The notes: generated by a model not told the origin, from the letters alone. Numbered from the stretch's first letter, positions 1 through 64,000 are shown. The stretch is DNA of 64,000 nt from an uncultured Dehalococcoidia bacterium (GCA_964565775.1 CAZMGB010000006.1:82941-146940); one strand, 5' to 3'. Program-made: numbers and translations.

Positions 1-444
1 GACCCGCCCAAGGCCGGCGGAAACTACCCCCTTTGGTTCAGTGGCGGCCACACCCGCTGGAGCATACACGCCATCTGGCGCACCAGCAAAATCCTTCTCA
101 ACCTCCAGCGCGGGGAGCCCGTCATGTACATGAACCCGCAGGACGCCCAGGCCCGTGGCCTACAGGACCATGACATAGCCTGGGTCTACAACGATGTGGG
201 CGGTTTCAAGATCCACGTCAAGGCGTCGGCGGCTGTGCAGCCGGGCCAGGTCATCGTCTACCACGCCTGGGAGCCGTACCAGTTCGCCGACTGGATGGGC
301 AGCCAGGCCGTGGTGGCTTCTCCCTGGAAGCCCCTTCACCTGCTGGGCGACTACGGGCACCTGACGTGGAGGACGATCCTGGGCCAGCCCAGCCACATCA
401 TGCGGGCGATGGCCGTCGAGGTGGAGAAGGCAAGGCCCGCCTAG
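1..444 (+). CDS. Partial (5'-truncated) molybdopterin oxidoreductase, C-terminal molybdopterin dinucleotide-binding domain
   Basis: Frame 1 is open from base 1 (DPPKAGGNYPLWFSGGHTRW...) and continues into the listed ORF 124..444. The C-terminal segment is typical of the DMSO/nitrate-reductase family Mo-bisPGD enzymes. No start codon lies in the window. Confidence 0.55.
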   Translation, partial: DPPKAGGNYPLWFSGGHTRWSIHAIWRTSKILLNLQRGEPVMYMNPQDAQARGLQDHDIAWVYNDVGGFKIHVKASAAVQPGQVIVYHAWEPYQFADWMGSQAVVASPWKPLHLLGDYGHLTWRTILGQPSHIMRAMAVEVEKARPA

Positions 445-1313
445 CCCCCGGACGCTTCGGCACGCCCCCTTCGTGGCGTGGCGGGGGCCACCGCCGCTTC
501 CGTCATAAACGCTTCAGCGAGCTTGCGAACGCGCGCCCTTCGGCTCGGCGTCATCGCCTCGTATGCCTCGGCAAGCGCGACGTTCTCCTCCACCTCCCTG
601 GGGAAGCGCATGCCCGGGATCACCACCGAGATCTGAGCGTTCGAGAGCGCATACCGGAGCAGCGTGCCGGCGCTCAGCCGCTCGTCGTAGGGCGAGTGCT
701 TCAGGGAACCCAGCATCCCGAACCCACCGAACGGCTTCATTACGATGATGCCGATGTCCCTCCTTCTCGCCAGCCGCAGCGCCGCCTCCGCCGAGCGGCT
801 GAACGGGCTGTAGGCGAGCTGAACGGTGTCGAACTCGGCGCTCTCGACGGCCAGCCGCAGCACCTCAGGCGAGTGGCTGGATATGCCGATGAACCGCACC
901 CGGCCCTCGTCCCGCGCTTCCTTGAGGCCGTCGAGAGCGCCGCCGGGCGCCATCACCGCCTCCCAGTCCTCCTCGCCGACGTTGCAGGCCTGATAGATGG
1001 CGACCCTCTCCAGCCCCAGGTGGTCGAGGCTGCGCTCGAGGTCGCGCAGGGCGCCATCCCGCGACCGGCGCAGCGTCTTGCTCGCCACGTGAACCGCCGC
1101 GCCGCCATCGGGCAGCTGCCGCAGTACCCGGCCGATCAGAAGCTCGCTCCCCCTGTAGAGGCGGCCGGTCTCCACGAAGTCGACACCGAGAGCGAAGGCG
1201 CGCAGCAACGCCTGCTCGCCCTCGGGGGCGCCGGCCACATGCGCCGCACCGAAACCCAGCTCGCTGACTGAAAGCCCGGTCCTGCCCAGCCGTCTCCTAC
1301 GCAAGTCAGTCAT
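441..1313 (-). CDS. Aldo/keto reductase family oxidoreductase
   Basis: 290 aa. The N-terminus RRLGRTGLSVSELGFG and an overall TIM-barrel AKR signature (IGISSHSPE, GISNAQ-like) point to this family. Confidence 0.85.
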   Translation of the reverse strand: MTDLRRRRLGRTGLSVSELGFGAAHVAGAPEGEQALLRAFALGVDFVETGRLYRGSELLIGRVLRQLPDGGAAVHVASKTLRRSRDGALRDLERSLDHLGLERVAIYQACNVGEEDWEAVMAPGGALDGLKEARDEGRVRFIGISSHSPEVLRLAVESAEFDTVQLAYSPFSRSAEAALRLARRRDIGIIVMKPFGGFGMLGSLKHSPYDERLSAGTLLRYALSNAQISVVIPGMRFPREVEENVALAEAYEAMTPSRRARVRKLAEAFMTEAAVAPATPRRGRAEASGG

Positions 1314-1441
1314 CTCCCTGTCGAACCGGCGCTCCCCGGACGGTAGCCCATTATCGCCCTAAAGGGATTACCTTTGCGCCGAGCTGGGTAGCGCTTCGTA
1401 GCCGCAGATTTAGGGTCATCAACGAATTGTTGGCGGGATAC

Positions 1442-1494
1442 GTAGGGGCAGGGCTCGCCCCTGCCCCAGGGGCGCCTGCGAGAGGCGCCCCTAC
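1442..1494. other. Nested GC-rich inverted repeats (two adjacent perfect hairpins enclosed by a GTAGGGG...CCCCTAC outer repeat) in a 550-bp divergent intergenic region
   Basis: The sequence is gtaggggcagggc-tcg-cccctgcccc followed by aggggcgcc-tgcgag-aggcgcccctac. Its function is unknown; it could be a regulatory RNA structure or a REP-like element. Confidence 0.3.
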
Positions 1495-1861
1495 GACCGG
1501 GGGCAACGTCTTGCGCCACTATTCTCTTCATGCCCATTAGCCCTGCCAACAGAGCAGTCTCAAGGGCAGACCTGATGATCATTGCCGAAATAAGGTATCA
1601 TCGCGCAACGCTCGCAGGCGGGGGTCTTTTCCGCCGAAGGCGGATGCGCCTCTGGCGCAAGACCCTCGCGCACCTGTCGGGGTCTCAAGACCCCGACCTA
1701 CGAAGTTCGAACTCTGTCGGGTTATCTCAGCAATGACCTGAAGGTCTGCAGCTACGGCGGCGGACCGCAGAGTCACCTCGTTGATGACCAAGATGGGCTG
1801 ATCGCAGCCAAACGACGCTCCAAGACCGGCCTCCGAGGGCTCGCGATCGGCTATAATCGGC

Positions 1862-4393
1862 GTGTCCAACCACGGGCCGACCGAGCAGCAGGGAAGGGCC
1901 TCGGGCCGAGCCATGGCCTTCGCGCTTCGACGAAGGATTCTCAAGCGGCTGGCGCTCGCCGGCATCGTCGCCCTTGTGCTGGCCGCCGCGGCTCTGGCAG
2001 TCGCCCTCTACTTCGCGCCACTCCCCGCCGACCCCACCGACCGTCTGTCCGGCGACGCCACGAAGATCTACGACCGCCACGGCCGTCTCCTCTACGAGCT
2101 GGCGGGGCCGGCCGGCAGCCACACCTACGCGCACCTCGAGGAGATCTCGCCTGCCCTGCGCAAAGCGACCGTCGCCACGGAGGACGCCAGCTTCTTCGAC
2201 AACCCCGGCGTTGACTTCTGGGCCGCCATCCGCGCCCTCCTCCAGAACCTGCGAGAAGGCAAGCTCGTCTCCGGCGGCAGCACCATCAGCCAGCAGCTCG
2301 CCCGCAACCTCTACCTCTCGCCCGACGAGCGGTCCTCGCCGAGCCTCTGGCGCAAGCTGCGCGAGACCCTTCTGGCGATCCGGCTCAACCGCCAGCTCAG
2401 CAAGGACGATATCCTCGAGCTCTACCTGAATCAAGTCTACTACGGCAACCTGGCCTACGGCGCCGAGGCCGCTGCCCGCACCTACTTCGGCAAGCCCGCC
2501 CGCGACCTCGACCTAGCCGAGGCAGCGTTGCTCGCCGGCCTGCCCCAATCGCCTTCGGCCTACGACCCGTTCCTGCACCGCGCTGCCGCCCGGGAGCGCC
2601 AGCGCACCGTGCTCTCGCGCATGGTCGCCGCCGGCTATATCGACGAGGCGGAGGCCGACGCCGCCTCGCGGGAGCCGCTGGTGTTCAACTCTACCCCTTT
2701 CCCCATCGAGGCGCCGCACTTCGTCGTCTACGTCCAGGCGCTCCTGGAGGAGATGCTGGGGAGGGAGCGCGTCGAGAAGGGCGGCCTTCGCGTCTACACG
2801 ACCCTTGACCTCGACATGCAGGCAGCCGCGGAGGCGACGGCCCGCCGCCACGTCGAGGAGCTCGGCGACAGGAACGTCAGCAACGCGGCGCTCGTCGCGC
2901 TCGATCCGAGCAGCGGCCAGATCCTCGCCATGCTCGGCAGCGTCGACTACTTCGATGAGAAGATAGACGGTGCCGTGAACGTGGCGATCTCACCGCGCCA
3001 GCCGGGCTCTGCCATCAAGCCCATTCTCTATGCCGCCGCCCTGGGCATGGGCCTCACGCCCGCTACGCCGATCTACGACGTACATACCGCCTTCACGACA
3101 CGCCAGGGCGAGCTCTTCGTCCCGAACAACTACGACGGCCTGTTTCACGGCATCGTGCCCCTGCGCATCGCCCTCGCCTCCTCCTTCAACGTGCCGGCGG
3201 TGCGGGTCCTGCGGCAGGTCGGCCTCGAACGCTTCCTCAACCTGGCGAGCGCGCTCGGAATCAGCACCTTCGGCAACCGCGATCGCTTCGACCTGAGCCT
3301 GACCCTGGGCGGCGGCGAGGTGACGCTGCTCGATCTGACGAGCGCCTACGCCGCCTTCGCCTCAGGCGGCCTGCGTCGCGACCCTGTCGCCATACTGAGG
3401 GTAGAGGATGCCTCGGGCAATGTCCTGCACGAGTGGCAGCCGGCGCCCGACCAGCAGGTTCTCAGCCCTCAGGTGGCCTATCTCATCACCGACATCCTAT
3501 CGGACGAGCAGGCCCGCGTCCCCGGCTTCGGTTGGGCGAGCCCGCTGGACCTCTCCCGGCCCGCCGCCGCCAAGACCGGCACGACCACGGACTGGCGCGA
3601 CAACTGGACTGTCGGCTACACGCCCGATCTCGTCACCGGAGTCTGGGTGGGCAACGCCGACAACCAGCCGATGCGCAACGTCTCGGGCATCACGGGCGCC
3701 GCCCCAATCTGGCACGACTTCATGGAGCAGGCCCTCAAGGCCGCCGCTCCGCGCGAATTCCCCCGGCCCGACGGGCTCGTGCAGGAAGAGGTCTGTTCCC
3801 CTATGGGCGGGCGGCCCGGCCCCTGGTGCCAGGACCGACGCCTGGAGCTCTTCATCGCCGGCACCGAGCCGCAAGAAGTCGATGACTATTACCGGCCGCT
3901 TCAGATCTGCGCCCCCACGGGCGAGGTGGCGACGGCCGCCTGCCCGCCCGACCAGGTTGTCCAGCGTGTCTTCGAGTTTCCGCCCGCCGAGGTGATCCCC
4001 TGGGCGCGTGCCTCAGGCGTGGCGCTGCCACCCCTGCCGCCCTACCGGGAGGGGCCATCGCCCTTGGCAGCGACACCTGGCAGCGATGAGAGCTCGGCGG
4101 CCTTCGCGGTGCGGCTGGTGAGCCCGGACCCCGAGCTCGTCCTTCGCATCAGCGACGAGCTTCCCCGCGAGAGTCAGGCCCTCGGCGTCGAAGCCTTGAC
4201 CAGCGGGCCCGTCGCGGCCTCAGAGGTCCAGCTCTACGACAACGGCCGCCTGCTGGCGACCATCGATGAGCCACCCTTCCGCGTGACGTGGCCCCTGGAA
4301 GAGGGCCAGCACCAGTTTCAGGCCAGCGCCTTCGACAGCCAGGGTACACGAGTCGACAGCGAGACGGTGAGCGTTACCGTGCTCCCGCCGTAG
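1862..4393 (+). CDS. pbpC: Class A penicillin-binding protein (transglycosylase + transpeptidase), PBP1C-like
   Basis: The GT51 motifs ([30 protein letters not shown]) and the transpeptidase motifs SAIKP, SFN and KTGTT are present. A roughly 200-aa C-terminal extension and the adjacent alpha-2-macroglobulin gene suggest PBP1C. The annotated start is GTG 1862; an ATG at 1913 (MAFALRRR..., TM anchor) is an alternative start. Confidence 0.8.
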
Positions 4394-4407
4394 AAAGGGG
4401 AACGCCA

Positions 4408-7400
4408 GTGAATGCGCTGCTATCCGCCGCCCGCAAGCCGCGGTTCCTGATTGCCGCCGTCATCATCGCCCTTGTGCTGGCCTCAGTCGGCGGTGGCCTG
4501 GCCTACATGCTGACGCGACCGCCCTCCGAATGTCCCGAAGGCCTCTGCGTCGAGAGCGTCTCCCCCACCGGCGACGACGTGGACCGCACCACGCCCGTGA
4601 CCATCAAGTTCCTAAGCGGCGTCGACAAAGACAAGGCTGAAGGGGCGCTTCGGGTCTCGCCCGAGGCCAAGGGCACCCTCTCCTGGAAGGAGAACACGCT
4701 GACCTTCGTGCCCGAATGGCCCGGCTTCGCCCGCGGCGTCGCCTACGAGGTGGAGCTCGCCACCCCTGAGGCGCACCTGCCCCAGGGCGAGCCCGTCTCC
4801 TTCTCGTTCGCGACGGCCGGCAAGCTCAAGGTGGAGAGCGTCGTCCCCGACCCCGACGCGACCGAGGTAAGCATCACGGCCGACCTCATGGTGCAGTTCA
4901 ACCGGTCGGTCGCGCCCCTGACTGTGCTCGAGGAAGCGCCACAGGGTCAGATACTCGAGTTCGACCCGCCCGTGCAGGGCGAGGGGCGCTGGGTCAACAG
5001 CTCCCTCTACAGCTTCAAGCCGGACGGAGGCTGGCAACCGGCCACCCACTACGTCGTGACGGCGCCCGCCGCCCTCACGGACGTCCTGGGCGGCTCACTG
5101 GAAAAGGACTACGTGTGGTCCTTCGAGACCGTCCTGCCCGCCGTCGCGGAGGTCAGCCCGGCGGACAACGCCGAGTTCGTGGGGCCGCTGCAAGCAGTGA
5201 AGGTGACTTTCAACCAGCCGATGGACCGCGCGGCGGCGGAGGCGGCCTTCTCCCTCGTGAGCGAGAGCAGCGGCGCCAGCCCGACGGGCTCCTTCTCCTG
5301 GAGCGACGACTTCACGCTCGTGTTCAAGCCCTCCAGCCCCTTCGAGCCTGAGGCGCGTTACGCAGCGACCATGCCCGCGGGCGTCCCCAACGCCCTGGGC
5401 TCGGCCTCCACCGCCGGCGAGGAGCGCTGGAGCTTCACGACGGTGGGCCCGCCACGGGTGGCGAGCAGCGACCCGGCCAACGGCGAGACGCAAGCCAGCA
5501 GGTTCGGCGTGTCAATCGACTTCAGCAACCCGATGGTCCGCGCGTCGGTCGAGGACAACGTCTCGCTGGAGCCGGAGCCCGAGGACGGGCCCTACTTCTG
5601 GTGGGAGATGCCGAACACGCTTCACATCGGCCTCACCTTCAAGCCGTCGAGCCCCTACACGGTATCTCTGGACGGCGCCAAGGACCGCTACGGCCAGCCC
5701 CTGCCGCCGTTCACCGTCTCCTTCGTGACGGAGCCCGTGGAGCCGAGCCTTTCCGTCATGCGATCAGGGCAGAGCGGCACCTACAACGCCTATCTGGAGC
5801 CGCGCGTCGTCGCGCGCGCCATCAACGTTTCGCGAGTCGACTTCGCCCTCTACCGGCTCGATCGTGATACCTTCGTGCGCTTTGAGTCTCAGTACAACGC
5901 CGCCAGCGAGTACGCGCCGCCGGCCACCGACCTGATCCGCCGCTGGTCCGAGAACATCACGAACCCGCCGCTCGATAGCCCCGTCACCGTATCGAGTGAC
6001 CTCCTCGGCGTTGGCGGCGGCAAGCTCGATCCGGGCTTCTACTTCCTGGAGGTCAGCGCTCCGGGCGCCACCTACTCCGACACGATACCGCTCGTGGTCA
6101 GCAAGACGAACCTGACCCTCAAGCGCACCGACACCAGCCTTCTGGTCTGGGCTCTCGACATGAGTACGGGCCAGCCCCTCGCCGACCTCTCCCTGGAGAT
6201 CATAGACTGGCAGGGCAAGCACATCGGCGATGGCACCACCGGCAGCGACGGCATCTTCGAGGGCACCCTTCCCAAACCCGCCCCCGAAGACGCATACCGC
6301 CCCTTCTTCGTCGTTGGGGACCGGCCCGGCGACGTGGCGCTCGCATCGTCGCAGTGGAGCGCCGGCATCTCCCCCTGGGACTTCGATCTGCCCGCCGCCT
6401 ACACCACCCTCGACTACGCCGGCCACGTCTACACCGACCGGCCCCTTTACCGTCCGGGCGAGACGGTCTACTACAAGGGCATCCTGCGAACGGACGACAA
6501 CGCTAAGTACGGCCTCCCTCCGGCCGACCCCGGCGCCACGCTGAGCATCACCGACAGCATGGGGCACGAGATCCTCTCCTCGAAGATCGAGCTGAGCGAC
6601 TACGGCACCTTCGACGGCGAGCTCGACCTGGGCCCCGAGGCAAGCACCGGCTACTACAGCATCCGCATAGTCATGAACGAGGAGAGCATCGCCTGGGGCA
6701 GCTTCTCGGTCGCCGAGTTCCGCAAGCCCGAGTTCGAGGTCGACCTCAGCACTGACCGCGACGCTTATGTCAACGGCGACAGCATCAAGGCGGACGTCAC
6801 AGCCACCTACTACTTCGGCGCCCCCACCGCCGACTCTCAGGTCAAATGGAACGTCACGTCTCAGGACTACATCTTCCGGCCTGACGACTACCCCGAATAC
6901 TCCTTTATCGACTTCGATCAGTACGAGTCTCGCTTCTACGGCCAGCCCCGCTCGGAAGGAGAAGGGCGCACCGACGCCGAGGGCGCATTCGCGTTCGAAA
7001 CACCCGCCAACGTGAGCAGCGACCTGGTGAGCCAGGCCTTCCGCGTCGAGGCCACCGTCACCGACGTCAACGAGCAGGAGGTCAGCGCCTCGAAGGAGGT
7101 GGTGGTGCACAAGGCCGACTTCTACGTCGGTCTCAAGCCGGAGGGCTACGTCTACAGCGCGGGCGAGCCGGCGGCCGTGGACATAGTCAGCGTTGACCCG
7201 GAAGGCAAGCCGCGGCCCGATACGCCCATGACCGTATCGATCTTCCGCCGTCGCTGGATCACCGCACGCGTAAGCGAGCCGGACGGCGAACAGCACTACC
7301 AGAGCGAGCCCGAAGACACCCTCGTAGAGAAGCACGACGTGACTACGGGCTCCGATGCCACCGCCTCCGTCACCTTCACCCCCGATAAGGGAGGCGAGTA

Positions 7401-10272
7401 CCGGGTCGTCGCCGATGCCCGCGACGCCAGGGGCAACGATGTCCACAGCGCGACATCGGTGTGGGTGAGCAGCGGCGAGTACGTAAGCTGGCGCGTCACT
7501 AACGACGACCGCATCGAGCTTGTGGCCGACAAGGCCGAGTACCAGCCGGGCGACACCGCCCGCATCCTCGTCAGCGCGCCCTTCGAGGGCAGTATCGGCC
7601 TTGTGACCGAGGAGCGTGGCAAGATCCTGAGCAGCCACGTCCAGGACTTCGAAACGAACAGCACGATCCTTGAGGTGCCGATCAGCGAAGACGACGTGCC
7701 AAACGTCTTCGTCTCCACGGTGCTCTTCAAAGCGCCGACCGCCGATAACCCGATGCCCGCCTTCAAGGTCGGCTACGTGGAGCTACCCGTCTCGATCGCC
7801 GAGAAGAAGCTGTCCATCACCATCGAGCCCAGCGCCGAACAGCTCGAGCCACGCGACGAGATCAGCTACACGATCACGACCCGCGACAGCAGCGGCAAAG
7901 GGGTGCCGGCGGAGGTGACGCTGGCCCTGGTCGACAAGGCGCTCCTCTCACTCACGGATCAGCAGGGCCAGGGCGCCCTCGAGGCATTCTGGAGTCGCCG
8001 CGGCCTGGGCGTCACCACGTCCTCCGCGTACACGGTCTCCATCGACCGTGCCAATGAGATCTCCCTGTCGCGCGAGGGCGGGGGCAAGGGAGGCGGCGGT
8101 GGCGGCGGCGCTCCCGGCGAGAGCCGTACCTTCTTCCCCAACACCGCCTACTGGAACCCCGATCTCCACACCGACGACAACGGTCGCGCCACGGTCACCG
8201 TCGAGCTTCCGGATACGCTGACGACATGGCGCCTGACCGCTCACGCCCTTACCAAGACGACGCAGGTGGGCGACGGCACCAATGAGGTTGTGACCAGCAA
8301 AGACCTCATCGTTCGCCCCGTTGTGCCCCGCTTCCTCATCGCCGGGGACACGCCTACCCTCAAGGCCATCGTCCACAACTTCTCGGACAAGGACCGCGAG
8401 GTGGAGGTGACCTTCTCGTCGGACGTGGTATCGCCGTCGGGCGAAAAGACGCAGAAGGTAGCCGTCGCCGCCGGCGAGCTGGGGGAGGTGAGCTGGGAGA
8501 CGACCGTCTCCCAGGACACGAGCGCCGACCTCAAGTTCGACGCCAAGGCCGGGGGTGGGCTCTCGGACTCGGTCGACGTCAGCGTGCCCGTGTACGAGTT
8601 CGTCTCGCCGGAGGTCACGGCCAGCGGCGGCGAGGTGGTGGATGAGGCCACCGAGGCCGTGAACCTCCCCTACTACGTCGACCCGTCCCGCGGCGAGCTC
8701 ACCGTGGACGTCGCTTCATCCCTCGTGGCCGGACTCGACGAGGGGCTGCACTCCCTCGAGGAGTACCAGTACGAAAGCGCCGAGCAGACGGTGGGCCGGC
8801 TGATCACGCGCCTGGCGCTGCACCGCGCCATCACAGAAGCAGGGCTGCCCGACACCCTGGGCATCAGCGAGGACCTGGACGGGCTGGTCGCCCGCTCGAC
8901 GCTGCGCCTCTACAGCGACCAGCACTTCGACGGCGGCTGGGGCTGGTGGATCAACAGCCCCAGTGACCCCTTCCTTACGGCCTTCACGATGTTCGGTCTG
9001 GGCCAGGCCATCCACGCGGGCTACACCGTGGACGACTTCGCACTGGAGAGGGCCAGCGATTACCTGCGTCAGGAGCTCGACCGCCCCTTCGACGTGGAGA
9101 GCCCCCAGGACCCCGACCTGCGGGCCTTCATCCTGCTGGCGATGGCCGAGGCGGGCCAGGGCGACCTGGGCCGCACCTATGCCCTGGCGGAGCAACGGGC
9201 CACCCTGGGACCCTTCGGCATGGCATCGCTCATAATGGCCATCCAGGAGCTCAGCCCCCAGGCCACGGACGACCCGAGGCTCAAGACGCTCATCTCCGAC
9301 CTCACGAACGCCGCCATAACCAGCGCCACCGGCAACCACTGGCAGGAGGAGACGCCCGACTTCGCCATCATGGGGACGAACGCGCGCGCGACGGCGGCCG
9401 CCCTCAGCGCCTTGATGCGCGTCGACCCCAATCACCCGCTGGTCGACGAGACGGTGCGCTGGCTCATGGTCGCACGCAGCGCGTCCGCCTCAGGCGGATG
9501 GGAGACCACCCAGGAAACTGCCTTCAGCGTCCTCGCCCTGGCGGAGTATATGGTCGCACGCGGGGAGTCGGGCGACTTCTCATATCGTGTCGAGGCGAAC
9601 GGCGAGACCGTAGGCGAAGGGGACGCGAAGGCCAGCGAGCCCGCCGCGACGAACGAGGTGACGGTCGAACTCAAAGACCTGCGCATCGGCGAGGAGAACC
9701 TGGTTCGCCTGGTGCGCACGCCGCCGGAGAGCAAGGGTAGACTCTACTACACGATGCACCTCCGCTATTTCACCCCCGCCGAGGACGTGGAGGCGGCCAG
9801 CCACGGCGTCGGCGTCGGACGCGACTACCTGCCGGCCGAGGGGGCGGCGGCAAGTATCGAATCGGTGGCCGTCGGCGACCTCGTCAAGGTCCGCCTTACC
9901 GTCTATGCGCCCACCGACCTGCACTTCCTTGTCGTGGAGGACTTCCTGCCGGCCGGCCTGGAAGCCGTCGATACCAGCCTCAAGATCACGAGCATAGAGG
10001 TGCGTGAGCTGCTCGCGGAGGAGCAACGCCGCATCTACGAGGAGCAGCGGCGCCAGGGGCTGTACTTCAACCCCTTTACGCACGTCGACATCCGCGATAA
10101 CCGGGTGGTGCTCTTCGCGAGCTTCGTCCCCAAGGGCACCTACGAGTACGTCTACGTCGCACGCGCCACCACAGCGGGCGAGTTCCACCTGCCCCCCACC
10201 AACGCCTTCGAGACGTACTTCCCCGAGGTGTGGGGGCGGACGGACGGTAGCCTGTTCACGGTGACCCCCTGA
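4408..10272 (+). CDS. Bacterial alpha-2-macroglobulin family protein (MG domains, A2M domain)
   Basis: The ORF 4288..10272 overlaps the PBP. The likely start is GTG 4408, preceded by aaagggga, and it opens an N-terminal TM anchor (VNALLSAARKPRFLIAAVIIALVL). The A2M hallmarks GGGKGGGGGGGAPGE...FFPNTAYWNPDL...TTWRLTAH are present. The thioester position reads YESAEQT rather than CxEQ. Confidence 0.85.
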   Translation: MNALLSAARKPRFLIAAVIIALVLASVGGGLAYMLTRPPSECPEGLCVESVSPTGDDVDRTTPVTIKFLSGVDKDKAEGALRVSPEAKGTLSWKENTLTFVPEWPGFARGVAYEVELATPEAHLPQGEPVSFSFATAGKLKVESVVPDPDATEVSITADLMVQFNRSVAPLTVLEEAPQGQILEFDPPVQGEGRWVNSSLYSFKPDGGWQPATHYVVTAPAALTDVLGGSLEKDYVWSFETVLPAVAEVSPADNAEFVGPLQAVKVTFNQPMDRAAAEAAFSLVSESSGASPTGSFSWSDDFTLVFKPSSPFEPEARYAATMPAGVPNALGSASTAGEERWSFTTVGPPRVASSDPANGETQASRFGVSIDFSNPMVRASVEDNVSLEPEPEDGPYFWWEMPNTLHIGLTFKPSSPYTVSLDGAKDRYGQPLPPFTVSFVTEPVEPSLSVMRSGQSGTYNAYLEPRVVARAINVSRVDFALYRLDRDTFVRFESQYNAASEYAPPATDLIRRWSENITNPPLDSPVTVSSDLLGVGGGKLDPGFYFLEVSAPGATYSDTIPLVVSKTNLTLKRTDTSLLVWALDMSTGQPLADLSLEIIDWQGKHIGDGTTGSDGIFEGTLPKPAPEDAYRPFFVVGDRPGDVALASSQWSAGISPWDFDLPAAYTTLDYAGHVYTDRPLYRPGETVYYKGILRTDDNAKYGLPPADPGATLSITDSMGHEILSSKIELSDYGTFDGELDLGPEASTGYYSIRIVMNEESIAWGSFSVAEFRKPEFEVDLSTDRDAYVNGDSIKADVTATYYFGAPTADSQVKWNVTSQDYIFRPDDYPEYSFIDFDQYESRFYGQPRSEGEGRTDAEGAFAFETPANVSSDLVSQAFRVEATVTDVNEQEVSASKEVVVHKADFYVGLKPEGYVYSAGEPAAVDIVSVDPEGKPRPDTPMTVSIFRRRWITARVSEPDGEQHYQSEPEDTLVEKHDVTTGSDATASVTFTPDKGGEYRVVADARDARGNDVHSATSVWVSSGEYVSWRVTNDDRIELVADKAEYQPGDTARILVSAPFEGSIGLVTEERGKILSSHVQDFETNSTILEVPISEDDVPNVFVSTVLFKAPTADNPMPAFKVGYVELPVSIAEKKLSITIEPSAEQLEPRDEISYTITTRDSSGKGVPAEVTLALVDKALLSLTDQQGQGALEAFWSRRGLGVTTSSAYTVSIDRANEISLSREGGGKGGGGGGGAPGESRTFFPNTAYWNPDLHTDDNGRATVTVELPDTLTTWRLTAHALTKTTQVGDGTNEVVTSKDLIVRPVVPRFLIAGDTPTLKAIVHNFSDKDREVEVTFSSDVVSPSGEKTQKVAVAAGELGEVSWETTVSQDTSADLKFDAKAGGGLSDSVDVSVPVYEFVSPEVTASGGEVVDEATEAVNLPYYVDPSRGELTVDVASSLVAGLDEGLHSLEEYQYESAEQTVGRLITRLALHRAITEAGLPDTLGISEDLDGLVARSTLRLYSDQHFDGGWGWWINSPSDPFLTAFTMFGLGQAIHAGYTVDDFALERASDYLRQELDRPFDVESPQDPDLRAFILLAMAEAGQGDLGRTYALAEQRATLGPFGMASLIMAIQELSPQATDDPRLKTLISDLTNAAITSATGNHWQEETPDFAIMGTNARATAAALSALMRVDPNHPLVDETVRWLMVARSASASGGWETTQETAFSVLALAEYMVARGESGDFSYRVEANGETVGEGDAKASEPAATNEVTVELKDLRIGEENLVRLVRTPPESKGRLYYTMHLRYFTPAEDVEAASHGVGVGRDYLPAEGAAASIESVAVGDLVKVRLTVYAPTDLHFLVVEDFLPAGLEAVDTSLKITSIEVRELLAEEQRRIYEEQRRQGLYFNPFTHVDIRDNRVVLFASFVPKGTYEYVYVARATTAGEFHLPPTNAFETYFPEVWGRTDGSLFTVTP

Positions 10273-10297
10273 GTAATCAACGCCGGAGGACTGTCAA

Positions 10298-10325
10298 GGG
10301 CCGCCCCTGACTAACGGGGCGGCCC
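10298..10325. terminator. Bidirectional intrinsic-terminator-like hairpin between convergent genes
   Basis: A perfect 10-bp stem gggccgcccc / ggggcggccc with an 8-nt loop sits directly after the A2M stop. It is GC-rich and lacks a T-tract. Confidence 0.4.
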
Positions 10326-10504
10326 TTCGACCATTCGGCCGCGCTCAGGGCAGGCAGGCTCAGGGTGCGGAAGCGGCGCTCGACGGCAAGGGCCATGCAT
10401 GATGACATGCTGAGATGACGGCATGCTGAGCATGTCGAAGCACCGAGCGTGAGGGACGGCCGCATTCTCGAAGCAATGACGACCGAGGAGATCGCCTCGC
10501 CCGT

Positions 10505-11398
10505 CTAGCCCTTCAGCGCACCTGCCGTCAGGCCCCGCACGAGCTGACGCGAGAAGAGGATAAGGAGAATCAGCATCGGCAGCGCCGCGATGACGGTGCC
10601 CGCCATCACGACATTCAGCGAGTCGATCTCACGGCCGTGGAGCGCCTGCAGGCCGATCTGCACCGTGCGCATGCTGTCCTCGTTGGTCACCAGCAGCGGC
10701 CAGAGGTACTGGTTCCAGGCCTGGAGGAAGGCGAAGACGGCCAGCGCCGCAAGAATGGGCCGCGAAAGGGGAATCACCACGAACATCAGAAACCGGCCGT
10801 GACCGTAGCCGTCGATGGCCGCGGCGTCCCGCAGCTCCTGAGGGATCGTCATGAAGTGCTGTCGCAGCAGGAACGTGCCGAAGGCCGTCGCCAGGAAGGG
10901 CACCGTCAGACCCTGATAGGTGTCGAGCCAGCCCAGCGTCTGAACCGTCTGGAAGTTGGGGACGATGGCCACCTCCCAGGGCACCATCAGCGTCGAGAGG
11001 AAGAGGACGAAGAGAGCGGTGCGGAAGGGAAAGCGCAGGAAGGCGAAGGCGTAGGCCGAGAGCGACGCCGTCACCAGTTGCCCGACGACGATGACGGTCG
11101 ACATGACGAGGCTGTTAAACAGGTATTTCCCCAGGGGCACGGAGCTCATCGCTTTCTTGAAGTTGGCCCACTCCGGATGCAGGGGAAAGAGCTTCGGCGG
11201 GTAGGAGATGACAGACTCCTTGGGCAGGAGGGCGTTCACGACCGCCATATAGATGGGCAGCACGACGATGGCCGCTGCCAGCAAGAGGACGCCGTAGCGC
11301 ACCGCGTAACCGACCCAGCGGCGGCGCCCGCCCTCGATCTTCCTCGCTGCGACCGACTCTCCAACCGCGCTCATCGATGCCTCACCGGTAGAACACAC
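10505..11398 (-). CDS. Carbohydrate ABC transporter permease (MalG/UgpE-type)
   Basis: 297 aa with six TM helices. An EAA-like motif (AAIDGYGHGRFLMFVVIPLSRP) is present. It overlaps the upstream permease by 17 nt. Confidence 0.85.
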   Translation of the reverse strand: MCSTGEASMSAVGESVAARKIEGGRRRWVGYAVRYGVLLLAAAIVVLPIYMAVVNALLPKESVISYPPKLFPLHPEWANFKKAMSSVPLGKYLFNSLVMSTVIVVGQLVTASLSAYAFAFLRFPFRTALFVLFLSTLMVPWEVAIVPNFQTVQTLGWLDTYQGLTVPFLATAFGTFLLRQHFMTIPQELRDAAAIDGYGHGRFLMFVVIPLSRPILAALAVFAFLQAWNQYLWPLLVTNEDSMRTVQIGLQALHGREIDSLNVVMAGTVIAALPMLILLILFSRQLVRGLTAGALKG

Positions 11399-12329
11399 GC
11401 CGCTCCAGGAGACGGAGCTGGATGCCCGTAAAAGCCAACACCAGCAGGAACAGGCCCACCGCCTGCACCGCGGCCACGCCGTAGTCGAAGTTCTGGAACG
11501 CGTCCTGCCAGATCGCGTAGACGATGACCGTGGTGGCGTCCAGGGGGCCGCCCCTCGTGAGGATGTGTATCTGGCCGAAGGATTCGAATGCCAGGATAGT
11601 GCCGACGACGAACACGAATAGAAGCGTCGGCGAGAGCATGGGCAGCGTCACGTGCCAGAACTGGCCCCAGCGTCCGGCGCCGTCGATGCGGGCGCTTTCG
11701 TACAGCTCCTCCGGGATCGACTGGAGCCCCGCCAGGATCACGATCATCGCCAGGCCCAGGTTGAGCCAGATGGTGGTGAGAGAGACGGCGAATAGCGCCC
11801 AGTCGGGATCGTTCAGCCAGTTGACGCGCGGCAGCTCCGCCTGGGCCAGTATGTAGTTGATGAGGCCGGTGCTCGGGTTGAGCAGCGTCAGCCACATGAG
11901 GGCCGCCACGGCCACCGACGTTGCCACCGTCGACGAGAAGAGGACACGGAAGACGCCGATCGCCTTCAGCTTCTGGTTCGCCAGCAGCGCCAGCAACATC
12001 CCCAGGAAGATGCCTGCCGGCACCGTGTAGAGGGAGAAGATAAGGGTGATCCAGAGCGCGTGCCGGAAATCCTCAGAGGTGAGAACAGAGCGGTACTGGT
12101 CGAGGCCGACGAAGTTGCCCGTGTGCCCGAAGGGGTCTGTCTCATACAGGCCCAGCCAGACAGACTTGACGAGCGGGTAGAAGACGAAGGTGCCGAAGAT
12201 GATGAGTGACGGCAGGAGGAAGATCATGGAGAAGGCAAAGCGCCTGGCGGCGTCCAGCCACCTCAGCGCCACGCTTGGCGGCCGCCAGGCGGCGATGAGC
12301 TCCGCAGTCTTCGCGTCGACGGCGCTCAC
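11382..12329 (-). CDS. Carbohydrate ABC transporter permease (MalF/UgpA-type)
   Basis: 315 aa polytopic membrane protein. It carries the EAA-loop ESARIDGAGRWGQFWHVTLPMLSP. Confidence 0.85.
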   Translation of the reverse strand: MSAVDAKTAELIAAWRPPSVALRWLDAARRFAFSMIFLLPSLIIFGTFVFYPLVKSVWLGLYETDPFGHTGNFVGLDQYRSVLTSEDFRHALWITLIFSLYTVPAGIFLGMLLALLANQKLKAIGVFRVLFSSTVATSVAVAALMWLTLLNPSTGLINYILAQAELPRVNWLNDPDWALFAVSLTTIWLNLGLAMIVILAGLQSIPEELYESARIDGAGRWGQFWHVTLPMLSPTLLFVFVVGTILAFESFGQIHILTRGGPLDATTVIVYAIWQDAFQNFDYGVAAVQAVGLFLLVLAFTGIQLRLLERRVFYR

Positions 12330-12360
12330 GGCGTCCTCTCCCGACTACGTATTCCCGTCA

Positions 12361-13458
<1,098 letters not shown>

Positions 13459-13750
13459 CTTTCCTCCGGAGGGACGAGGCCTCTGCCCCGAGGCCTGCCC
13501 GTGTCAGTCCTGATTCTAACACTTGTTGGCCGAAGTGGGCACCCTACGGCGCGACGTGAGAGAGCTGCCGCCCCCGAAGGCCCGGCCTGCCTCGCCCCAC
13601 CGCTGTGCCGCGGGCTCGCAGGCTGCCAGCCCAACTGTCACGGCCATTAGAGGCCGAATGGCCCTTGAAAACCCTCGCGCCCCTCTGTAGCATTCGCCCA
13701 AGTAAGCGGGCCGTTTGTCTTAGGCCTGCCAGTCGAAAGGGGCGAGGGCT
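13459..13750. promoter_or_regulatory. Divergent promoter region (ABC ATPase on minus strand / Fe-S operon on plus strand)
   Basis: A 290-bp non-coding gap lies between divergently oriented starts. No specific motif was assigned. Confidence 0.3.
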
Positions 13751-14587
13751 GTGTGTATCTGGTGTGAGCAGTATGGCGGCGAGTACAAGCGCTGGTACCT
13801 GAACCCCGCCAACTACGCCCGTAGATTGTACAAGATACGCAGAGAGGAGACGGAGGCCTCCGGCGCCGAGGCGAATCCGCAGGCGGCGGGCGGCATGAGC
13901 GCCGTCGGCAGGGAGTACCTGGAGGCCTGGGACCGGGGCGACCACGAGGCCGTCGCGCGGATGAAGAAGGAAGCGGAGCAGAGGATCTGGCAGATCCACT
14001 TCGGCCAGGTGGTGACCCGCGAGGAGATGGACGAGATTCTCGACATCATCTACCCCATCGCCCTCATGACGTGTGCGTGTCGCCGCTCCATGCGGGGCCT
14101 CCCCGACGAGGAGAACTTCACCTGCATGGGCATGGGGCCGGGCATGTACAAGTGGGAGCGCTGGCCCGAGACCTACCGCGGAGGCGTTCAGTTCCTCACC
14201 CCCGACGAGGCCCGCGAGGTTCTCGACGTCCTCAACCGGCGGGGTCTGGCCCATACCGTCTACACCTTCGGCACCCCCTACCTGGGGGGCATCTGCAACT
14301 GCGACTACCCCGATTGCGGCGGCATCCGCACTGCCGTCGACCTCGACGTCAAGACGATGTGGAAGGGGCACTACGTCGCAGAGGTAGACCCCGAGCTCTG
14401 CAACGGCTGCGGGCTCTGCGTGCGGCGCTGTCAGTTCGACGCACTGAGCTTCACCGCCAGCACCCTCAAGGCCTACATCAACCCCCTCAAGTGCTTCGGC
14501 TGCGGCCTCTGTCGCAACCCGTGCAAGCCCGACGCGATAACCATGGTCGAACGAGAATCGCTGCCTGCGCTGGCAGGGGTCTGGTAA
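13751..14587 (+). CDS. Iron-sulfur protein with a C-terminal 2x[4Fe-4S] ferredoxin domain, function unknown
   Basis: The C-terminus carries CNGCGLCVRRC...CFGCGLCRNPCKP (two CxxCxxCxxxC(P) motifs). Additional N-terminal Cys clusters are present (CIWCEQ, CACRR, CNCDYPDCGG). Confidence 0.5.
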   Translation: MCIWCEQYGGEYKRWYLNPANYARRLYKIRREETEASGAEANPQAAGGMSAVGREYLEAWDRGDHEAVARMKKEAEQRIWQIHFGQVVTREEMDEILDIIYPIALMTCACRRSMRGLPDEENFTCMGMGPGMYKWERWPETYRGGVQFLTPDEAREVLDVLNRRGLAHTVYTFGTPYLGGICNCDYPDCGGIRTAVDLDVKTMWKGHYVAEVDPELCNGCGLCVRRCQFDALSFTASTLKAYINPLKCFGCGLCRNPCKPDAITMVERESLPALAGVW

Positions 14588-14600
14588 GGGGAGATGATGC

Positions 14601-14855
14601 ATGCTTCCCACGATTAGCATCGACGACAACAAGTGTCAAGACCCCCTGAGCTGCCGCAAGTGCCTGCTGGTCTGCCCGACTCGCATCCTGGGCCTTGGAA
14701 CCAGCGTCGGGCCCCAGAAGTACCGCGAGACCGACCCGTCCCGCTTCATCGTTAGAGGCGTGCGCTATCAATTCTGCACCATGTGCATGAAGTGCGTCGA
14801 TATCTGTCCCCATGACGCCATTCGGGTAAGCCTGGACCAGGGTGTGACGGCATGA
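14601..14855 (+). CDS. Small 2x[4Fe-4S] ferredoxin-like protein
   Basis: 84 aa. Motifs CQDPLSCRKCLLVCP and CTMCMKCVDICP. Confidence 0.5.
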   Translation: MLPTISIDDNKCQDPLSCRKCLLVCPTRILGLGTSVGPQKYRETDPSRFIVRGVRYQFCTMCMKCVDICPHDAIRVSLDQGVTA

Positions 14856-15496
14856 GCATCAAATACCGCTACGGCAAACCGATACGCGAGAGGCTGATGA
14901 CTCTGGAGGAGCCCGGCAAGCCCCTGCTGTTCGACGCCGACCGTGGCCTCGTCGCCGAGATGTCCGGCCGCCATAGCCTCGACGCCCTGATGGGGGAGCT
15001 GGCGGGCAAGAACGCGAGCGCGGCGACGAAGGTCTTCACGGAATTCGGACGGCAGGTCATGGCGAGCACCATCGAGCTGGCCGACGGCAAGTACCGCGAC
15101 CGCACCGGCGAGGTCATCGAGATAGTGGCGGCCCAAACCGGCATCTCCTTCCCTCACCGCCTGGAGAAGTACGTCGAGCTTGCCATCATCGGCTCACGGC
15201 CCCTCGACCGCTGGAACATAGCGAAGGCCACCACCAAAGAGCTCTGCCTGCAGGTCTTCGGCTGCGCCGTCCAGCAGCAGATGGCCGCGAAGGGCCTCCA
15301 GTACAAGGGGTTGCCCTGCAAGGCACTGTGCCTGACCCTCTTCGAGAAGGCGGCCCGCAGGACAGGCGACCGCATCCGCACCGAGATGGACAAGACCATC
15401 CCCGATGACGGCGTCTGCCAGTTTGTCGCCTCGCTCCTAGCGGCGCCCGCTCGAGGCACACGACGCCGGAGGGCCGCGCGAGCGCCCACCGGCTAG
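14852..15496 (+). CDS. Hypothetical protein (operon partner of the Fe-S/PHP genes)
   Basis: 214 aa with no recognised motif. It overlaps neighbouring genes by 4 nt on each side. Confidence 0.4.
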   Translation: MSIKYRYGKPIRERLMTLEEPGKPLLFDADRGLVAEMSGRHSLDALMGELAGKNASAATKVFTEFGRQVMASTIELADGKYRDRTGEVIEIVAAQTGISFPHRLEKYVELAIIGSRPLDRWNIAKATTKELCLQVFGCAVQQQMAAKGLQYKGLPCKALCLTLFEKAARRTGDRIRTEMDKTIPDDGVCQFVASLLAAPARGTRRRRAARAPTG

Positions 15497-15498
15497 CC

Positions 15499-16158
15499 AT
15501 GGCCTTCTCGGTCGACCTCCACACCCACACTCGCGTCGGGTCCAACTGCTCGTACATGGAACCGCAGCAGTTGGCGCGTCGCGCCCGCGAGCTGCGGCTG
15601 GACGGCGTCTGCATCACCGAGCACAACGCTCCCTGGGACGAAGCAAGCCTCAACGCTCTCAACTCGCCCGAAGGGCCCCTCTTCTTCGCCGGCGTGGAGG
15701 TCAGCACCGAGTGGGGCGACGTGCTCGTCTACGGCGTCGACGGGCTCGGCGGCGGGCTGCGAGTGCGGGAGCTCAGGTCGCTGGTCGATCGGGCCGGAGG
15801 CGTCATGGTGGCCGCTCACCCGTTCCGGCGCTACTCCGTAGTCGGCGTGGCGCTGGACCCGGAAGAGGCGCGGCGCAACCCTCTCTTCGAGTTCGTCGAC
15901 GCGATCGAGGTCTTCAACGGAATGGGGCCGCGACGGGAGCTGGAGTTCGCCAGCGACGTGGTGCGACGCCTGAGGCTACCGGGCGTCGGCGGCAGCGACA
16001 GCCATGCGCCCCACACCGTCGGCCAGTGCTTCACTGAGTTCGAGAGGTCGCTGGCGACGACGGAGGAACTGGTGGCCGAGCTCAAGGCGGGTCGCGTCCG
16101 GGCTGTGCAGCCGCTGATGGGTCTGGTATTCGAGCAGAACCACGCCGGAGGGGCCTGA
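15499..16158 (+). CDS. PHP (polymerase/histidinol-phosphatase) domain metal-dependent phosphoesterase
   Basis: The N-terminal VDLHTHTRVGSNCSY, then ITEHN, and a C-terminal GGSDSHAP match the PHP-domain His/Asp metal ligands. Confidence 0.7.
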   Translation: MAFSVDLHTHTRVGSNCSYMEPQQLARRARELRLDGVCITEHNAPWDEASLNALNSPEGPLFFAGVEVSTEWGDVLVYGVDGLGGGLRVRELRSLVDRAGGVMVAAHPFRRYSVVGVALDPEEARRNPLFEFVDAIEVFNGMGPRRELEFASDVVRRLRLPGVGGSDSHAPHTVGQCFTEFERSLATTEELVAELKAGRVRAVQPLMGLVFEQNHAGGA

Positions 16159-16168
16159 GGTCCAAGCT

Positions 16169-16429
16169 ATGCACGAGCCCTTTGAGCCCCAGTGCGGCCG
16201 CTGCGCCAAGTTCGTCTATTGTTTCCCGCGCGAGAGCCTGCTGGCCGATTGGGGCTACTGCGGCGACAAGGTCGGATCCTGGACGCCGACGAAGATCGTG
16301 CTGCTGCGCCTCCAGAGGCTGGCGGCAGCGGGGCAGTACCAGGCCCTCTACTCCCTCCCCCTCGCTCTCTTCCAGGTTACCGACGACGGCTGTGAGAGCT
16401 TCGTCGCCGCCGACCCTGCGCCGGCCTGA
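16169..16429 (+). CDS. Small Cys-containing hypothetical protein
   Basis: 86 aa. The N-terminus CGRCAKFVYC...YCGDK has a zinc-ribbon-like look. It is the last gene of a plus-strand operon. Confidence 0.3.
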   Translation: MHEPFEPQCGRCAKFVYCFPRESLLADWGYCGDKVGSWTPTKIVLLRLQRLAAAGQYQALYSLPLALFQVTDDGCESFVAADPAPA

Positions 16430-16556
16430 CGCCCGTACCCCTGTTCAACCGCGCCGCGCTCCGTCCCATCGGCCGGACTGATGCGCCGCTCTGCCCACAG
16501 CTTGCCGACCGCCGACGCCACCGGGCACCCGCATCTCCAACGAAGCTCTCCGCCGG

Positions 16557-17579
16557 CTACTCCTGGAGAGCGCGGATCATGGCGCGCAGTCGCTCCTCGT
16601 CAGCCGGGCCGCGCACGGGCATGGTGAATCCGACGCGGTTCACCACCCAGCCCCAGCGCTCCTTGATCTTGTCGACGATCTCGTCGTAGGTGCCGATGAC
16701 GGCGAACTCCTCAAGCATCTCGTCCGTGATCTCCTCCGCCATCTCCGTCCAGAGGCCCTCGGAGGACATGCGGTGCAGCTTGAGGGCGGTGTCACCCCAG
16801 CCGTGGGCGTCCATGACCGACTTGTAGGTGCGGGTCGAGCCGTAGAAGGACACCTGCCGGCGCGTGTCCTGCTTGCCCCGCTCGATCTCCTCCTCCGTAT
16901 CGCCGGCGATGATGAAGTTGCCGCCCGAGATATCGATGTCGGCGAGGGAACGTCCGGCCTTCTTCGCGCCCGCCTCCAGGTTGGGCAAGATGACATCACG
17001 GAAGTACTTCGGCGTGTTGAATGCGTGCAGCCTGATGCCGTCGCAGAGCTCGCCCGCCAGCCGGCAGATGTAGGGGTTGAGAGCAGAAACGTAGATGCGG
17101 ACGTGCGGATGCTCGATGGGCCCGGGGTTGAAGAAAGGAGTCATGAGGGTGAACGTGTAGTGTTCCCCCCGAAAGTCGAGCTTGGTGCCGTTCTGCCAGC
17201 AGTCCCAGATGGCCCGCAGCGCGAGGATGTACTCGCGCAGGCGGGGGCCGGGCGCCGTCCAGGGCACGCTGAACCGGCGCTCGATGTGGCCCTTCACCTG
17301 CGTGCCCAGGCCCAGCAGCAGCCGGCCCTTGGACATCGCCTGGAGGTCCCAGGCCTCATACGCCGTGATCATCGGGCTGCGCGGAAAGGCGATGGCCACG
17401 GCCGTCCCCAGCTCCACTCGCTCCGTGTGCTCGGCCGCCAGGACGAGGGGCAGGAAGGGGTCGTGGCTCGTCTGGGGCACGACGAAGCCGTCGTAGCCCC
17501 GCTCCTCCGCCTTGCGGGCGGCGGCCGGCACCTCTCTGAGGTTGCCAGTCATGATCCCGGTTTCTACTTTCATGCCCAT
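16557..17579 (-). CDS. LLM-class (luciferase-like) F420-dependent oxidoreductase
   Basis: 340 aa bacterial luciferase-like TIM barrel. Typical F420-dependent LLM features are present (RGYDGFVVPQTSHDP, the C-terminal pattern). Confidence 0.75.
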   Translation of the reverse strand: MGMKVETGIMTGNLREVPAAARKAEERGYDGFVVPQTSHDPFLPLVLAAEHTERVELGTAVAIAFPRSPMITAYEAWDLQAMSKGRLLLGLGTQVKGHIERRFSVPWTAPGPRLREYILALRAIWDCWQNGTKLDFRGEHYTFTLMTPFFNPGPIEHPHVRIYVSALNPYICRLAGELCDGIRLHAFNTPKYFRDVILPNLEAGAKKAGRSLADIDISGGNFIIAGDTEEEIERGKQDTRRQVSFYGSTRTYKSVMDAHGWGDTALKLHRMSSEGLWTEMAEEITDEMLEEFAVIGTYDEIVDKIKERWGWVVNRVGFTMPVRGPADEERLRAMIRALQE

Positions 17580-17595
17580 GTGACTTCGATCCGTT

Positions 17596-18546
17596 CTAGT
17601 AAGGGCCCGTGCGCTCGAATATGCGGCGCGGGTTCTCGACGGTCATCTGCTGGATCTGCTCCTCCGTGACGCCCGCCTGCCTCAGGGCCGGAATGACGTC
17701 GTCGACGACATGGTTGTAGTGCCAGTTGGGCAAGGTCCGCTCCATGGCGGCGCGCTCCGCGTACCAGTCCATGTAGGAATGGGCGTCCTGCGAGAGAACC
17801 ATCCTGTCGGCGTGGCCCATCTCGCAGAGGCGGGCGATCGTGGCGACGCGCTCTGCCATCGGGAGGATGAAGTCGATTCCGAAGCGGTCCATGCCGATGT
17901 AGCTGCCGCGCTCGATGAGCCGCGTCAGGTAGCCGGTATCCGCCGAGTCGCCGCTATGGCCGATGATGACGCGCGAAAGGTCAACTCCCTCTGACGCGAA
18001 GATGTCCTGTTGCGCCGTCCCCACCTCGCTCGCGGCGTGGGTGTGAGTGGAGATCGGTACGCCGGTGGCGCGGTGGGCGCGGGCGGCGGCGCGAAACACC
18101 TTCTCCACCTGCCCTGTCATCCCCGGCCCGTTGCTGGCGCACTTGATGATCGCCGCCCTGATGCCTGTTCCGGAAATGCCATCGCGGATGTCTCCCACGA
18201 AGAGCTCGGCCATCACGTCAGGGCTGCGGGCATGGAAGTAGCGCGGCACATCGTAGTAGAGGCCCGTGGCGACGATGACCTGCATCCCCGAACGGCGCGC
18301 TGCCTCCTCCACAAAGGCGATGTCGCGGCCGATGTCAGCGACGGTGAGATCGACCAGGGTCTTCACACCACGCGACTTCACCTCCCGCAGACGCTCCACG
18401 GCGCGGTCGATCTCCTCCTGGCGGTTCCAGACGGAAGGAAAGTTCTCGGCCACACCCGGCGAGCGAATGACGATGTGCTCGTGCATCAGGGTGAAGCCGA
18501 GCTCGCTGGTGTCGATGGGGCCGGCTACTGTGTTGACGCTCGCCAT
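17596..18546 (-). CDS. Phosphotriesterase-family (PTE/PLL) metal-dependent hydrolase
   Basis: The diagnostic motif is GFTLMHEHI; downstream His/Asp ligands (HTHA, GHSGD, SQDAH) follow. The ORF extends to 18615. An ATG at 18546 with a GAGGAGG RBS 6 nt upstream is the probable start (MASVNTVAGPI...). Confidence 0.8.
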   Translation of the reverse strand: MASVNTVAGPIDTSELGFTLMHEHIVIRSPGVAENFPSVWNRQEEIDRAVERLREVKSRGVKTLVDLTVADIGRDIAFVEEAARRSGMQVIVATGLYYDVPRYFHARSPDVMAELFVGDIRDGISGTGIRAAIIKCASNGPGMTGQVEKVFRAAARAHRATGVPISTHTHAASEVGTAQQDIFASEGVDLSRVIIGHSGDSADTGYLTRLIERGSYIGMDRFGIDFILPMAERVATIARLCEMGHADRMVLSQDAHSYMDWYAERAAMERTLPNWHYNHVVDDVIPALRQAGVTEEQIQQMTVENPRRIFERTGPY

Positions 18547-18643
18547 GTCCGCCTCCTCGGAGCCCGGCCGACTCCTGCCATCGACCGGGACACCGGCGTC
18601 ATACGCTGAGTGCATCCGGCGGATCGTTGGGCGATGGGGTCTC

Positions 18644-20221
18644 TCACCCCTGATGGGCGCCCTTGTGCTTGGCGCGCTCCTGGTCGATCAGGTCACGGCG
18701 CAGGATCTTGCCGGAAGGGTTCTTTGGGATCGCCTCTACGAACTCGACCTCTCGCACCTTCTTGTAGGGGGCAACCCGCTCCGAGACGAACTGCATCAGC
18801 GCCTCGTCACTGATACGAACGCCCTCGCGCAGCACGACGAACGCTTTCGGCCGCTCGCCCGACTCGAAGTGCGGCTGGGGCACCACCGCCGCGTCCCGCA
18901 CGTCTGGGTGCTCCATCAAGACGGCCTCCAGCTCTGCGGGCGCGACCTGGTATCCCTTGTACTTTATCATCTCCTTCATACGGTCGAGGACATACACGTA
19001 GCCGTCCTCGTCCATACGGGCGACGTCGCCGGTGCGCAGCCAGCCGTCCTCGGTCATGCTGTCGGCGGTGGCGTCGGGATGGCGCCAGTAGCCCTTCATC
19101 ACCTGGGGGCCGCGGACCAGCAACTCTCCCACCTCGCCCACGGGCAGCTCCTCGCCGGAGTCCATGTCCACGATCTTCTCTACGGTATCGGCGACGGGCG
19201 GCCCCACCGAAGTCATCTTCACCCGCTCCAGGGGGTTCGAGTTGGTCGTGGGGCTGGTCTCCGTCAGCCCGTACCCCTGGAGGATAGCGCACCCATAGCG
19301 CCGTCCGGCCTGTATGCCGACCTCTGGCGGCAGCGGCGCGGCCCCCGACAGCACGTAGCGCAGCGACGAAGTATCGAACCTCTCCACACCAGGAAAGTGA
19401 ACGAGCGCCAGGAGGGCCGGCGGTACGACGAACAGGTCGCTGATGCGATACTTCTCGATCAGGTGCAGTGACACCTCCGGGTCGAAGCGGGGAAGGATGA
19501 TCTGGGTGGCGCCCGCGAAGAGCCCGATGTTGAGAAGGATCGTCTGCCCGTAGATGTGATAGAAGGGGAGGAAGTCCAGGAACACCGACTCGCCCGGCTT
19601 CACCAGGCCCGTCGCCAGCACCTGGCGCATGTTGCTGGTGATGTTGTGATGGGCAAGCATCACGCCCTTCGGCAGGCCGGTGGTACCGCTCGAATAGGGC
19701 AGGACCGCGATATCGTTCTCGTAGTCGAGCGCCACCGGTTCCGGCTCGTCCGATACCTCGCGGGCCATCTCCCGCACGTCACCCAGGACGTAGACGTGGC
19801 GCAGGCTGGGCACATCGTGCCGGGCCGTGTCCAGCAGCGGCACAAGGGGCCGCGCCACGAAGCACGCCACCGCGTCCGTGTCGCGGAGCTGATGTGCCAC
19901 TTCGCGCTCCCTGTAGAGGGGGTTGAGCGTGGTAGCGATTCCGCCGGCCAGCAGGATGCCGTGCAGGGCCACCGCGTATTCGGGGCAGTTAGGCGACAGG
20001 ATGCCCACAGCCTGCCCCTTCCCGACGCCAGCGTCCTGAAGCATGCGGGCTATCTTGCGCGACGCCTCCCAGACGTCGCGGAAGCTAAACGCCTTCTCGT
20101 CCGGGCCGATGAGGGCAGCCTTGTCCCCGTACTGGTCCGCCGAGTCCCGCAGCATAGCCGATAGGTGGAGCTTCGGATAGGGGGCCAGGGATGACCATGG
20201 GCCGCTGACCGGCATGCTCAA
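18644..20221 (-). CDS. AMP-dependent synthetase/ligase (long-chain-fatty-acid--CoA ligase family)
   Basis: AMP-binding motif LPYSSGTTGLPKGVML, then YGLTE, the GWLRTGD hinge and a C-terminal PSGKILRR. Confidence 0.9.
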   Translation of the reverse strand: MSMPVSGPWSSLAPYPKLHLSAMLRDSADQYGDKAALIGPDEKAFSFRDVWEASRKIARMLQDAGVGKGQAVGILSPNCPEYAVALHGILLAGGIATTLNPLYREREVAHQLRDTDAVACFVARPLVPLLDTARHDVPSLRHVYVLGDVREMAREVSDEPEPVALDYENDIAVLPYSSGTTGLPKGVMLAHHNITSNMRQVLATGLVKPGESVFLDFLPFYHIYGQTILLNIGLFAGATQIILPRFDPEVSLHLIEKYRISDLFVVPPALLALVHFPGVERFDTSSLRYVLSGAAPLPPEVGIQAGRRYGCAILQGYGLTETSPTTNSNPLERVKMTSVGPPVADTVEKIVDMDSGEELPVGEVGELLVRGPQVMKGYWRHPDATADSMTEDGWLRTGDVARMDEDGYVYVLDRMKEMIKYKGYQVAPAELEAVLMEHPDVRDAAVVPQPHFESGERPKAFVVLREGVRISDEALMQFVSERVAPYKKVREVEFVEAIPKNPSGKILRRDLIDQERAKHKGAHQG

Positions 20222-20421
20222 CCTCCTTCCACCAAGGGAGTGCCACGCTCGCTGGGCCGATGGGTGAATGATACGATCTGGCGCGTCTCTGTCAAGCCGT
20301 CGCCAGACGGGAGCAGCGCCCGTTTCTCGCCCCCAGCGCCATCACCGGCCCGCAGCCTGACCACGACGAGACCACCAGTGAAGGTGACTGGCGAATCGCC
20401 ACTACCGCGTGCCAGGATCGA

Positions 20422-21654
20422 TCAAACAGGGGTTATGGGCACGTTCAGCAGCCGCTGGGCGGCCTTCTGCTGTCGCAGGTGGACTACGGTGAGGAGGAGG
20501 GCCGCGCCCAGGAGGATAGCACCGAACTTGAAGGGCGCCAGCGGGCCGTACACCTGCCCCACCACGCCGCCGAGCGCCTGACCCATGGCGCCGCCCAGGC
20601 CCTGCACCGCTGTCAGCGCGCCAAGAAGCACGCCCCGACTGCCGATCTCGGTGGCGTCGAGGGCGGCAGCGCTCCAGGCGGGGATGCTGATCGCGTAGGC
20701 CAGGCCCGCGAGGACCGCCAGATTGACGGCGACGAACGGGCTGCGGGTCAGGGTGAGGGCAAACAGGCTGAGGGCGGCGACAGCAAGCCCCCCCATTAGC
20801 GGTACCTGGCGACCAAAGCGGTCCGCCAGGTGCCCGCAGCGCAACACTATCACGGCAGCGACGGCCGCAGGAATCGGGAGCATGAACGCCATCTGGTGGA
20901 GCTGCATGTGCAGCACGTTGTTCACGTACGAGCCTATGATGGGCGTGTGGACGGTCGTGCCGAGACTGAGGAAGAGGACGATGGCTCCCAGAAGAAGAAC
21001 TCCCGGCGAGCCCAGGCCGCTGAGGCCCCGCCAGAATCCCGCACCCGGCGCGAGCCGCTGTGCCACGGTGGTCAAGGTCTCCGTCTGTCGCATCGTCAGC
21101 AGCAGCGCCACACCGTTGAAGACGAGGCAGGCCACGAACGCGGACTCGTAGGAGACGTACCCGACGAGCGTAACGCCGGCGAACGTGCCCACTCCGAGGC
21201 CCGAGAGTTGGGCCAGGTTCAGCATGTGCATCGTCCTGGCCCGGCTTGAGGGCTCCTGCGTATCACCGACGCGGGCCAGGAACGCCGGCCACATGGTGGC
21301 GGCGCTAAGCCCGTAGAGGGCGGAGAAGAGCAAGAACAGGTGCCCTTCCCTCACCTGGGCCATCAAGACGAGTATCGGGATGGCGGTGGCGACGCCTACG
21401 AGGAGAACAGGACGCCTGCCGACCCTATCGGCCAGCCAGCCAGCCGGGGGCTGCCAGAGAAAGCGCGCAAGGCTATAGACGGCGAGCGCGTAGCCGGGGA
21501 AGGCGGGTGAGGCCCCCAGCTCTTTCGGCAGGTACTCCTGCACCAGCGAGAGGAAGAATATCCCCAGCGACGCATGCCAGAGAAAGAGGGTGAGAGCGAG
21601 TTCCGCTAGATGAACCTTGTGAGGGCTGAATTTGACTCTGATCGCTCTCGGCAT
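20422..21654 (-). CDS. MFS transporter
   Basis: 410 aa with about 12 TM helices. An MFS motif-A-like GWLADRVGRRP is present. Confidence 0.8.
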   Translation of the reverse strand: MPRAIRVKFSPHKVHLAELALTLFLWHASLGIFFLSLVQEYLPKELGASPAFPGYALAVYSLARFLWQPPAGWLADRVGRRPVLLVGVATAIPILVLMAQVREGHLFLLFSALYGLSAATMWPAFLARVGDTQEPSSRARTMHMLNLAQLSGLGVGTFAGVTLVGYVSYESAFVACLVFNGVALLLTMRQTETLTTVAQRLAPGAGFWRGLSGLGSPGVLLLGAIVLFLSLGTTVHTPIIGSYVNNVLHMQLHQMAFMLPIPAAVAAVIVLRCGHLADRFGRQVPLMGGLAVAALSLFALTLTRSPFVAVNLAVLAGLAYAISIPAWSAAALDATEIGSRGVLLGALTAVQGLGGAMGQALGGVVGQVYGPLAPFKFGAILLGAALLLTVVHLRQQKAAQRLLNVPITPV

Positions 21655-22122
21655 GCCTGGTCCGGTGTGCCTCCCATGTGCTGTGACGAAGATGCGAGAT
21701 ACGGCTCACCCTCGCCACCGCTGGTTGGCACGACCAGGCCGTCGCCAGGGCCGCGTGAGCACCTACATCAATCATCGGCCGCAGTCCGCTCTACCCGTAT
21801 CGGTTGAGGCCTATCATAAGAAAAATATCTCCAAAGCCGTCTCGCGGTCAATCCCAGCGACGGGCCAGGGGGCCACGCTAGCCCCATGACCGACGCCTTT
21901 TCGCGCCCAGGCTGGACTAACGGCAGCCTACGCGAAGAATGCCACGATTACCTTCAACGCACGGGGATGGGGACGGCTTCCTCCGGCTCGCGAGCGCGGC
22001 GGGGCTGTCCGACGCGAGCCCCGAGAATGCTAGAACCGTGCCCTTTGTCTCGTGCCAACCACCGCCGGCAGCCTGACCACCTTCGCGTTGCCGTCCGACC
22101 AGGAATCAGCCAGAGAATGAGC

Positions 22123-23475
22123 CTACTCTCCGAATGCGGCCTTGACACGCGCCAGTATCGCGTCCAGGTCACCGCCGGCAACGTAGTCCTGGACACCTTG
22201 GAACACCGCGGTCTGCGCCTGCGAAGGCATGGCATCGTCGAGGTCGAACCGGAAGACCGCATCCGGACTGCTTAGCTGCGCGGCGATGGCGCGATCCAGG
22301 TCGTTCGGATAGACGTCCAGCGAGACGTCCTTGTTGACGGAGAGGAAGCCTCCCGCCGCTGCCCAGATCTCCTGCGCCTGGGCGCTGGCGACGTACTCCA
22401 TGAACGAGCATGTCGTGGCATCGCTGTTGAACATCACTGCTATGTTGCCGTCGCCCGTCACCGCGCCGGCGTACTCCGGGGTGATGCTGGGGAAGGGAAA
22501 GAAGTCGTAGTCCTCGCCCGCGACCAAGCCCTCTGGAAAGCCCAGAGTCGGGTCGGTGATGAAGCCCGAATTGAAGGCGCCGAGGTAGTGCATGAACGCC
22601 CCCGGAGGGTCGGTGAACAGAGGAAGGCTGCCCTTCGAATACGTCGTTGTGAGAATGACGTTTGGACCTCCCAGAGCGTACCCCTCCGTATGGACTATCT
22701 TGCCGTACTTCTCCCAAGCTGCCTTGACCCGCTCATCCGTGTAAGGGATCGCGCCCGTCGCCACCTGGTCGTAGACATCGGGGCCGGATTCCCTGATCAG
22801 GAACTCCTGGATGAAGTCGGAGCCCGGGAAGCCCGTGCCGCCGTCGGCGAACTCAGCGACGGACCAGGGCGTGTTGCCGTCGGCCACCATCTGGTCGGAT
22901 AGGGCGATCAGCTCATCGTAGGTAGAGGGCACCTCATAGCCGTTGGCGGCGAAGGCCTTGGGGCTATACCAGATCTGGCCCTTGGAGCCGGCCTTGAAGA
23001 AGAAACCGTAGATCTCGCCGTCAATGGTGACATCACTAAGCGATTCGCCGTAGGCGGCCTTCAGCGCGTTCAGGTCGATGTTCGAGCACGCGCTAAGGGG
23101 CACAAGCTCTCCCGCCGCCTGCAGCTCCTTGAAGAACCCCAGGCTGGCCGGGAAGTAGACGTCGGGCGGGTTGCCGCCCTTGACGCGGGTGTTGATGAGC
23201 TCCACGTCGTCGCGGGTACCGACGTAGGCCAGGCCGCCTCCCGTCGCATCCTCCCACGGCGCCACCACCGCCCTGAAACTGGCCTCCTCCTCGGCGCTCC
23301 AGAGGCCGACGACGTCAACCGTGCCCATCCCTTCGACCGGCGTGACCTCAGCGCCGGGTGTCTCCGCGACAGGTGTCGTCCCCTGTTCCTTCTCCCCCTC
23401 TCCGCAGGCGGTGAAGGTCAGGAGGCCGGCTGCAAGAGCGACCGCAAGAATCCAGAGTCGTCGCATGTGGAGCAC
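22123..23475 (-). CDS. ABC transporter substrate-binding lipoprotein (family 1, carbohydrate)
   Basis: 450 aa. It has a signal peptide with a lipobox (LTFTAC) and the SBP_bac_1 fold. It is co-directional with, and 20 nt downstream of, the enoyl-CoA hydratase gene. Confidence 0.75.
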   Translation of the reverse strand: MLHMRRLWILAVALAAGLLTFTACGEGEKEQGTTPVAETPGAEVTPVEGMGTVDVVGLWSAEEEASFRAVVAPWEDATGGGLAYVGTRDDVELINTRVKGGNPPDVYFPASLGFFKELQAAGELVPLSACSNIDLNALKAAYGESLSDVTIDGEIYGFFFKAGSKGQIWYSPKAFAANGYEVPSTYDELIALSDQMVADGNTPWSVAEFADGGTGFPGSDFIQEFLIRESGPDVYDQVATGAIPYTDERVKAAWEKYGKIVHTEGYALGGPNVILTTTYSKGSLPLFTDPPGAFMHYLGAFNSGFITDPTLGFPEGLVAGEDYDFFPFPSITPEYAGAVTGDGNIAVMFNSDATTCSFMEYVASAQAQEIWAAAGGFLSVNKDVSLDVYPNDLDRAIAAQLSSPDAVFRFDLDDAMPSQAQTAVFQGVQDYVAGGDLDAILARVKAAFGE

Positions 23476-23494
23476 TGCTGGTCTCCTTTCCCTG

Positions 23495-24298
23495 CTATCT
23501 GCCCTGGAACCGGGCCGGGCGCTTCTCGATGAAGGAGCGCACGCCCTCCTTGAAGTCCTCGGTCTGGAAGAGCGGCAGGAGCTGGAGGAAGACGTGGTGG
23601 ACGTTAGCCTCGAACGTCTCCTCCAGGCCCAGGCGCATCATCCGCTTTGTGGCCTGAACAGCGAGAGGCGCGTTGGCGGCTATCTCCGCCGCGACCTCCT
23701 GAGTGACCGGCATGAGCTGGTCGGGCTCGACGACGCGGTTCACCAGACCCAGCTCAAGCGACTCCTGAGCGCTCAGGGTCATCCCGCAGAACGCCACTTC
23801 CGAGGCCTTCGCCCAGCCGATGAGCCTCGGCAACAGCCAGCTACCGCCGCTCTCGGGCAGGATGCCCCGCTTCGTGAACACGGCCGCCAGCTTCGCCTCG
23901 CTGGAGGCGATGCGGATGTCGCAACCGAGCGCCAGGTCCATCCCGTAGCCGGCGGCAGCGCCGTTTAGGGCGCAGATGACGGGCTTGTCCGTCGTATGGA
24001 GGACGACCGGGGGACTGCCCGCCAGGTCGAAGCGGGTGGCCGCGAGGCCTCCACCGTCAGCGCCGATCCCGGTGCTGGCGGCCTGATCCTTCAGGTCGAG
24101 CCCGGCGCAAAACCCACGACCGGCGCCCGTCATAACAATGACGCGCACCTCGCGGTCGAGATCGGCGTCCCGCAGGGCTTTGCTGAGGGACACGAGCATC
24201 GGCAGGCTGATGGCGTTCAGACGCTCGGGCCGGTTGAGGGTGATCGTTGCAACGCCCCCGGCCACCTCGTACAGCAGATCAACGTAGTCAGACATCAC
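23495..24298 (-). CDS. Enoyl-CoA hydratase/isomerase (crotonase) family
   Basis: 267 aa. Crotonase motifs GAGRGFCAGLDL and ALNGAAAGYGMDLAL. Confidence 0.9.
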   Translation of the reverse strand: MMSDYVDLLYEVAGGVATITLNRPERLNAISLPMLVSLSKALRDADLDREVRVIVMTGAGRGFCAGLDLKDQAASTGIGADGGGLAATRFDLAGSPPVVLHTTDKPVICALNGAAAGYGMDLALGCDIRIASSEAKLAAVFTKRGILPESGGSWLLPRLIGWAKASEVAFCGMTLSAQESLELGLVNRVVEPDQLMPVTQEVAAEIAANAPLAVQATKRMMRLGLEETFEANVHHVFLQLLPLFQTEDFKEGVRSFIEKRPARFQGR

Positions 24299-24615
24299 GC
24301 ACCTCTCTCCGGGCCGGCGCGAGGTCCCGGCCCCCAGATACAGTCTTCACCACAGTCCGTAAGGTTGGAGCGGGGGACGGGACTCGCCCGGACAGGCAGG
24401 CCCGGACCCGCGACAACCTGCTTGGAAGAAGAAGGGTTACGCCTCCGAATCATGTCGGCCCGTCCCGGCCCTCTCCTTTCGCGACGGCCGGCCCGTCGCC
24501 TCTACTAGACACTACCGCAGACGTGCGTCTGGGGAAACCGGCTTTGCTCGGCGAAGAGCAGGCCAGCGGTCTTCTCGCACTCGATGTGGCGGACGGACCA
24601 TGCGGGAGCCACCGC

Positions 24616-26154
24616 TCAGCCATCGGCCGCTTCGTCTCCTGACGGTGCGAAGGCGGGGGCAGGAACGGGGGCCTGGATTTGTTGCGGCCCTCGCAGCGCC
24701 GAGAACAGAATGCCGATCAGCAACACGGCCATCGCACCATACATGGCGACATGGACGCCGTCGAGGAAGATGGGCGTCACCTCCCCCCTTATTGCAGGGT
24801 TGTTGACGGCCCCCTGAAGGCTTCCTTCGAACCCCTGCGACACCAGCCGCGAGGTGACGAGCGTACCCCACAGGGTGATGCCCAGCGAGCTTCCCGCGTT
24901 GCGCATAGTCGCAATGAAGCCGGATGCCACGCCGTACTGCTCACGTGGCACGGAGCCGAAGATGAAGCTGTTGTTGGGGGACTGGAACATACCAAAGCCC
25001 AGCCCCAGGAGAATCAACGTGCCAATGATGGGAGCGTAACCCTGGTCGGCGGTGGTGACCTGGGAGAGAAGGAATAGACCCGCCAGCGACATCGACAGGC
25101 CGGCTGTGGCGAGACCGCGCGAGCCGTAGCGGTCGGACCAGCGACCGCTGAGCGGCGCGATCAGGGCCATGGCGAAGGGCACCGTCGTCAAGAGAACACC
25201 CGCGGTCCGGGCGCTGAGCGCCAGCGCAATCTGGAGGTAGAACGGCATGAGAAAGGTGCTCGCCTGCTGAGCGACGAACGACGAGAAGCTGGCGGTGCAG
25301 CCCGCCGAGAAGCCCCAGATGCGGAAGAGGCTCAGGCGAATCGTGGGGTATGCGTTCTTGAGCTCGACAGCCACGAAGACGACCACCAAGACAAGGCTGG
25401 CGGCGAACATGGCCAGGAGAGCCGGCGAGCTCCAGCCGATGTCCGGGCCGCGGTTCAGCGCGAACAGGAGCATGAAGAGGAAGGCAGCCCAGAGAGCCGC
25501 GCCCAGCAAGTCGAAGGGTTCGCGCCTCGCGCCACGGCCAAGGGAGATGCGCTCTTCCCTCAAGACCAGAGACGCGAAAGGAATGGACAGCAGCCCGACG
25601 GGCATGGCGACGAAGAAGATGGAGCGCCAGCCCAGCGCATCGGTCAGCACGCCGCCGATAGTGGGGCCGGTCACGAGCCCGGCGGCCACGATCGTCCCGT
25701 TGAGCCCAAGGGCCTTGCCCCGCTCTTCCGGCGGGAAGACGGCCGCGGTGATCGCGGCGCCGTTGGCCTGGATCATGGCGCCGCCGACGCCGGTCAGGGC
25801 CCGCGCCAGGATGAGCTCGGTGACGCTGTGGGAGAGGCCCGCCAGCACGTTGCCCGCGGTGAATACGACGAAGCCTGCGATGTAGACTCTCTTGCGCCCC
25901 ATGAGATCAGCAAGGCGCCCGAAGGTCAGGAGGAGGGAGGTGATCGAGAGCAGGTAGGCCAGCACAACCCACTGGATCGCGCTCAGGTCTGCGTGCAGGT
26001 CGCCCATGATGCGGGGCAAGGAGATGTTGACGATGCTGATGTCCAGGGTGGACATGAAGACGCCAACAGAAACGGCGGCGAGGGCCCACCACTTGTGTTG
26101 GGGGCCCTCGGCGGCGCGTCCAATCCTCCGCATCAAATCGACGGGGTTTCGCAT
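24616..26154 (-). CDS. MFS transporter, DHA2 (EmrB/QacA, 14-TMS) drug:H+ antiporter family
   Basis: 512 aa with 14 predicted TM helices. The motif GRLADLMGRKRVY is present. Confidence 0.85.
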   Translation of the reverse strand: MRNPVDLMRRIGRAAEGPQHKWWALAAVSVGVFMSTLDISIVNISLPRIMGDLHADLSAIQWVVLAYLLSITSLLLTFGRLADLMGRKRVYIAGFVVFTAGNVLAGLSHSVTELILARALTGVGGAMIQANGAAITAAVFPPEERGKALGLNGTIVAAGLVTGPTIGGVLTDALGWRSIFFVAMPVGLLSIPFASLVLREERISLGRGARREPFDLLGAALWAAFLFMLLFALNRGPDIGWSSPALLAMFAASLVLVVVFVAVELKNAYPTIRLSLFRIWGFSAGCTASFSSFVAQQASTFLMPFYLQIALALSARTAGVLLTTVPFAMALIAPLSGRWSDRYGSRGLATAGLSMSLAGLFLLSQVTTADQGYAPIIGTLILLGLGFGMFQSPNNSFIFGSVPREQYGVASGFIATMRNAGSSLGITLWGTLVTSRLVSQGFEGSLQGAVNNPAIRGEVTPIFLDGVHVAMYGAMAVLLIGILFSALRGPQQIQAPVPAPAFAPSGDEAADG

Positions 26155-26303
26155 CCGAGTCTCGCTAGCACACCGGCGAAGCTGGTCTCACTTCCTGGCC
26201 ATAGTCGCAGGCGAGAAGCCCGCTGTGCAAGAAGGCCTGCGGCGCCCTCTTCGTCCAGAGTAGGGACTGCCATGGGTGAGTCGGAAGAGGGCAGAAGTGA
26301 ATG

Positions 26304-26378
26304 TGGAGCGGGGGACGGGACTCGAACCCGCGACAGCCTGCTTGGAAGGCAGGAGCTCTACCACTGAGCTACCCCCGC
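26304..26378 (-). tRNA. tRNA-Gly (anticodon UCC), 75 nt including encoded CCA
   Basis: The reverse complement GCGGGGGTAGCTCAGTGGTAGAGCTCCTGCCTTCCAAGCAGGCTGTCGCGGGTTCGAGTCCCGTCCCCCGCTCCA folds into a cloverleaf. It has a 7-bp acceptor stem, a D arm, the anticodon loop CTTCCAA (anticodon TCC) and a TTCGAGT T-loop. Confidence 0.85.
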
Positions 26379-26498
26379 TGGTGCCTCATTCTAGCATGGC
26401 GGCAAGCGGGCAACCAGAGCGATTCCGGCGCGAGGGCGCTGCCGGGGCCCGGTGTGCGGTCGCGGTCGCGTGGCCGACAGCGGCGCAGCGAGCTGGGA

Positions 26499-27374
26499 TC
26501 ACACGAGCCCGACTTGTTTTCGTTCGCCCTCGCTGAGAAGGTCAATTGCCATTATTTTGCCCGCTGAAGCGTGGTCCCTATCCGGCAGGAAGGCCAGGTG
26601 GAGTAGGGGATTCTTCTTCAGGTCTGGAACAAGTACCCAGTGCATGACCGCGATCTCACCCGAGTCGTAGCGTGATTGTCGCAAGAGTTGGGCAAGGAAC
26701 GCGAGATAGCCTCCTGGAAACGGCCGTCCGCCGCCTAAGGGGTCGGTGGGATCTGCAAGGCGGAGGATAACGCTGACCCACACGAAGATATCCGAAAACC
26801 TGTGGCCGCTGTAGAAGTGCCCAACTCTAGACTCACGTGTTAGGTTGAAAATGGCATCCACAGTGTAGGCAATAGTATCGTGTCGTAGAAACTTGTGGAT
26901 AGGCGAGTCGGCGGCAAGCTCGGCGTGGAGCCGTTGCAGGACTGCGCCTATGTGACTTCGGATGGCAGGGTGATCCTTCCAGATTAGCAGTATGTCTGTC
27001 GACGAACAGTCAGGGTGTTGGCAGCGTCCAGCTAGGAAGCGGGTAAGAGAACCGCCGCCCGGCGAGTCGGTCAAGATTATCGTCTTGTCTGGATAGAAGC
27101 CGCGAATAGAGGACGGTCCGGCAAGAGTAGCGGAGTCGGCCCAGGTGCCGCACAGAGGACAGATGCCGCGCAGGCTGTCCGTGACTTCTTTGACCAGTTC
27201 CTTACCGGAGAGGCGTCCGTCCATTAAGCGCTGGACAATTGCGTCGTAGTAGTTCGGGATGTCTAGAATGGCTATCCGGCTCCAGGTATGTCCGGATTGC
27301 ATGGATTGGAGAAAGTGAGATAGTTCGGAAGGCTTCCGTGGGGGAGTGGGCAGGGAAAAGGAATGAATGTCCAC
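26499..27374 (-). CDS. Hypothetical protein in a lower-GC islet bounded by tRNA-Gly repeats
   Basis: 291 aa with no recognised domain. Local GC is about 55-58%, against about 68% in the flanks. Confidence 0.4.
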   Translation of the reverse strand: MDIHSFSLPTPPRKPSELSHFLQSMQSGHTWSRIAILDIPNYYDAIVQRLMDGRLSGKELVKEVTDSLRGICPLCGTWADSATLAGPSSIRGFYPDKTIILTDSPGGGSLTRFLAGRCQHPDCSSTDILLIWKDHPAIRSHIGAVLQRLHAELAADSPIHKFLRHDTIAYTVDAIFNLTRESRVGHFYSGHRFSDIFVWVSVILRLADPTDPLGGGRPFPGGYLAFLAQLLRQSRYDSGEIAVMHWVLVPDLKKNPLLHLAFLPDRDHASAGKIMAIDLLSEGERKQVGLV

Positions 27375-27695
27375 TCTTCAGGCTCCGCTATGGCACAATC
27401 GCTTTGCGTCCGGGGCACACGGGAATTGTAATACAGATGTCAAGAGCGCGCCGTGTTTGGGGCTTGGTAGCGAAGGGGAGCCATGTCCATCGGCGGGTGG
27501 TCGGGATGTTTGCTGAGCCCAGCTCAGTCGCGTGGGGCGAAGATGCAGCCGCGACCGGGAGGTGGAGAGCGCCAGAAGCCGACCGGGGATGGGGGGCCAG
27601 CTATGGTGTGTTGGAGCGGGCGGTGAATGCTTGATAACTGTGGCCATTTCGGTTTGGGGTGCGCATTCCGGGGCTCAGCGCAGATGTTCGGATGT

Positions 27696-27732
27696 TTGGA
27701 AGGCAGGAGCTCTACCACTGAGCTACCCCCGC
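27696..27732 (-). repeat. Direct repeat: copy of the tRNA-Gly 5' half (nt 1-37, 5' end through anticodon loop) plus about 20 nt of diverged upstream flank
   Basis: The 37 nt here are identical to 26342..26378. The similarity continues in diverged form (ctcattctagcatgg against ctctattctagcacgg) into the 5' flank. This is a truncated tRNA pseudo-copy or an att-like repeat. Confidence 0.7.
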
Positions 27733-27955
27733 TCGGCCTCTATTCTAGCACGGACGACGTACTCCAGCGCGCTCCTGCCACCGATCCCGGCACCTCCGAC
27801 GGCAGCTTGACACACCCAAACGCTTCCCGCACACTACCGCACGAACAACCGTCACATATAGCCGTCGTGGTAATCGACTGCCCGCTCGCAGCCGGCCAAG
27901 ACCGCCGCAAGCGACCGGAGCGACGCCGCGGCATGAGCGCAAGGAGGACAGTGCA

Positions 27956-29203
27956 ATGGTGGGATCGCTCAGGCACCGGCGAATGGGCTTTCGTTCCGGC
28001 ACGGGGAGGGCCGGGCGACGAGCCAGGCGGGCGATCCTGGCCGGCGTCGCCCTGTGCCTCATCTCCGTGGTCGGCGTTTCCTGCGGCGGTTCGTCCGAGA
28101 CCGTCTCGCCCTCAGCAACCGCGGGGCCCCCAGCGACCGCGTCGCCAACGGCGCCGTCGAATACGGTCTGGCTGTGCCGTCCGGGGCTCGCCGACAACCC
28201 CTGCGAGAGCGATCTCACGACTACGGTGGTGCCCGCCGACGGCTCGAGCACGACTGAGGCAGCGGCTCCGGCGGAGGACCCGCCGATCGACTGCTTCTAC
28301 GTGTACCCGACGGTCAGCGAGCAGCAGACAGAGAATGCCAACCTCAACATCGACCCGGAGGAGAGGACAGTGGCCATCCTGCAGGCGGCCCGCTTCTCGC
28401 AGGTATGTAAGGTGTACGCCCCGATGTACCGGCAGTACACCCTGTCGGCGATCGCCAAACCGCGTGAGAACAGGTCGGCAACCGTCGACCTGGCCTACAA
28501 CGACGTGCTCTCGGCCTGGCAGGACTATCTCGCCCACTACAACGACGACCGGGGGGTCGTCCTCATCGGCCACTCCCAGGGAGCGGGGATGCTGACCCGG
28601 CTGATCGCGTCCGAGATCGATCCCAACCCGGACGTGCTTCGTCGGCTTGTCTCGGCGCTGCTCTTCGGCGGCAACGTGGAGGTTGCCGTCGGTCAGGATG
28701 TAGGCGGCGACTTCCAGAACGTCCCCGCCTGTCGGTCTGCCGATCAGACAGGCTGTGTGGTCGCCTACTCAAGCTTCCTCGAGGCGCCGCCGCCCGACAG
28801 CGGCTTCGGCAGGGTGGGGGTCGGCCCGCGGGCGACCGAGCAAGCCGATGGGAATCTAGAGGTGCTCTGCGTCAATCCGGCCTCACTCTCTGGGGGAACG
28901 GGGGCACTGCTGCCCTACTTCTTGGCCACTCCGCTCCCCGTAGTGTTTGGTAGCAAGCTGATCGGAACACCGTCCGCGCCAACGCCGTGGCTGGCCTACC
29001 CCGGCCTCTACACCGCCCGCTGCGAGAGCTCCGGCGGCGCCGACTGGCTACAGGTCGACACCACGAACATCGCCGGCGACGAGAGGTGGGTGGCGCAACA
29101 GGTGCTGGGGCCGACGTGGGGGCTGCACCTCGTCGATATCAACATCGCGCTCGGCAACCTGGTGGACCTCGTTCGCCAGCAGACGGCTGCGTTCTCGCAG
29201 TGA
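27956..29203 (+). CDS. DUF3089-like alpha/beta-hydrolase lipoprotein
   Basis: 415 aa. It has a signal peptide plus a lipobox (GVSC), the esterase-like motif GHSQGAG, and a Pro/Ala/Thr-rich linker after the lipobox. Confidence 0.6.
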   Translation: MVGSLRHRRMGFRSGTGRAGRRARRAILAGVALCLISVVGVSCGGSSETVSPSATAGPPATASPTAPSNTVWLCRPGLADNPCESDLTTTVVPADGSSTTEAAAPAEDPPIDCFYVYPTVSEQQTENANLNIDPEERTVAILQAARFSQVCKVYAPMYRQYTLSAIAKPRENRSATVDLAYNDVLSAWQDYLAHYNDDRGVVLIGHSQGAGMLTRLIASEIDPNPDVLRRLVSALLFGGNVEVAVGQDVGGDFQNVPACRSADQTGCVVAYSSFLEAPPPDSGFGRVGVGPRATEQADGNLEVLCVNPASLSGGTGALLPYFLATPLPVVFGSKLIGTPSAPTPWLAYPGLYTARCESSGGADWLQVDTTNIAGDERWVAQQVLGPTWGLHLVDINIALGNLVDLVRQQTAAFSQ

Positions 29204-29311
29204 TCTGATCCGCTGCTTCAACGCCCTCGGCGAACATGCGCCCGCCGGTGGGCGTCGGCCAGGGCGCGGGCAGGAGTCGCCGTCACGCCGGCCCGGCATG
29301 CCGTCGCTTGT

Positions 29312-30481
29312 TCAGGCCGTAGCAGACGCCGTCGGAGTCGGCGTTGACTGTGGGTTGGGTGCCCACGTATACGGCGGCCTGGGCACGGGAGTAGCTGCTG
29401 GCGGCTTCCCCCCCGCATTGCGGAGACGGGCCCGGACATCCGGCAACTTGGCCGCGGTCTCCGGGTCATTGAAGCTGCCTCGGTGGAGCGTCAGGTAGTC
29501 GATCTGGTAGCCCCGGCTGAAGATGTCGTCGATCAGCTCATCAAACCCCTCGCCGGTGCGTGGATATGCCGCGATCTCCATGGCGATCTTCGTCTTGTCC
29601 TGGTACGCCTGGAAGATGTCCACCACATCCCCAACGAAGCGACCGCTGTTCTGCTGGAGATACATGCCCTTGTCGACGGCATACGCCGAGGCGTCCTCCA
29701 TGATGTTCCAGCCGATGAAGTTGATCATGAGGGCCAGCTCAGTGTGCGGGAAAGCGTCGTGCCAGCGGTCAATCCAGTACTTCACAGTGGAGAGGTTCTC
29801 TTCAGGTGTCCAGTCCGGGGGCCTGAACTCGGCCGGCGAGGCCCATACCATCTCACCGTATTCGCCCATGCCGGCGTTCGTCTGGAAGTACTCGATACGC
29901 GGATCACCGTCGTAGCGAGAGCCAAGTGCTTTCAAGAATGCGCCGAACTTCGCTGTGAATACCGGGTCCGTCGGCACCGGTTGCCTCATGCCGTTGTCGC
30001 GCGAAAACTCAGTGTTGTAGTACCACTCCGCTCCCGCATCGAACACCCAGCTTGGCGTAGCCTGCCCAAAGCCTGCGACGTTCGTATAAACGCGGGGGAT
30101 GGCCGTCTTGCCTGCGCTCGCGGCGGCCTCAAGAGCCTGGTCGAGCGCATCCCAGTTGTACGCGCCCTCCTGGGGCTCCAGCGTGGCCCAGTAGAAGAGG
30201 GGGTTCGGGCCGGCTGCGTAGGGGCTGGTGTAGCCTGGGCCGGACATGAGCGCATCGAAGACAAACAGGCCCGAGCCGGCATTGGTGGAAAGGTGCCCCA
30301 TCCCGTGGAATTCGTAGATGATCAGGCCGAGAACCAGGACGGCCAGCGTTCGGACGGGGATGCGGGACGCTGCGCCGGTGACGATAATGCGAAGCCTCTG
30401 GCCGCCGAGCGCGGTATAACGGGGCCAGTGACGCTCGCGGTTCTGTTCGCCCAATGCTCGCCCATTGTCGCGATGCCTCAT
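29312..30481 (-). CDS. Membrane-anchored TIM-barrel glycoside-hydrolase-like protein (family not resolved)
   Basis: 389 aa with an N-terminal TM helix. The catalytic-looking region resembles GH (beta-galactosidase/cellulase-type) barrels, and there is a C-terminal Pro/Thr tail. This is a low-confidence functional call. Confidence 0.35.
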   Translation of the reverse strand: MRHRDNGRALGEQNRERHWPRYTALGGQRLRIIVTGAASRIPVRTLAVLVLGLIIYEFHGMGHLSTNAGSGLFVFDALMSGPGYTSPYAAGPNPLFYWATLEPQEGAYNWDALDQALEAAASAGKTAIPRVYTNVAGFGQATPSWVFDAGAEWYYNTEFSRDNGMRQPVPTDPVFTAKFGAFLKALGSRYDGDPRIEYFQTNAGMGEYGEMVWASPAEFRPPDWTPEENLSTVKYWIDRWHDAFPHTELALMINFIGWNIMEDASAYAVDKGMYLQQNSGRFVGDVVDIFQAYQDKTKIAMEIAAYPRTGEGFDELIDDIFSRGYQIDYLTLHRGSFNDPETAAKLPDVRARLRNAGGKPPAATPVPRPPYTWAPNPQSTPTPTASATA

Positions 30482-31157
30482 TGGGAGCTACCTCGCCCTT
30501 GGCGCGTCCCGGCCAGCGACTGAGCAGCGGCGGAGCAACTCAGCCCTACCCTGCCCATGAGGGCGATTGCAGGCTCGCTCGCCAGCGACCAACGAGGCGG
30601 GACTCAGCGCGCCGCATCGCTTGGGACGGGGCCAGTACGGGCATGTCGTGACGTGGTCAACAAGTGCACAGCCCTCGACCGTCCCGCGGTTGGCGCCTGC
30701 CATGCCAGGGTAGCCAAGCCCACCCTGGCCGCTTCGGGGTCGACGTTCCCGGACCGCCGGTGGTGTGAGCACCGGCGATCCCTTCACGCCCGTAATGGCA
30801 GACTACTCCTGGCCAGAGGAGTTGTCAAGAGTAGCAGGCTAATGGCCTCGATGGCCCTGCGTCGTTGTCTGAGCACAGGTAGTGGAGAACGCCTGTCTGA
30901 TGCGAGTATCCCATTCCTCCATGCCGGGCCAGGCGGCCTCCCACTCGTACTCGGGGCCGGGTGACTCAGGATGTCAAGCCTGCAAATGGAGCACGGGCGC
31001 CATGCCGTGACGCCCGCTTCTTTCCTGGAGATGGGAAGCATCGAGTGTGATGCGCTTGAAGAATCCGAGACAAGGGAGTAGTGTAACCCTCGCATCGGCA
31101 GAGGAACAGCCTCATCAACCGGAAAGTGGCGACGATTCCTAGGGATAGGAGGCGAAC

Positions 31158-32585
31158 ATGATCAGGACACCCGAGCAGTATGTGCAGAGCCTGAGGGACG
31201 GAAGAGTGGTCTATCAGGATGGAGAGAGGGTCGAAGACATCCCGACGCGGTATAAGCAGTCGGTGGAGCGCGCCGCCTCGGAGTTCTGGATCAGCAACCA
31301 GCCCGAATATCGCTCCCTGTTCAACATGATCGAGGATGGGGAGGAAGTCTCGTTCTCCTTCAAAATACCCCAAACCGGCGAGGACCTACAGAGGCGAAGG
31401 GACATAATTCAGACGCTCAACCGCAATGGCATCGGTGGATCCCGGCTCACCGGCATCGATGGCCTGAACGGCGTGGCCTACGCTACCGAGAAGATCGATG
31501 CAGCCCTGGGCACCCACTACAGCGAGAACATGCGGGCTTATCGCGCCTGGTGCAAGAAGAACGACCCCAGTATCTGCGCCACCGTGAGCGACCCCAAGGG
31601 CAACCGCAGCCTGCACGCCCAGGACCCCAAGCAGGCCCACAAGGACTTCTACGTCCGCATCGTCGACCGCAACAACGAGGGGATATACATCACGGGCTGC
31701 AAGCTCCACATCAGCGGTTCGATCCTCTCGAACGAGCTGATGGTCCTCCCCTCTCGCAACCATGATGAGGGGGGTAAGGACTACAGTGTGGCCTGCGCCG
31801 TGCCGTGTAACGCCAAGGGTGTGACTTTCCTCGGCTCGGCAGGGGCGGCGGGTGGCGGACACCCGATGATCATCTTCGAGAACGTCTTCGTCCCGATGGA
31901 GAGAGTCTTCCTGGCGGGCGAGTGGCAATTCTCGCGACTGGTGGCCACCTCATTCGCTCGCTACCATCGTCTTACTGCCGCCACCTACAAGCACGTACAC
32001 CTCCAGGCGGTCGCCGGGCTGGCCATGCTGATGGCCGAATACAACGGGTTGACGCATGCCACGCGCATCCGGGACATGCTGGCCTGGCTTGCCATGTACG
32101 CCGATGTAACGGAGGCCCTGGGCAAAGCCGCTGCCCTGGCCCCCGTAGTCGATCCTGAGAGCGGCTTCGCGCTGCCCAATCCGGTCTATACCAACTGCGC
32201 CAAGTACTGGTTCGCCTCCCAGTGGCACGAGGCGATGAAGTACCTCCAGGACATTACAGGCGGGATCGCCGCCACCATGCCTTCGATGAAGGACTGGGAG
32301 AACCCCGAGACTCGCCCCTACATGGAGAAGTACTTGCAGGGTGACGCCAAGTACCCGACTGAGGAGAGGATACGAGCCATCAACATGGTCATCCGCGAGG
32401 GCTCCACGTTTGGCGGCGTCCTCAGCATTCACGCTGAGGGGTCCTTGGCCACCCAGAGGATGGTTCTCTACCAGATGGCCGATTGGGAGCGTTTCAAGGC
32501 CGCTGCCAGGCGTTCCTTGGGACTGCCCACAGACCATCCTGATTTCAAGGATCTGCCCACAGAGCCTCCGTTCAAGCTGCCGTAG
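31158..32585 (+). CDS. 4-hydroxyphenylacetate 3-hydroxylase (HpaB) / 4-hydroxybutyryl-CoA dehydratase family protein
   Basis: 475 aa. The N-terminus TPEQYVQSLRDGRVVYQDGERVEDI matches the HpaB/AbfD family start; the acyl-CoA dehydrogenase-like fold fits. Confidence 0.7.
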   Translation: MIRTPEQYVQSLRDGRVVYQDGERVEDIPTRYKQSVERAASEFWISNQPEYRSLFNMIEDGEEVSFSFKIPQTGEDLQRRRDIIQTLNRNGIGGSRLTGIDGLNGVAYATEKIDAALGTHYSENMRAYRAWCKKNDPSICATVSDPKGNRSLHAQDPKQAHKDFYVRIVDRNNEGIYITGCKLHISGSILSNELMVLPSRNHDEGGKDYSVACAVPCNAKGVTFLGSAGAAGGGHPMIIFENVFVPMERVFLAGEWQFSRLVATSFARYHRLTAATYKHVHLQAVAGLAMLMAEYNGLTHATRIRDMLAWLAMYADVTEALGKAAALAPVVDPESGFALPNPVYTNCAKYWFASQWHEAMKYLQDITGGIAATMPSMKDWENPETRPYMEKYLQGDAKYPTEERIRAINMVIREGSTFGGVLSIHAEGSLATQRMVLYQMADWERFKAAARRSLGLPTDHPDFKDLPTEPPFKLP

Positions 32586-32749
32586 CCGTCGACGACATGT
32601 CTCAGAGGGGCGCAGGGAGCCCGGTCTGGACCTCCGTGGGGAGATTGCGACTCTTGGCCGCGAGGCGGTGATAGGCGGGCATCTTCAGCCCTTTTTCGTG
32701 CGTGACGGACGGGGCGGCTTCCCGACGGCACGCGCTGGCGACCGGCAGG

Positions 32750-33514
32750 TCAGGCTGCCGGCCCTGTCCTCGGCTCGAAAGTGTAGTCGATGCCCTTCCT
32801 GACCGTGACACGCATCACGGCCCCCGCGCGCGAATCATCACGGATCAGCTCCAGCACGCCCTCCGCCACCAGCTCGGGGCTCACGAGCCCGCCAACCTCT
32901 CGCCTCATCTCGTTCAACACTTCTTCCCCGTGCACGCGTGTCAGCGGCGTATCGGTGAACGTGGGACAGATAGCGTTGACTCGGATTCCCTCGTTCGCAA
33001 GGAAAGCGAGCGACCGGCTGAAGTGGATGACGCCAGCCTTGCTGGCGGCGTACACAGAACCCGTTGGCATCGGTACCAGGCCGCCCATGGATGCGGTGTT
33101 GATGATCACGCCGCCGCCGCCCTGTCGGCGCAGATGCTGCACTGCGAGCTGGGTGCCGCGAATTACGGCTGTCAGATTGATCGCCAGCACCTTCTCCCAC
33201 TCGTCCGAGGCGGCAGCGAAGAAGTCCCCAATCCCCGAGACGCCAGCGTTGTTGTGGACGATATCGACGCGCCCGAAGTGACTCACGGCAAAGCCCAGCA
33301 TGCCCTGCACGTCCTCGCATCTCGTCACGTCGGTAAGGACGAAGCGTGCCTCGCCGCCGCTCGCTTCGATGTCGCGTGCGGCCGCCGCACCAGCGTCCGA
33401 CTGGAGGTCGGCAATGACCACCCGGGCACCGCTTGCTGCGAGCAGCCTTGCTGTTGCCAACCCTATCCCGGAGGCACCTCCAGTAATGATTGCGACTTTG
33501 CCCTTCGGATCCAT
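32750..33514 (-). CDS. SDR-family oxidoreductase
   Basis: TGGASGIG cofactor motif, NNAG, and the catalytic S...YAASK tetrad. Confidence 0.9.
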   Translation of the reverse strand: MDPKGKVAIITGGASGIGLATARLLAASGARVVIADLQSDAGAAAARDIEASGGEARFVLTDVTRCEDVQGMLGFAVSHFGRVDIVHNNAGVSGIGDFFAAASDEWEKVLAINLTAVIRGTQLAVQHLRRQGGGGVIINTASMGGLVPMPTGSVYAASKAGVIHFSRSLAFLANEGIRVNAICPTFTDTPLTRVHGEEVLNEMRREVGGLVSPELVAEGVLELIRDDSRAGAVMRVTVRKGIDYTFEPRTGPAA

Positions 33515-33847
33515 GCGACCTCCCCACTCAGCGAGAACTCCGACCGGTCGGCGCCGGTCACCCAGCTCAGAATCAGCTTACTCGGATAGAGACGGCGCTG
33601 ACAACAGCGTTCATGCTCGCGGCGCTAGCGGGGCGCTGAGACCACGAGTGACGCGCGCCTGACCATCATCATCCTGGCCTCTCTACCCCTTGGGGGAGCC
33701 GCAGTATGCCTACTGGTCGATATTCGGTCCCGCAAGCGGCTCCGAAACATCACGTGAGGAAGCGCTGAGGTCTCGCCGGCCGGGCCGGGCGGGCGAGTCC
33801 CGCCATGTCACGAGCACCACCACGCACAAGGACGACCGGCACGAACA

Positions 33848-36307
33848 ATGCCTAGCTGGAGATCAGCCCGAGGACGAGCCATCCTTGCAGGAGCGATGTT
33901 CATGCTGCTCCTGGCGGCCGTGGCAGCGGTGGCGATCTGGTGTGCGCACGACATGCAGCATCGATACAAATCACTGGAGCACAGATCCGCTGTCGCTGCC
34001 TCTCTTGAGGATGCCCGTGCCTTCATCTTCCAGGGCACTACCTTGCTTGTCGCCATGGTATTCGCAAAGGATCCGGCTCCCCTCGCCGATTCGTACCGCG
34101 AAGTCACGGCGGCGCAGGACGAAGAGCTAGGTGAGGCTCGATCTGGCCTGATCGCTTTGGGCGAAACCGGCGCACTCGCCGCGCTCGACGAGTTCACTGG
34201 GCAGTCAGCTCACACGCGGCAAGAGGTTGACGCGATTCTCGACTACGCCCTCAAGGCCGACCTCGCCACAAGGATCGCGGTGGGCCAGCGGTACTTCCCG
34301 GAATTGTGGCCCAATGCCGAGGCGCAGATGGCCAGGATGGACACGCTGGCCGCGGAACAGCAGAGCAAGCTGGCAGCCGAGCGGGCGGCAGCAAACCGCT
34401 CCTCGGACTCCACACTGGCGCTGTTGATCGGGCTCAGCACGCTAGCCTTCCTGGGCGGGAGTATGACGCTGATCGGTCTCATCATGTCGGTAGTGCGCCC
34501 TCTCGCTGCGCTTCAGGCAAGCGCCAGGGCCGTCGCGTCGGGCGACCTGGGGACCAGGGTCAAGGTGTCCGGCCCCGAGGAAACGGCTTCCCTCGCCCGG
34601 GACTTCAACGAGATGGTCAGCGAGCGCAGGCGGGCGGAGGAGGCGCTGCGGGAGCAGGCGCGGCGCGACCCGCTCACCGGCGTGCTCAACCACGCTGCGA
34701 TCGTCGAGCAGTTGCGCGACCTGATCTCCGGTGAAGGCGGAGGCTCCTCACACGCCGTAGCAATGGTCGACGTCGACGGTCTCAAGGCGACGAACGATAC
34801 GTACGGCCACCAGGCGGGCGACGCCGTGCTCGTTGCGGTGGCACACGCGCTCTCGAGGGACGGCGCCACGCTGGGCCGCTACGGAGGGGATGAGCTCGTG
34901 GCCGTCCTGCCGGAAGCCGACCGGCGCGCGGCCGAACGTTACCGCGACGCCGTGCTGAACACGCTCGCAGAAGCTGGCGTGACCGATCCGGAAACGGGGG
35001 TAAGCGTGCCTGTCAGCGCCAGCATCGGATTGGCCGTCTATCCGGACGAGGCAGCGGCAGTCGAAGACCTGATCAGGCTATCGGACAGTGAGATGTACGC
35101 CGCGAAACGGCAGCGGCCTGTCCGGCAGAGCGACCTGAGTAGCACGTCTTCCCTCAGTCGCGCGCTCGCCGCGGAGATGGCGGCTGAGCTCGCGCCGCTC
35201 CTCACGTCCCCAGGCAACCTCGACGACAAGCTGCGGCTGGTGGCGCGTCGTTTGTCGGTCGCCGCTGGCTACGACGGGGTTGACTTCCTCGTCGGCCAGC
35301 GTAGGTCCGGCGCACAACTGGCGCAGAACACGTTCGCCCGAGTGCCCAAGGAGTTCGTCGACGCGTGGAACCGTGAACGCCGCCAGCTCGCGGAGCACCC
35401 GCTGCGCCCGGCCCTGGAGCGCATCCGCCGGCCGATCATCCTCGACGACCCACGCCACGACCCACGCCTCACCGATCGCGAGCGGGAGCTGCTGCGCGCG
35501 GCTGGACTGCGGTCGGCTATGGTCGCGCCCATGATCTGGCAGAACAGAGTGATCGGCAGCCTCTCGGTCGCCAGCAAGCGGGAGGCAGCCTTCACACCCC
35601 GCGACGCCCAGTTCTTGATGGCCGTTGTCACGCAGGTCACCGCCATCGTGCGCATGGCGACGCTGGTCGAGGAGCTCAAGTCGGCCTCCACCCACCTCGG
35701 GGAGGCCCACACCGAGACGGTGATGCTGCTCGCCGCCGCCGCCGAAGCCCACGACCAGACCACCGGTCTCCACCTCCAGAATGTCCGCGCCATCACCGAA
35801 GCCCTGGCACGCCAGCTCGGCTACGGCGAGGAGGACGCGAGGGAGCTTGGCCTGGCGGCCGTCCTCCACGACATCGGCAAGATCCGCGTGCCAGACACCA
35901 TCCTCTCTACAGCCGGCCGTCTCACCGAGGAGGAGTGGGAGGTGCTGAAGCGCCACAGCACCTGGGGTGAGGAGTTCCTGAAGGGGAGACCGGGCTTCGA
36001 GCTCGCCGCCACCATCGCCCGCTCTCACCACGAGCACTGGGACGGCAGCGGCTACCCGGACGGCCTCACAGGCGAAGCCATCCCCGAGGCCGCCACCATC
36101 GTCGCCGTCGCCGACGCCTTCGATGCGATGATCAGTGACCGGCCCTACAGGGCGGCCCGCACGGTCGCTGCGGCCTTGCAGGAGATCGCGGCTTGTTCCG
36201 GGCGACACTTCAGTCCCAGAGTTGCGCAAGCCATGGCACGGCTCGACGAGCGAAAGATGCTGCCCATCGCCCTGGGCGAGCTCGCGGATGAGAAGGCTGC
36301 CGCCTAG
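33848..36307 (+). CDS. Multidomain c-di-GMP signalling protein: TM/HAMP - GGDEF (motif GGDEL) - GAF - HD-GYP
   Basis: HAMP-like region after the TM segment. The GGDEF domain carries RYGGDELV (F to L) and the I-site region. A GAF domain follows. The HD-GYP motifs HDIGKIRVP ... HHEHWDGSGYP are present. Confidence 0.8.
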   Translation: MPSWRSARGRAILAGAMFMLLLAAVAAVAIWCAHDMQHRYKSLEHRSAVAASLEDARAFIFQGTTLLVAMVFAKDPAPLADSYREVTAAQDEELGEARSGLIALGETGALAALDEFTGQSAHTRQEVDAILDYALKADLATRIAVGQRYFPELWPNAEAQMARMDTLAAEQQSKLAAERAAANRSSDSTLALLIGLSTLAFLGGSMTLIGLIMSVVRPLAALQASARAVASGDLGTRVKVSGPEETASLARDFNEMVSERRRAEEALREQARRDPLTGVLNHAAIVEQLRDLISGEGGGSSHAVAMVDVDGLKATNDTYGHQAGDAVLVAVAHALSRDGATLGRYGGDELVAVLPEADRRAAERYRDAVLNTLAEAGVTDPETGVSVPVSASIGLAVYPDEAAAVEDLIRLSDSEMYAAKRQRPVRQSDLSSTSSLSRALAAEMAAELAPLLTSPGNLDDKLRLVARRLSVAAGYDGVDFLVGQRRSGAQLAQNTFARVPKEFVDAWNRERRQLAEHPLRPALERIRRPIILDDPRHDPRLTDRERELLRAAGLRSAMVAPMIWQNRVIGSLSVASKREAAFTPRDAQFLMAVVTQVTAIVRMATLVEELKSASTHLGEAHTETVMLLAAAAEAHDQTTGLHLQNVRAITEALARQLGYGEEDARELGLAAVLHDIGKIRVPDTILSTAGRLTEEEWEVLKRHSTWGEEFLKGRPGFELAATIARSHHEHWDGSGYPDGLTGEAIPEAATIVAVADAFDAMISDRPYRAARTVAAALQEIAACSGRHFSPRVAQAMARLDERKMLPIALGELADEKAAA

Positions 36308-36478
36308 GCCGAGCGGCCAAGGGCCCGGCCCGACAGACGTCCTCCCCACCGTCCTGCTCGCCTCCGCCTCCGCGCAGCGCCTTTCCTTAGGGCGAGATCG
36401 CCGGACCGAAAGAGGGAGACCCGACTCTCTCAGTCGAAGGAGTTGTGTGCAGCCGAACGGCAGGGCTACAATGCCGGC

Positions 36479-37321
36479 ATGGAGGGGCGCATCGTCGCTA
36501 CAGGAGTGGGCTTCTGCGAGGGGCCCGTCTGGACTCGGGATGGGCGGCTCGTCTTCACTTCCATCGACCAGGGCTGTCTGTATGAGCTGACACCCGCGGG
36601 CCTCAGAGTCCAGGCGGAGACGGGCGGTGGCCCCAACGGCCTGACGGAGGGCCGTGGCGGCATCCTCTACGTCGCTCAGAACGGGGGCTTCTTCGCCATG
36701 GGGGAGAGCTCTCCAGATCGGGCCGAGCCGGGCATCCAGCGAGTAGAAGGGGATCATGTCAGCTACTTGGCGCGAGGCGTGGACGCCCCCAATGACCTCT
36801 GCTTCGGCCCCGATGGAAGGCTGTACTTCACAGACCCGCGCGGTCCCGCCGTCCTTGATAACGACAAGCCCGGGCGGGTCTACGCCCTCGCGGAGGGTCG
36901 GGAGCCCCAGCTCCTGACCGAGGGCCCCGCATTCGCCAACGGCATCGCCTTCGGCCCCGACCCCTCGCACTTATACATTGCCGAAACCTTCCGCCAGCGC
37001 GTGCTGCTCTACCAAGTCCGGGACGGCACCCTCGGTGAGCCCGTCGAATTCTGCCGCACGGATCCTGGCTTCCCCGACGGCATGTGCTTCGACGCGGAAG
37101 GCCGCCTGTACGTGGCTGCCACGCTGGCCAACCAGGTACAGGTGTTCGACGCCCGCGGCTCCCTGGTGGAGAGGCTGCCCTGTGGTGAGAACTCCATGCC
37201 CACGAACTGCTGTTTCGGCGGCCCCCAGCTCAAGACCCTGTTCGTCACGGACTCGCGCGGCGGCCGCGTCCTGGCCTTCGACCTGGCGACGGCAGGCCTC
37301 CCTCTCTACCCCTTCCGGTAG
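36479..37321 (+). CDS. SMP-30/gluconolactonase/LRE-family lactonase
   Basis: Six-bladed propeller motifs (EGPVW, PNGL, FTD, PDGMCFD). The ORF begins at TTG 36443; an ATG at 36479 (MEGRIVATGVGFCEGPVW) fits family N-termini better. Confidence 0.75.
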   Translation: MEGRIVATGVGFCEGPVWTRDGRLVFTSIDQGCLYELTPAGLRVQAETGGGPNGLTEGRGGILYVAQNGGFFAMGESSPDRAEPGIQRVEGDHVSYLARGVDAPNDLCFGPDGRLYFTDPRGPAVLDNDKPGRVYALAEGREPQLLTEGPAFANGIAFGPDPSHLYIAETFRQRVLLYQVRDGTLGEPVEFCRTDPGFPDGMCFDAEGRLYVAATLANQVQVFDARGSLVERLPCGENSMPTNCCFGGPQLKTLFVTDSRGGRVLAFDLATAGLPLYPFR

Positions 37322-37432
37322 CCCCCGCAGCATCCGCGACGCCACGGGTGCGATGGCGGCACCCCACGCCTGCTGAAGCCGAGTCGTGCACGATCTCCGA
37401 TTTCCGCACGAAGCTGAGAAGGAGGTGGCTGT

Positions 37433-38062
37433 ATGTCAACCGCCGTGGAGCCAACGGACAAGACGACCGCGGCAGCCTGTTCGCGCCAGACTTGCGAGGA
37501 TTGCGAGATTCACGGCCGGCTGCTCTGCATTCACACGCCACGAGACCTGATGGACTTCGGGGTCCTGGTCATCGGCTACATGATCCCCTTTCTGGCTGGC
37601 ATGATAGCCGGCAAGTTCTGGATTGGGCTGGCCGTCTGGATAGGTCTGGCAGTCTTGTTCTTCGGCTATGTCGAAGCGCTGGTCCTCTGCCGCCACTGTC
37701 CACACTACGCAGAGGAAGGCTTCTTGCTCAGGTGTCACGCCAATTGGGGTCTCCCCAAGATCCCGGGGTTCAGTCCGCGCCCCATGAACGCCATCGAGCA
37801 GGTGACTTGGCTTGTGTACGGCGCCGTCCTCTTTCTCTACTACGTCCCCTTCTTCGTCGTCAGCCAGCAGTGGTTGCTCTTGGCGTTGACATCGTGGGCG
37901 CTGATTGCCGCTTGCTGGACGGTGCAGCGGACCCAGTGCAACCGCTGCTACCACCTGTCATGCCCGGTGAACCGCGTTCCTGACGACGTACGGAAAGGGT
38001 TCTTCAAGAACTTCGCCGGATTCGCCGAGGCCTGGAAGCAACAGGGAAAAGCGCGCGGCTAG
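37433..38062 (+). CDS. Hypothetical polytopic membrane protein with conserved Cys pairs
   Basis: 209 aa with about 4 TM helices. Cys motifs CSRQTCEDCEIHGRLLC and CRHCPHY are present. Confidence 0.4.
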   Translation: MSTAVEPTDKTTAAACSRQTCEDCEIHGRLLCIHTPRDLMDFGVLVIGYMIPFLAGMIAGKFWIGLAVWIGLAVLFFGYVEALVLCRHCPHYAEEGFLLRCHANWGLPKIPGFSPRPMNAIEQVTWLVYGAVLFLYYVPFFVVSQQWLLLALTSWALIAACWTVQRTQCNRCYHLSCPVNRVPDDVRKGFFKNFAGFAEAWKQQGKARG

Positions 38063-38197
38063 CTACGTGCTCGCCGCTCCGCCTCGCGTCGCCAGGCCCA
38101 CCAGGCGTCAGGCTCCTTCCGTAGCAGCGACGGTGACATGCCAAGTCGTCCAGGCCTACGCCCCAGGAGCGAGCCGGCCGAGAATTCCTGAGACGCC

Positions 38198-39082
38198 ATG
38201 TTTCGCAACGACGACCTCATAGAAAGCCTCATCGGTCAGGAGCCGCTTCTGACTCGCCTCTTCGCGGCCGCGGCCGTGCTCGGACTGCTGGTCATCGGGG
38301 TCTGGGAATGGCTGGTCGCCGACGCTCTGCCCCAGGTTCTGGCAGTGGCGCTGACCGCCAGCCTGGCGGCCACGTACGCCGGCCTACTGGTCGTACTGGC
38401 TGTGTTGGCAGTCTGGCGCCTCGGCCGCTCGAAGGACAGCCTCCTTCTGGAGGCGCAAGAGGAGGCGCAGAGCGGCAGGAGGCTGGCGATCTACGACCGG
38501 GCGACGGGGCTGTTTCATAGCTGGTACTTCGAGCTCAGGCTCAATGAGGAAGTGGAACGTTGCCAGCGTTACGGCTCATCCATGGCAGTCCTGGCGATCA
38601 GTGTAGAGCCCCGCGACAAAGAGGAGTATCGCCGTAACTGGAAGGAGCTCAACTCCAGGCTGGGTAAACTGATCGCCGGTACCGTCCGCAGCGTCGACAT
38701 CTCGGCGAGCTTCGGCCACCTGGAGTATGCCGTCTGCCTTCCTCAGTGCGACGGCGACGGCGCCAGGGCGGCGGCGACGCGGCTGGTCAACGCCCTTGGC
38801 GAACACTCAGCCAACATCGGCTTCGGGCTCTACCCGGAGGATGGCACGGACGGAAAGACGCTGCTGGAGCACGCGAGACAGCGGCCCCATCGGGAGTGGG
38901 CCTCGATTGGAGACGCCGGTTCGCCCGGCGCCACAGGCGCGCGTGGGCACGAAAAACTCGACGACCTGTCGCCTGAAGCGCTCGCCGCCGCAGTGATTAG
39001 GCGGTTGAATCTTTCCTCGGCCGCTAGGGACGACAGCACTCATGACGATCCGGGGGCGCCGGGTGGCCCGGCGCGCCCATAG
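38198..39082 (+). CDS. Membrane-anchored protein with a degenerate GGDEF domain
   Basis: Two N-terminal TM helices. The GGDEF fold is present (LAIYDRATGLF...RYGSSMAVLAI) but the catalytic GG(D/E)EF is replaced, so the protein is probably non-catalytic. Confidence 0.5.
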   Translation: MFRNDDLIESLIGQEPLLTRLFAAAAVLGLLVIGVWEWLVADALPQVLAVALTASLAATYAGLLVVLAVLAVWRLGRSKDSLLLEAQEEAQSGRRLAIYDRATGLFHSWYFELRLNEEVERCQRYGSSMAVLAISVEPRDKEEYRRNWKELNSRLGKLIAGTVRSVDISASFGHLEYAVCLPQCDGDGARAAATRLVNALGEHSANIGFGLYPEDGTDGKTLLEHARQRPHREWASIGDAGSPGATGARGHEKLDDLSPEALAAAVIRRLNLSSAARDDSTHDDPGAPGGPARP

Positions 39083-39184
39083 GCACTTGCAGCGTTCTCG
39101 GCGCTCTGTCTCGAATCCGCACTCACGCGGACTCCGAATGAAGAGTTCCTGACGGACACCTACGGTCTTGCGGCCGGCCGGGTC

Positions 39185-40345
39185 CTAGGCCACGCCGAAG
39201 TGAGCGCGGTTCCACTTCCGCCCCTCGTCGAGCATGGCGAGGAAGTTCTGCCGGGGAATGTAGTTGGCAGGGGTGTTGCCTGTGCTGAGGCAGTAGCCGG
39301 TGCCTTTGGCGGCGCAGACCGCCAGGATTTCGCGGGTGCGCTGGCGTACGTGCTCCTCGCTCCCCCGCGCCAGATCGTCCATGTCCACGCCTCCGAGAAT
39401 GGTGACGCGGTCTCCCCAGCGACGATAGACCTCCTCCACCGGCATGATCTTGTCCTCGAAGGAGTGCTTGGCGTCGATGCCAAGGTCTATGAGTTCGTCC
39501 ATGATCGTCTCCAGATTGCCACAGGAGTGGAGGAGGAAGGGCTTACCGGCGGCATGAACGATCTCGACGAGACGCTTGTGGTGGGGAAAGATGTACTTGC
39601 GGAGCACAGCCGGCGAGACGAGCGTGCCCGTGGCAAAGCCCATGTCGTCGCCCAGGAAGACCATGCCTACGTTGTCGACGGTGACTGCGTGAGCGACAGC
39701 GGCCGCCGTGAGCTCGCCCACTTTCTGGGAGATCGCCTCAATGAGCTCAGGCTGATCGGCCAGCGCGAAGGAGAAGGACTGCAGCCCCATCAGCCACGAG
39801 GTGTTTTCGAAGATGCCGCCGAAGTTCACGCAGATCTTCATTCCCTCGGGCACGACCGCGTTGAGGTACTCTATCGCGCCGTATCTGATCTCCTCCGGCT
39901 TCTGCCAGGGGTAGGCCTCGAAGTCGGCCCAGCTCTGGATGGGCCCGGTGCTCTCGTCCTGCCAGAACCGACTGCCGCCGGGCCAGTTTCCGAGGGCCGC
40001 GGTATCCGCCGCCACGCCGAAGTTGGCGCGTGGGAAGTTGAGGCCGGTCCACGTGTACACGTAGTCGTAGCCGCTCTCATAGCAGAAGCGAAGGGTGAGA
40101 TCGATGGCTGCACGGCCCCTGAGTGTGCGTGACGGCGAGGTGCGGTCGCCCCCGTCGCCGGCAAGAGCGAGTTCGTCCCAGGTGAACTTCTCGCCTAGGA
40201 CCGCTTCGATCATGCCCGGATCGGCGAACAGCTCGACGAACGGGACGGGGCCGGGAGGGCCCTGCCGGAACAGGGTGCGGCGCAAATTGTTGAAGTTGGG
40301 CTGGCGTTTCACCCGGAACCGCGGGCCGTTCGGTGCAGCTTTCAT
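39185..40345 (-). CDS. URO-D-family methyltransferase (MtaA/MtbA/CmuA-like methylcobamide methyltransferase)
   Basis: 386 aa. The URO-D fold has the Zn/thiol-activating motifs HSCGN and GYCLSTGN. It is an inverted paralogue (about 65-70% aa identity by eye) of the gene at 43661..44791. Confidence 0.75.
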   Translation of the reverse strand: MKAAPNGPRFRVKRQPNFNNLRRTLFRQGPPGPVPFVELFADPGMIEAVLGEKFTWDELALAGDGGDRTSPSRTLRGRAAIDLTLRFCYESGYDYVYTWTGLNFPRANFGVAADTAALGNWPGGSRFWQDESTGPIQSWADFEAYPWQKPEEIRYGAIEYLNAVVPEGMKICVNFGGIFENTSWLMGLQSFSFALADQPELIEAISQKVGELTAAAVAHAVTVDNVGMVFLGDDMGFATGTLVSPAVLRKYIFPHHKRLVEIVHAAGKPFLLHSCGNLETIMDELIDLGIDAKHSFEDKIMPVEEVYRRWGDRVTILGGVDMDDLARGSEEHVRQRTREILAVCAAKGTGYCLSTGNTPANYIPRQNFLAMLDEGRKWNRAHFGVA

Positions 40346-40559
40346 CTCGATCTGACTCTCTCAGACAGTCGCGCGTGGACGCCAGCCGAACCGGCGCGCC
40401 AATTGTACGCTCGCCTGCAGGTGCGAAAAAGCAGTCTGGCGGCGAGGCCAACACCCGTGACGCTCTGCGTGCTCCTTCGTTTCTGCTTGCGCCGTCCGGT
40501 TGCCAGCGGCCGGAGCGCGCGCGAGTGGCCGACCGCAGGACGGAGCGGGGGGAGCGGCA

Positions 40560-41483
40560 TCAGTCGAAGTACGCCGCCTCTGGGCTGTCTTTGAACGCCG
40601 CGTACAGCTCGTCGTAGTTCGCAATCAGGTCACGCAGCGGTTCGGGGTTCTGCCTGCGCGTCGTTACGGCCAGCGGCCTCGGCTTGAGATCGAGGAACGA
40701 CTGAACCCGATTGAACACGGCTCTACGATCCTTGAGCAGGTCTTCGAAGTACAGGGTGAGCTGCGGATGCTCGTGGAAGAGGCCGTCATAGTAGTCGGAG
40801 TCCCGCTCTATCTCCTTGAAGAACTCCCGGCACTCCGTCTCTGAGAGTGTCAAAGGGACTCGGAGCGACTTCCAGGCCGGCTCCCTCGGCCTGAGAAACC
40901 TCCACAATCGGTTGGTCGCCATCAGCGGGTGTCGCGCTGCCCCCGGCACGTTCGACAGCCTGAACTTACTGGCGAGCGTCGCCTTTCGATCTTCAGACCA
41001 TCCTCCGGTCCTCTGTGCGATTCTCAGCGACACGAGCATCCTCAGCAAGTTGCGCCTCCTGAGATGCAGCACACGCAGCTCCGTGTCCTCGACCAGCCCC
41101 TCCAGGAGCCCCGGAAAAGACGAGAAGTGGACATGGGGCATCTTGAAGCCGACGGCACGGATCGCCTTGGGATGCTGGCAGAAGATGCGCTCCCGGAGGA
41201 ACTTCCTCAAGTCCTCGTTCCGTAGCACCCGGTCCTCTGCGCTTGAGTTGTCATATCCTTCGACATGGTAGCCTATGCCGTCCATGATCGGGTTGAAGAG
41301 TTCACGAAAGCAGATGATGTTGGGGCTGGAGTTGAGTGATGAGGCGAGCATGGTAGAGCCAGCCCTGGCATAGGTCAAGATGATGAAGCGGACGTACTCC
41401 GTTGAGCCGATGTTGGTGGCTTGTGGCTTCCCTGTCGAGTCCGTGGCAGCCATCCTCCTCCCGGCGTTCGTCACCGGGCCCAT
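40560..41483 (-). CDS. Sulfotransferase-family protein
   Basis: The PAPS 5'-phosphate-binding-loop-like motif ILTYARAGSTML and overall Stf0-type sulfotransferase features are present. GC is somewhat lower than the surroundings. Confidence 0.55.
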   Translation of the reverse strand: MGPVTNAGRRMAATDSTGKPQATNIGSTEYVRFIILTYARAGSTMLASSLNSSPNIICFRELFNPIMDGIGYHVEGYDNSSAEDRVLRNEDLRKFLRERIFCQHPKAIRAVGFKMPHVHFSSFPGLLEGLVEDTELRVLHLRRRNLLRMLVSLRIAQRTGGWSEDRKATLASKFRLSNVPGAARHPLMATNRLWRFLRPREPAWKSLRVPLTLSETECREFFKEIERDSDYYDGLFHEHPQLTLYFEDLLKDRRAVFNRVQSFLDLKPRPLAVTTRRQNPEPLRDLIANYDELYAAFKDSPEAAYFD

Positions 41484-41756
41484 CCTATTTCAGCGATACC
41501 ACGGATTGCAGTCAAGTCACATGCCGAGCCCGCATTGTTCGAGTGCCCGGCTCACTTGGGCTCGCTCCCCCTGAGGAGGTTGTGGGCGGCGTGGTAGACG
41601 GCACAGGCGCAGACACGCGGGGCCGGCCACGTTCCGTTGTTCCTGTCTGCGCCGTCCGTTTGGCACTTGCCCAAGCGCGGACGACATAGCACAATTGCGC
41701 TCGACAATTGCGGGAGCGCCCGAGAGGGTCCATTTTCGGCGGGAGAGCCTCTGTCC

Positions 41757-42926
41757 ATGGGAAACGGCGCCGTACCCATAAGCCGCGAGCCTCGGTACAA
41801 GGAGGTCATCGCCCGCTGGGAGGCGTTCTGGTCGCTTGAGGACGTGGGCCAGCCTCTGTGGATGGTCCCCACGCACCCCGTTCTCACCGCCACCGCGACT
41901 GGCCACGTCCCCATGCGGCCCTTGCTCCAGGACCGGGAGACGCAGCTCAACGCTCAGGTGGGACTGCTCCGGTGGCGCGAGTCCGTCGACCTGGGAGACG
42001 ACTTCGTACCACATCTTCAGGCCCACCAGGGGGTCACGGTCTTTGCCTCGGCGTTCGGCTGCGAGGTCGAATACTTCGACCACACGCTGCCCTGGGCCCA
42101 CCCCGTGATCAGACCTGAAGACCCGCCGGAGAAGGTCTACGAGCTGCCATCTCCCGCGATCACCGACGGCCAGCTCGGCACGATCCTTGAGTGGGGAGAC
42201 TACTTCGTCGAGCGAACGGAAAGACGCTACGCTCTGGCGGTGACCGACCTTCAGGGCCCTCTGGACAGCTCCTACCTGGTCTGGGAGCCGATGGCGTTCA
42301 TGGTCGCCATGAACACCAACCCCAGGGAAGTGCACCACCTGATGCGCCTGATGACCGACCTGATCATCGCCTTCGTCAAGGAGCAGCGCTCGCGCGTGCC
42401 CGAGTTCATGGCCTGCCACTTCCCGCCCGTCTGGCTTCCCGACGGAAGCGGCATCAGTATGAGCGACGACTGCCTGGCCGTCCTCAGCCCCGCCCTCTAC
42501 GAGGAATTCGTTCTGCCTTATGTCAACGAGTTCTCCGACGAGTTCGGGGGTGTGTTCATCCACTCCTGCGGGAACTTCATGCATCAGCTCAACAACCTCG
42601 AAAAGGTGCACAACCTGCGAGGCCTGAACTTCGAGGCGTCGGAGATGCCCTTCGAGGCCGTATGGGAACGCTTTGGCGGCCGGACGGCCATAGTAGTCCA
42701 CCGGGGCCTCAACAAGCAGATCCACTTCGATTCAGAGGCTGACTACGTGCGGCACGTGCTGCGGGTCAAGACCCACGACCGCGGCCTCTGCGTGTTGGTG
42801 TATCCGCCCGCGACGCGGAGGACGGCGCCTGACAGTCATGCCTCCGCCGCGATCTCCGGGACGGAGGCGGTGTCCCTGATGGATTTCGTTGGGCAAATGC
42901 GCGAGCTTCTGGCCCCTGTTCGCTGA
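41757..42926 (+). CDS. URO-D-family protein (corrinoid methyltransferase-like), paralogue 2
   Basis: The ORF starts at TTG 41637. An ATG at 41757 with a GGGAGAG RBS is the likely start. URO-D-like HSCGN motif; about 390 aa. Confidence 0.65.
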   Translation: MGNGAVPISREPRYKEVIARWEAFWSLEDVGQPLWMVPTHPVLTATATGHVPMRPLLQDRETQLNAQVGLLRWRESVDLGDDFVPHLQAHQGVTVFASAFGCEVEYFDHTLPWAHPVIRPEDPPEKVYELPSPAITDGQLGTILEWGDYFVERTERRYALAVTDLQGPLDSSYLVWEPMAFMVAMNTNPREVHHLMRLMTDLIIAFVKEQRSRVPEFMACHFPPVWLPDGSGISMSDDCLAVLSPALYEEFVLPYVNEFSDEFGGVFIHSCGNFMHQLNNLEKVHNLRGLNFEASEMPFEAVWERFGGRTAIVVHRGLNKQIHFDSEADYVRHVLRVKTHDRGLCVLVYPPATRRTAPDSHASAAISGTEAVSLMDFVGQMRELLAPVR

Positions 42927-42952
42927 GGGCCGGATGACGACGGAGGTGCAAC

Positions 42953-43609
42953 GTGGACCTTTCATCTATCAAGCAGCGGCTGGTTGAGGGGGACGCCCCG
43001 GGGACGGCCGAGGGCACCCGAGAGGCGCTGGCCGAAAAGATCCCGCCGGAGACCATACTCAAAGATGCCCTCATGGTCGGCATGGAGGAGGTGGGTGACC
43101 TCTTCTCCCGCAACGAGTACTTCGTACCTGAGCTCCTACTATCGGCTCGGGCCATGTATGCGGCGCTCGATGTCCTGCGCCCGCTGCTCGTGGGCAGCGG
43201 CTACGAGCCGGCCGGGAAGGTGGTCATGGGCACCGTCCAGGGCGACCTGCACGACATCGGCAAGAAGCTCGTGGGCATGATGCTCGAGGGCAGCGGCTTC
43301 GAGGTCGTCGACCTGGGGGCCAACGTCGCACCCGAGCGCTTTGTGGAGGCCATCAAGGAGAGCGGCGCCAAACTGGTGGGTCTCTCCGCGCTCCTCACCA
43401 CCACCCTCCCCGCCATGGAGGAGACGGTGCGCGCTATCCGCCAGGCGGAGCTCGCGACCGAGGTGCACGTCATGATCGGCGGCGCCCCGGTCACTGACTC
43501 CTTCGCCCAGCAGATCGGGGCCCAGGGCTACGCGCCCGACGCCTCCTCCGCTGCCGCTCTCGCTCGGCGACTGCTCGACCTGCCCGCTCGGCAGGGCGGC
43601 CCCGCCTGA
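42953..43609 (+). CDS. Corrinoid (B12-binding) protein, MtaC/MtbC-like
   Basis: N-terminal B12-binding cap (4-helix) domain, then a Rossmann B12-binding domain with GDLHDIGKK (DxHxxG). GTG start with a GGAGGTG RBS. Confidence 0.9.
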   Translation: MDLSSIKQRLVEGDAPGTAEGTREALAEKIPPETILKDALMVGMEEVGDLFSRNEYFVPELLLSARAMYAALDVLRPLLVGSGYEPAGKVVMGTVQGDLHDIGKKLVGMMLEGSGFEVVDLGANVAPERFVEAIKESGAKLVGLSALLTTTLPAMEETVRAIRQAELATEVHVMIGGAPVTDSFAQQIGAQGYAPDASSAAALARRLLDLPARQGGPA

Positions 43610-43660
43610 GGACCAGCCCGCCCCGAGCGTCGGTGTCCCCCTTAGCGAAGGAGGCTAGGC

Positions 43661-44791
43661 ATGCAGCACCAACCTGACTTCGAGAACCTTCGCCGGACGA
43701 TCCTCCGCCAGGGTCCGCCGGGCCCCGTGCCCTTCTTCGACCTGTTCGCCGACCCGGGCATGGTTGAGGCCGTGCTGGAGGAGAAGTTCCCCGTAAACCT
43801 GCACCGCTACATCGAAGAGCCCACCCTGGAGTTTCCCGAGGATGAGCTGCTGGGTCTGATGAAGTCAATCGAGATGTACGTCCGCTTCTGCCGCGAGGTG
43901 GGCTACGACTACGTGTTCATGGTGACGGGCTTCAGCCTTCAGCGAACCTTCCAGGCCGCCGCCGACACCGCCACAGCCGAGAACTGGCCCGGTGGTCAGC
44001 GCTACTGGCAGGATGAGAGCACCGGCCCGATCCAGAGCTGGGCGGACTTCGAGGCCTATCCCTGGCCCAAGGCCGAGGATCTGAACCACGCAGCGCTCGA
44101 GTACGTCAACGCCATCTTGCCGGAGGGGATGAAGATCGCGGCATTCATGTACGGCGGCATCTTCGAGCACTCTACCTGGCTCATGGGCCTGCAACCCTTC
44201 TCTTTCGCTCTCCGCGACCAGCCCGACCTGATAGAGGCGATCTGCCAGCGAGTGGGCGAGCTCGCCACAGCCACCTGCGCCCAGGCCGTCACCATTGACA
44301 ACGTCGACATGGTGTTCCTCAGCGATGACCTTGGATTCTTCAGTGGCACCCTCGTTTCGCCGGACGTGATCCGTCGCTACATCCTCCCCCATTACAAGAA
44401 GATCACCGACACTGCGCACCAAGCCGGCAAGCTGCTCGTCTTCCACTCCTGCGGGAACATGTACAAGCTAATGGACGACCTTGTCGACGACGTCGGCATC
44501 GACGCCAAGCACTCGTTCGAGGACAAGATCGTGCCCGTGGAGGAGGCCTGCCGTCGCTGGGGTGACCGGGTCGCGATCCTGGGTGGAGTGGACATGGACG
44601 TGCTCGGTCGGGGCACGGAAGAGCAGGTTCGGGCTCGCACCCGTCAAATCCTGGAGGTCTGCGGAGTCAAAGGCACCGGCTACTGCCTGGGCAGCGGCAA
44701 CACGGCCGCTAACTACATCCCAAAGCAGAACTACCTGGCCATGCTGGACGAGGGGCGTCGCTGGAACCGAGAGCATTTCGGGGCGGGCTAG
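43661..44791 (+). CDS. URO-D-family methyltransferase (MtaA/MtbA/CmuA-like), paralogue 3
   Basis: 376 aa. Same motifs as 39185..40345 (HSCGN, GYCLGSGN). GGAGG RBS. Confidence 0.75.
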   Translation: MQHQPDFENLRRTILRQGPPGPVPFFDLFADPGMVEAVLEEKFPVNLHRYIEEPTLEFPEDELLGLMKSIEMYVRFCREVGYDYVFMVTGFSLQRTFQAAADTATAENWPGGQRYWQDESTGPIQSWADFEAYPWPKAEDLNHAALEYVNAILPEGMKIAAFMYGGIFEHSTWLMGLQPFSFALRDQPDLIEAICQRVGELATATCAQAVTIDNVDMVFLSDDLGFFSGTLVSPDVIRRYILPHYKKITDTAHQAGKLLVFHSCGNMYKLMDDLVDDVGIDAKHSFEDKIVPVEEACRRWGDRVAILGGVDMDVLGRGTEEQVRARTRQILEVCGVKGTGYCLGSGNTAANYIPKQNYLAMLDEGRRWNREHFGAG

Positions 44792-44888
44792 GGCGGTCGT
44801 GGGCGGGGGTCCCCAGACCCGCGCGACTCCGTCGGGGTGTGAAGACCCCAACTTGCGAAGATGCATCCGCGTGGAGGTGAGGTAAGCC

Positions 44889-45770
44889 GTGACTAACGAT
44901 GATTCGCCGGCCGCGAGCCCAAGTGCACAACTGGGCATCCTCAAGCTGCTAGGTCTGGTAGAGGCCTTCGACCCAACTCGACGTTTCAAGCTCGTTCGTC
45001 ACCAAGAGCAAGGCCTTGACCTGCAGGACTTCCCCAAGGACTGGCTCGAAGCCTACCAGGCCTTCCAAGAGAAACCAGTCTTCGACGGGCTTGATTTCAT
45101 CGTTTCCTTCATTGGAGCTGGCCGCACCCAGGCGCGTCTCGTGGGTGTCTACGAAGTCCTGGGACGAAAGCCAGGACATGCGGGACGCCTGCCGGAAGGG
45201 TGCCCCCATAAAGAGTGGCTGGATTCCCATTACTTCTATCAGATGCAGCGGCTATCTGCATTCGAAGCGCTTGAGGGCAGGGTGGTAATCGAGTGGGGCA
45301 AGGGAACTAGGCGCTGGCATCAAAGGCCAACGAACAAGGAGGTGGTCCAAATCCTGCCCCAGGGTCAGCCCGTCGCGATGTTCGACGACTACCTCGGGTT
45401 CACACTGAGGTACGACCAGCTGAAGGACCTGTATCGCAGGCCCGAGGTCAATAGGGAATGGCGCGCTCGCTTGAGCGCAGTTGCAGGCGTCTATTTGATC
45501 CTTGCCACGACGACAGGGGCACAGTACGTCGGCTCGGCGCATGGGGTAGAGGGGTTCTGGGGCCGCTGGGCAGCGTACGCGAAAGACGGGCACGGGGGGA
45601 ACAAGCTGCTGAGCGATCTCGTGGAGAAAGACCGTGACTACCCAGAAAAGTTCTCCTACTCGATTCTTCAGATACTCCCACCGACCTTTGCCCGAAGCGA
45701 AGTGCTGAAATGGGAGGGCTTGTACAAGCAGAAGCTGGGTAGCCGGAGCGTCGGTTTGAATGTGAATTGA
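44889..45770 (+). CDS. Protein with C-terminal GIY-YIG nuclease-like domain and N-terminal domain of unknown function
   Basis: The C-terminus has GVYLILATTTGAQYVGSA...R...H..GGN...E (a GIY-YIG-like core). GC is about 55%, against about 68% for neighbours. It lies inside an otherwise co-directional methyltransferase operon. Confidence 0.5.
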   Translation: MTNDDSPAASPSAQLGILKLLGLVEAFDPTRRFKLVRHQEQGLDLQDFPKDWLEAYQAFQEKPVFDGLDFIVSFIGAGRTQARLVGVYEVLGRKPGHAGRLPEGCPHKEWLDSHYFYQMQRLSAFEALEGRVVIEWGKGTRRWHQRPTNKEVVQILPQGQPVAMFDDYLGFTLRYDQLKDLYRRPEVNREWRARLSAVAGVYLILATTTGAQYVGSAHGVEGFWGRWAAYAKDGHGGNKLLSDLVEKDRDYPEKFSYSILQILPPTFARSEVLKWEGLYKQKLGSRSVGLNVN

Positions 45771-45836
45771 GTGCCTCGGGTTCCAGCCACCGGCACCCCG
45801 TCTCTGGCGAGGTTCACCGCCTCTTAAAGCACTTCC

Positions 45837-47021
45837 ATGAAGGAGTCGCAGGCCATGCTCCCCCGGGAGCGCGTCCTCACGGCGCTTAACCACGAAGAGC
45901 CCGATCGCGTCCCCATCGACCTGGGCAGCACGAGGGTCACCGGCATCTGCCTGGACGCCTACGAGGGGCTCCGTGATGCCCTGGGCCTGGGCCAGCGCGA
46001 GCTGCGGGTGGTGGACCGCAGCCAGGGACTGGCCGGACCGGACGAGGACGTGCTGGAGGCGCTGGGCGTCGACTTCCGGCCGGTGTGGACGAACCCGCCT
46101 TCGGGCGGCGAGCCACCCGTTGCTCAGGAGGGGGAATACGAAGTCTACTTCGACGAGTGGGGCTGTCGACGGAGCCGCCCCCGCTCGGGCGGCCTCTACT
46201 TCGATATGACCGAGCCGGCCATAATGGAGCCCAGCATGGAGGCCCTGGAGAAGTTCCGCTGGCCTGACGTCGACGACTCCGCGCGCTACGAAGGGCTGCG
46301 CGGGCTGGCGCAGCGCCTTCGCGAGGAGACGTCCTACGCTCTGGTCGGCCACTGCGATTTCGGCCACGATATGCTGGGGTCCTTCCTCAACGTGCGCGGC
46401 TACACGGAGGCGATGCTCGACCTGGCCGCCCACGCGGACTTCGTCGAGGCATTCATGGAGGGGGCAACGCGACTGGCCCTGCGGGCCTGGGAGCACTTCC
46501 TGGAGCAGGTGGGCGAGCTGGTGGACGTGGTGCTCTGCTACGACGACCTGGGCATGCAGGACCGCCCCCTCATCTCACCCGCGATGTACCGGCGACTGAT
46601 CAAGCCCTACCACGGCCGCGTCATCGCCGCCATCCACAAACGCACCCCGGCGAAGGTGTTCTTCCATACCGACGGCGCCGTGGCCGAGTTCATTCCCGAT
46701 TTCATCGAGATAGGCGTAGACATCCTTAACCCTGTGCAGGTATCGGCGGCCGGCATGGAGGATACGGGCGCCCTCAAGAGGCGCTATGGCAAGAACCTGG
46801 TCTTCTGGGGCGGGGCCTGCGACTCCCAGAGGGTTCTCCCCTTCGGAAGCCCGGAGGACGTCCGGCTCGAGTCGCGACGTCGCATCGCCGACCTGGCGCC
46901 GGGGGGAGGCTTCGTCTTCGCCCCCGTCCACAATATTCAGTGCGACGTTCCGGGCGAGAACACTCTCGCTTTCTTCCAGAGCGCGCGGGAGGCCGGCCGC
47001 TACCCGGTCGCCGGCCCCTAG
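45837..47021 (+). CDS. URO-D-family protein (corrinoid methyltransferase-like), paralogue 4
   Basis: 394 aa. N-terminus PRERVLTALNHEEPDRVPIDLG is typical of the MtaA/URO-D family; URO-D fold. Confidence 0.65.
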   Translation: MKESQAMLPRERVLTALNHEEPDRVPIDLGSTRVTGICLDAYEGLRDALGLGQRELRVVDRSQGLAGPDEDVLEALGVDFRPVWTNPPSGGEPPVAQEGEYEVYFDEWGCRRSRPRSGGLYFDMTEPAIMEPSMEALEKFRWPDVDDSARYEGLRGLAQRLREETSYALVGHCDFGHDMLGSFLNVRGYTEAMLDLAAHADFVEAFMEGATRLALRAWEHFLEQVGELVDVVLCYDDLGMQDRPLISPAMYRRLIKPYHGRVIAAIHKRTPAKVFFHTDGAVAEFIPDFIEIGVDILNPVQVSAAGMEDTGALKRRYGKNLVFWGGACDSQRVLPFGSPEDVRLESRRRIADLAPGGGFVFAPVHNIQCDVPGENTLAFFQSAREAGRYPVAGP

Positions 47022-47030
47022 ATCAGCATT

Positions 47031-48689
47031 ATGTCAGGTCCGCATACCGGAAACACTGTGCGCGTCCGCTTCCATGACTTCGACTCCGAGGTCGAGGTGG
47101 AACGCGGGAAGACCGTTCTCGAGGCGGTGCGCCAGGCCGGCCTCGCGCTGGAGTCGGAGTGCGGCGGCCGCGCCACCTGCGGAAGCTGCCGCGTCCGCTT
47201 CCTCCAGGGCGCCCCCGCGCCCGGCGCCGACGATCGCCTGCTCCTCGACGACGAAGACATCGCTCAGGGGTGGCGCCTCGCCTGCCAGACCACGCTCACA
47301 GAGGACTGCCGCATCGCCCTCCCGGCGGCCGTCGCCGAGGGCGGGCTGCGCATCCTCACCGAGACGTACGGGATCGGAGAGGCTCCACCGATCATCCCAA
47401 GCACCGCCGTCGGTGCGTACGGCGCCGCCATCGATGTCGGTACGACCACAGTGGTCTGCTACCTGCTGGACCTCGCGCACGCGCGCCAGGTCGGCGTCGC
47501 CTCTTTCGCCAACCCGCAACGGCGACTGGGCCCGGATGTCATCTCCCGCATCGTCTACGCCCACCAGAGCCGCGAGCACCTGATCGAGGCCCGCGATTGC
47601 CTGGTCGAGGCGGTAGAGGAGGCGCTGGTGGCTCTTTGCCGCGAGCACCGCCTGCCGCTGGACGCCCTATCCCGCATCACGGTGGTCGGCAACCCCACCA
47701 TGCTCCACCTTCTGTGCGCCGTCGACCCCTGGTCACTGGGCATAGTGCCTTACCAGCCCGCGTTCACCGACGCAGCCGCCGTCGCCGCGGGCGAGGTGGG
47801 CTTCCGCCGTCTGGCCGGGGCCGAGCTGATTCCTCTGCCGGGCGTGGCGGGACATCTGGGCGCCGACGCCGTCGCCGGTCTACTGGCGCTGGGCCTCTCC
47901 GGGCGCCGAGGGCTGTTCCTGTCCATGGACATGGGCACCAACGGCGAGCTGCTGCTCGTCTCAGACGATGACGCCGTCGGCGCTTCCTGCGCCGCCGGAC
48001 CCGCTTTCGAGGGGGTGCACATCTCTTCGGGGATGGCCGCCCTCCCAGGCGCCGTCGAACGGGTGGACGAGGAGGACGGACGGCTGGCACTTGAGACCAT
48101 CGACGGCGCCGCGCCCTGCGGCATCTGCGGTTCAGGACTCGTCGACGTCGTGGCGCTGCTCGTGCGCCGGAGAATGCTGACGACCGGCGGACGCCTGCCC
48201 GAGCCCGCCGAGCTTCCCGAAGGCCTGCCGCGAGACCTGAGCCAGCGCCTGCGAGCGGACGACGAAGGCCGCCGTTTCGTCCTCTACGAGGATGGCGCGG
48301 GCCCGACCGTGGCCCTGACACAACGCGACATCCGTGAGGTGCAACTGGCCAAGGCCCCCATCCGTGTAGGGGTAGAGGTGCTGCTCGAGGAGATCGGCGC
48401 TGGGCCGAACCAGGTGGACGCCGTGTTCGTGGCCGGGGCCTTCGGCAGCTCCATCCGCCCGGCCAGCCTGCTGGCCCTGGGCATCCTGCCTACCGCCATG
48501 ACGGGCCGCATCCACCCTGTCGGCAATCTGGCCGGAATGGGCGCCAAAGTGGCCCTCGCCTCGGACGAGCGCCTGGAGGAGGCCCGCCGCCTCGCCCGCC
48601 GCATCCGGCACGTGGAGCTGATGCTGCGAGAGGACTTTCACGCCCGCTTCGCCGACCACATCCCGTTCCCGGAGCCGTCTCAAACATGA
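47031..48689 (+). CDS. Corrinoid reductive activase (RACo/RamA family: N-terminal [2Fe-2S] ferredoxin + ASKHA ATPase, DUF4445)
   Basis: Plant-type ferredoxin motif CGGRATCGSCRV...C, then a DUF4445/ASKHA domain (IDVGTTTV, MDMGTNGEL). The ORF ends with an ATGA overlap onto the next gene. Confidence 0.85.
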   Translation: MSGPHTGNTVRVRFHDFDSEVEVERGKTVLEAVRQAGLALESECGGRATCGSCRVRFLQGAPAPGADDRLLLDDEDIAQGWRLACQTTLTEDCRIALPAAVAEGGLRILTETYGIGEAPPIIPSTAVGAYGAAIDVGTTTVVCYLLDLAHARQVGVASFANPQRRLGPDVISRIVYAHQSREHLIEARDCLVEAVEEALVALCREHRLPLDALSRITVVGNPTMLHLLCAVDPWSLGIVPYQPAFTDAAAVAAGEVGFRRLAGAELIPLPGVAGHLGADAVAGLLALGLSGRRGLFLSMDMGTNGELLLVSDDDAVGASCAAGPAFEGVHISSGMAALPGAVERVDEEDGRLALETIDGAAPCGICGSGLVDVVALLVRRRMLTTGGRLPEPAELPEGLPRDLSQRLRADDEGRRFVLYEDGAGPTVALTQRDIREVQLAKAPIRVGVEVLLEEIGAGPNQVDAVFVAGAFGSSIRPASLLALGILPTAMTGRIHPVGNLAGMGAKVALASDERLEEARRLARRIRHVELMLREDFHARFADHIPFPEPSQT

Positions 48690-49600
48690 GTGGCGCGGGT
48701 GGGCCGAAAGACGCGCCCCTCGGCCGCGAGCTGTCCCGCTGTCCGCTGGTCTACGACGGCTCCAAGGGAGTCTATCTGTCGGAGCGACTGGCGTCCGTCG
48801 GGCGCTCGCCCGGAGACGCCAGCGAGTGGCTGAACCTCCTCTCGCCGAAGGTCGTCCGGCAGATGCACCGCGAGTACATCGACGCCGGCGCCCAGATGAT
48901 CCAGACGAACACCTTCAACGGCAATCGACTGCGTCTGGAGGCCTACGGACTGGGCGACCGTGTGCACGAGGTGAACGTCGCCGCCGCCCGCATCGCACGC
49001 GAGGCCGCAGGCGATGACGTGTGGGTCGCGGGCGTTGTGGGCCCGAGCGGAAAGCTCCTCGCCATGGGCGAGGTGAACGAGCGGGCCCTCGTCGGCGCCT
49101 TCGCCGAGCAAGCCGCGGCCCTGGCCGAGGGTGGTGTAGACCTGTTCCACGTCGAGACCATGAGCGACTTGACCGAAGCGAGGGCCGCCGTCGAGGGCGT
49201 GCGCCGTGTCGCCGATCTGCCGCTGCTCCTCACGATGTCATTCGACACCGGGAAGCCGGAGGCGCTGCGCACGATGATGGGTGTGACGCCCGCACAACTG
49301 GTGGATGCGGCCCGGGAGATGGAGCTCTTTGGTCTCGGCGCCAACTGCGGTCGCGGCCTGGAGGGCTACCAGGAGCTGGTCCGGGCGCTGGCGCAGCCCC
49401 AGGGCGCGCTCGTCGCCAAGCTCAATGCCGGCATCCCGCGCATGGAAGGGTCTCAGGTCGTCTATGACGGCACGCCGGAGAGGATGGCCGCATACGCCCT
49501 CTGGTGCGTCGAGAACGGCGTCAGCATCGTCGGGGGCTGCTGCGGTAGCACGCCCCGCCACATCGAGGCCATGGCTCGAGCGATTGCCCGGATGGGGTAA
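48686..49600 (+). CDS. Homocysteine S-methyltransferase-domain protein (MetH Hcy-binding / BHMT family, Pfam S-methyl_trans)
   Basis: IQTNTF, GANCGRG and [11 protein letters not shown] match the Zn-binding Cys triad region of the Hcy-binding barrel. It is translationally coupled (4-nt overlap) to the RACo gene. Confidence 0.8.
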
Positions 49601-49677
49601 GCCCACGGCGGCGCTGGACGGGGCACACGGCCCTCGCATAACATGAAGCTGAGGCGGCCGACCTCGGATCCGGTGCT

Positions 49678-50751
49678 ATGGCAAATTCCGAATCGCCCCT
49701 GCAAGCGTACCTGAAGCCCGTTCCCACGCCACCGGGCGTCAGCAGCCGCGAGATCGTGCGCCGCGCCGTTGAGTTCGACGACCCGCCACGCATACCGTAC
49801 AGCTTCATCCAGCCGCTGGAGTCGGACTTCGTGGAGCTGGCGGTAGTCACCCCCAGCCGCATCGAGATGTCGAACGTCCCGAAAGGAGAGTTCATCGTCG
49901 ATGAGTGGGGCGTGGGAGTGCGCAGCTCGGGGACGAGCTGGGGCCACGCCGAATCGCATCCGCTGGCGGACCTCAACGCCCTGGACGGCTACAGCTTCCC
50001 CGACGTCACGAACCGCGAGCGCTTCCAGGCGGCAGCGGGGCTGGCGAGGGCGGGCGACGCAGCCGGCAAGTACGTCGTCGGGGCGGACCCGATCCTGGGC
50101 ATCGAGCGCCTGCGGCTGCTCGTCGGCTTCGACAACCTCATGGTGGCGCTGTACACGGAGCGTTCGCAACTCGACCGCCTGATCGACAGGCTGGTGGACA
50201 TGACGCTTGAGGTCGTGCGGATGTACGCGGACATGGGCAACGTACACGGCTTCATGACCTGGGAGGACTGGGGCCTCCAGACCACGCTCCAGATCAGGCC
50301 GGCGCAGTGGCGCGAGATCTTCAAGCCGCGCTACTCACGCATCGTCCAGGCCACGCACGCCGCCGGCATGCACTACCTCTTCCACTGTTGCGGCCAGATC
50401 CTGGACATCATTCCGGACCTCATCGAGATCGGCGTCGACGTGCTCCAGCTCGACCAGCCCCGGCTCATGGGCGTGGACCACCTCGCAGACGAGTTCGGGG
50501 GCAAGATCTGCTTCTGGAACACGGTGGACATCCAGTGGTCGCCCGACCCTGAAGTCACGCTCGATGAGCTGAGAGCCGAAGTCAAGCACATGGTGGGTGC
50601 CTTTGATCGATTCGGCGGAGGCTTCATCGCGCGGCAGTACCCCCAACCCTGGGACATCGGCATGCCTCGCGAGAAGCACCAGGCGATCTACGAGGCGTTC
50701 ATGGAATACGGCTGCGGCCTGCGCCCGGAGCCCGGCGAGGCCGGAAGCTAG
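49678..50751 (+). CDS. URO-D-family protein (corrinoid methyltransferase-like), paralogue 5
   Basis: 357 aa URO-D-like fold with an HCCGQ motif. Confidence 0.6.
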
Positions 50752-50772
50752 GCGGGCCAACGGACGACACGG

Positions 50773-51903
50773 ATGGCACCGAAGCAAGAGATGACCCCAC
50801 GGGAGCGGCTGCTGGCCGCCCTCCGTCGCCAGCCCTGCGACCGCGTCCCCTTCACGCCGCTGGTGGAGGGCTACTTCCAGCTATCACTGCCCGACGGGCG
50901 GACGCGACACATCGCCGACCTCCAGTACGAGATGTCGGGCCACATGCTCGTCCGGGCGGGGGTGCTGCGCATCAACACGCCCCTCTGGCTGGGCGCGACC
51001 GCCACGGACCTGGCGGCTGGCGTCGAGCAGCGGGCGTCGACCGTAGACGGCGACATCATCCACACCGTAGAGACCCCCGTCGGCAGCTTGACGTGGCGCC
51101 TCCGCTTCGCGCCCGAGAGTCCCTACATCCCCTGGGTCATCGAAAACCGCATCCGCACCGTCGAAGACATCAGGACGTTCCAGTACCTCATCGAGCGGAC
51201 GACGTTCGAGCTCGACACGCGCTACTTCGAGAGCCAGACGTCCTACGTCGGCGACCGAGGGATCGTGGCCATCCTGGGACCGACCTCCCCTCTCCAGCAG
51301 ATGATCAACTTCGAAATGGGGCTCGAGCGCGTGATCTACATGCTGGCCGACCACCCGGACGAGATGCACGAGATGCTGGACGCCTACCACGCCAAGCAGG
51401 CCGCAATGTGGCGTCTCATGGCCGAGGTGCCGGCCGAGGTCGCCTTCGTCCACGACAACCTGTCCAGCACCACAACCTCGCGCCCCATGTACCGCACCTA
51501 TGACCGGCGTTATGTCAATGAGTACGCGGACATATTGCACGCCAGCGGCAAGACCTTCCTCACCCACTGGTGCGGCAAGCTCACCGGCTTCGCGAAAGAC
51601 GTCGCCGAAGCGCGCCAGGACGGCATCTCAGACGTTACGCCGCCGCCAACGGGCGACCTCGACATCATCGAGGCGCGCCGCACCTGGGCCAAGCGGTTCG
51701 TCCTGCTCGGAGGGATCGACCCGACGCTCTTCGCCCTGGGCACGCCTCAGAAGATGGAGGCCTACGTAACCGACCTGCTGGAGCGGATGGGGCCGGACCG
51801 ACGCGGCTTCATACTCGGCAGCGGCGACGCCGTCCCCTACGGCACCCCGGCCGAGAATCTCCGCGCGGCCGCCGACACGGCCGCCCGCTTCCCCGTGGCG
51901 TGA
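50773..51903 (+). CDS. URO-D-family protein (corrinoid methyltransferase-like), paralogue 6
   Basis: 376 aa. N-terminus PRERLLAALRRQPCDRVPF is the family signature. The motif is THWCGK. Confidence 0.65.
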   Translation: MAPKQEMTPRERLLAALRRQPCDRVPFTPLVEGYFQLSLPDGRTRHIADLQYEMSGHMLVRAGVLRINTPLWLGATATDLAAGVEQRASTVDGDIIHTVETPVGSLTWRLRFAPESPYIPWVIENRIRTVEDIRTFQYLIERTTFELDTRYFESQTSYVGDRGIVAILGPTSPLQQMINFEMGLERVIYMLADHPDEMHEMLDAYHAKQAAMWRLMAEVPAEVAFVHDNLSSTTTSRPMYRTYDRRYVNEYADILHASGKTFLTHWCGKLTGFAKDVAEARQDGISDVTPPPTGDLDIIEARRTWAKRFVLLGGIDPTLFALGTPQKMEAYVTDLLERMGPDRRGFILGSGDAVPYGTPAENLRAAADTAARFPVA

Positions 51904-51994
51904 TCACTCTTCGGCCAGAAGGAAGCCGCCATCACGAGTAGGGGCGTCTGCCCTGCGGCGGACGCCCCTGCGGTACCCTCTGGCTCCACGTCCT

Positions 51995-54900
51995 CTACGG
52001 ACCGGGGTCGTTCAGGAGCAGATGGCGGATATGGAGCGGCGAGAACGTGATCTGAATGGCCTCGAACGTCCCGGGGCCAGCAGGACATTGGCCACTCCCG
52101 CCCACCATCAGCAGGCCTCCTTCGAACGCTATGCCGAGAAGTGCTACACGGCTGGAGAAGCGCCGCAGGACCCAGGCGTCACGCTCACCCGTGTCGAACC
52201 CTGAACCTGTGAATCGGTAGACGTGGTTATCGAGATCTATGGCAAGCTGCGTTCCCCTCGCAGGGTCCTGGAAGAGACAGACTCCTGGACTCGAGGGCGT
52301 GGCCGTCGCTGTCGGCGTCGCTGTGGCCGTAGATGTGCGTGCTGGCGTCGCGGTTTGCGTCGCGGTCTGCGTCGCGGTTGCCGTGCCGGTGGCGGTCGGC
52401 GTGCGCGTGGGCGTCGCGGTTCGCGTGGATGTGGGCGTGGTCGTAGGCGTAGGAGTGGACGTCGGAGTCGGCGTTGGCGTGGCCTCAAGCTCGACCAAGA
52501 CCTTGACCACCGGCTCCCCGATCTCGTGGTCGAACTGGAGGGGCGTGGTCAGGAGAAGGGAGCCGATGCCCGACAACTGGTTGCTTTCCTCGTTGGGGCA
52601 GCCAGGACAGACAGTAATGTCATCGCCCGTCGAGAAGCCGTCCGTGCTGGCCACCTCAAGCTCCGTCCCGCCGGCGCCGACGTGCGCGGTGAGGCCGGTG
52701 CCGACCTGGGCCATGACGCACTGAGAGAACTCCGAGGTGTTGCCGTCTTGGTCGGTTGCGGTAGACGTGATGAAGTTGCCCGGCACCGCTCCCGCCCCCG
52801 GGAACGTCGTGTCGATAACGGCGTGGCCCGCCAAGTCGGCAGTGACGTCGGCGAAGCCGAGGAAGCGATCGCCCTCGCCATAGCCGGACTCGTCGCAGGC
52901 GTCGTTGGCGAAGAACTCTATGCGGTAGGAGTGAACCCCCAGGACCGTGTCCAGTGACCCGCCGATGCGCAGGTCTCCCCCGGCCTGCACCGCGGCGAAG
53001 CCGAGGACGGGGAAGTTCAGGAGGTCGTTGGGCCCCGAGTCGGCGTCGTCCAGGTCATTGGGGTTGGGGCCGGCCGGATCCAGGTCGATCCCCAGGCCGG
53101 AACGGAACCCGGAGGCCTGGTTGTCAGTGATGGCGTTCTCGGAAAGGCGAGCGCTGCTCTGCCCCTCGACCCATACTCCCACGTGGTTGTCATGGATGGA
53201 GTTGTGCTCGACGACGTTCCCGGTCGAGTCCACCACCTGCACTGCGATGTCGTTGTCATGGATAGCGTTGTCGTCGATGGCGTTTCCGCTCGAACCCTCT
53301 ACTGCCTGCACCCCCACCTGGTTGAAGGCGATGGTATTGCCCTCGACAGTGTTGTCGAATGCTTCCTGCTGGATGCTGACGCCCTGGTCGTTGCTCAGGG
53401 CTGTCTGGGCGTCTGCCAGCGTCCCGATGAGGTTGTCGCGGATGTCGTTCTCCGATGAGCCCGCGCCCGATACGGCGACGGCCTCAAAGAAGCCAGAGAT
53501 GACGTTATCCCTCACCTGATTCTGGTACGAGTCGCCGATGCTCACACCTACTTCTTGCTGGCCGATGACGGGGCCATCGCCCTGGGCATTGGTGCCGATG
53601 AAGTTGCCGCGCACCGTGTTCTGCCCGTTCGTGGACTCAAGGCTGATCGCGTTCGCGACGGCGGAGATGACGTTTCGCTCCGCAGCGGTTCCCCCGCCGA
53701 TCACGTTCTGGGATGCGTTCCCATCGATGGCGATCCCCAGCGGCTGAGGGAGGAGGCTTTCGTCGAGATCGGGGTGGCTGGGCGGATACCGCTGGCCGGT
53801 GATGTCGACGCCGATGAAGTTGCCGATGACCCTGTTCCCCGTGGCCCCGGGACCGGAGATCAGGATGCCCTGCGGCCGCTGTTCGGAGTAGATATAAGTG
53901 ATCATGTTATTGCCGGAAATGAGGTTACAGGCCCCGTCGCATACGCCGGCGCCGTGGTTCGTGCCCCCAATTGTATTGTTGGCGGACTCGACCAGGATGC
54001 CGCCGCCGTCGTCGCTGGCGCCGTTGCCCAGCGCCCAGGTGCCCGTGGGGTCGGTGCCGATGACGTTGCTCTCCAGGACGTTGCCGCCGCCGCCCCTCAA
54101 GACAATGCCCCACTGGCAGTACCCGTGGATCACCAGGCCCCGCACCGTCGAGTTCCCCCCACTTATCACGAGGCCGGTCGCCGGCGGGATGACAGATGAG
54201 CCGCAACCAAGTATGTCGGGGCTCCAGAGCTCCACCTGGCCGCCGCCGGGCTGGGTGGTGCCGTCGATCACGACCGGCTCCGTGGCCTCGAAGCAAGTGT
54301 CCTCGCCAAAGACGCCCAACTGGCAATAGACACCCCCGGCTTGAGGGATGTCGAAGTTGATGGTGTCCTTGCCGGGGTTGGCGTTCGCCTCCTGGATGGC
54401 GGCGGTCAGCGTGCACTCATCGTCACCGCTGTCTGTCTGGTGTCCCGTGTCGCACAGCCCGTCGCCGACGAACTGGTCAGTGCTGGCCTGGGTCGAGTTA
54501 ACGGTGAACACGTGCTGCTCCTCCGGCACGCGCTGCCAGTCAAGACCGCAGATCGTATTCGATGTGGACAGGATCGTGCCGCCGTCGACGGTGCGCACCT
54601 GATAGGGTGACCCAGAGCTGGTAACATAGGCGATCTTCTGCCCATCCGGCGACCACGCCGGGTGGAGGCCCCCGCCCCCCCACAGGTGTAAGGCGCGTGG
54701 GGTCCCCACCCTCGGCGCCGATGGTGTATACCTGGTTGCCGTCCGCGGTCGTGGCGCGGCGGAACGCGATCTGCCCGCCGTCGGGGGACCAGTCCGGCTC
54801 GTCGTCTATGGCCGGATCGGGCGAGTTCTCCTGTATGGTATCGCCGACGTCCGTTAGCTGGTGGAGCCCCGTGCCATCGGAGTTGACGGCCCAGAGGTCG

Positions 54901-55511
54901 TTGAACTGGCGGTAATTGACGCTGTCGTAGTCGACGTCCCAGCTCCTGGTGAAGACGATCTCGTTACCGTCCGGGCCCGGCTGCCAGGAGGGCTGGCGGT
55001 GGTAGTCATAGCTTGTGTGGGGAAAGTACTCGGGCGGGTACCATGACCCGACCTGCTTGTGCGTGAGCTGGGTCTTCTGAAGCGTGTCCAGGTCATATAT
55101 CCACAGCTCGCCGCTGAGGACGTACACCAGCTTCTTGCCGTCGGGCGACCAGTCGGGCTGGTCTCCCCAGTCGATGGTCTGTCGGCCGCTTCCGTCGGCA
55201 TTGGCGATGTAGAGCCCGCCTCCGGTGCTATAGGCGATGTGCTTCCCGTCCGGCGACCAGGACACCCGCGAGGGGTGGTCCAAACCGCTATTCAGGGGCA
55301 GGTACTGGTAGCCGCTTCCGTCCGGGTTCACGGTATGGACGGTCCCTTGCCCACTCCCGTCGCAGCTTTCGAGAACGGCGATCTTGCCGTCCTCCCCAGG
55401 GAACGCGGCCTGCGAAGGCTTGACGACAACACTAACAAACCGCGTCAACAGCAGCAGGCCCACGACCAGCAGCGCAAGGCCGCAGACGAGAAGAATGTGA
55501 AGCAGCTTCAT
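51995..55511 (-). pseudogene. Frameshifted gene for a large secreted/anchored protein: signal-anchor + TolB-like PD40 beta-propeller + right-handed parallel beta-helix repeats + Thr/Pro linker + C-terminal domain
   Basis: Two overlapping ORFs (55511..54540 and 54709..51995, minus strand) are in different frames. PD40 repeats (WSPDGK.IAY) run across the junction. Deleting one G from the G7 tract at 54675..54681 (minus strand) gives the continuous read ...DPTRLTPVGGGGLHPAWSPDGQKIAYV... This is either an authentic frameshift, a phase-variable tract, or a sequencing error. Confidence 0.6.
52290..52490 (-). repeat. Low-complexity Thr/Pro/Ala-rich linker-coding repeat ([46 protein letters not shown]...)
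   Basis: About 200 nt of imperfect ACNCCN / ACNGCN tandem codon repeats inside the beta-helix protein gene. Confidence 0.7.
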
Positions 55512-55798
55512 GGTACGGCACCCCCGGTTATCGCCAGCGAAACCACTGCGTCACGCCGAAGGGAGGCGTCCTTCGGCGGCGCTACGTGTTTGACTTCTTG
55601 TAGTTCTAAGCGGGGCCTAAGGACGATGGCTATCTCCGTGACAGATAGCACCGACACGGTGCTCTGTCAAGCACCACGCGGGCCGATGGATCAGTCAACG
55701 GATATCGAACGGATTATCGGATACCTTCCGGTACGTATCCGCTAATCCGTTTCAGCATTCGTCGACAGACCGCCGCAGAGCCCGCAGCGCGCCGGGTC

Positions 55799-55975
55799 CT
55801 AGAGGTAGCCGTAGGTGGGATCTAGCCGTCGACGCAGCTCGTTCTCGTCTTCGGGACGCCCCGCCAGCGCCGACTGCATCCTCTCCAGCTACCGGCGCTC
55901 GATCCTGGACAGGGTGAGAAGAGAGGCGTCCGGAACCTCGCGGATCAAGTGGGTCGCCGCCCGCTTCCCGGTGAG
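55799..55975 (-). pseudogene. C-terminal remnant of an MtaB paralogue (59 codons, internal stop)
   Basis: It reads LTGKRAATHLIREVPDASLLTLSRIERR*LERMQSALAGRPEDENELRRRLDPTYGYL*, against the 58756..60165 C-terminus AATLIREAVDASLLSLSKAECRWLDRIQSSLASLPEDEEELRERVAPTCGHLYDPASYAL. DNA similarity is about 75%. It lies in frame immediately 3' of the PLP-enzyme gene stop. Confidence 0.55.
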
Positions 55976-57169
55976 CTAGCCAAGCGCCTGATCCAGGTCG
56001 GCGATGAGGTCCTCAGCGTCTTCCAGCCCGATGCTGATGCGCATGATCCCCTCGCCCACCCACTCGCGTATCGCCTTCTTCTGCTCGGCGCTCAGATACG
56101 CAGCGCTGTCCACGTAGAGGTCAGTGGGGTAGTAGAACATCAGGCTCTGGTAGTCGCCCAGCGACGTGGCATAGGTGAAGACGCGCACCTGCTGGACAAG
56201 ACCCATCGCCGTCTCCATGTCCGTCTGCGCGACGACCATGCCGCCGAAGCCCGACATCTGGCGCCGCACCAGGTCGGGCTGGGGGTGGCTCTCCAGGCCG
56301 GGGTAGAGGACGCGCCCGATCTTCGGATGCTGTTCGAGGAAGCGAGCCACCGCCAGCGCGCTCTCCTCATGCTTCTGCATCCGCAGCGATAGGGTGGCGA
56401 TGCCGCGATTGATGAGCCAGGCGTTGAACGGGCTCATGGCGCCGCCGAGATGGATCAGCATGCCCTCGCGGATTCGCTGGATGCCTTCTCGGGCTCCCAG
56501 CACGATCCCGCCCAGAGCGTCGCCGTGCCCGCCGAGGTACTTCGTCATGCTGTGGAGGACGAAGTCCGCCCCGAGGGCCAGCGGCTTCTGCAAGACCGGG
56601 GTGGCGAACGTGCTGTCGACTACGAGCGGCGCGCCTGCCTGGTGAGCGATGTCGGCGACGGCGGCGATGTCGGTCAGGCGAAGGATGGGGTTGGCAGGGG
56701 TCTCGATGTACACAAGCTTGGTGTCAGGACGAACGGCATCGCGCACAGCCTTCACGTCGCTCGTGTCCACCAGGCTCACGTCGATGCCGTAGCGGCCGGC
56801 GTGCAGCCCGAACAGCTCCGAGCTGCCCGCGTAGCATACGTCGCTCGCCACCAGGTGCTCGCCGGCGCCGACGAAGGTGAGCAGCAGGGCGGAGACGGCC
56901 GCCATGCCCGAGGCGAACGCGACGCCCGCGTCGGCGCCCTCAAGCGCAGCCATCTTCTCCTCGAGCGTGCGCAGCGAGGGGTTGCTCCAGCGGGTGTAGA
57001 CGTGCGGCGGCCGCTCTCCCCTGAGGAAGAGCGCGTCCATCAGGAGCGGGCCCGGCTCGGGCAGCTTGAAGGTGGTCGTCATGTGGATCGGCGGCGTTAC
57101 GGAGCCCGTAGTGGGGTCCGGCTCCTGACCGGCGTGGACGGCCTGCGTATCGAATCGGTACTCGCTCAT
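55976..57169 (-). CDS. Cys/Met-metabolism PLP-dependent enzyme (methionine gamma-lyase / cystathionine gamma-synthase / O-acetylhomoserine sulfhydrylase family)
   Basis: 397 aa. The PLP-lysine region HSMTKYLGGHGD is present, and the family-typical N-terminus FDTQAVHAGQ. Confidence 0.85.
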   Translation of the reverse strand: MSEYRFDTQAVHAGQEPDPTTGSVTPPIHMTTTFKLPEPGPLLMDALFLRGERPPHVYTRWSNPSLRTLEEKMAALEGADAGVAFASGMAAVSALLLTFVGAGEHLVASDVCYAGSSELFGLHAGRYGIDVSLVDTSDVKAVRDAVRPDTKLVYIETPANPILRLTDIAAVADIAHQAGAPLVVDSTFATPVLQKPLALGADFVLHSMTKYLGGHGDALGGIVLGAREGIQRIREGMLIHLGGAMSPFNAWLINRGIATLSLRMQKHEESALAVARFLEQHPKIGRVLYPGLESHPQPDLVRRQMSGFGGMVVAQTDMETAMGLVQQVRVFTYATSLGDYQSLMFYYPTDLYVDSAAYLSAEQKKAIREWVGEGIMRISIGLEDAEDLIADLDQALG

Positions 57170-57224
57170 ACCGCTTTCCCCCTTTTCGCCGAAGTGTCGG
57201 CGCGACGGATGTCGCTCCGCTTCT

Positions 57225-58688
57225 CTACTCCTCCCACTCGGCGGCCTCGAAGTCGGCCACGGTGCGCTTCCTGACCATGCTTACGTAGTCCAGGAGCTCC
57301 CTCTCCACAGACGGGTCCAGCTCGCGCCGCTGGTGACGCGCCAGGAGCTCTCGCACCCGCTCCCGCGCCAGGTCCAGCGCCGTCTTCGACCCCTTGCTCT
57401 CCCATACCTCCCGGCTGTCCCTCCGCAGCAACTTCGGAAGGAAATGCTCGCGCCGGAAGTGCTCGGCGGTGTGCGGCTCGGCCAGATAGTGGCCCTGCCA
57501 GCCCACCTGCTTGATCAGGTCGAGAGCGATGGTGTCTTCGCTCACGTCGACGCCACGCGCCAGTCGGAGCATGAGCCCGCACAGCTCATCGTCCAGCACG
57601 AGCAGGGGATGGCTCTCGGTAGTCGTGGATTCGAGCGCCCCACCGCAGGTGATGAAGTGCACCCCTGCCAGGACCGCCGGCATCAGCGTGCTGGCCCGCT
57701 CCAGCATGCACTGGAGGTCCAGCGTCTTGGCGTCAGTGGTGCCACCCACGCCTCGACAGGGCAGGCCATAGTGACGGGCCAGTTGGGCCGCGCCGGCGGT
57801 GATGAGGCCCGTCTCCACCGCGCCGAGCGCCACGTTGCCGGTCGCCATGTCGGCGAGCGTCGACACGGTGCCGTAGAGCACCGGCGTGCCCGGGGCGATG
57901 ATCTGGGCCAGGGTGATGTGGGCCAGGATCTCGGCGTTCTGCTGGGCGAGCAGTCCGGCCAGAGTGGCGGGAGCGGTGGTGCCGGCCATTGCCTCCGGTG
58001 ACATCGCCATCGGCTGGCCGTACTCGGCGAAGAGGAACATGCCCTCGAGCTGGAGGTTGATCATCTGGAGGGGGCTCATGACCGAGCAGATGCCGAAGAA
58101 GCGGGGTCGCTTCTTCAGCTCCTCCTTCCCGCCCACGGCGATCGCCATCATCCGCATCATGTCCTCGCTGGCCATCACCCCGTAGCACCCCATGCCGAAC
58201 GACTTGCGACAGTTCTGGGCCCAGGCAAGTATCGCTTCGACGTGGATGGTGGTCATTGGTATGTCGGTCGGCCAGATGTCCATCTGGCTGTTGTTGATAT
58301 GATCGAGGCCGTCGATCAGGCGGAGGTGGTTACGCACGTCCTCGAGGGTGGTGGGCCGGAGCTCACCCGTCTCCGTATCGAAGATCCTCGTCGGGGTGCC
58401 GAGCGCCGCGAAGTTCACCCGGTCGCTGCCGATCTCCAGACGCACGTCCGGGTCGGACCCGTAAAGCGTGAACTGCTTCGGCGCCTGCTCGACGGCCCGA
58501 CGCACCAGCTCCTCCGGTATGCGCACCGAGCGGGCCGCCTCATCCACATCCGCCCCCGCCTCCCGGAAGGCGTCCCTCGCCCTCTTGAGGTTCACGCGAA
58601 GGCCCACGCTCTCCAGGATGCTCATCGAAGCAGCGTCGATCTGCTCGACTTCCGCGGGACTAAGGACTTCGAAGTACGCTGGTTTCAT
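57225..58688 (-). CDS. MttB-superfamily (trimethylamine/quaternary-amine:corrinoid) methyltransferase, non-pyrrolysine type
   Basis: 487 aa. N-terminus FEVLSPAEVEQIDAASMSILESVGLRV is typical of MttB/MtgB-family proteins. The continuous ORF has no in-frame amber, so it is the non-Pyl clade. Confidence 0.75.
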   Translation of the reverse strand: MKPAYFEVLSPAEVEQIDAASMSILESVGLRVNLKRARDAFREAGADVDEAARSVRIPEELVRRAVEQAPKQFTLYGSDPDVRLEIGSDRVNFAALGTPTRIFDTETGELRPTTLEDVRNHLRLIDGLDHINNSQMDIWPTDIPMTTIHVEAILAWAQNCRKSFGMGCYGVMASEDMMRMMAIAVGGKEELKKRPRFFGICSVMSPLQMINLQLEGMFLFAEYGQPMAMSPEAMAGTTAPATLAGLLAQQNAEILAHITLAQIIAPGTPVLYGTVSTLADMATGNVALGAVETGLITAGAAQLARHYGLPCRGVGGTTDAKTLDLQCMLERASTLMPAVLAGVHFITCGGALESTTTESHPLLVLDDELCGLMLRLARGVDVSEDTIALDLIKQVGWQGHYLAEPHTAEHFRREHFLPKLLRRDSREVWESKGSKTALDLARERVRELLARHQRRELDPSVERELLDYVSMVRKRTVADFEAAEWEE

Positions 58689-58755
58689 GTCGCCACCTCA
58701 TGGGTATTAGAGACGCCTGGCGCCTTCCGACAGGGTGAAGCGGGCCTGGCCGACG

Positions 58756-60165
58756 TCAGAGCGCGTAGCTCGCCGGGTCGTACAGGTGACCGCAGGTAGG
58801 GGCGACCCGTTCGCGCAGCTCCTCTTCGTCCTCCGGGAGGCTCGCAAGGCTCGACTGAATTCTGTCCAGCCACCGGCACTCGGCCTTGGACAGAGACAGG
58901 AGAGAGGCATCGACAGCCTCGCGGATCAAGGTGGCCGCGGCGATGCCGGCCGTGACCGTACGGTGATAGTCGTCCTGCTCCCTCACGATGGCGGAGCCGA
59001 TGGCGACGGCCGCTTCCGGCGAGAGCACCAACGCCTGGGGGCTCCCGTACGCGTCAGAGGAAACGAACAGGTCGCGCAACATCTTCTCCTGCCCCCGCTG
59101 GAGCGCCGCGTTCATGAGCCGGCAGTCGTAGACCAGCAGCTCGGCGAAGACCTCGGGCGCAGAGCCCGACAGCAGAGGCACGTGCTGGACCGACTCGTTG
59201 CTCCAGAGGTCGCACATGCTGGCGGCGATGTTGCCCACGGGGCTGAAGTGGGCGCAGGCGGCCGATTTGCCCTCCATTGAGATCGGGCAGCCGGTGATCG
59301 CCTTCAGGACTGGGCCCTCATACGCGCAGTCCTTCGAAGGGCCGACCGCCCCATGCTCGAATGCGATGAGGGAGCGGGCGGCGCCCATCGCGCGAACGAC
59401 CGCCGCCAGCGTCTCCGGCAGCAACCTCTGGTGCGCGAGCTGCATGGCGGTGTTGGCGAAGCCGCAGGCGCTGTCACCGCCGGGCAGGACTGAGCGGGGC
59501 TCGGCGATCGACGCGATCTCGTCCCAGAGCCAGGCCATGTCTCGCGCGGCCAGAACGCCAAGCGCAAAGACGATCCCCTCGATGTCGCCGCTCAGCAGCG
59601 CCTCGTCAGATACCTCCTTGCCGCCGATCGACTCGATAGAGAGGACGTGTGCGCCGGCCTCGGCGCAGAGCACGAGCGACTCACGAACGGCATCCCAACC
59701 AGCGCCGGCTCTCAACTGGGGCGGCCGGCAGTCGGTCCGCACGTCCACCGGCGTGACGCGCAGGGCGCAAGGCAGCCCCGTCGCGGCGTGAGCGTCGCCG
59801 AGCACTCGGACGAGCCGCTGCGTTATCTCCGCGCCCCAGTCGGGGCTTTCGGTCATCGGCGGCAGATGCTCGAACTCGATGACGAGGCCGGGGGCGTGCA
59901 AGGCCGTGGCGCGAGCGACCACCGCCCGCGCCGTCTCCTCGTAGATGCGCAGCGTCTCGGCCCGCGTCGACGCGTCCAGCGTCATCACCGGAAGGGTGAA
60001 GTTGACCTCGGGGTAGACGGCGCCAGCACCGATGCGAAGCCCAAGTCCGCAGTCCACCGGCTTCGGCGCCCGGCCAAACACGAGCTCTTCCGGGTCATCG
60101 ACAGAGAGGGAGGTATAGCGCAAAGTCCGATTCAGCCCATCCAGCGTTCCGTCAGCGCATGCCAT
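58756..60165 (-). CDS. mtaB: Methanol:corrinoid methyltransferase MtaB homologue
   Basis: 469 aa. It is collinear with archaeal MtaB and matches across the sequence: YTSLSVDDPEELVFG, LRIGAGAVYPE, SIESIGGKEV, FEHGAVGPSKDCAYE, ITGCPISMEGKSAACAH, DLWSNESV, LVYDCRLMNAAL. Its start overlaps the upstream permease by 14 nt. Confidence 0.85.
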   Translation of the reverse strand: MACADGTLDGLNRTLRYTSLSVDDPEELVFGRAPKPVDCGLGLRIGAGAVYPEVNFTLPVMTLDASTRAETLRIYEETARAVVARATALHAPGLVIEFEHLPPMTESPDWGAEITQRLVRVLGDAHAATGLPCALRVTPVDVRTDCRPPQLRAGAGWDAVRESLVLCAEAGAHVLSIESIGGKEVSDEALLSGDIEGIVFALGVLAARDMAWLWDEIASIAEPRSVLPGGDSACGFANTAMQLAHQRLLPETLAAVVRAMGAARSLIAFEHGAVGPSKDCAYEGPVLKAITGCPISMEGKSAACAHFSPVGNIAASMCDLWSNESVQHVPLLSGSAPEVFAELLVYDCRLMNAALQRGQEKMLRDLFVSSDAYGSPQALVLSPEAAVAIGSAIVREQDDYHRTVTAGIAAATLIREAVDASLLSLSKAECRWLDRIQSSLASLPEDEEELRERVAPTCGHLYDPASYAL

Positions 60166-61033
60166 GGCCGAACGGGTCGACCACGTCCCGCACCGCCTCC
60201 GCCAGCAGGTTCGCCCCCAGGATGGTCAGGCTGAGGGCAAGTCCCGGGAAGATCGCGAGCCACGGGGCATGCTGGAAGTAGTCCCGGGCGTTGCCGCTCA
60301 GGTCGGCGCCCCAGGACGGGTTCGGCGGCGGCACACCGAGGCCCAGGAAGCTCAGCCCCGCTTCGGCCATGATGGCGCCGCCCAGGGCTACGCTGGCGAG
60401 TATTCCAGCCAGCGGGAACACCGACGGCAGGAGATGGCGAAAGAGAATGCGCGTGTTGGAGGCGCCCACGGAGCGGGCGGCCTCTATGTACGGCAGCTCC
60501 TTCTCCGCCAGGACGATGGAACGGACGATGCGCGACATGAAGGGCGCCATCACTATCCCGATGACCAGGATGACGTTCTGCACGGAGGCGCCCACGGCGG
60601 CCACGATCACGAGCAGCAGGATGAGGAGCGGGAACGCCAGGATCACCTCGACCAGCCTCTGGATGAGATAGTCTATTGAGCCGCCGAAGTAGCCGGAGAC
60701 GACGCCGATAAGGCAGCCGCCCAGCACGCCGATGGTCACGGCCGCGAAGCCGATGCCCAGCGATATGCGTGCGCCGTACACCACACGCGAGAAGACGTCG
60801 CGGCCCAGCAGGTCAGTCCCGAAGGGATGCGAGAGGCTGGGCCGCTCCAGCGCCGGTGCATTCTGCGAAAGAGGGTCGCTGGGGGCGATGAGCGGCGCGC
60901 CAAGAGCGACCAGTCCCAGCAGCACCAGGAGCGCCACGCCTGCCACTCCCATCAGGTGACGCCGGAGGAGCAGCCGCGGCTGCCACAGGCGCCGCGCCGG
61001 CTGCATCGCGAGGGCAACCTCTGCGTCAGCCAT
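60152..61033 (-). CDS. ABC transporter permease (DppC/OppC/NikC-type)
   Basis: 293 aa with six TM helices. EAA-loop EAARSVGASNTRILFRHLLP. It overlaps the upstream permease by 8 nt. Confidence 0.85.
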   Translation of the reverse strand: MADAEVALAMQPARRLWQPRLLLRRHLMGVAGVALLVLLGLVALGAPLIAPSDPLSQNAPALERPSLSHPFGTDLLGRDVFSRVVYGARISLGIGFAAVTIGVLGGCLIGVVSGYFGGSIDYLIQRLVEVILAFPLLILLLVIVAAVGASVQNVILVIGIVMAPFMSRIVRSIVLAEKELPYIEAARSVGASNTRILFRHLLPSVFPLAGILASVALGGAIMAEAGLSFLGLGVPPPNPSWGADLSGNARDYFQHAPWLAIFPGLALSLTILGANLLAEAVRDVVDPFGHGMR

Positions 61034-61985
61034 GTCTCCCTCCCGTCAGGCGCACCCGCGGGTCGAGCCAGGCGTAGGCGAGGTCGATCATCAGAGACAT
61101 GACCACGAAGACGACCGCAGCGTACAACGCCATCACCTGAATGACGGGGTAGTCCCTGGCAGTCACCGACTCCAGCATCAGACGGCCAAGGCCGTTGATG
61201 GCGAATACCTGCTCGATGATGACCGTGCCACCCATAAGGGTTGCGACCTCCAGGCCGAGGATGGTGACCACGGGCAGCATGGCATTGCCCAGGGCGTGGC
61301 GTCGCATCACCACACGCTCCTCCAGACCCTTGGAGCGAGCCGTCCGAATGTACTCGGAGTTCAGCACGCCCAGGAGGCCCCCGCGGACGATCCGCGCCAG
61401 CCCGCAAGCGGAGGCGAACCCCAGTACCAGGGCGGGGGGCCCGTACTCTCGCAGGTTGTCCCAGGGGTTTTCGAAGAAGGACACGTGCCGGAAGGGCGGC
61501 GCGTATGAGAAGAAGATGGACGGAAGCAGGATGACCAGAGTGGCGGTCCAGAACGTCGGCACAGACATGCCGAAGATGCTCACCCCGCGCAGGATACCGT
61601 CTGCGGGCCGGCGGTGATTCATGGCCGCCAAGACGCCAAACGCCAGCCCAAGCAGGATTGTGACGCCCATAGTCATGATCAGTAGCTCGCCGGTGATCGG
61701 CAGCCGATCGAGGAGCTCGCTGGCGACGCTACGGTCCCGTATGTAGGAGTCTACCAGGTCGCCGCGCACGACGCCGCCCACCCAATCGACGTACTGCTCC
61801 ACGAGCGGCCTGTCGATGCCGAACTCGTGCTCCAGCTCCTGGACCTGCTCCGGCGTGGCGTTCGGTCCCAGCATGAGCTGCGCGACGTTGCCGGGCATGA
61901 TGCGCACGAGGGCGAATACGACGATGGAGACGCCGATGAGGATGGGTACCAGAGCTGCCAGTCGCCGGATGATGTAGCCTATCAC
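61026..61985 (-). CDS. ABC transporter permease (DppB/OppB/NikB-type)
   Basis: 319 aa. N-terminus MIGYIIRRL, and the EAA-loop region TARSKGLEERVVMRRHALGNAMLPV. Confidence 0.85.
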   Translation of the reverse strand: MIGYIIRRLAALVPILIGVSIVVFALVRIMPGNVAQLMLGPNATPEQVQELEHEFGIDRPLVEQYVDWVGGVVRGDLVDSYIRDRSVASELLDRLPITGELLIMTMGVTILLGLAFGVLAAMNHRRPADGILRGVSIFGMSVPTFWTATLVILLPSIFFSYAPPFRHVSFFENPWDNLREYGPPALVLGFASACGLARIVRGGLLGVLNSEYIRTARSKGLEERVVMRRHALGNAMLPVVTILGLEVATLMGGTVIIEQVFAINGLGRLMLESVTARDYPVIQVMALYAAVVFVVMSLMIDLAYAWLDPRVRLTGGRHG

Positions 61986-62015
61986 GTGCCGCTCCCGGTG
62001 CAGGGCCCGCCCGGG

Positions 62016-63620
62016 CTACGCCTTGTCGATCCAGTAGTCGTACTTGTAGAGGCCGAAGCCATAGGCCGTGGGCGTGTATCCCTTGATATAGTCGTAGGCG
62101 CACCAGTATCCGTACGGTTCGTAGAGCACCAAGGTGGGCCCGTGACGCTTCAGAATCAGCCGCTGCACATCGCGGGCCAGCTTAATCCTCTCCGTGTCGT
62201 CAATCGTCTCATGGATCTGGTCGAGAAGGGCGTCAACCTCGGGATCCTCGACTCCCTTGAAGCCTTCCGGCGTGCGACCCCACCCGAGGCTGTGATGCCA
62301 CTGGAGCTGGATATCGTCTGAGAGATAGGCCAGGTGTGAGTACGTGGTCGTCTCGTAGTTGGTGGCCAGCAGGTCAGCCAGCCACGCGCCGAGCTCCTCG
62401 GCCCGCAGGTGGACCCCGACGCCGATGTCGGCCATGTTCTGCTGGATGATAGCCGCACGGTCGGCGGTGGTGCCGAGATCGGTGAAACTGAGCTCGAAAC
62501 TCAGGTCTTCGGCGCCGGCGGCAGAGAGCAGTTGCTTGGCCTTTCCCACGTCTCGCACGTAAGCCGCCTCTATCTCCTCCGCCGGAAGGGACGAATCCCA
62601 GAGGGGGCCCACGGGGCCCGCTAGCTCGGCGCCGCCGAAGTGCAGCTTGTCGATCATGCCCTTGCGGTCCAGCCCCAGGTCGATGGCCTCGCGCACTCGT
62701 TCGTCCTTGAACGCCTCCACCCTGACGCCGTTCAGCTCGAAGACAGCATATGGACGGCTGAGGTAGGACTGTACGGTCACACCGCTGACGTCCTTCACCG
62801 CGTCCGCCTTGAGCTTGTCTGCGGCGTTGTAGACGTCGAGGCTTCCGGCACGAAAGGCGACCTGAACGGCCGCATCATCCGGCATTACCTTAACGCCGAT
62901 GCCGCCGATGTACGGGTACTCGTGGTAGTAGATGGGATTCCGCACCACATCGAGGCCCTCATCGCGGCCGTACTTGGCGAGCATGAAGGGCCCGCTGCCG
63001 ATGGCGTTGGACTTCAGGTCGCCGAACTGCTCGACCGCCTCACTGGGGACGATCGCCGTCATCGGGCTGCCCATCGTCATCAACGTGTAGCCGTATGGCT
63101 TCTTCGTGCGCAGGGTGAAGGTCACGGCGTCGGGAGCCTCGTACTTCTCCGCGATCTGATCCCACTCCCCCGTGGCGCCGGGCAGGCTTCTCAGCCGGTC
63201 AATGCTGTAGACGATGTCCTCGGCCACGAGATCGCGGCCGTTAGCGGGGGCGATGTCCTGAAAGCGGACGCCGCCGCGAAGGTGGAATATCCACTCCAGC
63301 TCGTTTACGACCTCCCATGATTCGGCAAGGTCGCCGACGGTGCCCTGCCAGTCGGTCGCATGGACTACATAGCTGTAGAAGTAGACCGCGACCGAAACGC
63401 CCTCGGTAGTGTGGGGATCGAGGCTGAGAACGGGCGCGAGGGAGGCGAGGTGAATCGTGCCGCCGCGCTTCGGCGTCCCCTCAGCGGTCCCGACAGCCTG
63501 AGGAGTCGCTGGCGCCTCCTCCCCCTCCTGGCCGCCGCCGCAACCGGCCACGGCCAGCCCGGCAGCCGCCAGCGTTCCTCCCAGGAAGCCACGCCTGGAA
63601 AGCCTTGCCCTGCGCAACAT
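62016..63620 (-). CDS. ABC transporter substrate-binding protein, family 5 (peptide/nickel/opine type), TAT-exported lipoprotein
   Basis: The ORF extends to 63683, but an ATG at 63620 has a GGAGGA RBS 5 nt upstream. The resulting N-terminus MLRRARLSRRGFLGGTLAAAGLAVAGC is a TAT motif plus lipobox. SBP_bac_5 fold. Confidence 0.8.
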   Translation of the reverse strand: MLRRARLSRRGFLGGTLAAAGLAVAGCGGGQEGEEAPATPQAVGTAEGTPKRGGTIHLASLAPVLSLDPHTTEGVSVAVYFYSYVVHATDWQGTVGDLAESWEVVNELEWIFHLRGGVRFQDIAPANGRDLVAEDIVYSIDRLRSLPGATGEWDQIAEKYEAPDAVTFTLRTKKPYGYTLMTMGSPMTAIVPSEAVEQFGDLKSNAIGSGPFMLAKYGRDEGLDVVRNPIYYHEYPYIGGIGVKVMPDDAAVQVAFRAGSLDVYNAADKLKADAVKDVSGVTVQSYLSRPYAVFELNGVRVEAFKDERVREAIDLGLDRKGMIDKLHFGGAELAGPVGPLWDSSLPAEEIEAAYVRDVGKAKQLLSAAGAEDLSFELSFTDLGTTADRAAIIQQNMADIGVGVHLRAEELGAWLADLLATNYETTTYSHLAYLSDDIQLQWHHSLGWGRTPEGFKGVEDPEVDALLDQIHETIDDTERIKLARDVQRLILKRHGPTLVLYEPYGYWCAYDYIKGYTPTAYGFGLYKYDYWIDKA

Positions 63621-64000
63621 CAACGTCCTCCATTCTCGCGAGCCGTCGCCCACTCGTGGCTGAATGGCTGTCTCCGCCGCCACCTACGGCCTGTATAGCG
63701 CGCGAAGGCGTGCCCTAACTAGAGCCGATTGGCAGGTCTTTTGTATCCTGCGGGATAGGCCCGGACGCGTGAGTTCGAAGACAGCCCGAAACCCGTTGGA
63801 TCGGAATCAGGCTGGCAGGACTGTTGCCTGATGCCAAGAGCTGACGACGGCGCGCCCGGAGACGCGCCGTCCAGCGGTGGCGGCCCAACTCTTGTCCCGA
63901 TGGGGAGCTGCGGAGCACAACGCCAAAGGGGGCGTGCAGCAGCACCTACTCGACCGGACAACAGCATGTCCGACCGAAACCGACCAGAAGGCGCGGCGAC

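Follow-up and report, generated by a model that had tools for sequence, protein, structure and literature searches.

The MtaB-family, MttB-family and pyridoxal phosphate (PLP)-dependent genes of an uncultured, high-GC Dehalococcoidia bacterium from soil or sediment form part of a corrinoid-dependent (B12) island for methyl transfer of ∼25 kb (39–64 kb in the window, the 64-kb stretch of DNA analyzed here), which probably hands the methyl groups of imported compounds on to homocysteine. Comparative genomics shows the MttB-family and PLP genes to be an old, self-contained two-gene module, usually accompanied by a transporter. The window is free of N runs and even in G+C content, and the genes on its minus strand between 55976 and 63683 are, in order:

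62016..63683, minus strand: ABC substrate-binding protein (SBP_bac_5; PF00496, 193 bits), with a Tat signal; first gene of the operon
61026..61985, minus strand: Opp/Dpp/Nik-type ABC permease, B type (PF00528, PF19300)
60152..61033, minus strand: Opp/Dpp/Nik-type ABC permease, C type (PF00528, OppC_N)
58756–60165, minus strand: MtaB-family substrate:corrinoid methyltransferase (MT1), 469 aa (PF12176, 542.5 bits)
57225–58688, minus strand: non-Pyl MttB-superfamily methyltransferase (MT1), 487 aa (PF06253, 386 bits)
55976–57169, minus strand: Cys/Met-metabolism PLP enzyme, gamma-family (Cys_Met_Meta_PP), 397 aa (PF01053, 410 bits)

Intergenic spacing fits a single operon that includes the three upstream ABC-importer genes (30 nt from the substrate-binding protein gene to the first permease gene, −8 nt between the permease genes, −14 nt to the MtaB-family gene or +28 nt if the latter starts at TTG, 67 nt to the MttB-family gene, 55 nt to the PLP gene, and 464 nt from there to the next gene). 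The MtaB, MttB and PLP trio had been assigned to one operon in the original prediction, and this was borne out, with all three genes on the minus strand and devoid of internal stops; the start given there, 55799, lies 177 nt past the end of the PLP gene. Profile matches are far from chance for each member of the trio (E = 1e-162 for PF12176, 2e-115 for PF06253, and 9e-123 for PF01053). No ATPase gene follows the C-type permease gene, and the solved relatives of the substrate-binding protein, which are remote and bind diverse ligands (nickel, peptide, opine), do not point to its ligand. The permease-permease-MtaB order is kept in three other loci (L003, L004, and L006) and may imply a substrate larger than methanol, since methanol requires no ABC importer. 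The MtaB-MttB junction was seen solely in this window. A promoter and terminator scan gave no signal exceeding shuffled expectation, and with regard to riboswitch control, an Rfam search of the window found only a tRNA.

Membership of the 469-aa protein in the MtaB family, also claimed originally, was confirmed by the PF12176 match, which spans residues 16 to 455 of 469 (Pfam cut-off 25), and by collinearity with Methanosarcina barkeri MtaB (PDB 2i2x; 40% identity across 432 residues). All three zinc ligands of the proposed Glu/Cys/Cys site are present, E178/C234/C280 aligning with Glu164/Cys220/Cys269 (M. barkeri numbering), and are invariant in 34 clade relatives. An in-frame TTG at 60123 is the more likely start codon, because the resulting length of 455 aa matches that of most homologs. 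The clade is very large, bacterial and uncharacterized, with members in Dehalococcoidia, Acidobacteriota, Bacteroidota, Planctomycetota, NC10, and others. By analogy, the substrate would be methanol or another small O-methyl donor. MtaABC of M. barkeri shares the PF12176 fold family and an identical zinc site, and a corrinoid protein gene directly precedes MtaB in most bacterial relatives, as in mtaC-mtaB; bacterial versions of MtaABC exist in acetogens. In contrast to that system, the window MtaB lies downstream of ABC-importer genes, and its NCBIfam equivalog score (MtaB_Meth, NF040651) of 460.4 does not reach the cut-off of 720; in the nearest relatives, the genes that come before MtaB encode a reductive activator of corrinoid proteins (RACo) and a homocysteine methyltransferase, not an MT2 directed at CoM or THF.

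The MttB homolog lacks an amber codon, as had been noted: its sole stop codon is the terminal TAG, and Thr317 occupies the position of Pyl334 in 7xcl. Its score against the equivalog for the Pyl-type MttB, trimethylamine methyltransferase (TIGR02369), was 419.8 versus a cut-off of 525. The nearest solved relative is Desulfitobacterium hafniense MtgB (288 bits), with an arginine that aligns with Arg312, a residue which is invariant in 21 orthologs and which salt-bridges the acidic group of quaternary amines (PMC13080624). Three of four MtgB glycine-betaine contacts are changed in an alignment made by sequence only (Y97 to L, H348 to a gap, and F356 to T), which would rule out glycine betaine, the MtgB substrate, for this enzyme (PMC13080624). 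From family chemistry, an acidic onium compound other than glycine betaine is the predicted substrate. Similarity to the non-Pyl MttB superfamily (MtgB, MtcB, MtyB, MtpB, MthB) extends to PF06253, the absence of pyrrolysine, and retention of Arg312; in contrast to those enzymes, the ortholog group of 487-aa proteins to which the window MttB belongs is tied to a Cys/Met PLP enzyme and a GPH-type transporter.

The PLP gene had been described as a member of the methionine gamma-lyase/cystathionine gamma-synthase family, and the Cys/Met PLP family (PF01053) stands while the methionine gamma-lyase identity does not. The enzyme shares with methionine and canavanine gamma-lyases the PF01053 domain and the core of PLP Lys, Tyr, Arg, Asp, and Ser (Y58, R60, Y113, D185, K210 as the PLP lysine, S339, and R374), and its closest solved relatives are methionine gamma-lyases. 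The latter follow a motif rule of YGC (Cys116) and KD (Lys240-Asp241) (PMC11568061). In contrast, the window group has Gly for Cys115, Ile or Val for Lys239, and His for Asp240, such that YGC becomes YAG and KD becomes I/V-H (IH in the window). This pattern holds in all 124 orthologs (108 close and 16 distant), with the His invariant, and the absence of both motifs would rule out a canonical methionine gamma-lyase; the methionine-to-methanethiol step suggested originally was accordingly not upheld (PMC11568061), and the case for a route via methionine cleavage is weaker. No NCBIfam equivalog reached its cut-off for this enzyme (methionine gamma-lyase, TIGR01328: 390.4 versus 549.7). One ortholog carries the JGI label canavanine-gamma-lyase.

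Across loci, the PLP enzyme has its conserved partner in MttB and not in MtaB. Among the 28 metagenome loci that were informative, i.e., with at least 2.5 kb of sequence downstream of MttB, 19 linked MttB to the PLP gene, at MttB identities of 60 to 89%. Look-ups from the PLP side found MttB adjacent in three of three loci, with a spacing of 52 to 53 nt. The only recurrent neighbor was a GPH/MFS_2 transporter (14 occurrences in 19 loci); the corrinoid protein, RACo, and homocysteine methyltransferase were not nearby in most MttB-PLP loci, the last being missing from nearly all. An 844-aa protein, P0181, appeared to be an MttB-PLP fusion and was considered as Rosetta-stone evidence but was rejected as a true fusion, as the MttB C terminus is absent, ∼27 internal PLP-enzyme residues are missing, and the protein comes from a single 4.3-kb contig; it nonetheless shows MttB-PLP adjacency. 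A literature search on the MttB superfamily and methionine gamma-lyase returned no report of an MttB-superfamily protein paired with a Cys/Met-family PLP enzyme. Conservation of the pair well beyond this genome indicates that the predicted tie to sulfur-amino-acid chemistry is not due to chance.

That tie is also supported by the rest of the island, where a homocysteine S-methyltransferase of the MetH type and URO-D paralogs with His-Cys-Cys are encoded. One corrinoid protein, RACo, the homocysteine methyltransferase, and six URO-D paralogs lie 4 to 16 kb from the operon:

39185..40345, minus strand: URO-D/MtaA-like methyltransferase, His-Cys-Cys type; 63% identical paralog of 43661–44791
41637..42926, plus strand: divergent URO-D/MtaA-like protein, His-x-Cys...Cys (PF01208, 55 bits; HSCGN motif); MT2 candidate
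42953–43609, plus strand: corrinoid (B12-binding) protein (PF02310, PF02607); top NCBIfam match MtgC; DxHxxG at 98–103
43661..44791, plus strand: URO-D/MtaA-like methyltransferase, His-Cys-Cys type (PF01208; motif alignment)
45837..47021, plus strand: URO-D-family methyltransferase, His-x-Asp (O-type zinc site; motif alignment)
47031–48689, plus strand: RACo/RamA-type reductive activator of corrinoid proteins (PF00111, PF17651, PF14574; 2Fe-2S and ASKHA domain)
48686–49600, plus strand: stand-alone MetH-type homocysteine S-methyltransferase, HcyMT (PF02574, 230.9 bits); candidate MT2
49678..50751, plus strand: URO-D-family methyltransferase, His-x-Cys, third ligand not evident (motif alignment)
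50773..51903, plus strand: URO-D-family methyltransferase, His-x-Cys, third ligand not evident (motif alignment)

The corrinoid protein is the single one in the window and lies ∼15 kb from the operon, the distance originally given, 3.4 kb upstream of RACo, and directly downstream of the divergent URO-D-like gene at 41637..42926; an ORF on the opposite strand of the latter (41517–42725, minus) was discarded as spurious. RACo overlaps the start of HcyMT by 4 nt, consistent with translational coupling. HcyMT is closest to the Thermus MetH domain among solved Hcy domains (171 bits, versus 56 for BHMT and 35 for MmuM) and retains the zinc cysteines C221, C285, and C286.

In close relatives, these partners adjoin the MtaB, MttB, and PLP genes, which argues that the window holds one rearranged island. 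The closest relative (L001; MtaB identity 80%) has the order corrinoid protein, URO-D, RACo, HcyMT, MtaB, URO-D, URO-D, MttB, PLP, with a 7-nt gap between HcyMT and MtaB, and the same arrangement occurs in L002, L005, and L092; RACo, HcyMT, and MtaB follow one another without interruption in L001, L002, and L005. A further locus (L103) carries MttB, URO-D, URO-D, corrinoid protein, MtaB, a lyase, and PLP on a single strand. Of 84 MtaB loci, most have an ortholog of the corrinoid protein directly next to MtaB, and in L102, L145, and L163 such an ortholog adjoins MttB. The URO-D genes behave similarly: homologs of 41637..42926 adjoin the corrinoid protein, MttB, or MtaB in L001, L005, and L102–L108; homologs of 45837..47021 (32–36% identity) adjoin corrinoid protein-MtaB pairs in Acidobacteriota, where HcyMT homologs likewise lie in corrinoid clusters next to MtaB; the ortholog of 49678..50751 sits between MtaB and MttB in L001, L005, and L092; and that of 50773..51903 adjoins MtaB in L001–L006. 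The claim that a cognate corrinoid protein and an MT II are lacking holds only for the operon itself: in L001, L005, L092, and L103, the genes for RACo, HcyMT, URO-D, and the corrinoid protein adjoin those for MtaB, MttB, and the PLP enzyme.

The best reading of these data, which we hold by a narrow preference, is that several MT1 enzymes, each specific for its donor, charge one common corrinoid protein, from which the homocysteine methyltransferase removes the methyl group, with the MttB-PLP pair acting on an acidic onium substrate. From family chemistry, the MtaB-like and MttB-like proteins would be two such MT1 enzymes, each moving a substrate methyl onto Co(I) of the corrinoid protein (42953–43609), which RACo (47031–48689) would hold in reduced form. 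Gene linkage suggests that HcyMT (48686–49600) takes the methyl off methyl-Co(III) to yield methionine, and the Zn-thiol-type URO-D paralogs may unload methyl-Co(III) likewise. The MttB-PLP module has landed behind the ABC importer and MtaB in the window, where it may serve one imported substrate, MttB stripping the onium methyl and the PLP enzyme processing the amino-acid skeleton; S-methylmethionine-like compounds would be the simplest fit. The link between the module and a homocysteine acceptor comes from a few Dehalococcoidia loci.

Other readings were weighed against this one. Ordinary catabolic methylotrophy would have MtaB and MttB feed a corrinoid protein and then tetrahydrofolate through a pterin-binding MT2 encoded elsewhere, HcyMT being a split-MetH housekeeping module as in Ruegeria and Phaeobacter and the PLP gene an unrelated neighbor. 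D. hafniense (MtgABC) and R. pomeroyi (MtgBCDE) are known to have such an architecture (PMC12478193, PMC13080624), the 64-kb window is only part of a contig of at least 152 kb such that a pterin-binding MT2 could lie outside it, and URO-D paralogs with no assigned acceptor are present. We nonetheless regard this explanation as unlikely: no pterin-binding domain (PF00809) was matched among the scanned ORFs of the window, that family is absent from the recurrent neighbors of 19 MttB loci, RACo-HcyMT-MtaB forms a tight operon in the nearest relatives, and MttB-PLP conservation is too strong for neutral neighbors.

Two further explanations turn on the activity of the PLP enzyme. As an O-acylhomoserine sulfhydrylase or gamma-synthase, it would make homocysteine, or methionine from methanethiol, with MttB giving the methyl in a folate-independent methionine route. 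The enzyme scores almost as high against the NCBIfam models of O-succinylhomoserine sulfhydrylase (366) and cystathionine gamma-synthase (382) as against that of methionine gamma-lyase (390), the island holds a homocysteine methyltransferase, and a related URO-D enzyme uses methylcobalamin in vitro to methylate sulfide and selenide (PMC10418091). However, a housekeeping homocysteine synthase would be unexpected next to MttB in all three independent look-ups, and equally so in an operon with a dedicated importer, and nearly all MttB-PLP loci are without HcyMT, leaving this anabolic role quite improbable. More doubtful still is the idea, put forward originally, that the PLP enzyme is a methionine gamma-lyase giving methanethiol from which corrinoid methyltransferases harvest the S-methyl group. 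Its top solved relatives are consistent with this idea (Citrobacter methionine gamma-lyase, 359 bits), as are three URO-D paralogs with His-Cys-Cys, typical of S-/Se-methyltransferases (PMC10418091). It is opposed by the replacement of YGC and KD in 124 of 124 orthologs examined (PMC11568061), by the TIGR01328 score of 390 against 549.7, and by a conserved partner from the MttB family, the characterized members of which use quaternary amines, not thiols (PMC13080624).

The preferred reading, a corrinoid protein shared by several MT1 enzymes and unloaded to homocysteine, is reminiscent of Ruegeria, where an MttB-family enzyme and a stand-alone Hcy module make use of one and the same corrinoid protein (PMC12478193). 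The split MetH/MtgBCDE hub of Ruegeria pomeroyi and Phaeobacter inhibens resembles the island in its stand-alone PF02574 Hcy module, corrinoid protein, RamA/RACo activase, and MttB-family MT1 on one carrier (PMC12478193). It differs in that pterin-binding MtgD was not found in the window, that the island has additional MT1 types (MtaB and six URO-D paralogs), that HcyMT is translationally coupled to RACo here and to MtaB in relatives, and that the host belongs to the Chloroflexota rather than to the marine alphaproteobacteria. Type 1 mlp gene clusters, as presented in the available text of Kountz and Balskus (PMC10418091), resemble the island, which likewise has URO-D paralogs (some with His-Cys-Cys zinc sites), a corrinoid protein, RACo, and nearby sulfur-metabolism genes; that text describes them from obligate anaerobes, mainly Firmicutes, and does not list MtaB, MttB, or PF02574 genes as components.

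In soil, peat, and sediment metagenomes, MttB and MtaB genes are counted as markers of “anaerobic methylotrophy,” and for most bacterial members the substrate and methyl acceptor are not established. A MetH-type HcyMT in an operon with RACo and MtaB points to homocysteine (methionine) as an acceptor of methyl groups from methanol-type donors in Chloroflexota and, possibly, Acidobacteriota. The tightly conserved MttB-PLP(-transporter) module sets apart a subfamily of MttB whose substrate is new and probably amino-acid-like. Either of these two leads, if true, would extend the recently described link between betaine demethylation and methionine synthesis beyond marine alphaproteobacteria to abundant uncultured lineages of soil and sediment. 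A bolder and, in our estimate, unlikely proposal is that the transporter, the 487-aa MttB, and the YAG/IH-type PLP enzyme constitute a new pathway that demethylates an onium amino acid, with the PLP enzyme cleaving or rebuilding the C4 skeleton and the sulfonium S-methylmethionine as archetype, and that the Dehalococcoidia island also couples methanol-type donors directly to homocysteine. If true, S-methylmethionine would be the first S-methyl donor for the MttB superfamily, and the island would be a folate-independent, methanol- or onium-driven methionine synthase.

Six closely spaced genes lie on the minus strand at 55976-63683 of the window, which has a G+C content of ~66% throughout and contains no Ns. 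The original prediction described MtaB-, MttB-, and Cys/Met-metabolism PLP-family genes in this region, and each was matched by Pfam to the expected family:

62016-63683 (-): SBP_bac_5 binding protein with a Tat signal
61026-61985 (-): Opp/Nik-type permease
60152-61033 (-): Opp/Nik-type permease
58756-60165 (-): MtaB-family protein (542 bits)
57225-58688 (-): MttB-family protein (386 bits)
55976-57169 (-): Cys/Met-metabolism PLP enzyme (410 bits)

The importer part of this operon (60152-63683, -) consists of the binding protein and two permeases, and no ABC ATPase gene is present among the six. The same order of permease, permease, and MtaB was found in three relative loci (L003, L004, and L006), an arrangement that would be odd if the substrate of MtaB were freely diffusing methanol.

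The MtaB-family product, predicted as a 469-aa protein collinear with the Methanosarcina enzyme, indeed aligned with M. barkeri MtaB (PDB 2i2x) across 432 positions with 40% identity. Its start is probably an in-frame TTG at 60123, yielding 455 aa, a length typical of homologues. At the positions of the M. barkeri zinc ligands Glu164, Cys220, and Cys269 it has E178, C234, and C280, the E/C/C set that the prediction proposed to check, and none of the three varies across 34 aligned relatives. The NCBIfam score of 460 falls below the equivalog cut-off of 720, which was built on methanogen MtaB. The surrounding clade is very large: of the candidates scored, 5,936 match at E<1e-20, and species-representative genomes contain at least 582 confirmed loci. 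The closest relatives are encoded in Dehalococcoidia MAGs (82-83% identity), which assigns the source of the window to this class, while those at 51-67% identity derive from Acidobacteriota, Ignavibacteria, Bacteroidota, Planctomycetota, NC10, Roseiarcus, Calditrichia, and others. The presence of mtaB and mttB in Acidobacteriota and Chloroflexota is on record from MAG surveys that included no functional work (PMC11264602), and a literature search combining Dehalococcoidia and MtaB found no paper.

The MttB ORF ends in TAG and has no internal stop, as expected from the predicted lack of an amber codon, and Thr317 occupies the position of Pyl334 in the Methanosarcina enzyme (7xcl). Its nearest solved structure is D. 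hafniense MtgB. Glycine betaine is bound by Y97, R312, H348, and F356, of which R312 is conserved in all characterized family members and forms salt bridges with acidic substrates (PMC13080624). As assigned from pairwise profile alignments rather than structures, only R312 is kept in the window protein, with Y97, H348, and F356 replaced by Leu, a gap, and Thr, respectively; R312 is invariant among 21 MttB orthologues. The protein is thus a non-Pyl member of the MttB superfamily, and its most likely substrate is not glycine betaine but a different onium compound with an acidic group. The orthologue group is strikingly uniform, nearly all members being exactly 487 aa long and sharing 66-89% identity.

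The best solved relatives of the PLP enzyme are methionine gamma-lyases (Citrobacter, 359 bits), with cystathionine gamma-lyases and synthases close behind, and it scored below the cut-off of every NCBIfam equivalog. An alignment of 108 close and 16 distant orthologues to the Citrobacter protein showed that Y58, R60, Y113, D185, K210, S339, and R374, which comprise the lysine that binds PLP and the core residues, were kept. The YGC and KD motifs that define methionine gamma-lyase (PMC11568061) were replaced in these 108 and 16 orthologues by Y-A-G and I/V-H, the His being invariant. Judged by these motifs, the enzyme belongs to a distinct gamma-family subgroup. Some members of the family are known to act on different gamma-substituted amino acids; canavanine gamma-lyase is an example, and JGI gives that name to one orthologue.

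Linkage between MttB and the PLP enzyme extended well beyond the window. Among 80 metagenome loci retrieved by MttB patterns, 28 had at least 2.5 kb of downstream sequence, and in 19 of these MttB was followed on its own strand by a PLP orthologue (55-87% identity), at MttB identities spanning 61%-87%; direct adjacency was also seen on several shorter contigs. In the reciprocal direction, three long contigs picked as lying outside the MttB matches each had a 487-aa MttB gene 52-53 nt upstream of PLP (3/3), and no other methyltransferase genes were found near PLP on them. A census of 134 flanking ORFs at 19 loci revealed a single recurrent neighbor (14 occurrences), a GPH/MFS_2 transporter, which in more distant loci lies between MttB and PLP (L152, 11488-12849; L141, 11504-12946; L129, 6006-7370; and others). 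Among solved structures it most resembles the MFSD2A lysophosphatidylcholine symporters of eukaryotes (155 bits, versus 85 for MelB). The conserved unit is therefore MttB, PLP enzyme, and importer, and MtaB is a variable neighbor. In one subclade (71-79% MttB identity) PLP is mostly missing, and a URO-D gene (of the type at 41 kb) and a corrinoid protein gene are the neighbors instead. An apparent MttB-PLP fusion (P0181, an 844-aa metagenome protein designated methionine-gamma-lyase by JGI) lacks the MttB C terminus and ~27 residues of the PLP domain and probably reflects an artefact of assembly or deletion.

The nearest corrinoid protein to the operon was located at 42953-43609, ~15 kb away as originally predicted; it bears a DxHxxG motif and is the only B12-binding protein in the window. 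The same 39-52 kb region encodes six URO-D/MtaA-like proteins, a RACo-type activase, and a PF02574 protein of 304 aa, the start of which lies within the end of RACo (4-nt overlap). This last protein is nearest to the MetH homocysteine domain (171 bits, versus 56 for BHMT and 35 for MmuM), retains the three zinc cysteines, and is referred to here as the homocysteine methyltransferase. The zinc sites of the URO-D paralogues are His-x-Cys...Cys in three, a pattern of S-/Se-methyltransferases (PMC10418091), His-x-Cys only in two, and His-x-Asp in one. None of the ORFs scanned in the 64-kb window matched a pterin-binding domain, and Rfam detected no riboswitch, its only match being a single tRNA gene (26307-26378, -). 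One URO-D match (41637-42926, +) has a counterpart called in relatives; the opposite-strand ORF overlapping it (41517-42725, -) has neither and was rejected as a high-GC artefact. Between two URO-D genes, a 293-aa ORF (44889-45770, +) with no Pfam or NCBIfam match shows very weak likeness to the I-TevI GIY-YIG domain (E=0.23); it could represent the insertion of a selfish or nuclease-like gene, or be no gene at all. The URO-D cluster also holds a sulfotransferase-like gene (40560-41483, -), and a sulfatase gene directly follows MtaB at 11383-12855 in both L003 and L004; these neighbors may hint at sulfated methyl donors.

Gene calls in the retrieved loci were our own, from ORFs and tblastn. 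In the nearest long-contig relative (L001; GCA_034408935.1), the order is corrinoid protein, URO-D, RACo, homocysteine methyltransferase, MtaB, URO-D, URO-D, MttB, and PLP, with a 4-nt overlap between RACo and the homocysteine methyltransferase and a 7-nt gap from the latter to MtaB; a beta-helix gene follows PLP. Parts of this order are repeated in L002, L005, and L092, and one strand of L103 carries MttB, URO-D, URO-D, corrinoid protein, MtaB, a fumarase/aspartase-family lyase, and PLP. Since these relatives join the same genes, the two halves of the window cluster are one island, with gene order shuffled among close relatives. The MtaB-to-MttB junction occurs in the window alone, but no sign of misassembly was seen. 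In the wider MtaB clade the usual unit is corrinoid protein-MtaB; RACo and a His-x-Asp URO-D gene often come next, and a homocysteine methyltransferase homologue is sometimes close by. Two acidobacterial loci have a neighboring minus-strand operon (L053, 1809-7563, beside a second corrinoid protein-MtaB pair; L060, 3902-9856, beside MtaB) encoding a His-x-Asp URO-D, corrinoid protein, homocysteine methyltransferase, unknown protein of ~250 aa, MtaA-like protein (PDB 4ay7), and RACo, an arrangement suggestive of a corrinoid system directed to homocysteine in a phylum other than Chloroflexota.

Family membership, intact catalytic residues, and patterns of physical linkage are established for the island. 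Both MtaB and MttB would load the single corrinoid protein as substrate:corrinoid methyltransferases; in other loci, its orthologues adjoin either gene. RACo would reactivate this protein, the MetH-type enzyme would discharge methyl-Co(III) to homocysteine, and the Zn-thiol-type URO-D paralogues could be further enzymes unloading the methyl-corrinoid. The logic is that of the split-MetH/MtgBCDE hub demonstrated genetically in Ruegeria pomeroyi (PMC12478193), although the pterin-binding MtgD was not found in the window and the island has more donor types. The MttB-PLP module would treat one imported substrate in two steps, and that substrate would combine a methyl-onium group with an alpha-amino acid moiety and an acidic group; among known compounds, S-methylmethionine is the simplest match. 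The missing methionine gamma-lyase motifs argue against plain methionine cleavage as the second step. Possibly the PLP enzyme is instead anabolic, making homocysteine or methionine from O-acylhomoserine.

Elsewhere in the window, the region 51995-55511 (-) includes the ORF of a NosD/beta-helix protein (904 aa) that has a long linker rich in Thr and Pro; this ORF overlaps the preceding PD40-repeat ORF by 170 nt. Because PD40 repeats are common to both, a frameshift may have divided a single gene. A PBP1-type transglycosylase/transpeptidase gene is followed by that of a 1994-aa bacterial alpha-2-macroglobulin (1862-10272, +), a pairing known from other bacteria. A luciferase-like monooxygenase (16557-17579, -) and an HpaB-type 4-hydroxyphenylacetate 3-hydroxylase (31158-32585, +) suggest an oxygen-using lifestyle, which, if true, would place the corrinoid system outside the classical strict anaerobe.

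All of the protein families, and a shared corrinoid hub tied to methionine synthesis, were already known. Within the literature that could be searched, three features are new: conservation of the MttB-PLP(-transporter) module, the RACo-homocysteine methyltransferase-MtaB operon in Dehalococcoidia, and the size of the uncharacterized bacterial MtaB clade. The main value of these findings is that two problems, the substrate and the acceptor, become specific experiments.
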